64,000 bases of DNA from Centroscyllium fabricii (Eukaryota): assembly GCA_051313645.2 (NCBI GenBank), contig JBNRSN020000016.1, positions 111,290,001 to 111,354,000 on the forward strand, read 5' to 3'. The notes below the pieces were generated by a model. It made no database searches. It saw nothing but the letters and a program-made list of their open reading frames with translations, and had not been told where the DNA came from. The translations under genes were made by a program, and so were the position numbers. How positions within the stretch are numbered: position 1 is the first letter of the stretch; each line of letters starts with the position of its first letter. This document shows positions 1 through 64,000 of the stretch, in pieces.

Positions 1-77
1 AGGACCGAGAATTTGTTAAATCTACTGTATGCCTCCCTGCTGCCGTTGATGTTGAGGCTAGCTATGGTTATCTTCAT
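1..77 (-). CDS. Tx1 ORF2 N-terminus (APE endonuclease), partial
   Basis: ATG at 77 reads MKITIASLNINGSREAYSRFNKFSV, the typical SLNING motif I of Tx1/L1 endonucleases. Confidence 0.8.
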   Translation of the reverse strand, partial: MKITIASLNINGSREAYSRFNKFSV

Positions 78-452
78 ATCAGCAGTATAATACTAATTTT
101 TTCCATATCGGGGAGAAAGAGCGCAATCCTTGGATATACGCTCCTTCTTCTGCAGCCCATTGAGGAACTTCTTGAGCCGGCGCAGCTCGAGGTCATTATC
201 GCCCCTGTCCGCGGCCAAGGTTTTAATGGCGACGCGGACGGATAAAATGAGCGGCGCCAGCTCCGACCATCTTTCGATGGCCTGACGGACCAGTTTTGGG
301 TGACCCAGGCGCACGGCCACAAATTTCTGGAGCTCCGCCACGGGGATGAGGGGAGACTCGGCGGGGGGCTCGGGGCCGTCCACCACCTCATCGGTGACAA
401 ACTCCAGATCATCGTCCGCGCCCGGCTCCGAGTCCTCGTCCTCCTCCGGAAG
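1..452 (-). mobile_element. Tx1-clade LINE, 5'-truncated, running off the left edge; inserted into the gag of Gypsy A
   Basis: ORF1 C-terminus (LIPVAELQKF...WSELAPLILSVR...LRRLKKF) resembles Tx1 ORF1 and is followed by an ORF2 start. Similarity to the Gypsy C gag stops at about 453. Confidence 0.8.
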
Positions 453-1105
453 GCCATCGTGGGGGTCTCGACCCGTTGTGGTGCTGCCCAGACCTGGGCC
501 CGTTGTGGCGTGGCCCATATGTCGTAGGCGTGCGGGTTAGTGCCGCTGTACGCCTGCAATTTGATTCGGGCCCCCTCTACTGAATTGGATATTGTGATCG
601 CATCCTCGAGGGACAAAGTGTCTTTCTCCAGCAGCCGCTGGCGGGCTTCCACACATCTTAGTCCAGTTACATATGCATCGCGAACGAGGAGATTCGCCCC
701 CTCTTCAGCCGTTCTTGCTTGGCAGCCACAGACCCGTACCAGGGCCTGGAGCGCTTGCTCGAACTGCTCATTAGTCTCACCCGGTAGCTGCGATCTGGTT
801 GCAAGCACATGTCTGGCGTAGACCGAATGGACCGGGCGCTCGTAGCATTTCCTTAGCTTCTCCACAGCCGCTGGGTAGGTTGAGGCATTTCTGATGAGGG
901 AGAATACCCTGCTGGAGATCCTCGACCGGAGGACCTGTAATTTGTTCCCGTCTGTTGTAGCCTTGGCGGCGTCCATGTAGGCCTCCAGGAGGCCGAACCA
1001 GTGTTCGAACGTGGTGGCGGCGGCAAGGTCCTGGGGACTGATGTCCAGTTTCTCTGGTTTAACTGCACCGCTCTCCATTGCGGGGACGGTGGCACCGCTG
1101 TCCAT
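453..1105 (-). CDS. gag: Gag of element A, interrupted by Tx1
   Basis: KPEKLD...FEHWF...RDAYVTGLR...RQRLLE; matches element C Gag up to VETPTMA; short N-terminal duplication MDSGA/MESGA. Confidence 0.85.
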
Positions 1106-1128
1106 TTTAAACTTTTAGTGATTAAAAT

Positions 1129-1418
1129 TGACGTATCGTCAATACCTCTGATTAAAAGAGTCGACAAGTAGTTACCGTAACTAAAGGCTTTTAATCGCTA
1201 AGCTTGGAGCTACCTTCCGAACGAACATCTGCACAGGAATGAGGAGCCTCGGTCAGTCTCCACCTATAAAGGGCCTCACCTGGGGGAGGAGTTAGAGGTG
1301 TGGCTGACCTGGCTCCCGACAGTATTACACAGGTTACAGGGCTGTGCCTTACATATGCACAGCCCATTATTGGTACAATAATACAGTGGTAAAAATACAG
1401 TATAACATGGTTACCACA
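1129..1418 (-). repeat. 5' LTR of element A
   Basis: Minus strand TGTGGTAACC...GATACGTCA; TATA-like near 1265; ATTAAA near 1190; homologous to 7135-7410 and 9574-9855. Confidence 0.9.
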
Positions 1419-3622
1419 AGTAGTGGGCGAGCTTTGTCCGCGTAATTGGGGACCCACTGGGCATAGTAAGCGAAAAATCCCAAGCACCGTTTAAGGGCCT
1501 TGGGGGAGTGGGGGAGGGGGAGCTCCATGAGGGGGCGCATGTGGTCCGGGTCGGGACCGATGACCCCATTCTCCACAACGCTGCCGAGGATGGCCAGGCG
1601 GGTGGTACTAAACACACATTTTTCGGTGTTATAGGTTAAGTTCAGCGTTTTGGCGGTGTGGAGAAATTTTTGGAGGTTGGCTTCATGGTCCTGCTGATCA
1701 TGGCCACAGATGGTCACATTATCAAGGTACGGGAAAGTGGCTCGCAGCCCGTGCCGATCGACCATTCGGTCCATCTCCCTTTGGAAGACCGAGACCCCAT
1801 TCGTGACGCCAAACGGAACCCTAAGGAATTGGTAGAGGCGACCGTCAGCCTCGAAGGCAGTATAGAGACGGTCCTCTGAGCGGATGGGAAGCTGGTGATA
1901 AGCAGATTTGAGATCTATTGTTGAAAACACTTTAAACTGTGCGATCTGGTTCACCATGTCCGCTATCCGGGGAAGGGGGTAGGCATCTAACTGGGTGAAC
2001 CGGTTTATGGTCTGGCTGTAGTCCACAACCATCCGGTTCTTCGCTCCGGTTTTGACCACCACTACCTGCGCCCTCCAGGGGCTATTACTGGCCTCGATGA
2101 CCCCTTCTTTTAGGAGGCGCTGCACCTCGGACTTTATAAAATCCATGTCCCCAGCACTGTAGCGCCTACTCTTGGTGGCGACGGGCTTGCAGTCTGGGGT
2201 GAGGTTGGCAAAGAGGGATGGAGGGGCGACCTTAAGGGTTGAGAGGCCACAGGTAGTGCGTCGGGGGTGCCGTGCTGGGCTGCGGTTTCTAACCGTGAGC
2301 GAGGGAAGGGGCCCACTGAACGCCATGGTAACACTCTGGAGATGGCACTGGAAATCCAGTCCCAGGAGTAATGGAGCGCAGAGCTGCGGCAGCACGAAAA
2401 AGCTAAAATTATTGAAAAGCGCGCCCTGGACAGTTAGTGCTACTGCGCAACGCCCGGAGACGTCCGCAGATTCTGACTTAGAAGCCATTGATATTCTTTG
2501 GTGCGCAGGTATTACTTTAAGAGAGAGGTGCTTTACAGTATTAGGATTAATAAAACTCACTGTGCTCCCACTGTCGAAAAGGCACACCACCTCTTGACCA
2601 TTGACTTCCACAGGCATCATTGATTTTTCTAGTGACTGAGTCTTGTCCTGGTCGAGGGTCACCGATGCCAATACTGGGTCAGCCGATTCATCTTGATCCG
2701 AAGAGTAGTCCTCCGGGGCCGGTTCCCAAGATGGCTGCCGCCATGCGGTGTACTGTGGAGGGGGTGGCTGAGTCCAATATGGCGACTGCTGCCACGAGGG
2801 GTGCTGAGTGGGGGATGGGTGAGCCCAATATGGCTGCTCCCATGTTCCACACACGGCGCTGCCCGGTTTCGATTTCGTGGTAGCTTTACAGACCTTTGCA
2901 TAGTGTCCTTTCTTCCCACATTTCGAACAGGCCGCTTCTCTAGCTGGGCAGTTACGTCTCGGGTGCTGAGACTGCCCACAAAAGTAACATTTGGCCGTCC
3001 TCGCGTGGGCGGCTGCAATTAATTCTTCTGCCGGTCGTTGCGCCGGCGTTGTCCAAGATGGCGGGGCTGGGCCCGTATAGTTACTCGAGTAAGATGATAG
3101 GTTTAGCGAGGCCACATCCAGCGCGTTCCCCAGGTCCGCAGTTGCCTGCAGGTCAAGGCCGTTCTGCTCTAGCAGCCTCTGTCTTACATAGTCCGACCTG
3201 AGGCCTGTTACATACGCATCTCTAATGAGACTGTCCGCATGGACCGGGGCTGTTAGCGCTCTGCAGTCACAGGCCCGCGAAAGCACTCTCAGAGCTCTTA
3301 GAAACTCCACACTTGACTCACCGGGTTGCTGCTTTCTGGTGGCAAGGATATGCCTAGCGTGGACGATGTTGGGTGCCCGATTGTACTCGGCTTTGAGAAT
3401 CCTGATGGCATCCAAATAAGATGAGGCGTCCACGATCATGGAGTACACCTGAGGGCCCACCCGGGCGTTGAGGAGCCGTCGTTTGTCCTCTTCGGTCACC
3501 ACGACCGCTGCGTTTGCTTTTAGGTACGCATCGAAGACACTGTGCCAGTGTGTAAAAGTGTTCGATGCGCCTGGTGTTCGGGGGTCCAATTTGAACGTTG
3601 CTGGCTTGAGCATGGTATCCAT
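1419..3622 (-). CDS. gag-pol: Gag-Pol single ORF of element B (Gag, two zinc knuckles, protease, RT), open up to the A insertion
   Basis: CYFCGQSQHPRRNCPA...CSKCGKKGHYAKVC; LFDSGS; VPFGV; YLDN. Confidence 0.92.
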
Positions 3623-3934
3623 CTTCAAAAGTAGTCAATAAAATTGTGACCTGAAATAACGACCTCGTGGACGAGTAGTTAGATGAAGAAACAATTAGGC
3701 TTTTATTGACTACAAGCTGGGACACACACCAGCTAGTCGACTGTCCCCAGGTATGGTCGGGGGATGGGAGGCAGCCACCTATATACCTCCTCCTGGGAGG
3801 GAGGAGTCGTGGGCGGAGCCAACCCGGGGCATGTCCCAGTAATCGTATTACAGTACAGGTATTACATCAATACACATCAATGCATGTCAGTTAACTATAT
3901 ACATATAATACTTATGATAAACGGGTTTATCACA
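1419..3934 (-). mobile_element. Ty3/Gypsy element B (Mag-like), 5' half; inserted into element C and interrupted by A
   Basis: 5' LTR 3645-3934 (TG...CA, TATATA near 3780, AATAAA near 3702); element C pol resumes at 3935 (VRSRSLP). Confidence 0.9.
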
Positions 3935-6900
3935 GGGAGGCTACGGGATCTAACAAAGTGGGCGAGTCTGGTGACACCCGGGTGGCAAAGGTGGTCGTGG
4001 AGGTCCTTCAGCCGGTCTAGCTGGGCACTGGCGCACGTTCCCCTGGACAGTGCGTCCGGGGGTTCATTGAGTTTGCCTGGTCGGTAAAGAATGTCATACT
4101 CGTAAGTCGAGAGTTCGATCCGCCACCGCAGGATCTTATCATTCTTGATCTTACCCTTCTGTTTATTATTAAACATAAACGCCACCGACCATTGGTCGGT
4201 GAGAAGGGTAAAACACTTACCGGCCAGGTAATGACGCCAGTAGCGCACGGCCTCCACGATGGCCTGGGCCTCCTTTTCCACTGCAGAGTGGCGAGTTTCG
4301 GGTTCCTGTCGGGTGCGGGAGAAAAACGCTACGGGCCTGCCTGCCTGATTCAGGGTGGCAGCAAGGGCGAAGTCCGAAGCGTCGCTCTCCACCTGGAAGG
4401 GAATGGATTCATCAACAGCGAGCATGGTCGCTTTGATGATGTCTTCCTTTATCCGGGCAAATGCCGTTTGGGCTTCTACCGAGAGGGGGAAGACGACAGC
4501 CTTGAGGAGTGGTCTAGCCTTGTCCGCGAACTGTGGGACCCATTGTGCGTAGTAGGAGAAAAATCCTAGGCATCTCCTCAAGGCTTTGGGGTTGTGAGGT
4601 AGGGGCAGTTCTTGTAGGGGGCGCATACGCTGTGGGTCGGGGCCGAGGACCCCGTTCTCCACCACGTATCCAAGGATGGCGAGCCGGTCTGTATTAAAGA
4701 CACATTTGTCCTTGTTATACGTAAGGTCCAGCTTATCCGCCGTGTCGAGGAATTTGGCCAGATTGGCAGCGTGGTCCTGCTGGTCGTGGCCGCAGATGTT
4801 CACGTTGTCCAGGTAAGGGAAAGTGGCCCGCAACTCGTTCTGGTCAACCATGCGGTCCATCTCCCGTTGGAACACTGACACTCCGTTGGTCACGCCGAAG
4901 GGGACCCGGAGGAAGTGGTAGAGCCGACCGTTCGCCTTGAAGGCGGTGTACGGGCGGTCGGCTTTCCGGATCAGGAGTTGGTGATACGCCGACTTAAGGT
5001 CGATCGTGGAGAACACCTTATATTGGCCGATCTGATTGACCATGTCCGAGATGCGGGGGAGGGGGTAGGCGTCGAGTCCGGTGTAGCGGTTGATAGTCTG
5101 GCTGTAATCGATAACCAGCCGCTGTTTCTCGCCAGACTTCATCACTACCACCTGGGCCCGCCAGGGGCTGGTACTGGCTTCAATTATCCCCTCCTTCAGC
5201 ATACGCCCGACCTCCGACCTGATAAACGTGCGATCCCCCACGCTGTACCGCCGACTCTTTGTAGCAATAGGTTTGCACTTGGGGTCGAGATTGGCGAACA
5301 GTGAGGGGGGGTCGATTTTCAGGGTGGAGAGGCCGCAGGCCGGGCTCCGCTTTGGGAAGGGACTGTCCCAGCTACTGACGGTGAGGGGGGGCAAGGTCCC
5401 GCCGAACTCCATTGTCACGCTCTTGAGGTGGCACTGGAAATCCAGACCTAGTAAGGCTGGGGCACACAACTGCTTGAGGGTGTACAATTTAAAATTACGG
5501 TACACGCAACCCTTGACTGTGAGCGTGACGGAGCAGTAGCCGGTGACGTCCGCGGTGTGGGACTGTGAAGCCAGGGAGACTTGGTAGTTCGTGGGCAGGA
5601 TCTGCAGTCCATAGTGCTGCGCTGTATCGGGGTGTATAAAAGTCTCCGTGCTTCCAGTGTCAAACAGACAATTGGTAATATGGCCGTTAATTTTAATCGG
5701 CATGATTGAGTTAGAAAGGTTGTGTTGCCTAGCCTGGTCCACTTTGGGTATGGCTGAGGCCGAAGTGTGCCTTTGTGTGTGGGGGCCCCCTGCTGGTTGG
5801 GGCTGTACCCAAAATGGGTACAGCCCCAACCACCTGGCTCGCACATGGTGGGGGACTGGAGACAAAATGGCGGCGCCGAGGGGTCGCACATGGCGGGCTG
5901 CTGGAGACAAGATGGTGGCGCCAGGGGGTCGCACATGGTGGGCCGCTGGAGACAAGATGGCGACGCCCGTGGTTCGCACGCGGCTGACCGCTGTGAGCGC
6001 GCTGGCGGCGCCCGTGGTTCACACGCAGCAGGCCGCGGTGACTGGGTTGGCAGTGCCCGTGGTTCACACGCAGCGAGCCGCGGTGGTTGGGTTGGCGGTG
6101 CCCGTGGTTCGCATGCAGCGGGCCGCGCTGGGTCTGCCGCTGGCGTTGGGGGGTCGCGCTTGGCCGGCCGTGGCTGGGCTTGGCGTGCCGTGGGTGCAGC
6201 CGGCCTTTGCCGCATCAGGGTGGGAGATGGGGGCGCTTTCCTTCTACCCCCGGACCGTCGCTGAATCGCGCTGCTATTGCAGATTACCTGAGGCCTGGCG
6301 GAGCTTTCACAGGCTGTGCTGTTGTACCTGGAGTTGGGCGCTGCTGGTGCTGATCTGCAGGCCTTCGCATAGTGTCCCTTTTTGGAGCACCTCTCACAGG
6401 TCGCGGTCCTCGCTGGGCATCTCGCTCGTGGGTGCAGTCCCTGGCCGCAGAAATAGCACCGTTTGTCCTTTGCGGCTGTCGCAGCCATCGTAGGGGTCTC
6501 GACCCGTTGTGGTGCTGTCCAGGCCTGGGCCTGTTGTGGCGTGGCCCACATGTCGTAGGCCTGCGGGTTTGTGCCGCTGTACGCCTGCAGCTTATTGCGT
6601 GCTCCTTCCACGGAGTTAGCTATGGAGATCGCCTCCTCAAGAGTCAAAGAGTCCTTTTCGAGCAGCTGCTGGCGGGCTTCCACGCACCTCAGGCCTGTTA
6701 CATACGCATCTCGGATGAGGAGATTCGCCTCCTCTTCTGCTGTCCGGGCTTGGCAGCCACAGACCCGTACCAGGTCCTGGAGCGCTTGCTCAAATTGTTC
6801 GTTAGTCTCACCCGGTAGTTGTGGTCTGGTCGCGAGCACATGTCTGGTGTAGACCGAATGGACCGGGCGCTCGTAGCATTTCCTCAGCTTTTCCACTGCC

Positions 6901-7109
6901 CCTGGGTAGGTTTTGGCGTCTCGGATGAGGGAGAATACTCGGCTGGATATCCTAGACTGGAGAACCTGCAATTTGTTCCCGTCGGTTGTAGCCTTGGCGG
7001 CGTCCATATAGGCCTCCAGGAGACCGAACCAGTGTTCTAACGTGGTGGCGGCGGCTGGGTCCTGTGGACTGGTGTCCAGCTTCTCTGGCTTTACCGCACC
7101 GCTCTCCAT
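3935..7109 (-). pseudogene. gag-pol: gag-pol of element C, frameshifted in the linker and cut by B
   Basis: Overlapping ORFs 5448-7109 and 3895-5979 carry Gag and Pol motifs. Confidence 0.85.
5835..6130 (-). repeat. Degenerate 45-bp tandem repeat in the Gag-Pol linker of element C
   Basis: Recurring 15-aa units PAACEPRAPP.../PPSCLQQPAMCDP. Confidence 0.75.
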
Positions 7110-7410
7110 TTCAAAATTTTTAAGTTAATAAAATTGACGTATCGTCAATTGTCTTAATAAAAGACTAAACGAGTAGTGACTTTAACTATTGGCTTTTATT
7201 AATTTACTTTGGAGCTACCCTCCGAACGAACATCAGAACAGAATGAAGGAGCCCCGGTCAGTCCTCACCTATAAAGGCCTCACCTGGGGGAGGGGTTAGA
7301 GGTGTGGCTGACCTGGCTCCACGACAGTGTTGCAAAGCGGTGTATCATACAAAGCCAATGTTGGCGACAATATTACAGTGGTAATCGTATATACAATATG
7401 GGTTACCACA

Positions 7411-7933
7411 CTTTCATAATTTTAAAGACCTCTATCAGGTCGCCCCTCAGCCTTCTTTTTTGAAGAGAAAAGAGACCCACCCAGCCTGTTCATCCTTTCC
7501 TGATGGGTGTACCCTTGCATTTCTGGTATCATCCTTGTAAATCTTCTCTGCACCCTCTCCAGTGTGTCGATATCCTTTTTATAATTTGGCGACCAGAACT
7601 GTATGCAGTACTCTAAGTGTGGTCCTGTAGGGAACGGTAGTTCCCTACGCGTCGAATTCGATATAAACGTCGAGGAATGCAGAGCAAACGTAAACAGGTC
7701 TTTATTGAGTTCGATCCAGAAAACAACTAACTGCAAAAGGCGCGAAAACGCAAGACATGATGGGGCTTTTGATGGACAGCCCGCTGGACCAATCAGAGAC
7801 CAGGATTGTAGGTCCAACCGACCAATGGGGCAACAGGGGCGGGACCAACTCCAGAATGTGGATTCTGACTCTTCGGGGAGATAAGAATGTCTCCCCCTAG
7901 TGGCTCTGCTACAGTCCAACCAAAGTTCGATAC
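7411..7933 (-). mobile_element. CR1 LINE #1 fragment (RT C-terminal region), split by a solo LTR
   Basis: YRTLVG|PHLEYCIQFWSPNYKKDIDTLERVQRRFTRMIP reads through once 7626-7913 and one TSD copy are removed. Confidence 0.85.
7626..7913 (-). mobile_element. Solo LTR
   Basis: TGTAG...CTACA termini; 4-bp TSD GTCC; two CCAAT boxes, a GC box and AATAAA on the minus strand. Confidence 0.85.
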
Positions 7934-8432
7934 ATAGAAACATAGAAGATACGAGCAGGAGTAGGCCATTCGGCCCCTCGAGTCTGCTCCGCCATTCGAT
8001 GAGGTCATGGCTGATCATCCAAACTCAGTACCCCGTACCTGTCTTCTCCCCATATCGCTTGATACCTTTAGCTCTAAGAAATATATCTAACTCCTTCTTG
8101 AATATATTTAATGACTTGGCCTCAACTACATTCTGTGGTAGAGAATTCCACAGGTTCACCACTCCCTGGGTGAAGAAATTTTCTTCATCTCTGTCCTAAA
8201 TGGCTTTCCCCTTATCCTTAGACTATGACCCCTGGTTCTGGACTCTCCGACCATCGGGAACATTGTTCCTGTATCTAGTTTGTCCAGACCTGTCAGAATT
8301 GTATACGTTTCGATGAGATCCCCTCTCATTCTTCTAAACTCCAGCGAGTATAAGCCCAATCGACCCAATCTCTCCTGATACTTCATTCCTGCCATCCCAG
8401 GTATCAGCCTCCTGAATTTTCGCTGAACTCCT

Positions 8433-8635
8433 TGTGGTAATATTGAACAGACTTCCGGGGGAAGACTAAGGGGTGAACTCTGTACATATCACTTCCTGTT
8501 TTCTATTAGTATAAATACTGGAACGGCTCAGTATGGGGGAACGCTTCACCTGGAAGCATGGTAAAACCCGTCTTTGCACATTGTGATAATGTAGTGGATT
8601 AAGTTATTGATGTATCAGACTCCATTATTACATCA
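8433..8635 (+). mobile_element. Solo LTR (203 bp)
   Basis: TG...CA; 5-bp TSD CTCCT; TATAAA near 8510; ACTTCC motifs; related to 60729-60957. Confidence 0.85.
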
Positions 8636-9573
8636 CTCCTTCCATGGCAAGAACATCCTTCCTCAGATAAGGTGACCAAAACTGCACACAGTACTCAAGG
8701 TGTGGTCTCACCAAGACCCTGTACAACTGCAGGAGGACATCTTTGTTCCTGTACTCAAATCCTTTCGCTATGAAGGCCAACATACCATTTGCCTTCTTCA
8801 CCGCCTGCTGCACCTGCATGCTTACCTTCAGCGACTGGTGCACAAGGACACTCAGGTCTCGTTGCATTTCCCCTTCTCCCAATCTATTGCCATTCAGATA
8901 ATAGTCTGCCTTTCTGTTTTTGACACCAAAGTGGATAACCTCGCATTTATCCACATTATATTGTATCTGCCACGCTTCTGCCCAATCACCCAACCTGTCC
9001 AAATCATCCTGGAGTTTCTCGGTACCTTCCTCGGAGCACACACGCCCACCCAGCTTTGTGTCATCTGCAAACTTGGAGATATTACATCTAGTTCCCTTAT
9101 CTAGATCATTAATGTATATTGTGAAGAGCTGGGGTCCAAGGGCTGATCCCTGCGGTACCCCATAAGCCTGCCACTCAGAAAAAGACCCGTTAATTCCTAC
9201 TCTCCGCTTTCTGTCCGCCAACCAGTTCTCTATTCAAGTCAATACCTTGCCCCCAATCGCATGTGCCTTAACTTTACACGCTAATCTCTTATGCGCGACC
9301 TTATCGAAAGCCTTTTGAAAGTCCAAATACACCACATCTACTGGTTCTCCCCAGTTAGATCCTCAAAAAATTCCAGTAGATTAGTCAAGCACTATTTACC
9401 TTTTGTAAATCCATGTTGACTTTGTCCGATTCTGTCACTGTTTTCCAAGTGCTCAGCTATTACATCCTTTACAATGGACTCTAGCATTTTCCCCACTACC
9501 GATGTCAGGCTTAACGGTCTGTAATTCCCCACTTTCTCTCTACCACCCTTTTTGAATAGTGGGGTAACATTAG

Positions 9574-9855
9574 TGTGGTAACCGTTATTACCACTGTAAA
9601 TAGTTAAGCACACTATAGACCAGCATGTATAAGGGCTGGGTGCATTGTACATAGTTTTGCAGTACGACACTGTCGCGAGGTCAGGTCAGCCACACCTCTA
9701 ACTCCTCCCCTCAGGTGAGTGCCTTATAGGTGGGGTCTGACCTGCCCCCATTCATTCTGTACTCGATGTTCGACTGGAGCATAGCTCCTTTGTAAAGTGA
9801 ATAAAAGCCTATAGTTAAGGTAACTACTCGTCTTTGATTCATTGACGATACGTCA
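9574..9855 (+). mobile_element. Solo LTR of the A/C family
   Basis: TGTGGTAACC...GATACGTCA; 5-bp TSD ATTAG; AATAAAAGCC. Confidence 0.92.
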
Positions 9856-10547
9856 ATTAGTTACCCTCCAATCCATGGGCGCAGTTCTAGATTCCAGCGA
9901 ATGTTGGAAGATGATCAGTAATGCATCTACTATTTCTAGGGCCACTTCCTTAAGTACCCTAGGATGTAGATTATCAGATCCTGGGGATTTATCGGCCTTC
10001 AATCCTGTCAATTTCCCTAACACCATTTCCCTGCAAATACTGATTTCTTTCGTTCCTCCCTTTCATCAGACCCTATGTGCTCCAACATCTCTGGGAGGTT
10101 ATTTGCGTCCTCCTTTGTGAAGACAGAACCAAAATATGCAGTTAATTGGTCGGCCATTTCTTTGTTCCCCATTATAACGTCCCCTGCTTCTGACTGCAAG
10201 GGACCTACACTTGATTTCACTAATCTTTTTCTCTTCACATATCTATAAAAGCTCTTACAATCAGTTTTTATGTTCCCTGCACGCCTACTTTCATATTCTA
10301 TTTTCCCCATCTTAATTAATCCCTTTGTCCTCCTTTGTTGAATCCTAAACTGCTCCCAGTCCTTAGGGTCACCGCTTTTTCTAGCCAATTTATATGCCCT
10401 CTCCTTGGATCTTATGCTATCCCTAATTTCCCTTGTTAGCCACGGTTGAGTCACCCTATTTGTTTTATTCTTATGCCAAACTGGGATGAACAAATTCTGT
10501 AGTTCATCCATGCAGTCTTTGAATGTTTGCCATTGCCTATCCACCGT

Positions 10548-11247
10548 TGGTAGATCAGCGAGACCATGCAGACACTACGACAACAGATCTACGGACACCA
10601 CACAACAATTGCCAGGCAGGAGTGTTCCCTCCCAGTCGGGGAACACTTCAACAGTCAAGGACATTCAGCCTCCTTATCTTTGGGTAAGCATTCTCCAAGG
10701 CGGCCTTTGAGACACACGACAACGCAGAATCGTCGAGCAGAGGCTGATAGCCAAATTCCGCACCCATGAGGACGGCCTCAACCGTGATATTGGCTTCATG
10801 TCACGCTACATGTGACCCCGACTGACGTTGAGTCATCCAGACTCGGGTCGTCTTTGTCCTTTTTGGTTCCAGCGATTTCCAGTAAGGAAAATCCTTTTTT
10901 TAAAAATCATTCTGTGTGTTTTCACACAGACACAAGACTGCAACATTTGACCCTTTGTGACTATACCTCATTGATCTCAGACTGGTGCCTGATTAATATG
11001 TTAAAATATGTTAAAACACCTTTGTCTGCTCTGTATGTCTCTCTGCTGAAGTGTGATGATGTTGGAGAGATTAGACTGCTCTCTCCCTTGTATATATGCT
11101 GTCTTTAAATGAACTTCTCTTTCACCTGAGGAAGGAGCAGCGCTCCGAAAGCTTGTGATTTCAAATAAAACTGTTGGACTATAACTTGGTGTTGTGTGAC
11201 TTCTTGCATTTGTCCACCTCAGTCCAACATCAGCACCTCCACATCAT
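10548..11247 (+). mobile_element. Penelope-like element 3' fragment (GIY-YIG C-terminus plus terminal repeat)
   Basis: ETMQTLRQ...SLPVGEHF...EQRLIAKFRTHEDGLNRDIGFMSRYM*; terminal repeat shared with 27.4, 27.9, 43.6 and 57 kb. Confidence 0.88.
11122..11158 (+). ncRNA. Putative minimal hammerhead ribozyme in the Penelope terminal repeat
   Basis: TCAC-CTGAGGA-A-GGAGC/GCTCC stem-GAAA-GCTT-GTGA: hammerhead core boxes with stem I and stem II. Confidence 0.7.
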
Positions 11248-11444
11248 CAACCCTTTGAGTGACATTCCCCAATCAATCCTACCCAATTCGTGCCCCATAC
11301 CATCATAGTTTCCTTTATTTAAATTCAGGACTCCAGTCTCTGAGTCAACTACTTCACTCTCCATCCTAAAGAAGAATTCTATCATATTATTGTCATAGGT
11401 TGGCTCTTCCCCTTTAACTCTTAGGTTGGCTCTTCCCCTTTAAC

Positions 11445-11482
11445 GCTCCTATCTTCTATGATTCTATGATTCTATGATTCTA
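11445..11482 (+). mobile_element. 38-bp CR1/SINE 3'-tail insertion present only in the 5' LTR of G
   Basis: GCTCCTATCTTCTATG(ATTCTATG)2ATTCTA flanked by TAAC; absent from the 3' LTR. Confidence 0.8.
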
Positions 11483-11686
11483 TAACTGGTTATCACCTCA
11501 TTAGCTCTACTGCCTGCACCTGATTGAACAGCCCAGATTAACCAGTGGTAATCAAGAGCTGTATATAAGCTCCTACTTTCCACCTAGAGGTTGCCAGATC
11601 GTTATTCTTTCTGACTGGGATACCTGTGTTTAGTTCCTAGCTCTCTGATCCTGTCTGTTCGAGATACTGACCTGCTTACTGGAAAT

Positions 11687-11900
11687 TTGGATTCTCTTCT
11701 GCTTGAACTCTGTTTTGGATTTGTCGCTCCCGTGGACGGACTACCCGGTATTATACTGTTTCTAAATTTAGATTCTCTTCTGCCTGAACTCTGTTTTGGA
11801 TTTGTCGCTCCCGTGGACGGACTACCCGGTATTATACTGTTTCTGAATTTGGATTCTCTCCTGCCTGAACTCTGTTTTGGACTTGTTGCCTCCGTGAACT
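11687..11900 (+). repeat. 81-bp tandem repeat (about 2.5 copies) in the G LTR; also at 19931-20140
   Basis: Unit TTGGATTCTCTTCTGC...TATACTGTTTCTRAAT repeated. Confidence 0.9.
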
Positions 11901-12032
11901 TTCTGCCGTTATTGACCTACTGTTTCCTATGTCTTTTACTGCTCAGAAATAAAGGAGTTTACTTCTACGTATGTTTTTGGTGTATTGCATTTGGGCCCAA
12001 CCTACAACCGTTACAGAACGATCTGGCCAGAA

Positions 12033-13001
12033 ATGGACCCAGCAGACACACCGGATCGTCTTGCACAGGTCGAGTGCACCCTAAGGCACCAGGGGCAGGC
12101 CTTGGGGAGGCTATTCACTCAATTGGATCAGCTAACCGCCGCCCTGATCCAACAGGCAGCTGAGGACGCGGAAGGGATCCCACCACCACCGGTTCTTGCT
12201 CCAGCATCGGTGTCGGCATCCATGCCTCACCCACAAGGCCTCACACCGGAACCCCGGGTCGGGGTCCCGGAGCGTTATGCCGGTGAACCTGAGGAATGCA
12301 ATCCCTTCCTCACAAACTGTTCCATTCTTTTTGCATTACAGCCCCACACCTTTGCCAATGAGGCGGCAAAGGTAGCCTTTGCTATTAACCACCTTACAGG
12401 AAGAGCTCGCCTCTGGGGAACCGCCGAGTGGGAGAGAGAGACTCTGGCTTGCTCTTCCTTCCAGATGTTCGCCATCGAATTAAGAAGGGTGTTCGGCATG
12501 GTGACCTACGGCTCTGAAGCAGCTCGGGGACTCATGAATCTGAGCCAGGGTAATCAGACAGTGGCCGACTATTCCATAGATTTCCGAATCAGAGCTCGTC
12601 AGAGTGATTGGAACTCTGCTGCATTATGTGACGTTTTTCTCCATGGGCTTGCAGAGTACATCAAGGATGAACTGGTCTCCTTTGATCTCCCTTCCACCCT
12701 GGATGAACTAATTAGTCTTGCCACCAGGATTGACCTCCGTATCCAGACGCGTCGACGTGAGAGACGACTGGGAACGACTGGCCGACCTCCTCCGAAACGG
12801 TCTCAAGAGATTTTCGTGGCACCCAGGTCTACTGCGACAGCAAGGTCACAGTCAGTGGAGCCCGAACCTATGCAGTTGGGTCGCACCAGCCTCTCATTGG
12901 AGGAGCATGAACGACGCCGCCAGGGGAATCTCTGTCTGTACTGTGGGCAGGCCGGCCATTTTGTTTCCCGATGCCCAGCAAAAGGTCGGGCTCACCAGTA
13001 G
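12033..13001 (+). CDS. gag: Gag of G (capsid plus CCHC knuckle; PEG10/RTL-like)
   Basis: [15 protein letters not shown]...EPMQLG...[14 protein letters not shown]. Confidence 0.93.
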
Positions 13002-14188
13002 ATGGGGTCGTACTGGTGAGCCGAACTCCTACAAGACTCTCTTCCAATCCACGACCCTTGTGCCAGGCCAGACTTCTTCTTCCCAGTGGATCCCAGACTC
13101 TCGCCACCTTTATTGACTCTGGAGCCGACGTTAACATTATTGATGAGGATCTTGTCACACAGCTGGAGATTGACCGGGTTCCTCTGCCGCAGCCGGTTCC
13201 TGCCAACGCCCTCGACGGTCACCTCCTGGGAACGGTGACACATCAGACCTCACCGGTTCACATGCTTATGTCGGGTAATCATCATGAAAGTATTCAGTTT
13301 CATATCCTGAAATCACCTCGGCTTCCTTTGATTCTGGGACACACTTGGCTTCGCCGCCACAACCCCCACATTGACTGGAATACGGGAACTATTCTGGGGT
13401 GGAGTTCCTCCTGTCACCAGGTCTGTCTGAAACAGGCTACCGTCTCCCGACAGCCATTAACACCTCTTCCCGCTTCTGATCTTTCGGTGGTCCCCACTGA
13501 ATACCACGATTTTAGGGAGGTATTCAGCAAAGCTAGAGCCACGTCGCTGCCTCCACATCGCCCCTATGACTGCGTCATTGATCTGCTGCCAGGTTCTTCC
13601 CCACCCAAGGGACGCCTGTATTCCTTGTCTGCACCTGAGAGGGAAGCCATGGAAACGTACATCAGCGACTCTATGGCGGCGGGGATCATCCGTTCCTCTT
13701 CATCACCTGCTGGGGCTGGATTCTTTTTTGTTGGTAAGAAGGACGGGTCGCTGCGACCATGCATCGACTACAGGGGTCATAATGACATCACGATAAAGAA
13801 CCGGTATGCTCTTCCTCTCATCTTTTCTGCTTTTGAGTTGCTACAGGGGGCGATCATCTTTACTAAGCTGGACCTTCGTAACGCCTATCATCTGGTCCGG
13901 ATCCGAGAGGGCGATGAATGGAAGACTGCTTTCAACACTCCCTCTGGACATTATGAATACCTCGTAATGCCGTTCGGGTTAACCAACGCCCCGGCGGTAT
14001 TCCAAGTCTTGGTTAATGACGTATTAAGAGACATGCTGAACCGGTTTGTGTTCGTTTACATGGACGACATTTTAATCTTTTCTAAGTCTCGTGAGGAGCA
14101 TGTTCACCATGTCCAGACTGTCCTGCAACGGCTTCTCGAGAACTCGTTATTTGTGAAAGCGGAGAAGTGTGAGTTTCACATCATTACC

Positions 14189-17100
14189 TGTAAGGGATCG
14201 GTTTAGGACCCAAATGCAGAAACACCGGAAGTCCGTAAGCAGACACAAATCACCTTTATTCCCAAAACCAAAACCTATATATATATATATAACGATATCA
14301 TAAACCACAGTGCAATAACAATGAATGAAAATAGTCAATAATCCCGAGTGTCGGTAAAACAGCAGTTCCAAAGTCCAAACCCCTAATTCAGGTGGTTGTA
14401 GTAACAAGGCCCAAAGCCTGGTGCAGAGGTACTCCCAGTAATCCACAGTCCAGGGAAGGTGACTCCTTGTTCCGAGTACAGCAAGTAATCCAACTCGACA
14501 GAAAACTGGTAATCCAAAAACGACTTGAATAGAACTTAAATATAATATATCAAATAACAGGATACAGAACACTTCTCACTCTCTCAGTACCAGAAACAAA
14601 CGAACTGGCAAAGATCAGGTGTCGACTGGAGGCTAATAACCATCTCCAGCTAAATTGTATAATTGGAGCCAGCCAATCCAGTGAAGGACATGATAAATGA
14701 AGTCATAACTCAATAAACAGAAAGGAAACCCTTAGAAACTTAAAGGAACAGTCCAATAAACAGAAAGAAAAACCTCTATATACTTAAAGGAACAGTTCAC
14801 CCCATGACAGAACCCCCCCCTCAAGGGGGCGACTCCTGACGTCCCAAAGCCTCAAATGCCGGATCAGACGGGTAAAGAAGTGTGGAGGGGAACAAATAGT
14901 CCTCGAAGCACTCCTCTATGTCCGTCTCATAATCTGACTGAGAAGAATCCTCTTCGTCAGCAGATTCCCACTCATCATCAGGTTCCTCCTCCTTGGTCAG
15001 GCTCTCCTGTAACTGAATGGATCCGATGACTTGCCTAGATCCCTCAAGAGTCGAAGTCTCCTTGTCTGGCTGGTCGAGGTGGCTCAAATGAGAGTCGCTA
15101 ATGGGTTGCGTATCCCTTATATCGTGAGTAGGAAACGAGAGCTTCTCCGCTGGGCCATACTCCCTCTGCCCAACCTGTTTCTCAGGAGACCCAGAACGAC
15201 TATGGTTGGCAGCAGGCGGGTCTCGGTCCGCCGCGCGAAGGCCAGAAGTCTGAGCCCGTCTCAGACAGCCCTGGTGACAGGAAAGGTTCCAGCCCAAAAT
15301 ATCTCCTGTTTTCCAATCAATGTGCGGGTTGTGGCGACGAAGCCAAGCGTGTCCCAGAATCAACGGAATCTGTGGTGATCGTAAGATGTGGAACTGAATA
15401 CTCTCCTGATGATCTCCAGACATAAGCATCAGAACAGGTGAGGTCTGGTGTGTCACCGTTCCCAAGAGATGGCCATCAAGGGCATGGACAGGATACGGCT
15501 GTGGTAGTGGCTCCTGGTCAATCCCCAGTTGCGTGACCAAATCCTCATCAATTATATTAATGTCAGCTCCAGAGTCAATACATATGATGAGACTCTGGGA
15601 TCCCCTGGGGAGAAGAAATCTTGCTTGACACAAAGGTCGTGGGTTGGAAGAGAGGCCATCAGGTGTTCGGCTCATCATTACGACTCCATTGATAGGTGAG
15701 TGCGGTCCCTTATACCTCGCTGGCCGAAAACCGGTGCGGCCCAGCTGCATAGGCTCAGGACCCCCTGGCTCCGCCCCTGCAGTAACAGTATCTCTGGATG
15801 ACCCGAATCTTCCTTGAGTGCGACCCCATTGCATTGATTCGGGGCCCACTCGCTCTGACCTAGCTATCGCAGTCTCCCTGGGTGTCATGAATACATCTGG
15901 AGTTCGACTCGGAGGATGTCGACCAGACGTTCCCAGACGTGTCTCACGTCGACGCGCCTGGATGCGAAGATCGATCCGGGTGGTCAGATAAATGAGTTCA
16001 TCTAAGGTGGGGGGAAGGTCGTAGGAGACCAGGTCATCCTTGATATACTCGGACAGACCATGAATAAACACCTCCCGTAAAGCGGCCTGATTCCAATCAC
16101 TCCGACGAGCCCTGATACGAAAATTTATAGCGTAATCAGCCACCGTCTCATTTCCCTGGCACAGACTCATGAGTCCCTGAGCTGCTTCAGAGTCGAATCT
16201 CACCCTGCCAAACACCCTTCTCAATTCAGTGGAGAACGCCTCGAATGAAGAACAAGCCTGAGTATTTCTCTCCCACTCAGCGGTTCCCCAAAGCCGGGCT
16301 CTATCCGTGAGGTGATTAATAACGAAAGCTACTCTTGTTCTCTCATTGGCAAAGGTGTGGGGCTGCAACGAAAACAGTATGGAGCAGCTTGTGAGAAAAG
16401 GCTCACACTGCTCGGGATTACCGGCATACCGCTCTGGTACCCCGACACGGGGTTCGAGAGCGGAAGCTATTGGTTGAAGCATGGGTGCCAGTCCCCTCTC
16501 AGAATCCAGGAGAGATGGTGGCGAGGCCCCTGCCGAATCCGACGCTAACCGTAGATTCCAGGTGACAGTTAACTGCTCAATTTGAGAGCTATTCTTGGTA
16601 ATTAATTCTCCCAAGATCTGACCGAGGTGTGCTATGGTCTCCTCGATTTGTGTCAGGTGTCTCAGTGTCTCCGCTGGGTCCATATTGGCCAGTTCGTTCT
16701 GTAAGGGATCGGTTTAGGACCCAAATGCAGAAACACCGGAAGTCCGTAAGCAGACACAAATCACCTTTATTCCCAAAACCAAAACCTATATATATATATA
16801 TATAACGATATCATAAACCACAGTGCAATAACAATGAATGAAAATAGTCAATAATCCCGAGTGTCGGTAAAACAGCAGTTCCAAAGTCCAAACCCCTAAT
16901 TCAGGTGGTTGTAGTAACAAGGCCCAAAGCCTGGTGCAGAGGTACTCCCAGTAATCCACAGTCCAGGGAAGGTGACTCCTTGTTCCGAGTACAGCAAGTA
17001 ATCCAACTCGACAGAAAACTGGTAATCCAAAAACGACTTGAATAGAACTTAAATATAATATATCAAATAACAGGATACAGAACACTTCTCACTCTCTCAG

Positions 17101-17322
17101 TACCAGAAACAAACGAACTGGCAAAGATCAGGTGTCGACTGGAGGCTAATAACCATCTCCAGCTAAATTGTATAATTGGAGCCAGCCAATCCAGTGAAGG
17201 ACATGATAAATGAAGTCATAACTCAATAAACAGAAAGGAAACCCTTAGAAACTTAAAGGAACAGTCCAATAAACAGAAAGAAAAACCTCTATATACTTAA
17301 AGGAACAGTTCACCCCATGACA
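14189..17322 (-). mobile_element. Non-autonomous LTR element H encoding only Gag-protease, inserted into the RT of G
   Basis: LTRs 14189-14809 and 16700-17322 look identical apart from one TA unit; PPT at 14813-14823; flanks ATTACC/ACTACC. Confidence 0.93.
14821..16683 (-). CDS. Intact 620-aa Gag-protease fusion with an acidic tail; no CCHC, RT or integrase
   Basis: Homologous to G Gag; IDSGADIN protease in the same frame; ORF fills almost the whole internal region. Confidence 0.9.
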   Translation of the reverse strand: MDPAETLRHLTQIEETIAHLGQILGELITKNSSQIEQLTVTWNLRLASDSAGASPPSLLDSERGLAPMLQPIASALEPRVGVPERYAGNPEQCEPFLTSCSILFSLQPHTFANERTRVAFVINHLTDRARLWGTAEWERNTQACSSFEAFSTELRRVFGRVRFDSEAAQGLMSLCQGNETVADYAINFRIRARRSDWNQAALREVFIHGLSEYIKDDLVSYDLPPTLDELIYLTTRIDLRIQARRRETRLGTSGRHPPSRTPDVFMTPRETAIARSERVGPESMQWGRTQGRFGSSRDTVTAGAEPGGPEPMQLGRTGFRPARYKGPHSPINGVVMMSRTPDGLSSNPRPLCQARFLLPRGSQSLIICIDSGADINIIDEDLVTQLGIDQEPLPQPYPVHALDGHLLGTVTHQTSPVLMLMSGDHQESIQFHILRSPQIPLILGHAWLRRHNPHIDWKTGDILGWNLSCHQGCLRRAQTSGLRAADRDPPAANHSRSGSPEKQVGQREYGPAEKLSFPTHDIRDTQPISDSHLSHLDQPDKETSTLEGSRQVIGSIQLQESLTKEEEPDDEWESADEEDSSQSDYETDIEECFEDYLFPSTLLYPSDPAFEALGRQESPP

Positions 17323-20300
17323 ACTACCGTATCTTTCTTGGGGTACATCATTGCGCAGGGGAGCGTGCAGATGGATCCAGAGAAGGTGTCAGCTGTCGCG
17401 TCATGGCCTATTCCAGAGACACGTAAACAGCTACAGTGGTTTCTGGGATTCGCTAACTTCTATCAACGGTTCATTCGCGGCTACAGCACGGTAGCGGCCC
17501 CATTATCAGCCCTTACCTCCTCTAAGGTGCCGTTCCTGTGGTCTTCTGCAGCGGAAGAGGCTTTTCGAGGTCTCCGGTCCCGGTTAACCTCTGCTCCCAT
17601 TCTCCAGGTGCCTGATCCGGATTGGCAGTTCGTGGTAGAGGTGGACGCATCAGATGTTGGAGCAGGGGCTATTCTGTCCCAACATTCTGCTTCCGACCAA
17701 AAGCTACATCCCTGTGCCTATTTTTCCAAACGCCTGTCCTCGGCTGAGATGAATTATGACATCGGGAACTGGGAATTACTGGCGGTCAAGATGGCATTGG
17801 AGGAGTGGCGCCATTGGCTAGAGGGGACCAAGCTGCCGTTCCTAGTCTGGACAGACCATAAAAACCTTGAATACATTCGTACGGCCAAGAGGCTGAATTC
17901 ACGGCAGGCTAGGTGGTCCCTCTTCTTTACCCGTTTCAACTTCAACCTCTCCTACTGGCCTGGTTCTCGCAATGTCAAGCCTGATGCTCTGTCCCGCCAG
18001 TTCCAGAAGGAGGAGAGTTCCGCTCCTGGATCTGACCTCATCCTTCCAGCTCCTTGTCTGATTGCTGCTGTTACGTAGGAGATCGAGGAGAGGGTGAGAT
18101 CAGCCGTGGAAGATCAGGCTGGACCCAGCGGTTGTCCTCCCGACCGTCTATTCGTTCCCAAGAACCTTCGACCTGATGTTCTCCAGTGGACCCATGCTTC
18201 CAAGCTTTCCTGCCATCCGGGGGCTCAAAGGACCAAGGAGGTTATACTGCGGAGGTTCTGGTGGGATACTCTGGAAGAAGACACCCGGGAGTTTGTCAAC
18301 GCCTGCTCGGTCTGCAACCAACACAAGCCATCTCATCGGGCTCCCGCTGGTCTTCTGCAACCTCTGCCGGTACCACATCATCCTTGGTCCCACATATCCT
18401 TGGACTTTGTTACCGGTCTGCCCCCATCCAAGGGACTAACCACTATCCTGACAGTGGTGGACCGATTCAGCAAGATGGCCCATTTCATACCTCTGCCGAA
18501 ACTGCCCTCGGCGAAGGAGACGGCTGAACTTATGCTGCAACATGTTTTCCATCTTCATGGTCTTCCTGTCGACGTAGTCTCTGATCGGGGTCCACAGTTT
18601 ACGTCAGTATTCTGGAGGGAGTTCTGCAGTCTGATCGGGGCCACAGTCAGTCTGTCATCGGGTTTTCATCCGCAGTCCAACGGGCAGTCTGAACGTATGA
18701 ATCAGGAGATGGAGAAGGCTCTACGATGTATGGTCTCCCAGAATCCCTCTTCCTGGTCCCAGTTACTCCTGTGGGTAGAGTACGCTCACAACACCCTGAC
18801 CAGTTCCGCCACCGGACTCTCCCCGTTCCAGTGCGCCTATGGGTTCCAGCCCCCATTGTTTCCGGATCTGGAGAGGGAGGTTTCCTGTCCATCCGTCCAG
18901 TCATTTATTCATCGCTGTCGCCGGACATGGGACCAGGCACGGACTTCGTTGCTTCGCTCGGCGGACCGCTACTCGGCTGCTGCCAACCGTCGTCGCTCGG
19001 AGGCTCCTAAATATCAGGCTGGGCAGAAGGTGTGGTTCTCCACTAAGGACCTGCCCCTCCAGGTGGAGTCTAAGAAGCTAGCTCCCAGGTTTATCGGGCC
19101 CTTCGAGATCCAGAAGGTCATTAACCCAGCGGCAGTGAGACTCAAGCTTCCTCGATCCATGCGGGTTCATCCCACTTTTCATGTGTCGCGGGTCAAACCA
19201 GCATGAGAGAGTACTTTGGTGCCTGTTGCCACGCCCCCTCCGCCTCGTCGTATGCTCGACGGTGGGTTGGTCTACACTGTTCGTCGCCTACTTCGCTCCC
19301 GTCGTCGAGGGAGAGGACTTCAGTACCTGGTGGACTGGGAGGGGTATGGTCCAGAGGAGAGGTCCTGGGTTCCTGCTCGTCACATAGTTGATCCTCAGCT
19401 TATGGCCGACTTCCACAGAAGGCATCCCGACCAGCCGAGTAGGAGGACTGCGCCCCCTGGGGTGTCTGGGCAAGGGCCCAGTTCCGTGCATTCTCTTGAA
19501 ACCCTGAACGAGGAGGTGCAATCCTCTGATGAGGAGAATTCCCTTCATTCTGGTGATGAAATGGACGTGGATGAGGGTCCCGAGGAATATTAGTCCCTCC
19601 TCCACACCCCTCCGCCCACCCGACTCCGGCATTTGGGGTTTGGGACGTCGGGAGCTGTCCCTTGAGGGGGAGGTTCTGTCATAGGTTGGCTCTTCCCCTT
19701 TAACTCTTAGGTTGGCTCTTCCCCTTTAACTGGTTATCACCTCATTATCTCTACTGCCTGCACCTGATTGAACAGCCCAGATTAACCAGTGGTAATCAAG
19801 AGCTGTATATAAGCTCCTACTTTCCACCTAGAGGTTGCCAGATCATTATTCTTTCTGACTGGGATACCTGTGTTTAGTTCCTAGCTCTCTGATCCTGTCT
19901 GTTCGAGATACTGACCTGCTTACTGGAAATTTGGATTCTCTTCTGCTTGAACTCTGTTTTGGATTTGTCGCTCCCGTGGACGGACTACCCGGTATTATAC
20001 TGTTTCTGAATTTAGATTCTCTTCTGCCTGAACTCTGTTTTGGATTTGTCGCTCCCGTAGACGGACTACCCGGTATTATACTGTTTCTGAATTTGGATTC
20101 TCTCCTGCCTGAACTCTGTTTTGGACTTGTTGCCTCCGTGAACTTTCTGCCGTTATTGACCTACTGTTTCCTATGTCTTTTACTGCTCAGAAATAAAGGA
20201 GTTTACTTCTACGTATGTTTTTGGTGTATTGCATTTGGGCCCAACCTACAACCGTTACAATTATGATCGCTCTGACCCAAGGGGCCTCGTACAACAAGAT

Positions 20301-20742
20301 TGCTAATTAATCCTTTCTAATTACATAATACCCAGTCTAAGATGGCCTGATCTCTGGTTGATTCCTCGACATATTGTTCCAGAAAACCATCCCGTAAACA
20401 TTCTAGGAATTCCTCCTCCACAGTATTTGTACTAATTTGTTCAGCCCAATCTATATGTAGATTAAAGTCACCCATGATGACTGCTGTGCCCTTACTGCAT
20501 GCTTCTCTAATTTCCCTTTTAATGCCGTCCCCAACCTCCGTATTACTGTTTGGACGTCTATATACCACTCCCACTAACATTTTCGGCCCCTTGATATTTC
20601 TCAGTTCTACCCATACAGATTCCGCATCATCAGAGTTAATATCATTCCTTTCAATTGTGTTAATCCCCTCTTTAACCAGCAATGATACCCCACCTCCCTT
20701 TCTTTTTTGCCTATCCTTCCTAAATATTGAATAACCCTGGAT

Positions 20743-21704
20743 TGTAACCGGATTGGTGTAACGGAATGGGGGCGGGGCCCAAATGCAGAGACACTGAAAC
20801 GTCTTTTATAACAAAACTCCTTTATTACAAAACCCCATAGAATAGTATTAACATACAAATATATAGTACACATATTAAACACAAGTCTAACTAAAGACTG
20901 GCACAGAACTTCCCAAAATAGTGAGAAATGGATAGAGGGGTGCCACGCAACAAAGCGCGTCATTTTCCCTAGGAATATAAGTCCAGGCATCACTGTCCAA
21001 CTTAAACGAGTCTTCCTCTATAAGCACGACATCACAATCCAACTGCTTTAAGAGAAACGAACAAGTTCTCCTCTGCGAGTAGGACATCACAATACAACTC
21101 CCCGTAGAGGATTTGGGAACAGCTTCTGCATACCAGGTATCAAATGTCCAAACCTAGGTTCGGATGAAAATGAAACAAATGTCCAAGTAGTAGATTCAGA
21201 TCCACAAGCAGGGGAACGCCCTTACTCCACATATGAATTGTCCATGCCTGAGTTCCAGATAGCAGAGCGCACTGTCAAGGCAGAGTGATATGAGCTCCAC
21301 CCCAATGCCTCTCTTAAGCAACTCAGCCTGAGCTGCAGAAATAGCAGAGTCCAATGTCAAGGCTGAGGGATACGCACTCCAAACCCCATTGCCTCTGTCG
21401 GCAGCTCAGCACAGCAGCAGTAACCACTTCGTCCAGTGGCCTGTAGAATGTGTAATAGAAGTCCAGTTCATTAACAATGATCCCGCCCTGCTCTCATCAC
21501 TACCTCCAGCTTATCAACCAAAACCGGCCAACATATAATTTAGTGTTAGCCAATAAGCTGGAGGCAATGAGAACAGGAACACAACAGGCAATTGACAGAT
21601 AATAGAATAAATAATGAAATAACAGGGGAACCCAGTCCTCAAAACAGGTGTGAAACACAACAAAAACTGTTTTGAATTCTTAAAGGGACAGGCACCCTGT
21701 GACA
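20743..21704 (-). mobile_element. Solo LTR (sushi-type, 962 bp)
   Basis: TG...CA; 5-bp TSD TGGAT; CCCAAATGCAGA terminal motif shared with the H LTR and, as TGCATTTGGG, the G LTR. Confidence 0.88.
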
Positions 21705-23339
21705 TGGATGTTGAGTTCCCAGCCTTGGCCACCCTGGAGCCATGTTTCTGTAATCCCAATCAAACATATTCATTTACCTCTATTTGTTCGATCCGATGTT
21801 TGGCCCCTTGCGGTAACAGTCAGGGGCGCGCTCTCCCATTCGTCATCCGGCTGGCGGGTGCGTAGATTAGGGGGCCATACTGTGCTGCCTGCAGGTGCTG
21901 GGTGGGTATACCGTGGTTCTTGTCCCTCGTGGGGAGCGGCGTACCGTGGTGCTGGTGCCCCAAAGGTGGCGGTAGGCAGGGGGGGGGGGTGCGGGCTGAT
22001 GGGTTGTACTGGTCTTGGGGGCACCCGCTGGTGCCAGGTCCTTGATGGACACTGTATCCTCCCTCCCATCAGGATACGCCACGTAGGCGTACTGGGGGTT
22101 GGCGTGCAGGAGGTGGACCCGTTCGACCAGGGGGTCCGACTTATGGCCCCTCACGTGCTTCCGGAGCAGGACGGGTCCTGGGGATGATAGCCATGACGGC
22201 AGCGAGGTCCCTGAAGCCGACTTCCTAGGGAAGGCAAAAAGTCGCTCGTGAGGGATGGCGTTAGTGGCCGTACATAAAAGTGACCAAATGGAGTGGAGCG
22301 CTTCGGGGAGGACGTCCTGCCAGCGGGAGACTGGGAGGCCTTTAGACCGTAGGGCTAACAGGATGGCCTTCCAAACGGTGGCGTTCTCCCTCTCTACCTG
22401 TCCGTTCCCCCGGGGGTTATAGCTGGTAGTCCTGCTAGTAGCGATGCCCTTGGCTAGCAGAAACTGACGCAGCTCGTCACTCATAAAAGAGGCCCCCCGG
22501 TCGCTATGAATGCAGCTGGGGTAGCCGAACAGGGAGAAGATGCTGTGCAGTGCCCTGATGACCGTGGAGGAGGTCATGTCCGGGCATGGGATGGCGAAGG
22601 GGAAACGCGAGTACTCGTCAATGACGTTTAAAACGTACGCGTTGCAGTTGGAGGAGGGGAGGGGCCCTTTAAAGTCGACGCTGAGTCGCTCAAAGGGGCG
22701 GGTGGCCTTTATCAGGTGCGCCCGGTCTGGCTGAAAGAAGTGCGGCTTGCACTCCCCACAGACCTGGCAGTTCCTGGTCATGGTCTTGACCTCCTCGATG
22801 GAGTAGGGGAGGTTGCGGGACTTAATGAAATGGACCAACCTGGTGACCCCCGGGTGGCAGAGGTCGTTGTGCAGGGTCTGGAGACGGTCCACTTGTGCGC
22901 TGGCACATGTACCGCGGGACAGGGCATCTGGGGGCTCATTGAGTTTCCCGGGCCAGTACAAGATATCGTAATTGAAAGCAGAGAGCTCAATTCTCCACCT
23001 CAATATCTTGTCGTTCTTGATTTTACCCCGCTGTTTGTTGTTGAACATGAACGCGACTGAGCGTTGGTCAGTCAGTAGGGTAAATCGTTTGCCGGCCAGG
23101 CAGTGCTTCCAGTGTCGCACTGCTTCAACAATGGCCTGGGCCAGTGTTGGCCGTGAGCGCGCTAAATGAGCGCGCGTTCACGAGCGCGTTCACATTTTCG
23201 TGAACGCTGAACGAGCGCGCTCTTTCCCAGCAGCCTGAGCGAAAATGTGAGCGTCGCTCAGTCTGCAGGGTTTGAGCGGCGCTCTCGCGCTCGCGGTATG
23301 TGGAGTCTGAATCGCTGCTGCCTTCCGCGCCATCGGGAC

Positions 23340-23693
23340 GGTGAGTGCTTTGCTTTGCTGCCTTCCGCGCCGGTGAGTGCTTTGCTTTGCTGCCTTCCGC
23401 GCCGGTGAGTGCTTTGCTTTGCTGCCTTCCGCGCCGGTGAGTGCTTTGCTTTGCTGCCTTCCGCGACGGTGAGTGCTTTGCTTTGCTGCCTTCCGCGCCG
23501 GTGAGTGCTTTGCTTTGCTGCCTTCCGCGATGGTGAGTGCTTTGCTTTGCTGCCTTCCGCGACGGTGAGTGCTTTGCTTTGCTGCCTTCCGCGCCGGTGA
23601 GTGCTTTGCTTTGCTGCCTTCCGCGACGGTGAGTACTTTGCTTTGCTGCCTTCCGCACCGGTGAGTGCTTTGCTTTGCTGCCTTCCGCGCCAT
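23340..23693. repeat. 32-bp minisatellite (about 11 copies, runs into the gap)
   Basis: GGTGAGTGCTTTGCTTTGCTGCCTTCCGCG(CC/AC) units. Confidence 0.95.
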
Positions 23694-23834
23694 NNNNNNN
23701 NNNNNNNNNNNNNNNNNNNNNNNNNNNNNNNNNNNNNNNNNNNNNNNNNNNNNNNNNNNNNNNNNNNNNNNNNNNNNNNNNNNNNNNNNNNNNNNNNNNN
23801 NNNNNNNNNNNNNNNNNNNNNNNNNNNNNNNNNN
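23694..23834. other. Assembly gap (141 N)
   Basis: Run of N. Confidence 1.
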
Positions 23835-23852
23835 TAGCTTACATACCTGCCT

Positions 23853-24190
23853 ATTTAGAAAGATAGGAGCAGGAGTAGGCCATTCAGCCCTTCAAGCCTG
23901 CTCCACCATTCAATGAGATCATGGCTGATCATCCAAACCCTGTAACCTGCCCTCTCCCCATATCCCTCGATCCCTATCGAGCCTGCACCGACACATATCC
24001 CACCCTATTCCCATAACCCCACATATTCAATCCCCCTAACACTAAGGGTAAATTTATCCTGGCCAAAAACCCACGCAGACATGGGGAGAATGTGCAAACT
24101 CCACACAGATAGTACCCGAGGCTGGATTTGAACCCGGGTCTCCAGTGCTGTGAGACCGCAGTGCTAAGCACTGTGCCACCGTGCCGCCCT
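23853..24190 (-). mobile_element. HE1-like V-SINE with CR1-type tail
   Basis: tRNA-like head (GGGTTCAAATCC B box), V-domain GTGTGGAGTTTGCACATTCTCCC, CR1 tail; matches 58305-58700. Confidence 0.85.
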
Positions 24191-27100
24191 ATATACTCAG
24201 CCTGTGTATATACATACAGACAGTTCTCTATTTGTTCCTCCTGCTTCATAATTTGCATTGCCCCAAAATGACTCTACCCCCTGCATAATAGGAAACTACT
24301 GACACAATGATTCAGTGATAAAACTTATAAAGTAATCAGCTTCTATTATTCTTTAATGGGCTGTAGCAATGATTGGGGGCTGTCAGTGGATGGATAAGAG
24401 GATGTTCTATTGAAAAATAATAGCTCGGGGCAGCGCATTAAAAGAAAAGAAAAAAAAAAACGAACTTTGAACTAGTTCATTTTTGAGCTGCGAACTTAAG
24501 TTCAAAATTCAAAATTATGAACTATGAACTTGAACTAGTTCATTTTAAAATGTTTGAACTGAACTTTGAGCTAGCTCTTGTTAAGTGTGAACTTTCCCAA
24601 CACTGGCCTGGGCCTCCTTCTCAACGGAAGAGTGTCGGGTCTCGGGGCCCTGCAGAGTGCGCGAGAAGAAGGCCACGGGTCTGCCCGCCTGGTTAAGGGT
24701 GGCGGCCAGGGCAAAGTCGGACGCATCGCTCTCTACTTGGAACGGGATGGCCTCGTCCACAGCGTGCATCGCGGCCTTTGCAATGTCTTTTTTTATGCCG
24801 CAGAAGGCCGTGCGGGCCTCTGCCGACAGGGGAAAGGTGGTTGATTTAAGTAGTGGGCGGGCTTTGTCTGCATAGTTGGGGACGCACTGGGCATAATAGG
24901 AAACGAACCCCAGGCACCTTTTCAGGGCCTTGAGGGAGTGGGGGAGGGGGAGCTCCAGGAGGGGCTGCATGCGGTCTGGGTCGGGACCGATGACCCCATT
25001 CTCCACAACACTGCCGAGGATGGCGAGGCGGGTTGTCCTGAACACACATTTTTCCGTGTTATAGGTCAGGTTCAGATTTTTGGCGGTGTGGAGAAATTTC
25101 TGGAGGTTGGCGTCATGGTCCTGCTGGTCGTGGCCGCAGATGGTCACATTATCAAGATACGGAAAGGTGGCCTGCAGTCCGTACTGATCAACCATTCAGT
25201 CCATCTCTCTTTGGAAGACCGAGACCCCGTTGGTGACACCAAACGGAACCCTGAGGAAGTGGTAGAGGCGGCCATCTGCCTCGAAGGCAGTATAGTGATG
25301 GTCCTCTGAGCGGATGGGGAGCTGGTGGTACGCAGACTTCAGATCGATGGTGAAGACCCGATACTGGGCGATCTGGTTCACCATATCCGCTATGCGGGGG
25401 AGGGGATACGCATCTAGCTGCGTAAACCGGTTGATGGTCTGACTGTACTCCACAACCATCCGGTTTGGCTCCAGTCTTCACCACCACTACCTGCGCCCTC
25501 CAGGGGCTATTACTGGCCTCGATGACCCCCTCCTTCAGGAGCTGCTTCACCTCAGACTTGATGAAGTCTCTGTCCCCGGTACTGTAGCGCCTACTTTTGG
25601 TGGCGACGGGCTTGCAGTCCGGGGTGAGATTGGCAAAGAGCGAGGGGGGGCGACCTTAAGGGTCGAGAGGCCGCAGGTAGCGCGCTGTGGGTACTGCGGG
25701 GAGCACTGGTTGCTGACTGTGAGCGGGGGAAGGGGCCCACCGTACACCATAGTAACGCTCTGGAGGTGGCACTGGAAGTCGAGGCCCAGCAGTAATGGAG
25801 CGCAGAGCTGCGGCAGCACGAATACTTTAAAAATCTGGAAGTGTACGCCCCGCACTGTCAGGGTCACTACTTAACGACCGCAGACGTCCGCAGATTCGGA
25901 CTTAGATGCCATCAAGATTTTTAGGTTAGCCGGCATGACTGTAAGGGAGAAGCGCTTTACCGTATCTGGGTGGATGAAGCTCGCCGTGCTCCCGCTGTCG
26001 CAAAGGCAATCCGTACTCCGCCCGTTCACCTGCACCGTCATCATGGATCTGCTCAGTGGCTGGCTCTTGTTCTGGTCGAGTGTGATGGAGGCCAGTATCG
26101 GGTCGGTCGAGAAGTCTGGGGCCTGGTCCCAAGATGGCTGCCGCCACGCGGCGGGCTGTGATGGAGATGGCTTTGTCCAAGATGGCGTCTGCTCCCACGC
26201 GGCGGGCTGTGATGAAGATGGCTGTGTCCAAGATGGCTGCCCCCACGGCCCACACGCGGCGCTGCCCGGTTTGGAGGGCGGTATTGCCGCTGCTCTGCAG
26301 ACCTTAGCGAAGTGTCCTTTCTTACCGCACTTAGAGCAGGCCGCGTCTCTCGCCGGGCAATTTCGCCTGGGATGTTGGGCCTGGCCGCAGAAATAACACT
26401 TAGGCCCTTTCGAGTTCGTAGCCGCAATCATCTCTTCCGCCGGTCGCGGCGCGGCGGCTGAGTCCAAGATGGCGGCGTCCACGATGTGCCCGCATGGTCG
26501 CCCGAGTAAGAAGACATGTTATGGGATGCCAAGTCCAGCGCATTCCCAAGGTCAATCGTCGCCTGCAGGTCCATGCCATTCTGTTCCAATAGTCTCTGGC
26601 GGATGTAATCGGACCTGAGGCCAGTCACATAAGCGTTCCTGATGAGACTTTCCGAGTGCACCTGGGCTGTCTGTGACTTACAGTTGCAGGCCCGGCAGAG
26701 GACTCTCAGCGCTCGTAGGAACTCCACGCTCGTTTCCCCGGGTTGCTGCTTTCTGGTGGCCAGGAGGTGTCTGGCATGGACGAGGTTCGGTGTCCGGTTA
26801 TATTCGGCTTTCAGAATTCGGGTCGCCTCTACGTAGGACGTAGCGTCCGCGATTATAGAGTAAACTTGAGGGCCCACCCGGGCATTGAGAAGGTGCAGCT
26901 TGTCCTGTTCCGTCTGGATGACCGCCGCGTTGGCTGCGAGGTACGCCTCAAAACAGCTGAACCAGTGCGTAAAAGTATTGGAGGCGCCTGGTGTTTGGGG
27001 ATCCAGTTCGAACGTCGCTGGTTTGAGCATGGTCTCCATGGTTAAATTTAGCTAATAAAATTGATACCGTATCAATGACCTCGGAGACGAGAGGTTACGA

Positions 27101-27329
27101 GGTGAACAAAAGGCTTTTATTAGCTAAAAGGTTGGGCATGCACCAGCTAGTCGACTGCTCCCGGAATGAATGGGGGGAGGGAGACAGTCGCTTATATACC
27201 TGTCCTGGGAGGAGGAGTCACAGGCGGGGTTAGCATGGGCATGCCCAGGCAAGCAATACACAAAGAAGTATATACAGAGTTACAGGCCGTTGGTTATATA
27301 CATATATATACACAGAGTGGTTTACCACA

Positions 27330-27625
27330 CTTGGTTTGCATTTTTGATGATGTGGAGGTGCCGGTGTTGGACTGGGGTGGACAAATGCAAGAAGTCACAC
27401 AACACCAGATTATAGTCCAACAGTTTTATTTTAAATCACAAGCTTTCGGAGCGCTGCTGACGAAGGAGCAGTGCTCCGAAAGCTTGTGATTGAAAATAAA
27501 ACTGTTGGACTATAACCTGGTGTTGTGTGACTTCTTGCATTTGCATTTTTGATGGCTTTGCTAACTTGTGTTGCAACTTTTAGTGATTTGTGTATTTGTA
27601 CTCTGAGATCCCTTTATTCCCCATA
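27330..27625 (-). mobile_element. Probable upstream piece of CR1 #1
   Basis: Reads RDLRVQIHKSLKVATQVSKAIKNANQ, the segment normally about 20 codons before LYRTLVxPHLEYC (7933). Confidence 0.7.
27350..27539. mobile_element. Penelope-derived inverted mini-element with hammerhead core (27457-27489)
   Basis: Two opposed terminal-repeat arms; 15-bp flanking repeat TTTGCATTTTTGATG. Confidence 0.85.
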
Positions 27626-27629
27626 CTTT

Positions 27630-28320
27630 CCTTATTAGCTGGGTATCAAATATATGAGCTGGGAGGTTATGCTTGAACTGTAAAGAACACTAGTTAGAGT
27701 ACAGCATTCCGTTTTGGTCACATTACAGGAAAGATGTGATTGCACTGGAGAAAGTACAGAGGAGATTTACGACGATGTTGCCAGGACCAGAGAACTTTAG
27801 CTATGAGGAACGATTGGATAGGCTGGGGTTGTTTTCTTTGGAATAGAGGTGACTGAGGAGAGGTCTCTTTGCCTGACGAAGGGGCAAAAGCTCCGAAAGC
27901 TTGTGATTTAAAATAAACCGTTGGACTTTAAACCTGGTGTTGTGTGACTTTTTGCATTTGTCCACCCCAGTCCAACACCGGCACCTCCGCATTATAAAAT
28001 TATGAGGGGCCTAGATCGAGTAGACAGGATGGACCTATTTCTCTTAGCAGAGAGGTCAATAACCAGGGGGCATAGATTTAAAGTAACTGGTGTAAGGATT
28101 AGAGAGTTGAGAACTGTTTTCACTGAGAGGGTGGTGGCGGTCTGGAACTCTGCCTGTGAAAGGGTGGTAGAGGCAGAAACGCGCATCACATTTAAAAATG
28201 CTTGTGATATGCACTTGAAGTGCTTCATTCTACAAGACGACGGATCAAGCGCTGGAAAGCGGAATTCGGCTGGACGGGTCGAATGACCGCCTTCTGTGCC
28301 CTAAGTTTCTGGGATTTTAT
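27630..28320 (+). mobile_element. CR1 3' fragment containing a Penelope terminal repeat (27872-27992)
   Basis: MRGLDRVDRMDLF...TRGHRFKV; insert has CTGACGA...GAAA core. Confidence 0.8.
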
Positions 28321-28323
28321 ATG

Positions 28324-28800
28324 AGTGCGCGCGCACTAAATAACTGAACATCTCAAGCAGCCCGGAACCTTTCGACAGGCAGCAGAAGTGGAGGGAAGGA
28401 GTTGTGTGTGAGACGAGAAGTGGCGTCCGAGAGGTGAGAGTCCGGGGGCCTGGTATCCAGGGGCTGAAGAGGGGGGATGCCGGGGCTGAGGGGCCTGGTG
28501 TCCGGGGGACCGGGTGTCCAGGGTCTGGTATCCAGGGGCTGGGGAGCCTGGTGTCCCGGGGCCGGGTTGTTTGAATGCTGACTGAGCCCGAGTTTGGGGC
28601 CGGCTTCTTTCCCCGGGTCAGTTTGCCTCCTGCGGCCGGGACTGCCGCGGGGAGACAGTCCTCATCGACCCAAGCCTTTGGGTTCCGTGTGAGGCCGGGG
28701 CTTCTCTGTAATGTATTCGGGGCGGTGCGAGTTGAGTTTTATATTCGCCGCCAGACCGACTGTAAAATCTCGTCCGATCAGCGGCAGTTCATGTTCTCAC
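28324..28800 (+). promoter_or_regulatory. Candidate host-gene CpG-rich promoter and non-coding first exon (donor GT at 28434)
   Basis: Palindromic NRF1-like TGCGCGCGCA (28326-28335); ETS CCGGAA near 28362; GAG|GTGAGA donor; downstream GGG-rich tract; no obvious repeat origin. Confidence 0.6.
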
Positions 28801-28914
28801 TGCCTTGTGTCCATCAGGAACCGTGGCCTTCATTGCCCAGGGAGAAGGGATGGATTGCGGGGAGGGGGGCTTGTCTTAATCTCTGAGACTCTCTTCCGCG
28901 TCCAATGTGATCGA

Positions 28915-29590
28915 AAGACTTGTAGTAATCGCCTTTCACGACCCCAGTACGTCCCAAAGCGCTTGACAGCCAATGAAGTACTTTTAAAGTGTCGTCACTG
29001 TTGTAATGTGGAATACACGTCAGCCAATTTGCACACAACCAGGTCCTACAAACAGCAATGAGAAAAAATGACCAGATCATCTGTTCTCTGTGGTAGTTCA
29101 GTGATTAATATTGGCCAGGACACTAGAACTCCCCTGCTGCTCTTTGAATAGGGGGGAATCTAGGACAAGGGGACCTAACCTTAAAATCAAAACCAGGAGA
29201 GAAGTGAGGAAACACTTCTTCATGCAAAGGTGGGTCAAAGTGTGGAACTCCCACAAAAAGCAGTAGATGCTAGCTCAGTTGATAATTTTAAATCTGAGAT
29301 TGCTAGATTTTTGCGAGACAAGGGTGTAAAAGGACATGGAGTTAAGATACAGATCAACCATGATTGCATTGAATGGTGGAACTAGCTTAAGGGTTTGAAT
29401 GGCCAACTCCTGTTCCTATGTTCCGAGTGCCATGGTATCTTTTCCATCCACATGTAAAAGCACATTGGACCTCCTCAGTACTGAAGTGTCAACTGAAATT
29501 GTGTGCTCAAATCTGGAGTGGGACCTGAGCTCAGGTTCTTCTAACTCGGAGGGAGGCAAGCGTGCTGCCACTGAGCCAAGTCTGACGCCA
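28915..29590 (-). mobile_element. Deu-domain-type SINE (SacSINE1-like) split by a CR1 3' fragment (about 29150-29420)
   Basis: CAGCCAATGAAGTACTTT...CAGCCAATTTGCACAC; similar to 61010-61380. Confidence 0.65.
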
Positions 29591-30864
29591 GATCGGACCA
29601 GAGGATCCGACCGTTTCCTTTTACATGGATCATGAAGGTAACACTTCATGATCCAATATTCAGTGAAATCAAAATAATGAGAACATGACTCGTCGATCAC
29701 AATGGGCATTGCATTGGTGCTCCTGCTGTAGACCGTTTTTTTAAGGGAGGAACAATAGTAAACTATATCTTAGACCATTTTGTTTGATAAATTTATATAT
29801 ATTCTGTCGGGAAAATTGGATGCATATTTTAAGCAGAAGATGTCGTCCAATGGGGAAAGAGCAGGGCAGTGGTATGAACTTTGAATTGCTCTAACAAAGA
29901 GCGCAGACACAATGGGCTGAATGGCCTCGTATGTTGTAAACCTCTTTGAAGCTGTAGTTTTTTTCATTGTTTTTAAGATACCGTCCGGCTGCTGTATTTA
30001 TTTAATGTTGTTCCATGGTTCTTCAAAATAACTGATGAGCTATTTGAAAAGTGAAGGTTACTGATACGTATAGTTCTGTGCCCATAAGACAGTCGCTGTT
30101 CAGCAGTGACCGAGGGGTTCTGAGGGTACATTTGGGTGTATTATAAGAGACAGCATCTTGTTATCTTAGGTTTTGTAATTTCTAGTGTGCGGCTAATTAA
30201 ATTGATAAAGGCTGTGTCATGTGGTCGTGGTTCTCTTCATGAGGGGCTGTTAGAACATAAAAACTTGGAGTGGACCATTTGGCCCCTCGAGCCTGCTCTG
30301 CCATTCAATAAGATCATGGCTGATCTTCTACCTCAACTCCACCTTTTCCTGCACTATCTCCATATCCCTTGATTCCCCTAAAATCCAAAAATCTATCGAT
30401 CTCTGTCTTGAATATACTCAATGACTGAGCCTTCACAACCTTCTGGCGTAGAGAATTCCAAAGATTCACCACCCTTCTGAGTGAAGACATTTCTCCTCAT
30501 CTCAATCCTAAATGGCCGTCCCCTTATTCGGAGATGGTGACCTCTGGTGACCCCGGCCAGGGGAAACATCCTCCCTGCTTCAATCGTGTCAAGCCCTGTA
30601 AGAATGTTGTATGTTTCAATGAGATCACCTCTCATTCTTCTAAACTCTCGAGAATATAGGCCTAGTCTACTCAATCTGTCCTCATAGGACAATTCCCCCT
30701 TACCAGGAACCAATCTGGTAAACCTTCGTTGCACTCCCTCTATGGCAAGTATATCCTTCGTTCGGTAAGGAGACCAAAACTGTGCACAATACTCCAGGTG
30801 TGGTCTCACCAGGGCCATGTATAATTGCAGTAAGATGTCTTTACTCTTATACTCAAATCCTCTT

Positions 30865-33800
30865 TGTGATGAAATATATATACTTTCCATCAGCCTGTGT
30901 TTCTACCTTAGACTTACCTGTAATGTGCGTGTATGTACCGCCCACTTTCCTATTGTATGTATTGGGCTCCGCCCCCTGTCTTTTGCCGTATAAAGGACTC
31001 CTGGACTGTGTGAGTCATTCGACCTGGAGCACTCAGTGTGGAATCATGTACCACAGTTCTTAGCTGTTAAAAGCCTACATTGAGTCCTCAAACCTCTCGT
31101 TCGTGTTATTGATGGCCCATATTTTAATAGCTAAAACATCGAGATGGATCGACTCCTGATACCAGAGCGCTTGGATTTGGACCTCCATGCCTCAGACGCA
31201 GCCGCACTGTTCGGACACTGGTTCCGGTGCTTCGAATTTTTTCTTGAAACCTCTGCTGCCACTATAGCAGCCGTGACCACCACCGGGGATGTGAAGCTGG
31301 GAATTCTACGAAATCGGATGAGCCATCGGGTCTCAAAGATGCCGCCGGCTATGAGGATGCCTGCACCACCCTGACGGCCCACTACGTGCGGCCAGTGAAC
31401 GAGGTGTACGCCAGACATCTTCTGACTACCCGCAAGCAGCGGCCTGGTGAGTCACTGGAGGATTTCATGCTGAGCCTAAAAGTACTGGGCAGAGACTGTA
31501 ACTGCAAGGTTGTGTCTGCCACCGTGCACACGGAGGAGCTGATCCATGACGCCTTTATTGCAGGCCTCCGTTCGAACTACATTCGGCAGAGGCTGTTTGA
31601 GAAGGAGAAAATAGACTTAAAACAAGCGATGGACATAGCGCAATCGCTGGATATGGCCCAGAGGACCGCTGAGTCTTATTCCTCAGGCCACGCGGCCCAC
31701 CCTGCCTCGTGCGCGCCATGGGGGCAGCCATCTTGGAAGCCATCTTCGCCTCCCAGACCTCCGGCCAACCCAGCACCATCGGAGTCCCAGCCTCCACCCA
31801 GGAGCCCCACTACTGCCGCGATGCATCGGGCCCGAAATGTTACTTCTGTGGCCAGGACAGGCACTCCAAGCTCCTGCCCAGCGAAGGGCACCACTTGTTT
31901 AAAGGACACTTCAGCAAAGTCTGCAGAGGGAACCCCACCTCCAGCTCCTCCACCGCCGCGTGCGCGCCGTGGGGGCAGCCATCTTAGACGCCATCTTGCC
32001 CCAACGACTCCAGCTCCTCCACTGCCGCGTGCGCGCCATGGGGGCAGTCATCTTGGACGCTATCTTGTCCCAACTCCACGGACCCTCGATCACGGTGGAT
32101 CAATCCAGGCCGCACCCGTTGTCTGAATCAATGATGGACATAAAAGTAAACGGGAACAAGGTCAAATGCCTGATTGACTGCGGGCGCACCGAAAGCTTCA
32201 TCCACCCTAGCCTGGTGAAGCAGCTTTCACTAACGGTAGTCCCTGCACAGGGCAAAATCGCCATGGCTGACAAGACTCATACCTCCCATATTACAGGTTT
32301 TTGCGTGGTCATGTTATCGGTAAAAGGCAATGATTATAAAAATTTTAAACTGTTGGTAATGCCAGATCTCTGTGTGAGCGTGATCTTGGGTCTGGATTTC
32401 CAGTGCCACCACCAAAGTATCACGCTTACCTACAGTGGGTCCCAGCCGCCCCTCACAGTGTGGGGTCTGGCTATCCTGAAGGTCAAGCCGCCCTCCCTGT
32501 TCGCTAATCTCGCACCAAACTGTCGCCCCATAGCGACCAAGAGCAGGCGGTACAGCCGGGAGGACAGGCGGTTCATTGCGGCGGAAGTGGAAAGACAACA
32601 GCGGGAGGGTATCATTGAATGCTGTACCAGCCCGTGGCGCGCCCAGGTGGTAGTGGTTAAGGGTAGCGAAAAGAAGCGGATGGTGATAGACTATAGCCAG
32701 ACGGTTAACCTATACACCCAGCTGGACGTCTACCCCCTGCCCCGCATAGCGGATATGGTCAATGAAATCGCTCAATACCGGGTGTTTTCCCCATTGAAAT
32801 AAAATCGGCATACCACCAGCTCCCCATTAGGCCGGAGGACTGTCCATATACCGCCTTTGAGGCAAACCGATGCCTCTACCACTTCCTCAGAGTCCCCTTC
32901 AGGGTAACGAATGTGGTCTCGGTCTTCCAGAGGGAGATGGACCGCATGGTCGATGAGAACCAGTTAGCGGCCACGTTCCCGTACCTTCACAACGTCACCA
33001 TCTGCGGCCACGACCAACAAGACCACGACTCGAACCTCGCGAGGTTCATGAAAACTGCCCACAGGCTCAACCTCACCTACAACGAGGATAAGTGTGTCTT
33101 TAACACAAAGCGCCTCTGTATCCTGGGCTGCGTGGTGGAAAACAGGGTAATTGGTCCAGACCCCGACCGATTGCGCCCCCTACGGGAGCTACCCCTACCA
33201 AGCACCCCTAAGGCCCTGAAACGGTGCCTGGGGTTCTTTTCCTACTACTCCCAATGGGTCCCCAATTACGCCGACAAGGCCCGTCCCCTCCTGAAATCAA
33301 CGTCCTTCCCGCTCACGGCTGAGGCCCACGCCACCTTCAACAATATTAAGCTCGATATTGAGAAGGCCGCGCTGCGGGCAGTGGATGAAGACGTCCCTTT
33401 CCAGGTAGAAAGCGATGCGTCCGACTTCGCTTTAGCAGCCACCCTCAATCAGGGTGGGCGGCCTGTGGCCTTTTTCTCAAGGTCCCGAGACCAGGCACTC
33501 TTCGGTAGAGAAAGAGGCTCAGGCTATAGTGGAGGCAGTGCGGCACTGGAGGCACTACCTAGCCGGAGAACGCTTCACCCTGCTTACCGACCAGCGGTCG
33601 GTAGCCTTTATGTCTAATAACAAACAGAGGGGGAAGATTAAAAATGACAAAATCCTCTGGTGGCGGATCGAACTCTCTACGTTCGGGTACAACATTATAT
33701 GTAGGCCGGGGGCCCTCAACGAATCCCCCGACGCCCTATCACGAGGGATGTGTGCCAGCATCCAGGGAGACAGGCTACAGGCCCTCCACAATGACCTCTG

Positions 33801-35061
33801 CCACCCGGCAGTCACCCGGCTATTCCACCTTATAAAATCCCGTAACCTGCCCTACTCCATCGAGGAGGTCCGGTCCATGACCAGGAACTGCTGCATCTGT
33901 GCGGAATGCAAGCCCCATTTTTACAGGCCCGACCGAGCCCACCTGATCAAAGCTACACGGCCATTCGAGCGCCTGAGCTTGGATTTCAAGGGATCCCTCC
34001 CCTCCACCAATTGCAATGTGTACTTTCTCAACATTGTGGATGAGTACTCCCACTTCCCATCCGCCTACCCCTGCCCAGACATGACCAGTGCCACGGTCAT
34101 CAAGTGCCTCGGCAGCCTGTTTTGCATGTTCGGCATGCCAAATTACATCCACTCTGACAGAGGGGTGTCGTTTATGAGCGACGAACTGTGCCAATACCTG
34201 CTGTCAAAAGGGATAGCCACGAGTCGGACCACTAGTTATAACCTCCGGGGTAATGGGCAAGTGGAGAGGGAGAACGTGACAGTGTGGAAGGTAGGGAGGC
34301 CTTTAGACCTTAGCATTAAGGTCTAAAGGCCTCCCTGCCTCCCGCTGGCAGGAGGTCCTCCCAGACGTACTCCACTCGATCAGGTCGCTCCGTGCACCGC
34401 GACCAATGTCACTCCTCACGAGAAGATGTTTGCGTTTCCCCACAAATCAACTTCAGGGGTGTCCCTGCCCTCATGGCTCTCCACCCCAGGATCTGTCCTA
34501 CTACGGCAGCATGTGAGGGGCCACAAAACGGATCCCCTTGTGGAGGCAGTACACCTACTGCACGCGAACCCACAGCACGCGTACGTCAAGCACGCTGACG
34601 GGCGTGAGGACACTGTGTCCGTAAAGGACCTCGCCCTGGCAGGAAATGACGGCATCCCACCCTCACCACCCCCAGAATTACCTGCTACAGCCCCAGCACA
34701 TGGGTATGCCCAGGAGGGCACCACAGACACCCGGCCTGAACCCGAGGTACTGTTGCGCCACTCAGGACGGACTATCACACTAAATCTGTAGAAGGGGTGA
34801 ATGTGATGAAATATATATATACTTTCATCAGCCTGTGTTTCTACCTTAGACTTACCTGTAATGTGAGTGTATGTACCGCCCACTTTTCTATTGTCTGTAT
34901 TGGGCTCCGCCCCCTGTCTTTTGCCATATAAAGGACTCCTGAACTGTATGAGTCATTCGACCTGGAGAACTCAGTGTGGAATCATGTACCACAGTTGTTA
35001 GCTATTAAAAGCCTACCTTTGAGTCCTCAAACCTCTCGTTCGTGTTATTGATGGCCCATCA
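30865..35061 (+). mobile_element. Full-length decayed Ty3/Gypsy element E (Mag-like)
   Basis: LTRs 30865-31120 and 34802-35061; 5-bp TSD CTCTT; PPT AGAAGGGGTGAA. Confidence 0.95.
31144..34791 (+). pseudogene. gag-pol: gag-pol of E with multiple frameshifts
   Basis: PERLDLD...GHWFRCF; LIDCGRTES; YLHN; SDAS; HSDRG across several ORFs. Confidence 0.9.
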
Positions 35062-35841
35062 CTCTTATAATCCAGGCCAACATACCATTTGCTTTCCTAA
35101 TTGCTTTCTCCACCTGTATGTTAACTTGCAGTGATTTGTGTACAAGGACACCCAGGTCCCCCTGAACACCAACATTTCCCAATCTCTCACCATTTAAAAA
35201 ATACCCTGCTTTTCTATTTTATTTCCTATCAAAGTGGTAACTTAACTTTTCTCACATTATATTCCACTTGCCATGTTCTTGCCCACTCACTTAGCTTGAG
35301 TCGTCTTCTCCTCATTGCTCCTCCTTGAAGCTTCTTTACATCCTCCTCACAACTAAAATTCCCACCCAGCTTTGTATCATCAGTAAACTTGGATATATTA
35401 CATTTGTTCCCCTCATCCCAATCATTGATATACAGGAAACTAGGGTTGCAAAATTGCGGGAATTTTTAAAAGGGGAAATTTTCCATGGGAATTTATAGTT
35501 TTTTTTCACACTGATGGTTTTTGTCTCTGACCCTTATATTATCTTTGTCATCAAAATAGACATACTGTTCCATGCAAATAAGAAGAGGCTTTCAAAGCTT
35601 TATTTAAGTTATAGTTTTGAACTTTATTGAACCCCCACAAAAAAGACCCATCCAAAATAAAATAAAAAGAGCGTCAGCTTATTTAGCCTGTAATTTGTCC
35701 TTATGTTGTCCCTTTGAGTCTTCTACTCATCATTGCTCCTCCTGATTCTTCACCCATAGAGTGGTGAACCTGTGGAATTCTCTGCCGCAGAGGGCGGTGG
35801 AGGCCGGTTCATTAAATATATTCAAGAAGGAGTTGGATATA

Positions 35842-36226
35842 CAGGTTGAGCACCGGTAATCCGGCACCCGGTAATCTGGCACCTTCAGTGGTCCGGCACG
35901 AATTGAGACCGGCGGTCTTTAGTTTGCGGAGCAGCCGCGCGGCGGCGCCACCGTTTCCCGTGATATAAACAAACATTGTTTACATGTGCGATCGTCACTC
36001 CCAGTGGTCTGTGCTTATTTCTGGCTATAACTTACCCTTCAGTATAGTACAGTAAACTGACGCAGTTTCAGTGAAGGGTGGGCGAGCGCCGAAGGCGTCG
36101 GGCATTTGGGTTGTACCTAATATTGTTATTTTAGGTGTTCTTTACCTAACATTCAGTGGCTCGGAATTTTCAATGATCCGGCACCGGCCTGGTCCCGAAG
36201 GTGCCAGATTACCGGTGCTCAACCTG
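35842..36226. mobile_element. Tc1/mariner (Tigger/pogo-like) MITE inside a CR1 3' fragment
   Basis: TIR CAGGTTGAGCACCGGTAATC; TA TSD. Confidence 0.9.
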
Positions 36227-37274
36227 TATTCCTTAAGGCTAAAAGGATCGAGGGATATGGAGAGAAAGCAGGAACTGGGTACTGAGTTTGGATGATCAGC
36301 CATGATCTGATTGAATGGTAGAGCAGGCTCGAGGGGCCGAATGGCCTACTCCTCCTATATTCTATGTTCCTATGTATCTCTATAGCCACCTCTTTCAAAA
36401 CCCTATGATGTCGGCCATCAGGTCCAGGGGATTTATTGGCTTTCAGTCCAATTAATTTTTCCAGTACTTTTTTTTTACTAATACTAATTTCTTTCACTCC
36501 CCATTCTCTCTAGACCCTTGGTTCTCCACTAGGAAGGAAGAAATTGAGACATCTAGGAAAAGAAATTCAGGAAATGAAAAAATAAAAATTAATCTAAATT
36601 GTGTCCTGATGCTGGAGCACCAGGATGTTTGGATACCTGCTCCTAGGCCTCTGCCTAAACCTCTATCTGTCTTAAGCACTCCTGGGTGGCTGGGATTACT
36701 GGCCCACAATTCCCCCACCCTCCCCCTAACAGTTGGTCATCCTGAAATTAAAAGCTCCGGGTATTGGGAGTTGTGGCCACCAAACTGCTTCAAAGCCTTG
36801 CATATTGGAGATCCACGGCACTGACAGTCTTGTGTATACAATCTGAGTAGCAATGGCATAAGTGTTGTTGAATTGTCTAATTAAGTAGCCAAAAAGCGTG
36901 ATGCTTGTATCAGGATTTAGCCCTTAATAACGAGTTAATAGTGGTGCATATGAATTCTAGTCTTTTGAGCCAGGCAAATGTGCAATGAGACAGACCATCG
37001 CCGCCTCCTCATGGTGATGACCGCAAACTACAATGGGATAAGAAAATTCAGGAAGTTATTTTTACCTGGTTAATAATTTCTAGACAAAATAATTGGTATT
37101 ATTTACTACTGTGATTATTGATGAATTGTGATATTTATTGATTTTTGAAGGTTACAAGGTACAATGGACTTTTCTTAAAAGCATGCTTCAGTGAGGACTT
37201 CAGTTGGTTGCTGCAGAGTGTGTGAGTTCAGTAGAGAATGATCACGATCTCTAGAGCTGCGTGTGTAGTGACTC

Positions 37275-37988
37275 GGGGGGGATAAATTCGGTGGCTTGCT
37301 CCTGCCGTTGGGGTGCAAGGCACTTAGAGCCTGGGCTCGCGCCTCCCGCGATATTCAGTGGGGCGCTGACGTGGGCGGTAGCCGGTAGCGCCCCACTGAC
37401 TATTAGACACTGTTCGCCGCCGGGGATGACGTCATAAGAGCGCGCAGCGACCGTCTCGCGCCCAAGGGATCCAAATTGAGTGGTGCCCGCTAACGTTCGG
37501 GCAGACACTGCCCGCGACAGCTTCATCCTGTCGTAACTGCAGCGGGGGAGCGCTGCTTAACGGGGAAGGTGCCGGGCGGCCATTTTTGTTGCTGGCCGAC
37601 TGCCAGCACCTGCCCCCAGCTTCCCCCGCTGCCCCCCCCGCGGTGTGATACCTCTGCTCACTGAGCCCGGCACGTCCCTTGAGCTTGAGTGCTGGGCTCC
37701 TACGGCGGCCCCGCGGGGCTCCGTCCGAGACCGCGCTAGGCCCCTCCCCTTGAATCGTGGAGGATGGCCTGCAGTACTGCGGTGCGGCACTCTGTGCTGC
37801 CTGTCGCTTTCACCGGAACTTCGACTGTAGCGCCTAAAGAACGAGGTCACGTGCTGTAGTAGCGCCCGACCTCCTACTATGGGCGCTGTAACCGAATATC
37901 AGCGGTAACGGCGCCAGCAGCAGGCAGGCGCTAAAAGTGCTGCGCCAAGGTTACCGCCAATAAACGTGTGCGACTGAATTTATCTCCC
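37275..37988. mobile_element. GC-rich inverted-repeat element (MITE-like)
   Basis: Ends GGGGGATAAATTCGGT / ACTGAATTTATCTCCC. Confidence 0.6.
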
Positions 37989-38638
37989 TAAAAAGTCACA
38001 GCTCAGCTTCTCAATGACTTTTGGGAAGTACAGGTATTTTCAAATGCTTCCTCTTACTGCAAGGGAGAACATTGGATGGACCATCAGCCTGGGGTGATTT
38101 TTCTGCGCCTTAAAAAAAGATAAATGGTTATTTTATATATTTTTCCTCTACCCATATATTTAATTTTGAACCTGTGCATTTTTAAAGCGGAGCATACACA
38201 TGGTATGCCGATTAGAGGTAGAATTCTGGTATGTAGCAGTACTGTGGAGGGGGAATGGGGTTTATCTGCACTTGGGGAGAGTAACTTCTGCGATAAATGC
38301 CACAGTTTCTGTAATATACACGGCTCTTGTGTAGTTGTATCAATCCATAGAATCCCTACAGTGCAGATAGAGGCCAGTGCTAACCACTATGCAGGAACCA
38401 TTGTTTGTGATTTTTATACTGCTGTTTCCCATGGGGCTTGTGGTGTACTTCACCTATTCGAAGAGCTGATTCTTAAATTAATGACAAGGCAGTGAGTACA
38501 ACGTTCTGAATATTAAAATATATTGTTCCATCGAACGTAGTTACTGGATGTTCTGTCACCAGGGAATATGAAAACGGAAATTTCAAGTGGTTTTTAAAAC
38601 ACGCAAACGAGTATGTTACCATCTCACGTTTAATAATA

Positions 38639-41600
38639 CAGGAAACTGGCATTTCCACATTGGGGAATAAATGTCTGTACATAATTGCACGTAAAATCCC
38701 CTTTAACTTACAGGTTTCCCCTCCCCTTTAAGAGAGAGGGAAAACAGACCCATTATGACCAAGTGTGACATCATCGCGCATTCCGTGGGCTTTTTCTGTT
38801 TAGAATGTTTTTGGAGTTTGAACTTTAAAGATCAGTTGTTGTGCAGTTGCTTTTCCGAGTTGGCTGTTTTATTTGTTTGGACATTGGTGACCCCTAGTCG
38901 GTAAACATTTTTACTGACCCACGCAGCATAATGGCTACCGGTGCTGCGGCCTTAAAACTCCCTTTTTGGGAGAAACAAGCGACAGCATGGTTTGCTCACG
39001 CAGAAGCCCAGTTCTCCGTGCAGAAAGTTGAGGGCGATAAAGAAAAATACCTCCATGTTGTGTCAGCCCTCGAGAGCTCCACCACTGCGGAAGTCATCGG
39101 CCTTCTGGGGAACCTTCCAGAAGCCAGAAAGTATGAGGCAGTTAAGGACAGACTCCTGCAGGTTTTCAGTTTATCCATGGAGGAGAGAGCACGCAGGCTT
39201 CTCTTGCTACCAGGCCTTGGAGACTCCACCCTGGCCCAGTTAATGAGCCGAATGCTCACTCTTCTGAGGTCCGAGCCACAAGGTTTTCTTCTCCGTGCTT
39301 TATTCTTGGCCCAGCTTCCTCAACAAGTTTAAGCTGCCTTCGCCGGTTCCCCAATCACGGACTGCGTCAAGCTCGCAGCCGCGGCAGACAAAATCTTCTC
39401 CGTGGCAAAGCTCGGCTGCGCAGCCACGAGGTTCCCCTCCCCCACGGAGCGCAACCTGCCTCGTCAGGCTGTAGGCCTCTGTTATTATCACGCCCGTTTT
39501 GGCGCAAAGGCTCACCGCTGCTGCCCGCCCTGCACGTTTGCAACAAAAAAAAGGTTACCCTGCCCGACTCACCAAGTCCTCGCCACCGGCGGATTTCGTC
39601 TGAGCGGGTGACCCCCCCACCCCTGCCACGATGACCGTCGGTTCAGCAGGGAAACTCCTCTACATCACCGATTTTGTTTTCTGGGTGGTGATTCCCCTGT
39701 GACACAGGTGCGTAGTGCAGTATTATCCCAGCTTCCACCCACGATAAACTGGCGGGTCGGAGTGGACCTCCCCTCGTGGCGGCGAATGGCGCCGCCATCC
39801 GCACTTATGGAACACGGTGAGCAGAAGTCTGTTTCACTGGACAGCGGTTTACCTGGAACTTCATCACGGCCTCAGTCTCGCAACCCCTGCTTGGTGCAGA
39901 TTTCCTGTGTGCCCACAGCCTCCTGGTCGACGTCCGCGACCGACGCCTCATCAATGTGGCCACATTTCATTCTTTGTCGTGCCAACGCAGCAGCAGACCG
40001 GCCCTCGTCCTGTCCTGCGCTTCGCCCGCACTGGACGACTACTCTCGTCTGCTGGCAGATTTTCCTGGGTTCACGCAGCCAACTTCTTTGGCCACATCGA
40101 CTAAACATGGCGTTGAACACCACATTGCCACCACAGATCCCCCGGTGTATGCTCGTGCTCGGCGCCTGGATCCAGCCAAGATGGCCATGGCCAAGGTGGC
40201 GTTCACGACCATGGAAAAATTGGGCATCGTTCGCCGCTCGAATAGTCCCTGGTCTTCTCCTCTTCACATTGTTCCTAAGCCGGGCGGTGGTTGGTGACCC
40301 TGCGGCGATTACAGGAGGCTCAACGACGCTACCACGCCTGATCGCTACCACATACCGCATTTCCAGGACTTCTCGGCACACCTAGCGGGAAAATTCATCT
40401 TCTCAAAAGTGGATCTGCTCAAAAGTGGATCTGGTCCGGGGTTATCATCAAGTTCCTGTTCACCAGGCTGACATCCAGAAGACCGCGGTCATCACCCCTT
40501 TTGGCCTTTTTGAATTCCTAAGAATGCCTTTCGGGCTGAAGAACGCGGTGCAGACTTTCCAGCACCTTGTGGATTCAGTGCTTCGGGACCTCTCTTTTTT
40601 CGTCTACCTCGACAGCATCCTCGTGACCAGCACTGACCGAGCGCAGCACATCTTGCACTTGCATGCTCTCTTCCAGCGCCTAAGTCAGCACGGGCTCATC
40701 GTCAACACCGCTAAATGCCAATTCGGCCAGCTCGGATTGATTTTCTCAGATATCGGCGGATGGGGCAATTCCTCTCCCGGCCAAAGTACAGGCAGCATCG
40801 GATTTTCCTCAGCCCACTTCAGTCAAAGCTCTTCAAGAGTTCCTGAGTATGTTTAATTTTTATCATCGTTTTGTACCGAAGGCTGCCCTCCTCATGCGCC
40901 CTCTCTACAAAGCCACCAGGGGCAAGACGGGCAGACAGCCGCTATCATGGACGGAAGAGATGTCCTTAGCATTCGACAAAGCCAAACTGGCGTTGGCCAA
41001 TGCCATGCTTTTGGCGCACCCCATTCCAGGCGCCACGGTCGCCCCATAACTGACGCCTCCGACTACGCCATTGGAGTGGTGCAGCAGCAGTGGGTTGACG
41101 GGGCTTGGCAACCACGAGCGTTCTTCAGTCGCCAATTGCGCAAGAACGAGCGGGCATATAGCACATTTGACAGAGAGCTACTCGCCTTGTTTGTGGCAGT
41201 CAGACACTTCAGATTCTTGCTAGAAGGTCGACCTTTCACAGCATTCGTCGATCGTAAACTGCTAACTTTCGCCATGGCAAAAACTGCGGAACCGTGCTCT
41301 GCGCGCCAGCAGCGCCAGCTCAATTTCATCTCCGAATTTACCACCGACATCCGCCACGTGGCCGGTAAGGAAAACATGGTCGCAGATTGCCTCTCATGAC
41401 CCTCTCTTCACACCGTGCACCTTGGCGTGGACTACGCCAGTATGGCAAAGGACCAGGCATCTGATGCTGAAATCCAGTCCCTAAGATCGGCGGTTACTGG
41501 CCTCAGCCTGGCCGACATTCATTTCCAGGCGGCTAGTACAACTCTTCTTTGTAACGTGTCGGTTAAAGATCCTCGGCCAGTAGGTCCATCCTCCTGGCGT

Positions 41601-43338
41601 TGGCGAGTTTTTGATATCATCCATGGGCTTTCTCATCCAGGTATGCGGGCATCCCAGAAGCTAATGGCAGCGAAGTTTGTGTGGCCCGGTCTACACAAGG
41701 ACGTGAGAGACGGGACGAACACATGCGTGGTTTGCCAGAGGGCGAAATTCCATCAACAAACCAAAGCGCCGCGGGAATTCTTCCCCATGCCTGAGAAGTT
41801 TTGACCACATTCATGTGGACCTGGTTGACCACTCCCGCCATCGCAAGGCTACACGCACCTCCTCATTGTAGTCGACCACACCACAAGGTGGCCGGAGGTA
41901 ATCCCTCTAACCTCCACCACCGCGGCCGACGTGGCCAGGGCATTTTTATCATCGTGGGTGGCCAGATTCGGAGTCCCTGCCGACATTTCGTCGGACAGAG
42001 GCCCTCCGTTTACTTCTCAGCTGTGGAACGCCGTCGCTCATGGGCTAGGAGCAAAACTCCATAGAACCACAGCCTACCATCCACAGGCGAACGGCCTTTG
42101 TGAATGTTTTCGGAGATCATTGAAGGCCTCCTTGCGGGCCTGTCTGTTAGATTCCTGCTGGATAGACAAGTTGCCCTGGGTTCTTCTGGGACTTCGTACT
42201 GCACCCAAGGAGGAACTCAACTCTTCTTCAGCCAAAATGGTTTATGGGCAACCGCTCAGAGTCACGGGCGAATTTCTTCCCCTCGTCATGGAGCCGTTGC
42301 CCGCTTCAATACAACGATCACTGCACCAAGAGGTGGCCAGGTCCCAGCATGGCCCTCGGCTCTCTCATGTTCCACCAGGCGGAATTCGTTTTCGTGCGCC
42401 GGGACGCACACACAGATCCTCTTCAGGCCCCTTACACGGGGCCCTTCCATGTCTTAGAGGTGGGAGACAAGTCTTTCATTCTGAACGTCGGCGGAAAGCC
42501 GGACTATGTCTCGGTGGATCGTCTGAAGCCGGCTTACCTAGACCTCAGTTCTCCGGTCCAGACAGCTCTCCCTCCACGTCGCGGCAGACCTGCAACACCC
42601 CTGTCGTCGGCCAGTCCGCCCACCTGCCAATTTTCTTCTTCGTTTTCGTCATCATCACCCGCTGACCATCCTGCCAGTCCGTTGTCAGACCAGCCGCTGG
42701 TCTCGCCTGTTCTTCAACCTGCCAGCCTTCCAGACACTCTTCCTTGTCCACCGTCCGAGTACCACAGCCGCTACGGCCGTTTGATCAAGCCACCTGAACG
42801 ATTGACTTTTTCAGTTAAAGAGGATTTTGGGGGGGGCACATCTGGCATTTCCACATCAGGGAATAAATGTCTGTACATAATAATTACATGTAAAATCCCC
42901 TTTAACTTACAGGTTTCTCCTCCCCTTTAAGAGAGAGGGAAAACAGACCCATTATGACCAAGTTTTCCATCATCGCGCGTTGTGCAGTTGCTTCTCCGAG
43001 TTGGCTGTTTTATTTGTTGGGAGATCAGTCTGGCACCTAAATATCCGAAAATCTCTCTTTACCTGCAAAGTTCAGGAGTAGGTTCAGGTAAGTTTTACTA
43101 TATATTAGTGGCCGTGTAACCGGGGTTCCTGCACCTGTGGCCGTGCAACAGGGACTCCTGGATCTGTGGCCCTGTAACCGGGACTCCTGCACAAGTGCCG
43201 CGTTACCGGGGCTCCTGCACCTGTGGCCGTGTACGGGTCTCTCGTACCTTGGGAGGTACACCTCTCTGTAATCCGGACTTTTTGATCAACTGGCACCATG
43301 CCGGTCCCGTCGGTGCCGGATAAAAAAAGAGTTTCCTG
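38639..43338. mobile_element. Tigger-like MITE split by element F; 29-bp minisatellite at 43108-43232
   Basis: TA-CAGGAAAC at left, GTTTCCTG-TA at right. Confidence 0.6.
38647..43024 (+). mobile_element. Decayed CsRn1-clade Ty3/Gypsy element F
   Basis: LTRs 38647-38883 and 42843 to about 43024; PBS TGGTGACCCC (tRNA-Trp); Gag LKLPFW...WFAHAEAQF; CHCC motif CYYHARFG...CCPPC; RT MPFGL; many stops and frameshifts. Confidence 0.9.
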
Positions 43339-43549
43339 TACTGGGATCCAGTTCTGCACACAGCCTTTTTAGTTTAATGTAAAATTGATGTCTTATTGTA
43401 ATCTCCGAGTGGGCTTAAGTCCCACCTCAGCACGTAATCTTCAGTGCAGGACTGAGGAAATGCTGCATTGTGGCAGGTTCCGTCTTTTTCTTGAGATACT
43501 GTCAAATCTGTTCATGTGGCTGTTGAAGATCCCATAACACTATTCAAAG

Positions 43550-44090
43550 AATGCAAGAAGTAACACAACACCAGATTATAGTCCAACAGTTTTATTTTAA
43601 ATCACAAGCTTTCGGAGCTTTTGCCCCTTCGTCAGGTGAAAGAGAGACTGACTTAAAGAACGCACATATGGGAGGAAGGGAGAATCCGATCTCTTCCACA
43701 TCTCACCTTAGCAGAGATAGACAGAGCACACAAAGGTGTATTAACATATTTTAAGAGATTCATTTAAACATAGCATATATAAAGAGAGAGAACAATGTGG
43801 TCTCTCCAGCTGTTTCACATCACACCTCAGCTGAGGGACATCAAAGCAATCAAAGGTGTTCTAACATATCAGTCAGCCTGAGATCAAAGGGTGCAGTCAC
43901 AAAGGGTCAAACGTTACAGTCTGCTGTCCTTGAAAATCCCACAGAATGATTTTTTTAAAAACAAGGATTTTTCTTGCTGAAAATCGCATAACAAGCCAAA
44001 GATGGTTCGAGTCTGGATGACTCTACGTCATGTAACATGATGACGAACATGTAACGCGACATAAATCTAATATCACGGTTGAGGTTAATA
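43550..44090 (-). mobile_element. Penelope-like 3' fragment with hammerhead core (43602-43639)
   Basis: LNRDIRFMSRYM; homologous to 10775-11210. Confidence 0.85.
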
Positions 44091-44309
44091 TTCTGTGCTT
44101 TCTGTGCTTCGATTGGCTCTCCGTGGCCCACGTGATCCCGCGCGCTATCTCGCACTATCTTTGCCATTCAAATCCAGCAGCATAGCGCGCCGGCACTTCA
44201 GGAAGTCCCAACATCGGGATTTCATGCGGGTGCACTGCTCAACGGCCGGCGCGGTCCGTAAGTGTGGGTTGGAGGCTTGCACTCGCGGGAAGCCTCCAAC
44301 CCGAATTTC

Positions 44310-44598
44310 TGGGCCATTGTTTCCACTGGCAGGAGGGTCAGTAACCAGAGGACACAGATTTAAGGCGACAGGAAGATAATTTTTACGCTGTGACTTATTA
44401 TGGTCTGGAACGTACTGCTTGAAAGGGCGGTGGAAGCGGATTCAGTAATAACTTTCAACAGGAAATTGGATAAATACTTGAAGGGGAAGAATTTGCAGGG
44501 CTGTGGGGGAGTGGGACTAATTGGCTAGCTCTTTCAAAGAGCCGGCACAGACACGATGGGCCGAATGGCCTCCTGTGCTGCAGCATTCTATGATCCTA
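44310..44598 (+). mobile_element. CR1 3' fragment
   Basis: LFPLAGGSVTRGHRFK; TTCTATGAT tail. Confidence 0.75.
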
Positions 44599-45410
44599 GC
44601 CTGCCCAGATACTTTACACACTCCATTATGTTTGCTGGAATTTTGTAATTGTTTGGGTGTTTTTTAGTTTTCCCATTGCAATGTAGAAGTAGAAATGTGT
44701 TTTCATATTTGTTGGAAAGTGTCGGTCTTTGTGTGTGTGTGTGTATATTATTCATTGCTCTAGATACACAGCATTTTAGATTGAAGCAATATTGCTCAAA
44801 GGCATTTAAAACCTAAAAACTAACTAGGTGATAGTCCTGAGGGAATGATGAACCATCGGAAATGCTGCTTCTCAAATGAGATGCTGGTTATGGTAGTGAA
44901 TGGCTGAGCCATGCAGACCATGACGGTTTGAAGTTTCACCCTTGGTCTGTGCTGTCAGTGGATCTCCGCTGGGGCAACAGTAGTGAGTGCTCGATTTGCC
45001 TCGGTGCCCATTGGTTAGGAAGGGGAAAATCGCCCAGGCTCCCTGATCCTGACGCCCCCCCCCCCCCAACCTGCTGAATGTACATGTGCGGATCCTGGAT
45101 GAGGACAGGTTTGATTTAGTTGCTGTGCTAAATACCCTCCTGACACGTCCTTTCAAGGCTCGCACGTGAAGAATAGCCATTTGGGCAAAATAGCAGAGGT
45201 ATCCGGCTGCCCGTGAGACACCACCCCCTCTTCTCCCCCTCCCAATATAAAGAAGTCAGTACTTTCACATAATCTTGAGAATGTAGATGTGTAAATAGTA
45301 ATACACAAAATGTAATTTGAAAGTTAATTATTCAAAGAAGTTGTGGAGCTTGATGTTTAAGCACAGAGTGTGACTGCTGTACAGTGAGTGACAGTAAGAT
45401 TTTCCTGTCA

Positions 45411-45700
45411 TAACAACAGAAAATGCTAGAATCTCTCAGCAGGTGAGGCAGCATCGTGGACGGAGAAACAGAGTTAACTTTTCGAGTTGATGACCCTTCG
45501 CCAGGCCATGACGGTTCGAAGTTTCACCCTTGGTCTGTGTGGTCAGCGAATCTCAGCTGGGGCAACAGTAGCAGTTCTGACGAAGGGTCTTCGACCCGAA
45601 AAGTTAACTCTGTTTCTCTCTCCACGATGCTGCCTGACCTGCTGAGTGTTTCCAGCATTTTTTGTTATTACAGATTTCCAGCATCTGCACTATTTTGCTA
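45411..45700. mobile_element. Second-family Penelope-derived inverted mini-element with hammerhead core (45577-45610)
   Basis: Opposed arms of about 95 bp; CTGACGA-A-GGGTC/GACCC-GAAA; 16-bp flanking repeat TAAGATTTTC(C/A)TGTCA. Confidence 0.8.
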
Positions 45701-46257
45701 TAAGATTTTCATGTCATTGCTTTCAATCAGAATTAAAAAATATTGATTCTTTATTTCAGCCGCCTAGCTGAATCGCTGGTCCCAGGCAACAAAATTATTC
45801 GTATGAACAGATCTTGCCCTACATTATTTACACTATCATGCAGCAATCATCTTGGCGTCCTCCATCCGCTGATGGATTATAGTAACGGGTGCCTCACCTA
45901 TTTAAACCTTACAGTAACACCACCATATCCTTCTCGGTCAGTCCATCATCCACATTGGATATGCTGCAAGTTACATCATTCTAATACTGCACAATACTTG
46001 CTGTAATTGCAGGGTGCCTCAGGTTTTTATGCTGCTACAATGAGTTGAAACTATATCGGGTTGGATGCCAAGAGTATAGAATTTGTAGTAATGTAGCTCA
46101 TCCACCAGGTGGAGCTAGATTATTGGTCTTTTAATAAGTCTTGCCACACTTTGCAACTTTTAAAAATGCTGATTACCACCAACCAAATTTACATGCAGTG
46201 ATCTCTGCAGCCAAGAGGCGATGATGGTCAGTGAATTGATTAAAAAAAATAAAATAA

Positions 46258-46810
46258 TAATTCATGGGATGTGGGCGTTGCTGGCAAGGCCAGCATTTAT
46301 TGCCCGTCCCTGGTTGCCCTTGAGAAGGTGGTGGTGAACCGCCTTCTTAAACCGCTGCAGTCAGTGTGGTGAAGGTACTCCCACAATGCTGTTAGGTAGG
46401 GAGTTCCAGAATTTTGACCCAGTGACGATGAAGGATCGGCGATATACTTCCACATCAGGATGGTGTGTGACTTGGAGGGGAACTTGGAGGTGGTGGTGTT
46501 CCTAGGCGCCTGCTGCCCTTGTCCTTCTAGGTGGGAGAGGTTGCGGGTTTGGGAGGTGCTGTCGAAGAAGCCTTGACGAGTTGCTGCAGTGCCTCTTGTA
46601 GATGGTACACACTGCAGCCACAGCACGCTGGTGGTGGAGGGAGTGAATGTTTAAGGTGGAGGATGGGGTGCCAATCAAGCGAGCTGCTTTGTCCTGGATG
46701 GTGTCGAGCTTCTTGTGTTGTTGGAGCTGCACTCATCCAGGCAAGTGGAGAGTATTCCATCACACTCTTGACTTGTGCCTTGCAGATGGTGGAAAGGCTT
46801 TGGGGAGCCA
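46258..46810 (-). mobile_element. LINE 3' fragment (CR1/L2 group)
   Basis: KAQVKSVMEYSPLAW...KLDTIQDKAARLI; tail shared with the SINE at 53412. Confidence 0.8.
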
Positions 46811-47784
46811 TTGCTTCTGTTTAACTTTTGTTTCCATTATGGCACTGGCATTGAGCATTGTGGTCCTGTTGTGTTCTTTCACTTTATTTGGGTAGTCAAT
46901 CAAATATATTTGAAAATCTCTAAATAGAATATCACTTTTGAGATGACTGTCAAGAAGTGTTTAGTGTGGTGTGTTACTTTCTTTTTGTGTGAGGCAATAA
47001 AACTGTTGGGGAATGAAACATTTTCCCACTGATGACAGAGAATAGATGGGATTACAGCTCATTAACTTGCTCAAGGAAGATTTTGATGGGGTGAAAAATT
47101 GTTTTGTAAGAAATCTTAATAGGACATGTTATAATTCAGCTGCAACTGATCATTCTGTGATATAATTAAGAACAGAAAGCATGTTGGAGAAATCTCCCCC
47201 TCGACCTTTCTTCACTGCATGTTCGACCTTGAACTCATTGATGCTGATTTTGAAAATGTAACTTTTTCACCCCCAATCTCTCAAAAGCCTAAAAAAAAAA
47301 GTTAAGAATGAAAAAAGATCATTTGATCGATTGAGCTTGTTCCTCCAGTACTCTGCTCACCCAGGCCAGCAGCCAACTGCACTTTGAACCCCCGCCCAGG
47401 CTGTGACCTAAGTGGGTACTAACTGGATACTCACTTCCCTCCTTCTCCCCACCTTCATCGTCTATGTTGCAGACGCTCCCCATTTCCACCTTCCCGAGTA
47501 CTGACCGTCTTTGAAGAGGTGAGGCAGGCATTGAGTATACGTATGAACAAAGATATCTGAAAGCCACACAGACACGGTGGAGACATACAAAAGAGAAGAG
47601 AGGGTCGAAGAGTGCAACAGAGATGAGTGAGTCAGACAAACACTGCAGTGAGAGGGGGTTTGTGACAACCATACAGTCAGCGTGGAAGAGTGGACAGAGA
47701 AAGTGACACAAGAAGAATTAGTGTAGAAAAGAAGTGAGATGACAGTATAGAGAGAGGGATTTTTTTCTCTGGGCAATGCCAGTG

Positions 47785-47956
47785 CAGGGTGCTACAAAAA
47801 AATGGATTTCTAAAACACTTGCCCGAACACAAATTTCACTTGCCTGAAATTTTTAAATAAAGATTTTACATTTTTATTAAAATGCTTCAATATAAAGCCA
47901 TAGATTGTGATTGTGCCTTTAGTTGCATTGGCCTGGTTTCTGCCCCTCTCTGCCAG

Positions 47957-48028
<72 letters not shown>

Positions 48029-49117
48029 CTGAACATTCTTCCCTCATTTACCAAACTTTCTGTGAAGCCTCTGCAGGCCGCGGGCTCCCTCACTCTCTCT
48101 CCCCGCCTACCTTCGTCCAGCAGCTGCTCCGTTTTTTTCTCTCACCCTCAGCAGGTCGACGGCACCGACCCACTCTTGCCGCGTGCCACCAGCCCGCTCC
48201 ACCTAACCCGACTGCTGCCCCGTCCCCTGATTGACACGCCGCCTCATCCAATCCTGCCGCGCCGCCCGGCCCCACCGTCCACCGCTCTCAGTCCTCCATT
48301 AGTGAGGATGCTCTTCGTGCCAATAATCACCTTATTAACCATGGACATGACGACAAAGAAAACTGCGCCTGTACAGGTGACGGCCATCTCGTAGCCCTAA
48401 CATTAGTTGAGCCCCCATTTCTCTCAGTTAACAATCTCCTGTTCTGAACTAGAATCTGACCATAGCTCAGTTACCAGTAACTGCTGCAGAGATTGACAAA
48501 ATCCTGTCCTTCCTGTTCCTGTTCTCTCATTGATTCTAAAAGACAATATACATTGTCCAACTCTTATAGCGAGCTAAACACGTTCACACCAATGCACAGA
48601 CCTCGGGGATTCATCTCTTATGAGCCAATTATCCTGATACGAATATACATAGAAGTTGCAGTCTGAGATAAATTCCCACCACAGACAGGCACTCTGAAAA
48701 CTTTGCTCCCCGAGAAGAGATAAAACACACATTTTATACAATTATAAGCACCAGCAATCATGAATGAACTACTGCAATTTGCACAGTATTTAAAGCCATT
48801 AACACATGGTACAGATGTGCTGAGAGAGAAGCAAAAGGCGGCTCAGCTCATCCACTGTCCGCTTGGGGAGGTGCAACCGGGGCCCGCCATTCGACAGCGG
48901 CGCCTGGTCGAGCAACTGACCCGCAGCGGGGAATCTCGTGCAGCCTCTTCATCGGCGCTCACCGCCTGGCTGCACGCACACCCTCAGCGCTATTGCCGGA
49001 CCCAGCAACTCGGGTCATGTCCGCACATCGCTTGCCCGATCGGGCAAGTGAGATTTTCTTTTGCTTGCCTGACGGCACATTTTGCTTGCCCTGGGCAAGC
49101 GGTTTTGTCGCGCCCTG
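47785..49117. mobile_element. Non-autonomous DNA transposon with CAGGG TIRs and a 6-bp TSD
   Basis: CAGGGTGCTACAAAA / TTTTGTCGCGCCCTG (13 of 15 match); TSD CCAGTG; subterminal TTGCCYG repeats. Confidence 0.75.
47959..48025. repeat. (TC)n microsatellite
   Basis: About 33 TC units. Confidence 0.98.
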
Positions 49118-49490
49118 CCAGTGGAGATAAGATTATAATATACTCATTGACCTCCCATAGGCTTTCACATTCGCAAGTCAAGACCAAATGTATTTTTCAG
49201 ATGCAGCAGGATTAGAGGGCTGGGAATAATTGGACCAGGGCCTGCAGACAGAATTCAGTCCCCAATTTTTGGGCTGGATATTCCGATCCCTACGGGTGGT
49301 TGCGTGCTGGGTACTCGCCCATAGGGACATCGAAAATGCCGGTTTCAGGCATGCACTGCGCAGTCGCTGGAAACCAGCATTTCCGATCTGTCAAGAAAGC
49401 TCTTGACAGATCCTCTGGCTGCCCTGGAGAAGGGCCTCTGCGGGCGGATAGTTCCGCTTTTTGGAGACCCTCAGCCCGCAGAAAACACTA

Positions 49491-50146
49491 ATGCCCCGCT
49501 TTCACTGAGGCGACGAAAATCCCGAATGGTCCCGAATCTGAAATTTTTCCGGTTCGTAGACAATTCTTGCAGTTCTTAAATGATTCTTAGTTGATTCTTA
49601 GTTGATTCCTAAGCATTCGTACAGTTCGCGTGAGTTCGTCGATTTTGCACGAATGTTTTGGCTTGTCAAAAACCTTCGTGGGAGGGTTCACGAAGTTCAG
49701 ATTCGTACATGCATCGTAAACACTTCGTGAACCTTTCTTATCGTTCGTAACCCTTTCTTATCATTCGTAACCGCTTCGTAATCGCTTCTTCTGCATTCTG
49801 GCCTATTCTTGGGCATTCGTGACTCCCTCAAATTCGTGGACCCACGCCGAATACATCACGAAACAGGCACGAATGTCCACGAATCAAGTACGAATCGGTC
49901 GTAGTGGATTCGTACAGTAATTCGGCACATTCGTAAGTGAGTCGTACCTTATTCGTTAAATTCTTACCTGATTCTTTGAATTCGTACTTGTTTCTTAAAC
50001 CATTCTTGACATTCGGCACGAATAATTCGTAACAAATTCGTACCTCCTCCCGAATCTCCACGAAATTTGTCATTTTTTGCCGAATCTCCACAAATTTCGA
50101 TTCGGGACCATTCGCGATTTTCGTCGCCTCAGTGAAAGCGGGGCAT
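49491..50146. mobile_element. MITE with TIRs of about 55 bp (possibly PIF/Harbinger-like)
   Basis: ATGCCCCGCTTTTCACTGAGGCGACGAAAATC... mirrored at the right end; TA on both flanks; TTCGT/ACGAA-rich interior. Confidence 0.85.
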
Positions 50147-51524
50147 TAGCCAGATGTAAGAATTGTAAGGCATGCTTTTACCAGGATAAGAGTTGAAAAA
50201 AGTTGAAAAAAAAAAAAATTTCTACTGATTTATCATTTAAAAATACTTTAAATAAAAGGTAAGTTTATTTTTAACTCCATTTAAAAACTTTAATAATTAA
50301 AAAAAAAAAAATTTTTGTTTAAAATAGTTAATTTCTGTAATTTCAAGTCATTTAAAAAATGTGATTTTTAAAAATTTATTCAAAGTTTTACTATGTTTTT
50401 GGGGTGATCTCCATTCATATATTTGACCGGTCTTCCTGTCAAGTGTATGAAGGGAGATCCCTTTCTGTGATTGGCTCCCCATGGCCCATGTGATCCCAGG
50501 GACGCTGCGAACTACCTGCACCTCTGGGATACGTGGGCACTGCGCACTGGCAGTTTACAGAGGCCCAGCAGTGGATTTTTGCGCTTCTCAGGAGCCCTCC
50601 GGTAAGGATGGCAATTTTTTTTTTCCAGATCGCAGGCCTCCGCCGCGGGAGGCCTGCGATCGGAATATCTGGGCGATACATTTTGTCATTTAAAAATTTC
50701 CATTATAAATCCCTATGGTGACATTTATGGTGCAAATTAAAGGGCGGGTGCCGGACAGCCTTTTTTGTGGGCCGCCTGCACCTGCCCCCTCTCGCCGCCT
50801 CAGGCGGGGTGCCGGCCGCTCAGCCTGGTACTCCCCTTGCGTGCTGGTCTCTTTTGCCGGCTCCCCGATGGGCCAGTAGGGCCCCGGTGCACGCTGCGCT
50901 CGACCCTGCTCCTTTTAATCAGGGGAGGGAAGCCTGCAGTACTGCAGTGCTACGTGCCAACACATGACGCTGCAATATTGAATGGGAGTGCCCCAAGAGG
51001 GCAGGGGAGCATTTTCAGTAGCGCCCTGCCTCCTGCTTGGGGTTCCACCATTCAAATTTGGGTGCGCGGCACTAAACGCCCCAGCGATGATTTTGCCCCC
51101 AATAGGACGCGAGCCAATTTTGGCCCAAGACTTTTTTAATGGATTGTGTGTTATTCGATATAACATTCTTGTTAACTTGTTGGACATAGCTGTGCAATGG
51201 TAGATTTGCATGTGTATATAAATACATTCTGTCTAGTGCACCTTTTTTCCGACACACTTGAGATGTCAAGCCTGCAGATGTGCACTTTGCTAGGTCAGGC
51301 TGCGATCTGATTGGCTCAAATTTCATATTTGACAAATCACAACTGAACAGCTAGACAAAATATCCATCACGCACAAGGAACGTGATTAGAGAAACTATTG
51401 AGAACCTAAGCAAACAGGTTAAGCACGTACAGGTAGCAAAATCTACCAATAAAGGAAAAGACAAAGGAAACCAATCAAATTGCTTGTTATTTTTAAGGTG
51501 CAATCTTATCTTATGTTTTCCACT

Positions 51525-52682
51525 AAGAATCATAAAAAGTTACAGCACGGAAGGAGGCCATTTCGGCCCATCGTGTCCGTGCCGGCCAACAAAGAGCTAT
51601 CCAGCCTAATCCCACTTCCCAGCTCTTGGTCCGTAGCCCTGCAGGTTACAGCATCCCAAGTGCACGTCCAATTGAAGAAATTTCCCCTCAAATCACCTCT
51701 AAACTTTCCACCAATTACTTTAAATCTGTGCCCCCTGGTTTTTGATCCCTCTGCTAAGAGAAATAGGTCCTTTCTATCCACTTTATCTGGGCCCCTCATT
51801 ATTTTATACACCTCAATAAGGTCTCCCCTCAGCCTCCTCTGTTCCAAGGAAAACAAACCCTGCCTCTCCAGTCTTTCCTCATAGCTAAGATTGTCTACTC
51901 CCGGCAACATCCTTGTAAATCTCCTCTGTACCCTCTCTAGTGCAATCACATCTTTCCTGTAATGTGGTGACCAGAACTGTACACAGTACTCTAGCTGAGG
52001 CCTAACTAATGTTTTATACAGTTGACGCCTAACCCCCCTGCTCTTGTATTCTATGCCTCGGCTAATAAAGGCAAGCATTCCGTATGCCTTCTTAACCACC
52101 TTATCTACTTGGCCTGCTACCTTCAGGGATGTGTGGACATGCACTCCAAGGTCCCTTTGTTTCTCTATACTACTCGGTGTCCTACCATTTAATGTGTATT
52201 CCCTTTCCTTGTTGGCCCTACCCAAATGCATTACCTCACATGTCTCATGATTGAATTCCATTTGGCACTGTTCTGCCCACCTGACCAATTTATTGATATC
52301 GTCCTGCAGTCTATAGCTTCGTTCTTCAGTATCAACCGCACAGCTGATTTTATGTATCAACTGCAAACTTCTTAATCATACCCCCTATATTCAAGTCTAG
52401 ATCATTGATATATTGCACAAAAAACAAGGGACCTAATACTGAGCCCTGCGGAACCCCACTGGAAACAGCCTTCCAGTCCCGAAAACACCCATCAACCATT
52501 ATCCTCTGCTTCCTGCCTTCGAGCCAATTTTGAATCGAACTTGACACTTTACCCTGGATCCCATGGGCCTTTAACTTCGTGACCAGTCTGTCATGTGGAA
52601 CCTTATCAAAAGCCTTGCTAAAGTCCATATGCACTACATCAAACGTACTACTCATCTACCCTCCTTGTTACCTCCTCAAAAA
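51525..52682 (-). mobile_element. CR1 LINE RT fragment
   Basis: DFSKAFDKV; GVPQGSVLGP; RPQLEYCVQFWSP. Confidence 0.9.
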
Positions 52683-53411
52683 ATAACTCAGGACTCTGCT
52701 GGAATTGAGGTTTGTGTGGAATCCTTTGGCAATTGAGATATGTGGAATGGGCAAAAGTTTTGAAGTGTTTTCAAACAATGCCCCATTTGTTAGCCATGTA
52801 TGGTCATTCAGGAGAAACCCAGTACTTTGGTGTTGACAAACTTCTTTGATCATCTTTGAAGAGAGGCTTTTTAAAATTCAATACACTGCATAAGTCAGTC
52901 AAAGCAGCAGAAATATTGGGTTTGGGGGGTGGGGGTGGGTTAAGTAACTTCTGCCCTTGATGTGTGAACCAGAGACTGAGAGAAATAAATCCTTTTTACA
53001 TTGATGTAACATTCCCTGAAGTGGGCTTGTGGAACGTGTCTTTTTTTGTAACAGTGTGTGAACAGAAATTGTACTGATTGTATCAAGTAAATTTCATAAT
53101 GCTCAGTGTTCTGTGTATTTTCTCTGCCATAGTATTGATAAATGCCAGAGAGAAGAGCTTGGAGCTGTTATCTCTGTGCCAGGATGAAAGTTCTCAACGC
53201 AGAGTCTTGTTTATAGATTTATTAGAGGAAATGATACTCGCAGAGAATGCACACAATAACGCAAAGGCTACGGGAAACCTTGCGTTACAGTTGCTGAGCG
53301 CAGTCGCAGGGTGATCAGCAACGGGTCATCCTAACTTCACATTACAGAGGTCTCGCTATTATCCTTCCATTACATCATGTCCTGCATTCTGCAAACTTTA
53401 CATTTGGTTTA

Positions 53412-53878
53412 GGGGGAGGCGGTGGCGTAGTGGTTATGTCACTAGACTAGTAAACCAGAGGCTCAGTCAAATGCTCTGAGGATATGGGTTCAAATCCCAC
53501 CACGGCAGCCGGTGGAATTTAAATTCAATTCAATTTAATTCTGGAATTAAATGTTAGTCTTAGTAATGGCGACCATGATACCATTGTCGATTGTTGCAAA
53601 AACCCATCTGGTTCACTAATGTCCTTTAGGGAAGGAAATCTGCCGTCCTTACCTGGTCTGGCCTACATGTGACTCCAGACCCACAGCAATGTGGTTGACT
53701 CTTAATGCCCTCTGAAATGGCCTAGCAAGCCACTCAGTTGTAAACAACTGCTACGAAAAACAATAAGACTGCAGCGGTTCAAGAAGGCGGCTCACCACCA
53801 TCTTCTCCAGGGCAGTTAGGGATGGCCACTAAATGCAGGCCTAGCCAGCCAGCGACACCCACATCCCATCAATGAATC
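53412..53878 (+). mobile_element. tRNA-derived SINE with the tail of the 46258-46810 LINE family
   Basis: A box GTGGCGTAGTGG; B box GGTTCAAATCC; tail CAGCGGTTCAAGAAGGCGGCTCACCACC. Confidence 0.85.
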
Positions 53879-54944
53879 ATTTCACAGATTTGAATCAGCT
53901 GATGAAAGTTCCATAATGGGTCTCTGGCCAGAATAAAAGCTGTCTTGTCTTTTTACATGTACAGAAAGCTAAACATAGTAGTCAAACAGATAGATTTATG
54001 TATCGGAAGGTCAGAACTACACAAATAACAAAAAAATGACGATGTCATTTATCTCATGATCTGATGGTGTCCATTTTTGTCTGATTCTGCTCCTGTGAAG
54101 TGCCTTGGAATGTTTTGCTATGTTAAAGGTGCTTTTTATAGCAACTTTCATGTAAGGTGATGTTTCATAAGGAAAACTAATGTCGTAGTTAGGAGGGGTA
54201 ATCAAAAGATTGGTTTTGGGAGGTGGAGAGAATTCCAATTTACAAAAAATGTACTGGCCCCTAATTGACCTGAACAATTTACAAACAGTTACAATTGCCT
54301 AGATTCCTAAAGAAAGTCGTTGAGCAGCGCCCGTAATAGAGGCTTGGGTAGCAGCTGAACATCGCAGCCTTGCTCAAAACACCTGACTAGCAATGGCACA
54401 GGGGATCCATTAGTACCTGTACCTAGTAAAGTAGCATCTGGATACTGATGAAGTAGTCAACAGAAAATGGGACAATGTATTTTGGTCGATAAAGCGTGCA
54501 ATCAAAGGACATGGAAAATGATCAGACTGAAATTTCTCAGTTTCTTTTGAGTATTACAAATATGTTTTTAAACTATATTATGCAAGGTGAATACATTCTT
54601 CTGAGTACTGTCAGTAATCTGCTTGACAGCTGAATTCTCAGGTGTTTGTGTCTGAGTGGTTGGGGAGGAGATTTTTTTTTATTATTTTTTTTAAAGCACA
54701 TTCCTGGGGAGATTGTGGTGTCTGTTAAGGATTGAATAGTGCCTGCTGAAGAAGTCCGAGTAAAGCCTAAAGTGTGCCTTCATTTATAAACTACCACTGC
54801 ACATTTTGAAGTTGCCCAGATATGCATGATACAGTTATGTAGATGAAGCTGTGATAATTTCCCAATGATTAAAGTCCCCTGTCACAATGATGGTTTTTTA
54901 GATTTTATTAGATTTTTAATATAAATGGCATTAGACAAGATATT

Positions 54945-55180
54945 TGTGTGAAGTTTGCACATTCTCCCTGTGTCTGCGTGGGTTTCCTCCGGGTGCTCCT
55001 GTTTCCTCCCACAGCCCAAAGATGTGCGGGTTAGGTTGATTGGTCAGGATAAATTGACCCTTAGTGTTAGGGGGGTTAAATATGTGGGGTTACGGGGATA
55101 GGGTGGGATATGTGTCGGTGCAAGCTCGATGGGCCAAAATGGCCTCTATCTGCACTGTAGAGATTCTATGATTCTATGAT
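54945..55180 (+). mobile_element. HE1-like V-SINE, 5'-truncated
   Basis: V-domain; (ATTCTATG)n tail. Confidence 0.85.
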
Positions 55181-56099
55181 ATTGTGAATCCTGTGCTGTA
55201 CTTTTTATGGCAAATTAGATGTACATTGTAATTCTCTAACTGTATTTACCATACGCTCCTTACTTTTAATTTAAAATGACAACTGCCTTTGTTGACTAAT
55301 TTGATCGGCCTATTGCTGTAATTCAGTTTCTCAACCATTGTCTTGCAGTTTATTTGAGAAGAATACCTCGGTGCACCTCGAGTAGAGCTCAATCGCATTG
55401 GCTTTTTCCTTTTTGTGAGGTAGAAATGTAGTTGTGTTTCACAAAATTAACTTTATATTTAGTTTGCCTGTGCAAATGTCACTGAATTACAAAATTGTTG
55501 GTTCAGTTTTCAATGTCATCACTGCACCAACTGGCATCAGGGAATTTGTGAGAGGAAGAGCTGTTTTTCTGTATCCTGCATTTGGTGTGACTTCTCAAAC
55601 AAGTATGTGATTATTACCATTTTTAATGACTGTTCTAAGTGTGTACATTGCTATAAATGAGGCATATGGCAAATACAGGTTTCTATCACTTTGGTGAAGA
55701 GAGAAGTTATCACAGATTTGTTATTAACGTTGCTCAATATAAACTTGTTTTAACAATGGTATGTGGTTGTTGGAGACATAGGAAATGCTTCTAGGCTGAT
55801 TTGAAAAATTACAGATTAGTTATAAAATTACCTTTTTTTTAAATCTGGGATGTTTAAGTATGCATGAAACAGATGGAATGCAGCCAAAAATACACAAGGA
55901 AATTAATAAAAATGGAGGGAACTCATTAATACAGGAGTAGTAGCAGATGATTGGAAAAGACAATGTTAAAAGGTTAAACATGATTTTGGAAATTATAAGC
56001 TGTTGGTTTGACATCTGGTAAGAAAAATATTGGAGTTTATTATAAAAGAGACAGTTGAACAATTAATGAGAATGAAGGATCTCATTGCAAACCCAAATG

Positions 56100-56930
56100 G
56101 GTTTGTTTCAAATACAGGTCACGGCAAGCTAATTTATTGAATTACTTCAGAATGTTAATAGAATGGCTGCGTAAGAGTGGATGTCTGGAATTTGAAGGCA
56201 ACGGAGACTTGTAACTAAACTGAAAGTACTTGGGATCCAGGATGATTCTGTAACTAGCCTTAAACAATAAGAAACAAAGGGGAGAGGTTCGAATTGAAGA
56301 GCTGTAACCAGTGGAGCAGTTTGTGCTCCAGTTCCTGGAATATCTATTCTCAGTGTTTGTCCTTGATGAATACATTCAAAGGTGCCTAAGTTTGCAGATG
56401 ACACTTGAGTTGTGTGGAATGCAGGATGTGTCAGGGAAAGGGATAAAATTCGGGAAGCTTTGTGGAAACCTAGCAACTAGCCAGATGAATTGTAAATTGC
56501 ATTTAATATTGAGACCTACGCTACTGACATTAGTAGTGATAAGGGCAGGTGTACTTAAAAATGAAAGGTGTGTGTGTGTATATATATACAGTACCATTAA
56601 CATGAGTCAAGTTAAAGATCTGGGTTTAGTAGATGACTGAATATTGGAATTATGTCACAGCATATAAATAAATACAAGGAATGATTGACTCTATGCAAAG
56701 CTCGAGTGCCAATACCCTATCTAGAGGGGCTGGAAAGGATTGCAGGCATTAAATGATAGACTCATGAAGAGTGGCCAACAAAGTTAAATCTCTTGCTGCA
56801 AAAAGGTTAAGGAAATTAAGACTTTTTGTGAATTAACAAAGGAATCAATAAACTGGATATAGACGGATACCTTGCGCAACGTTAGACTAGATCCAGTAGT
56901 AGATTATTATAAACAGAAGGACCATTGAGC
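56100..56930 (+). mobile_element. Very old CR1 remnant
   Basis: AAGTTTGCAGATGACACT (KFADDT) and degenerate flanking RT motifs. Confidence 0.5.
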
Positions 56931-56996
56931 TTAATCTTGCATAATCCTGGGAGCTGTGATTTATGGAATATACCGCCCCCTATCTTGGTAAATGGT

Positions 56997-57198
56997 CAAA
57001 TGCAAGAAGTCACACAACACCAGGTTATAGTCCAACAGTTTTATTTTAAGTCACAAGCTTTCGGAGCGTCTGCCCCTTCATCAGGCGAAAGAGACGAAGG
57101 GGCAGACGCTCCGAAAGCTTGTGATTTAAAATAAAACTGTTGGACTATAACCTGGTGTTGTGTGACTTCTTGCATTTGTCCAACACCGGCACCTCCAC
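56997..57198. mobile_element. Penelope-derived inverted mini-element with hammerhead core (57051-57088, minus strand)
   Basis: Opposed arms; perfect 15-bp TSD ATCTTGGTAAATGGT. Confidence 0.88.
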
Positions 57199-57363
57199 AT
57201 CTTGGTAAATGGTGACTTCATTGAGGCATTCAAATGGGGTTGGATGAATTCCTGATTTAGCAAACAGCAGAAGGATATGACAAGAGGTGATAGAAATGGT
57301 CCGAACAGGTCCTGAAAAGGGACCTGGACTACTGAATGAGATGGCTGGCTTTTTCTCATGTTA

Positions 57364-58126
57364 CAGGTTGAGCACCGGTAATCCGGCACCCGATGGTCCG
57401 GCATCTTCAGTGGTCCGGCACGAATGGAAACCGGCGGTTTTCAGTTTGCGGAGCAGCCGCTTGGCGGCGCCACCGTTTCCTGTGAAGGGTGGGCGAACGC
57501 CGACGGCGTCAGGCGTTTGGGTTGCTGTTAGTTTAGGTCTTCTAAGTGTTCTATCCCCAGGCTCCCTCCCAGGGAGTGTTTTACCCGCGCTCTCCGGGCC
57601 CTGGGGAGTGTTTTACCCGCGTGCTCCGGGCCCCGGTGAGTGTTCTACCGCGTGCTCCGGGCCCCGGGGAGTGTTATACCCACGCACTTCAGGCCCCGGG
57701 GAGTGTTCTACCCGCGCGCTCTGGGCCCCGGGGAGTGTTCTACCCGCGCGTTCCGTACCCCGGGGAGTGTTCTACCCGCGTGCTCTGGACCCCAGGGAGT
57801 GTTCTACCCGCGTGCTCTGGACCCCGGGGAGTGTTCTACCCGCGTGCTCCGGGCCCTGGGGAGTGTTCTACCCGCGTGCTTCGGGCCCCGGGGAGTGTTC
57901 TACCCGCGCGCTCCGGGCCCCGGGGAGTGTTCTACCCGCGTGCTCCGGGCCCTGGGGAGTGTTCTACCCGCGTGCTTCGGGCCCCGGGGAGTGTTCTACC
58001 CGCGCGCTCCGGGCCCCGGGGCGTGTTCTACCCGCGCGCTCCCCCCGAACCTTCAGTGGTTTGGAATTTTCAATGGTTTGGCACCGGCCTGGTCCCGAGG
58101 GTGCCGGATTACCGGTGCTCAACCTG
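57364..58126. mobile_element. Tigger-like MITE (same family as 35842) with a 32-bp minisatellite at 57545-58045
   Basis: Same TIRs; about 15 copies of GGGGAGTGTTCTACCCGCGYGCTCCGGGCCCY. Confidence 0.9.
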
Positions 58127-58304
58127 CATCAGAACCTCTTCTGTAAAGAGTGTTCGAAGTACTTTGAATTTAAATGCTGAACAAACCTAAGAGTTATCCT
58201 AGTAATGTTTTCCATTTATTTATTTAAACTCTCAAGGAAGAAATATTTTCTAGCTTTGCACACATTATGAATCAACCCTCTTCTCTTTGAACCAGAGGTC
58301 TTTA

Positions 58305-58700
58305 TATATGGCCCAGTGGTTAGCACTGTTGTCTCACAGCACTGGAGACCCGGGTTCACATTCAGCCTCGGGTACTATCTGTGTGGAGTTTGCACATTCT
58401 CCCCGTGTCTGCGTGGGTTTCCTCCGGGTGCTCCGGTTTCCTCCCACAGTCCAAAGATGTGCGGGTTAGGTTGATTGGCCATGATAAATTGACCCTTAGT
58501 GTTAGGGGGATTGAATATGTGGGGTTACGGGGATAGGGTGGGCTATGTGTCGATGCAGGCTCAATGGGGATCGAGGGATATGGGGATAGGGCAGGGGCGG
58601 GGTACTGGGGTTTGGATGATCAGCCATGATCTCATTGAATGGCGGAGCAGGCTCGAAGGGCCGAATGGCCTACTCCTGCTCCTATCTTCTATGTTTCTAT
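58305..58700 (+). mobile_element. HE1-like V-SINE with CR1 tail
   Basis: tRNA head, V-domain, GGGCCGAATGGCCTACTCCTGCTCC tail. Confidence 0.88.
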
Positions 58701-59477
58701 ATTGTTGCAATTAAGTAGAAACAAGGGCTTTAGCAATTGCAGTAAGTAAATGTAATCAGAGCCTGCAGCCCTTCACCTAAAATGACTCCTTTAGATAACT
58801 TAAAAAAAAATCAATTGTTGTTGACTGTTAATGACGGTGGACATTGCTGCATTTTACTTTAATGGCTAAAATGGTATGCTGGGATTTGATTAAAAAGGAA
58901 TAGTATTTGGCATTCATTTAAATTAATCAAAATTATGTATTCGGGCATTGGCAGCTACTTATTATCATATACAAGCCTTTAGAAATCTGATGTGACATTT
59001 AACAAGTAGAAACACTGAAAACCATCTGGAATAGCAGAGGCTAGGGTTGGATGGCATTTCAATTGTGCAATATTTTTATTGCAAAGACGATTGTTGATTT
59101 TTCGAGTGGAAGAGTGGGTAGGTATTTGCCAACAAACACTTCATTAGCTCTGTGAATGAAAAGTTGTTGTTAGACTGCACAGCAACTTGACTTGATTTCA
59201 AACTTGGAGCCAGAAAATGGAGTGATTCTCCTGATGCTCAGCCCAAAGCAGTCATCCTCCCCATTTGCAGCGCATTTTATAAAGAATGGCTTGGTGGCAT
59301 TATTGCAGAGCAGGACATTTGTTTTATCACCGTCCTGGCCTTGCCCTTTGGCACCCCAGTGTGAATTTTAAAGGACTTTCTGTGCTCCCAGCAACAATCA
59401 GCATTTGCTTTGTTTGCCATCTGCCCTTGCTAATTGAAGTGCTGAGGGAAAAATTGATTTTTTTTTGTAATCACTCT

Positions 59478-60252
59478 GGGCGGGGGCAGAGGGGGGGGGG
59501 GGGAACTTTGCCGGAAGGGCGGGAACCTTGCAGGGATTGGTCAGGGCGGCTTCCTGTCCCGCCCAAACAGCTGGGAAGGCCACACAATTTTAATTTAATT
59601 GGGTTGTTAAATCCCCGCCGGCGGCAGCGGGAGGTAATTAAGTCAATCGAGTTGGGCTGCATTGGGGCTGCGAGGAGTTTGATTGACAGTTCCAGCACTG
59701 GTTGTTGACAGTTCCCATGGAAACACTCCACTGTGACATCACAGTCGAGTGGAACCAATGAGAACGGTCAAGTGCTGGTGACTGACAGGTGGGCGGGCAG
59801 GCTCAGAATCCTTGACAGCTCGCACCGGCTGTCAGGAAATGTGCAGAACTGAGGTTTCTCAGTTTCTGCTCACAGCTGCTGCAGCCAGCACGGAGTCACT
59901 TACTCCTCTAAGGTGCTGGAGGCATGCCAAGCATTTGGCAGCATGTCCCTCACACCTTGAGGGAGAAAGTAATAACCAGCACTGTGCTGCCGATTGGGTT
60001 TCACCCAGCGGGGTTTAAGGTGGCGGGGTTAGGGCGGAAAACAGGTCAAAATGGCTGCGGGCCCTTAAAATGGCATTAAAGATGCCAATTAAGGGCCCTT
60101 AACGAGGTGACAACCCATCCCCGGCGGTGGGAAGGTTTCGGGGTGGGGGAAAATGAGAAAGCGGCGGGGGAGGTCGGGACCCGCCGGTTCCGCTATTTTG
60201 CCAGCCAGGCCGCCGAAAACCCCGCCTCACGGGGACATAAAATTACCCCCCT
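59478..60252. repeat. GC-rich interspersed repeat, copy 1
   Basis: Colinear with but diverged from 61590-62390. Confidence 0.7.
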
Positions 60253-60728
60253 CTGTGTGAGTTCTTGGTCTCGTGGTCTGTTTGGGGTGGGAAAATCTAA
60301 AGGTGAATTCACCTGGGTTACTCTTACTTGTCAAGTAGTGGACAGTTCAGAGTAGCATTAATGGAGGCTTAAACACCGATCATCTGCCTTTGGGGAATAT
60401 GTGTGCATGATATAATATAATATACAAATAAGGAGCAGGGAGCAGAGAGACAAAAGCGGCTGCAGATCCTTTCCAACATTTGAGGGTTTATTTGATTTCT
60501 TAATTTAAGACTTTTCCTTTACGTTAATAACACAGAGGGACACCTGAATGGCCATGCGGCCAGTAATGACAGTATGTGAGCATTAGATCACAGCAGATAG
60601 TATATTTCACAAATGCTCGTGTTGGATGAGTTGAGCACCTAGTCGGAGGCTGGCAACCTAGAGCGAGGGGCTGCAAAAAGATAAAAGTGACCAAGTCAGG
60701 CTCACCAGTGATTTGGCCCAGTGTGCTC

Positions 60729-60957
60729 TGTAATGATATTGAGACTTCCGGCAGGAAGTCAGATGAACTCTGCTTATGAACTTCCAGTGACATCACTTCC
60801 TGTACATGTCACTTCCTGTGTAGTAGTATAAATTCTGCTACTATTCAGACTGAGATAATGCTTCTCTATGTAAATATGTTAAAACTCTCAACTCTGTAAA
60901 TAGCTGATTAAAGCTTTGCTTAAAGTATTTGATGTGTAAGTCGCTTTTGTCACCTCA
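60729..60957 (+). mobile_element. Solo LTR (229 bp)
   Basis: TG...CA; 5-bp TSD TGCTC; TATAAA; ATTAAA; four ACTTCC motifs. Confidence 0.85.
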
Positions 60958-61009
60958 TGCTCCAAATGGGAGATAAAAGAAATAACTCTCGTCTCTGAGT
61001 GGCAAACAG

Positions 61010-61380
61010 CTTTAATTTATATAGTGCCTTTCATGACCCTGGGGCATCCCAAAACCAATTTTGAAGTGTAGTCGTGTTGTAATGTGGGGAAATGCAGCAG
61101 CCAATTTGTGCACAGCAAGATTCCACAGACAGCAGTGAGATAAAGGACCAGGTGATCTGTTTCAGTGATGTTGATCGAGGAATAAATATTTTGCCGGGAC
61201 ATGTGAGAACTCCCCATCTCTTTTAATCGCGCCATGGGATCTTTTACATCGAGCAGACATGGCCTTGGTTTACCATCTCATCCGAATGATGGCACCACCG
61301 ACAGTGCAGCACTCCCTCAGTACTGCACTGAAGTGTCAGCCTGGATTACATGCTCAAGTCTCTGGAGTGTGGCTTGAACT
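61010..61380 (-). mobile_element. Deu-domain-type SINE
   Basis: Homologous to 28915-29590 and 63400-63570. Confidence 0.7.
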
Positions 61381-61589
61381 ATAAATTGTTTATAAAGCTT
61401 TCAACCCATCATACCATCTGCAGCATATATTGAGGGAGAGGTGTTCCAGTGGTGCAGAGGCACAGGGATATGCTGTCTGCAGCACAGCGCAGAATCGGGA
61501 TCTCGCTTACCCTTGGGTAGTTGCTGGTACCATTTGGTGTGGAGCCAAACATATTGCTCTCCCCAATTGCTGTGCTTTAATGTCACTTT

Positions 61590-62390
61590 GGGAGGGATTT
61601 TCCTGGAAGTGCGGGAACCTGGCGGGGATTGGTCGGGGTGGGTTCCTGTCCCGCCCGGCCAAGGGCCTGGGAACCCCACGCAATTTTCATTTAATTGATT
61701 AATCAAATCCCTGCATGCGGGGAGCCGGTGGTAATTGACTCAATCGAGTCGGAGCTCCAGCAGGCTGCGAGGAGCTTGACAGACAGTTCCAGGACTGGTT
61801 GTTGACAGTTCCCATGGAAACACTCCACTGTGACATCACAGTGGAGTGCAGCCAATGGGAAAGGCCAAGTGCTGGTGACTGACAGGTGGGCAGGCGGGAT
61901 CCGAATCTTTGACAGCTCGGCACCGGCTGTCAGCAAATCTGGAAAGGTAAGATTTATGAGTTTTTGGTCACAGCTGGTCTTGACCCAAGGGAATGACTTA
62001 CTCCTCCAAGGTGTTGAAGGCTTGGGAAGCATTTTGCTCCAGGTCCTTCAACACCTTGAAAGAGAAAGTTATAAAGACCACTGTGCTCCCGCTGGGTTTT
62101 CACTAGCGGGGTTTTAGGATGGCGGGGTTAGGGTGGGAAGGGGGTGAAAATTCCTAAGGGCCTTTAAAATGGCATTACACATGCCAATTAAGGGCGCTTA
62201 ATGAGCTGACAAACCATTCCCGCCGGCCGCCGGCTGCTGGCGGGAAAGATTCGGGGCGGGGAGACAGGGCGGGGGAAAATGTCAAAGCGGCAGGGAGCCG
62301 GCGGGGGGAGGTCGCGACGCACCGGTTCCGCTATTTTGCTGGCCGACCCGCCAAAAACCCCGACTCATGGGGAGATGAAAATCCCCCCCT
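61590..62390. repeat. GC-rich interspersed repeat, copy 2 (MITE-like ends)
   Basis: GGGAGGGATTTTC / GAAAATCCCCCC termini. Confidence 0.7.
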
Positions 62391-63831
62391 TTATGTCTGT
62401 GACTCCTACCCCTAGTATAGTTCTCAAATGATTCATTCAAATAAGAATGGAGTAAAAATGACATTTGACAGACAAGAAAAAGTTGGTTTGGTGATTTCAA
62501 ATTTCTTGATGTTATGATGAGGCTTTTCAATGCATGAGTGAAGTTGAAGCCTGGAGATTGATTGGTAAGTGCGTTATACAGGTATTTGCATCTCCTAAAA
62601 TCTGAAATTTGCCCAGTATAGTTTGTGTGGATATATGTGCGGATATATAAAGCTATCTTAATTCTAATTTAAATCCATCAAAGTGATGCGCAATATGTAA
62701 TGATCCTCGACCTTAATATCTATAACAAATTAAACATTGATCAAAGTAATTGGAATTTTTGTTTCTCTCCATTGAGACCCAAGTTTTAATTTTGCTCAAA
62801 TGTCAGCTTGTAATACTTTAACATTCATTAAGCTTTTAAATTTGTTTCAACTTTCAAGTCAAGTATCCTTGGTGGTAATTTCTTCTGATAATAAAGCAAT
62901 GTGTTTACATGTCAGTCTCCTGCTGTGCTCTTTTTTTGTTTCCTTCTGGTACTGAAACATCTCTTCAGTGTGTGAGCTGCCTGCAGTGAGTCGTTTTCTT
63001 TTCTTTCCATCCTCCCCCTTTTCCTCATCACCCCTGCTGGGAAATCATTTTTCTTGGCATGTCCCTCTGACTGAGTGTTGTCACTCGGTTGCTTAGTGTA
63101 TTGCTACCAATGCACTGTCGGAAAAATTGCACTTCAACCAGTATACTTTAATTGTGACCGTCTTGCGTTACTGTTGGCCTAAGATTATACTGCACTACAG
63201 GATATCTGTTGTACTGCGGGCTGTGAATCGCATTCTGCCCAGCAGGAGAGAATTCTGCCAATATTCGTGCTTGTGTGCACAAACCGAGCTCCACTCCCCA
63301 GCTAGTAAATTTTTAATGGTTTCAGAGCCAGGCCAGCAGTGTTTGCTTTCTGAAGATATTGAAGACGCTACAGCATATTTATAATGGTCTACTTTTAGTA
63401 CTTTTAGGACATCCTAAAGAGTTTCACAACCAACAAAGTATTTTGCAGTCACTGATGTAATGTAGGAAAAGTGGCAGCTAATTTGCGCACAGCAATCTCC
63501 CACAAACAGCATTGAGATAAAGGACCAGATAATCTGTTTTTTAGTGATGAGGGATAAATTTTCCTATTCCTCAACACTGACCTGTCTCAGTGGTAGAGGA
63601 ATAAGGAAACAAACAATGGGAATATAACATAAATGGGAATAGTGTACAAGCAATGAGGCATCTCGTGTGTCTTTAATGCCATCAGTGTGCAGTGATGGTG
63701 AAAAGGATCTTGGGACGTATGGCTTGAAGGACAGAGCACAAGTTCAGAAAGTGATTGTTAGCTTGCATGATGATTGGTCCACCCCGAAGTTCTGGGAACC
63801 ACATCATAGGGAGACCACTCTGAACCTGGAT

Positions 63832-64000
63832 GACACGGTGGCGCAGTGGTTAGCACTGCTGCCTCGCGATAAGGAGCTCCTGGGTTCGAATCCTGCTTGG
63901 CCCGGGACACCTGCGTGGAGTTTGCATGTTCTCCCCATGTTCGTGTGGGTTTCCCCCGGGTACTCCAGTTTCCTCCCACCACCCAAAGACATGCAGGTTA
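63832..64000 (+). mobile_element. V-SINE 5' part, running off the right edge
   Basis: GTGGCGCAGTGG, GGTTCGAATCC, V-domain. Confidence 0.85.

Follow-up and report, generated by a model that had tools for sequence, protein, structure and literature searches.

A full-length sushi-type chromovirus, here called G, was identified at 11391-20259 (plus strand) of the window, by which the whole 64-kb stretch of DNA analysed is meant. Its LTRs lie at 11391-12015 and 19677-20259, its Gag carries a CCHC knuckle, and protease, reverse transcriptase (RT), RNase H, integrase and chromodomain (PR-RT-RH-IN-chromo) are encoded in a second frame. G was broken by in-frame stops at 18076 and 19204 and by the insertion of a further LTR element, a candidate satellite (14189-17322, minus strand, 3,134 bp), which stands antisense inside the RT gene of G and is present as one copy in the window. 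The LTRs of G contain an 81-bp tandem repeat of 2.5 copies, with a 42-bp extra stretch bearing an 8-bp repeat in the 5' LTR and one change in the self-primer copy of the 3' LTR.

The inserted element is bounded by a 5' LTR (16700-17322, minus, 623 bp) and a 3' LTR (14189-14809, minus, 621 bp), both of the form TG...CA, the latter with an AATAAA signal at 14255-14260. A 43-bp tandem duplication (17224-17309, minus) was found in the U3 of the 5' LTR. The two LTRs showed 0 substitutions in 621 bp, the sole difference in the alignment being 2 nt in a (TA)n run, and the upper 95% bound on their divergence was 0.48%. The element was recently inserted by retrotransposition, as its LTRs are identical and it is nested in the older G, for which 4 differences were counted between the two LTRs over 568 aligned sites. 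Its flanks, ATTACC (14183-14188, plus) and ACTACC (17323-17328, plus), form a 6-bp target duplication with one mismatch, and G has a perfect 5-bp duplication. The RT stretch at the insertion site holds five residues in 62 of 62 scorable intact Pol proteins, and the two halves of G together hold seven. A mismatched 6-bp duplication beside identical LTRs is an atypical oddity; data on Tf1 are processed with a 5-bp shift (PMC11042837).

All signals for replication in cis could be placed between or within the LTRs. The primer-binding site (PBS; 16688-16698, minus) is of the self-priming type, its 11 nt being perfectly complementary to LTR positions 17112-17122 (minus). This self-primer is predicted to form the first 11 nt of the transcript and begins 30 nt past a degenerate TATA-like site (17146-17152, minus), a putative promoter which aligns with the TATA box of G. 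The same pair exists in G with one compensating A/T exchange, which is counted as good evidence that both elements self-prime from the predicted transcript start. Folding of the whole leader gave nothing beyond shuffled sequences (z of -0.20 and +1.49, the G stretch beginning one base late), so the assignment rests on the direct PBS match. A PBS complementary to the RNA 5' end is described as a feature of the Tf1/sushi group, the V clade (PMC6317226). The polypurine tract (PPT; 14813-14823, minus) overlaps the stop codon of the open reading frame. Thus the near-identical LTRs, self-priming site, PPT and 620-aa frame of the original prediction were all recovered at exact coordinates, with no LTR mismatch and a perfect 11-nt pair. 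The same prediction held the LTRs to be different from those of G. They are indeed diverged (357 matches, 173 mismatches), but they are homologous end to end, with an alignment score of 28 vs -120 +/- 18 in 100 shuffles, and homology throughout means that the entire element goes back to a G-like ancestor. The two elements agree in the first 6 and last 5 bases of the LTR and in 10 of 11 PBS bases, and their PPTs are nearly alike; this copy of G is broken, and the target-duplication lengths differ.

The interior is occupied by a single ORF of 620 aa (P0001; 14821-16683, minus), which starts 5 nt after the PBS, ends on the PPT, and encodes a Gag-protease fusion followed by integrase and chromodomain scraps and an acidic tail. 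Pfam matched Gag (DUF4939, Retrotrans_gag and Ty3_capsid) and aspartic protease in this ORF, with no match for knuckle, RT, RNase H, integrase or chromodomain, all of which were matched in the frames of G. Pfam and the comparison with G therefore bear out the claim that the knuckle and the gag/pol frameshift were lost and protease was fused in frame. The exact protein was absent from the protein collection searched, and the named matches were nearly all fish retrotransposon proteins. In the ESM Atlas there was one match at 0.91, to a SCAN plus protease cluster, and others below 0.9, which were not used as evidence.

The predicted structure consists of a long N-terminal helix (H3-48, within aa 1-48; 16540-16683, minus), a two-lobed capsid and a protease, modelled with high confidence. 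The capsid (aa 78-256; 15916-16452, minus) is 77% identical to that of G, the whole Gag part (residues 1-289) 65%, and the capsid C-lobe model fits PEG10 CA (7LGA) at 0.8 A rmsd. It is followed by a linker ending in MQxGRT, present as two diverged tandem copies (15733-15906, minus; 53 of 84 nt identical), which differ from each other more than either differs from G. The predicted doubling of the motif could be attributed to an 84-nt duplication; the element is alone in it among 72 fetched proteins carrying MQxGRT, none of the 291 other fetched proteins having two. The CCHC knuckle that follows the linker in G is absent, and a basic stretch remains at the former knuckle site, with 17 K/R in aa 240-330. 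The aspartic protease (aa 331-472; 15268-15693, minus), in frame with Gag and 78% identical to that of G, has its DSG at aa 370-372 (15576-15568, minus), the protease dimer being the textbook pair, and its model resembles proteases of the Ddi1/HIV type.

Downstream of the protease, two decayed in-frame scraps were revealed. One stems from the C-terminal helix of integrase (aa 476-507; 15163-15258, minus) with 53% identity to G, the other from the C-terminal half of the chromodomain (aa 509-541; 15061-15159, minus) with 42%. The integrase helix has two prolines, where 63 of 63 intact Pol proteins have none. The predicted absence of pol domains thus holds for RT and RNase H, which have no Pfam match, but not in full for integrase and chromodomain; of the RT, RNase H, integrase and chromodomain of an autonomous chromovirus, the element has decayed scraps only. 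The acidic tail (aa 564-596; 14896-14994, minus; 18 D/E in 33), likened to that of G from the outset, is homologous to the Pol tail of G, and the ORF continues after it for 24 codons beyond the position of the G stop. The low pLDDT of the tail was not counted as decay, few aligned rows covering it. A tail-only search gave 5 matches among 335 candidates, with no member of the element's family.

In trees of capsid (best 24 of 123 candidates plus G) and protease (all 23 candidates plus G), both built without PEG10 and Sushi-ichi, the element was sister to G with support of 100/98 and 88/97, respectively, and the pair fell among fish-type, sushi-type retrotransposon proteins. Branch lengths in the capsid and protease trees were 0.26 and 0.30 for the element, 0.052 and 0.012 for G, so that nearly all change between the two sits on the element's branch. 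This separate long branch and the diverged LTRs agree with the original view that the element is not a simple deletion copy of G. G itself is near fish Pol proteins, with RT up to 87% identical and very short branches, a closeness that would suit horizontal transfer if the host is a cartilaginous fish.

The age of the integrase loss was approached through conserved columns in 113 newly fetched proteins, 63 of which have intact RT, integrase and chromodomain, 51 of these 63 also having protease. The element departs from the conserved residue at 6 of 44 protease columns, within the normal range (21 of 51 Pol as high), at 6 of 11 columns of the integrase helix (2 of 63 intact Pol as high) and at 9 of 17 of the chromodomain scrap (0 of 63). 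The scraps combined (15/28) differ from protease (6/44) by Fisher's test (p=0.00046), and G has 5, 1 and 1 departures at the same protease, integrase-helix and chromodomain columns. Against 11 matched outgroups, departures were 9-17% in capsid, 4-17% in protease, 33-46% in the integrase scrap and 39-67% in the chromodomain scrap, which places the decay of the scraps on the element's branch and not on that of G. An earlier conserved-site test (23/195 vs 14/31, p=3.6e-5) was replaced, as it had included the doubtful integrase outgroups P0006 and P0091.

The proposed dN/dS check, made pairwise against G, gave 0.16 for capsid and 0.19 for protease, a comparison which alone cannot separate an autonomous from a satellite phase; the N-terminal region reached 0.59 and the linker 0.86. 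The dN to G was 0.13 in both capsid and protease vs 0.30-0.41 in the scraps, which are short (32 codons of integrase, 33 of chromodomain). The ratio of 0.97 in the integrase scrap is partly due to low synonymous change, and for the chromodomain scrap and the acidic tail pN/pS is near 0.5 and the intervals extend to about 1, so that neither is clearly neutral. If the scraps approximate the neutral rate, the branch dN/dS of the element would be roughly 0.3. Neutral simulations at 0.15 or more changes per site left a frame of 620 codons open in 0 of 1500 runs, those at 0.1 in 3 of 1500, and the tail alone remained open in 3-23%. With P0002 as outgroup, the element and G have 22 vs 6 changes in capsid and 16 vs 4 in protease; because both domains change faster on the element's branch, constraint on them is relaxed.

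Decayed scraps beside conserved capsid and protease indicate that selection on these two domains long outlasted the loss of integrase function, and the old decayed interior between identical LTRs points to repeated retrotransposition after that loss, in a lineage which still inserted recently. The conserved-column tests and dN/dS thus support the proposal of a mobile non-autonomous element under purifying selection for capsid and protease. The integrase-helix stretch (15163-15258, minus) was also retained in the independently deleted P0002 (aa 513-529), and its synonymous change is low in the element (6.5/26 sites vs 111.5/233 in capsid plus protease). An RNA signal or a hotspot of recombination may lie there, as far as a small sample regarded post hoc can suggest.

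In its anatomy, an intact Gag-protease ORF that lacks RT and integrase and is framed by LTRs, PBS and PPT, the element matches a semi-autonomous Gag-protease LTR element. With good probability, it is a semi-autonomous satellite, long-lived as a lineage, that borrows RT and integrase from a G-like chromovirus of the sushi/V clade. An ancestor close to G would have gone through a series of in-frame losses, of the knuckle with the frameshift region, of everything from RT to most of integrase, and of SH3 with the first half of the chromodomain; each junction is visible in the ORF, and the order given is a presumed one. The pre-knuckle linker would have been duplicated in the element's ancestor, and template switching could be the source of the deletion joints. 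By eye, one junction has a donor-like AG|GT, and short microhomologies account for the joints. An origin from spliced G RNA was rejected, as the acceptor sides are without pyrimidine tracts and another junction is without GT.

The LTR would transcribe a single RNA serving as both mRNA and genome, and its translation would give a 1:1 Gag-protease protein, probably self-cleaving by analogy with PEG10 and Ty3 (PMC10076021). The capsid could then carry its own RNA into particles holding the RT-RNase H and integrase of a G-like helper. As the ORF lacks a knuckle, mixed particles would be likelier than particles made of its own protein throughout, and RNA could be bound by the basic linker or by helper Gag. 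The RNA would prime itself in cis, and helper integrase would act on the conserved LTR ends. Selection would keep capsid, protease and the open frame if protein-making copies are packaged better, for which mouse IAP 1-delta-1 gives a precedent. The earlier suggestion was that the element makes its own capsid; given the missing knuckle, entry into the particles of a helper is equally likely. No intact helper was seen in the window, and the degenerate TATA site counts against the satellite reading.

The selection on capsid and protease might instead date from an autonomous phase, the element having arisen once, by recent deletion, from an unseen and fast-evolving sister family that was already single-ORF and knuckle-less, with these LTRs. 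Such an origin is quite unlikely. It would fit the single copy in the window and the inability of pairwise dN/dS to tell the phases apart, and Tf1 is a knuckle-less, single-ORF relative. Deleted copies also exist, for 4 of the 291 fetched proteins (P0002, P0045, P0046 and P0133) lack RT and combine Gag and protease with pieces of the integrase end or the chromodomain. The knuckle is retained in all four, and the pieces are larger or less decayed than those of the element; recent deletion or the joining of gene models may account for these proteins. However, the sister family would have needed a working integrase with the two prolines that none of 63 intact Pol has and a chromodomain more decayed than in all 63, with decay on the element's branch and not on that of G, and several junctions would all have to be in frame. 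The imperfect target duplication beside identical LTRs would also suit an assembly artefact or a host gene, old and fixed, in which gene conversion had made the LTRs alike. Either is very improbable: the element is nested in G, whose LTRs differ at so few sites, the identity of its interior to G is about 73-80%, too low for a collapsed repeat, and the N run of the window lies at about 23.7 kb, outside the element.

The main alternative role for the protein is interference with the helper, through poisoning of G-type particles; it could also be kept for host service, as a Gag co-opted from a family that is still mobile. A dominant-negative protein would fit the loss of the knuckle, which binds RNA, and of the frameshift, which rations protease, RTL8 is described as entering PEG10 particles and reducing their number (PMC11684626), and the Gag of the non-autonomous zebrafish Bik elements is credited with developmental roles (PMC12067270). 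Against this stand the retention and co-variation of all replication signals in cis, the youth of the insertion in a transposon-dense region, the basic stretch persisting at the knuckle site, and the fact that selfish selection accounts for the data without host benefit, so that interference or host service as the main reason is unlikely. Beyond the satellite reading, the element could belong to a vertebrate family that is thriving, selfish selection having sufficed by itself to trim a sushi element to a capsid and protease working without knuckle or frameshift, the co-translated capsid capturing its own RNA, the integrase-helix stretch serving as RNA signal, and the same reduction recurring in other fishes. 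This is a speculative extension, conceivable and on the whole doubtful; if true, PEG10/RTL-like genes could usually have been built from such satellites and not from full-length elements.

The general design has been described in wheat, where RLG_Sabrina_SA and RLG_WHAM are semi-autonomous Gypsy families thought to depend on autonomous RLG_Wilma (PMC9744471). Like them, the element lacks RT and integrase and has LTRs and an intact Gag-protease ORF. The wheat families are plant families of thousands of copies, whereas the element is a vertebrate-type self-priming chromovirus derivative, seen once, knuckle-less, with a doubled linker and translated integrase and chromodomain scraps. Families of LTR elements with Gag only are reported from wheat, coffee and zebrafish (PMC11302176, PMC4350172, PMC12067270). 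RLG_Quinta, with helper RLG_Cereba (PMC11302176), and TR-GAG (PMC4350172) resemble the element in being short and non-autonomous, with LTRs and a single Gag ORF. Quinta was derived from its helper, with PBS and LTR ends in common, and has Gag plus an unknown domain; the LTR ends of the element are similar, not identical, to those of G. Both are without protease, TR-GAG families having been selected for lacking it, in contrast to the conserved protease here; the element is under 4 kb with a single ORF, as TR-GAG are, and its protease excludes it from them.

In vertebrates, mouse IAP 1-delta-1 has an internal deletion that created one fusion ORF; it needs proteins in trans, and the fusion aids its retrotransposition in cis (review PMC6466679). 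It is the best precedent for a parasite keeping its ORF; it is retrovirus-derived with parts of gag and pol removed, and in the element the capsid is whole and the protease conserved. Zebrafish Bik-1 and Bik-2 (PMC12067270) are likewise young non-autonomous LTR elements retaining a Gag ORF, but are endogenous retroviruses with Gag only and a demonstrated host role. The proposed likeness to a stage before the domestication of PEG10 proved weak in its details. PEG10 and RTL3 (PMC10516033, PMC10604271) share sushi-related capsid and protease without RT and integrase; they are, however, fixed host genes without LTRs, and PEG10 retains CCHC (PMC10604271) and the -1 frameshift (PMC10516033), both lost from the element, which has two identical LTRs, PBS and PPT. 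The analogy is a loose one, of outcome and not of route.

No report of a Gag-protease-only element in the vertebrate sushi clade was found; Repbase/Dfam entries or supplements of fish and shark repeat surveys may hold one. Surprise is limited because of the design known from wheat, and the knuckle-less sushi form with doubled linker is the unusual part. This one copy shows that sushi-type capsid and protease can stay selected without RT and integrase in an element that is still mobile. It makes testable whether Gag-protease trimming of the PEG10/RTL3 type needs host benefit or arises earlier in selfish satellites, and, as a natural experiment, lets packaging be studied where the zinc knuckle is missing and each capsid comes with one protease.

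Other repeats were also identified in the window. Copies of a second Gypsy lineage, 73-88% alike, lie at 74-7124 (apparently nested), 21867-27051 (minus) and 31248-34791 (plus), with one 755-codon frame holding knuckle, protease and RT in a single ORF. A third Gypsy element, decayed and with an integrase core, is found at 39821-42930 (plus). The host is probably a vertebrate of fish grade, and the many fragments that are presumably CR1-like by their motif may point to a cartilaginous fish; of 2 such frames submitted to Pfam, neither was matched. Two unrelated 32-bp minisatellites occur at 23339-23691 (11 copies, adjoining the N run) and 57568-58042 (15 copies). A 90-bp inverted repeat (56993-57182; 97% complementary, 10-nt loop) is built from a dispersed repeat which also occurs at 11142, 27384-27998 and 43550.
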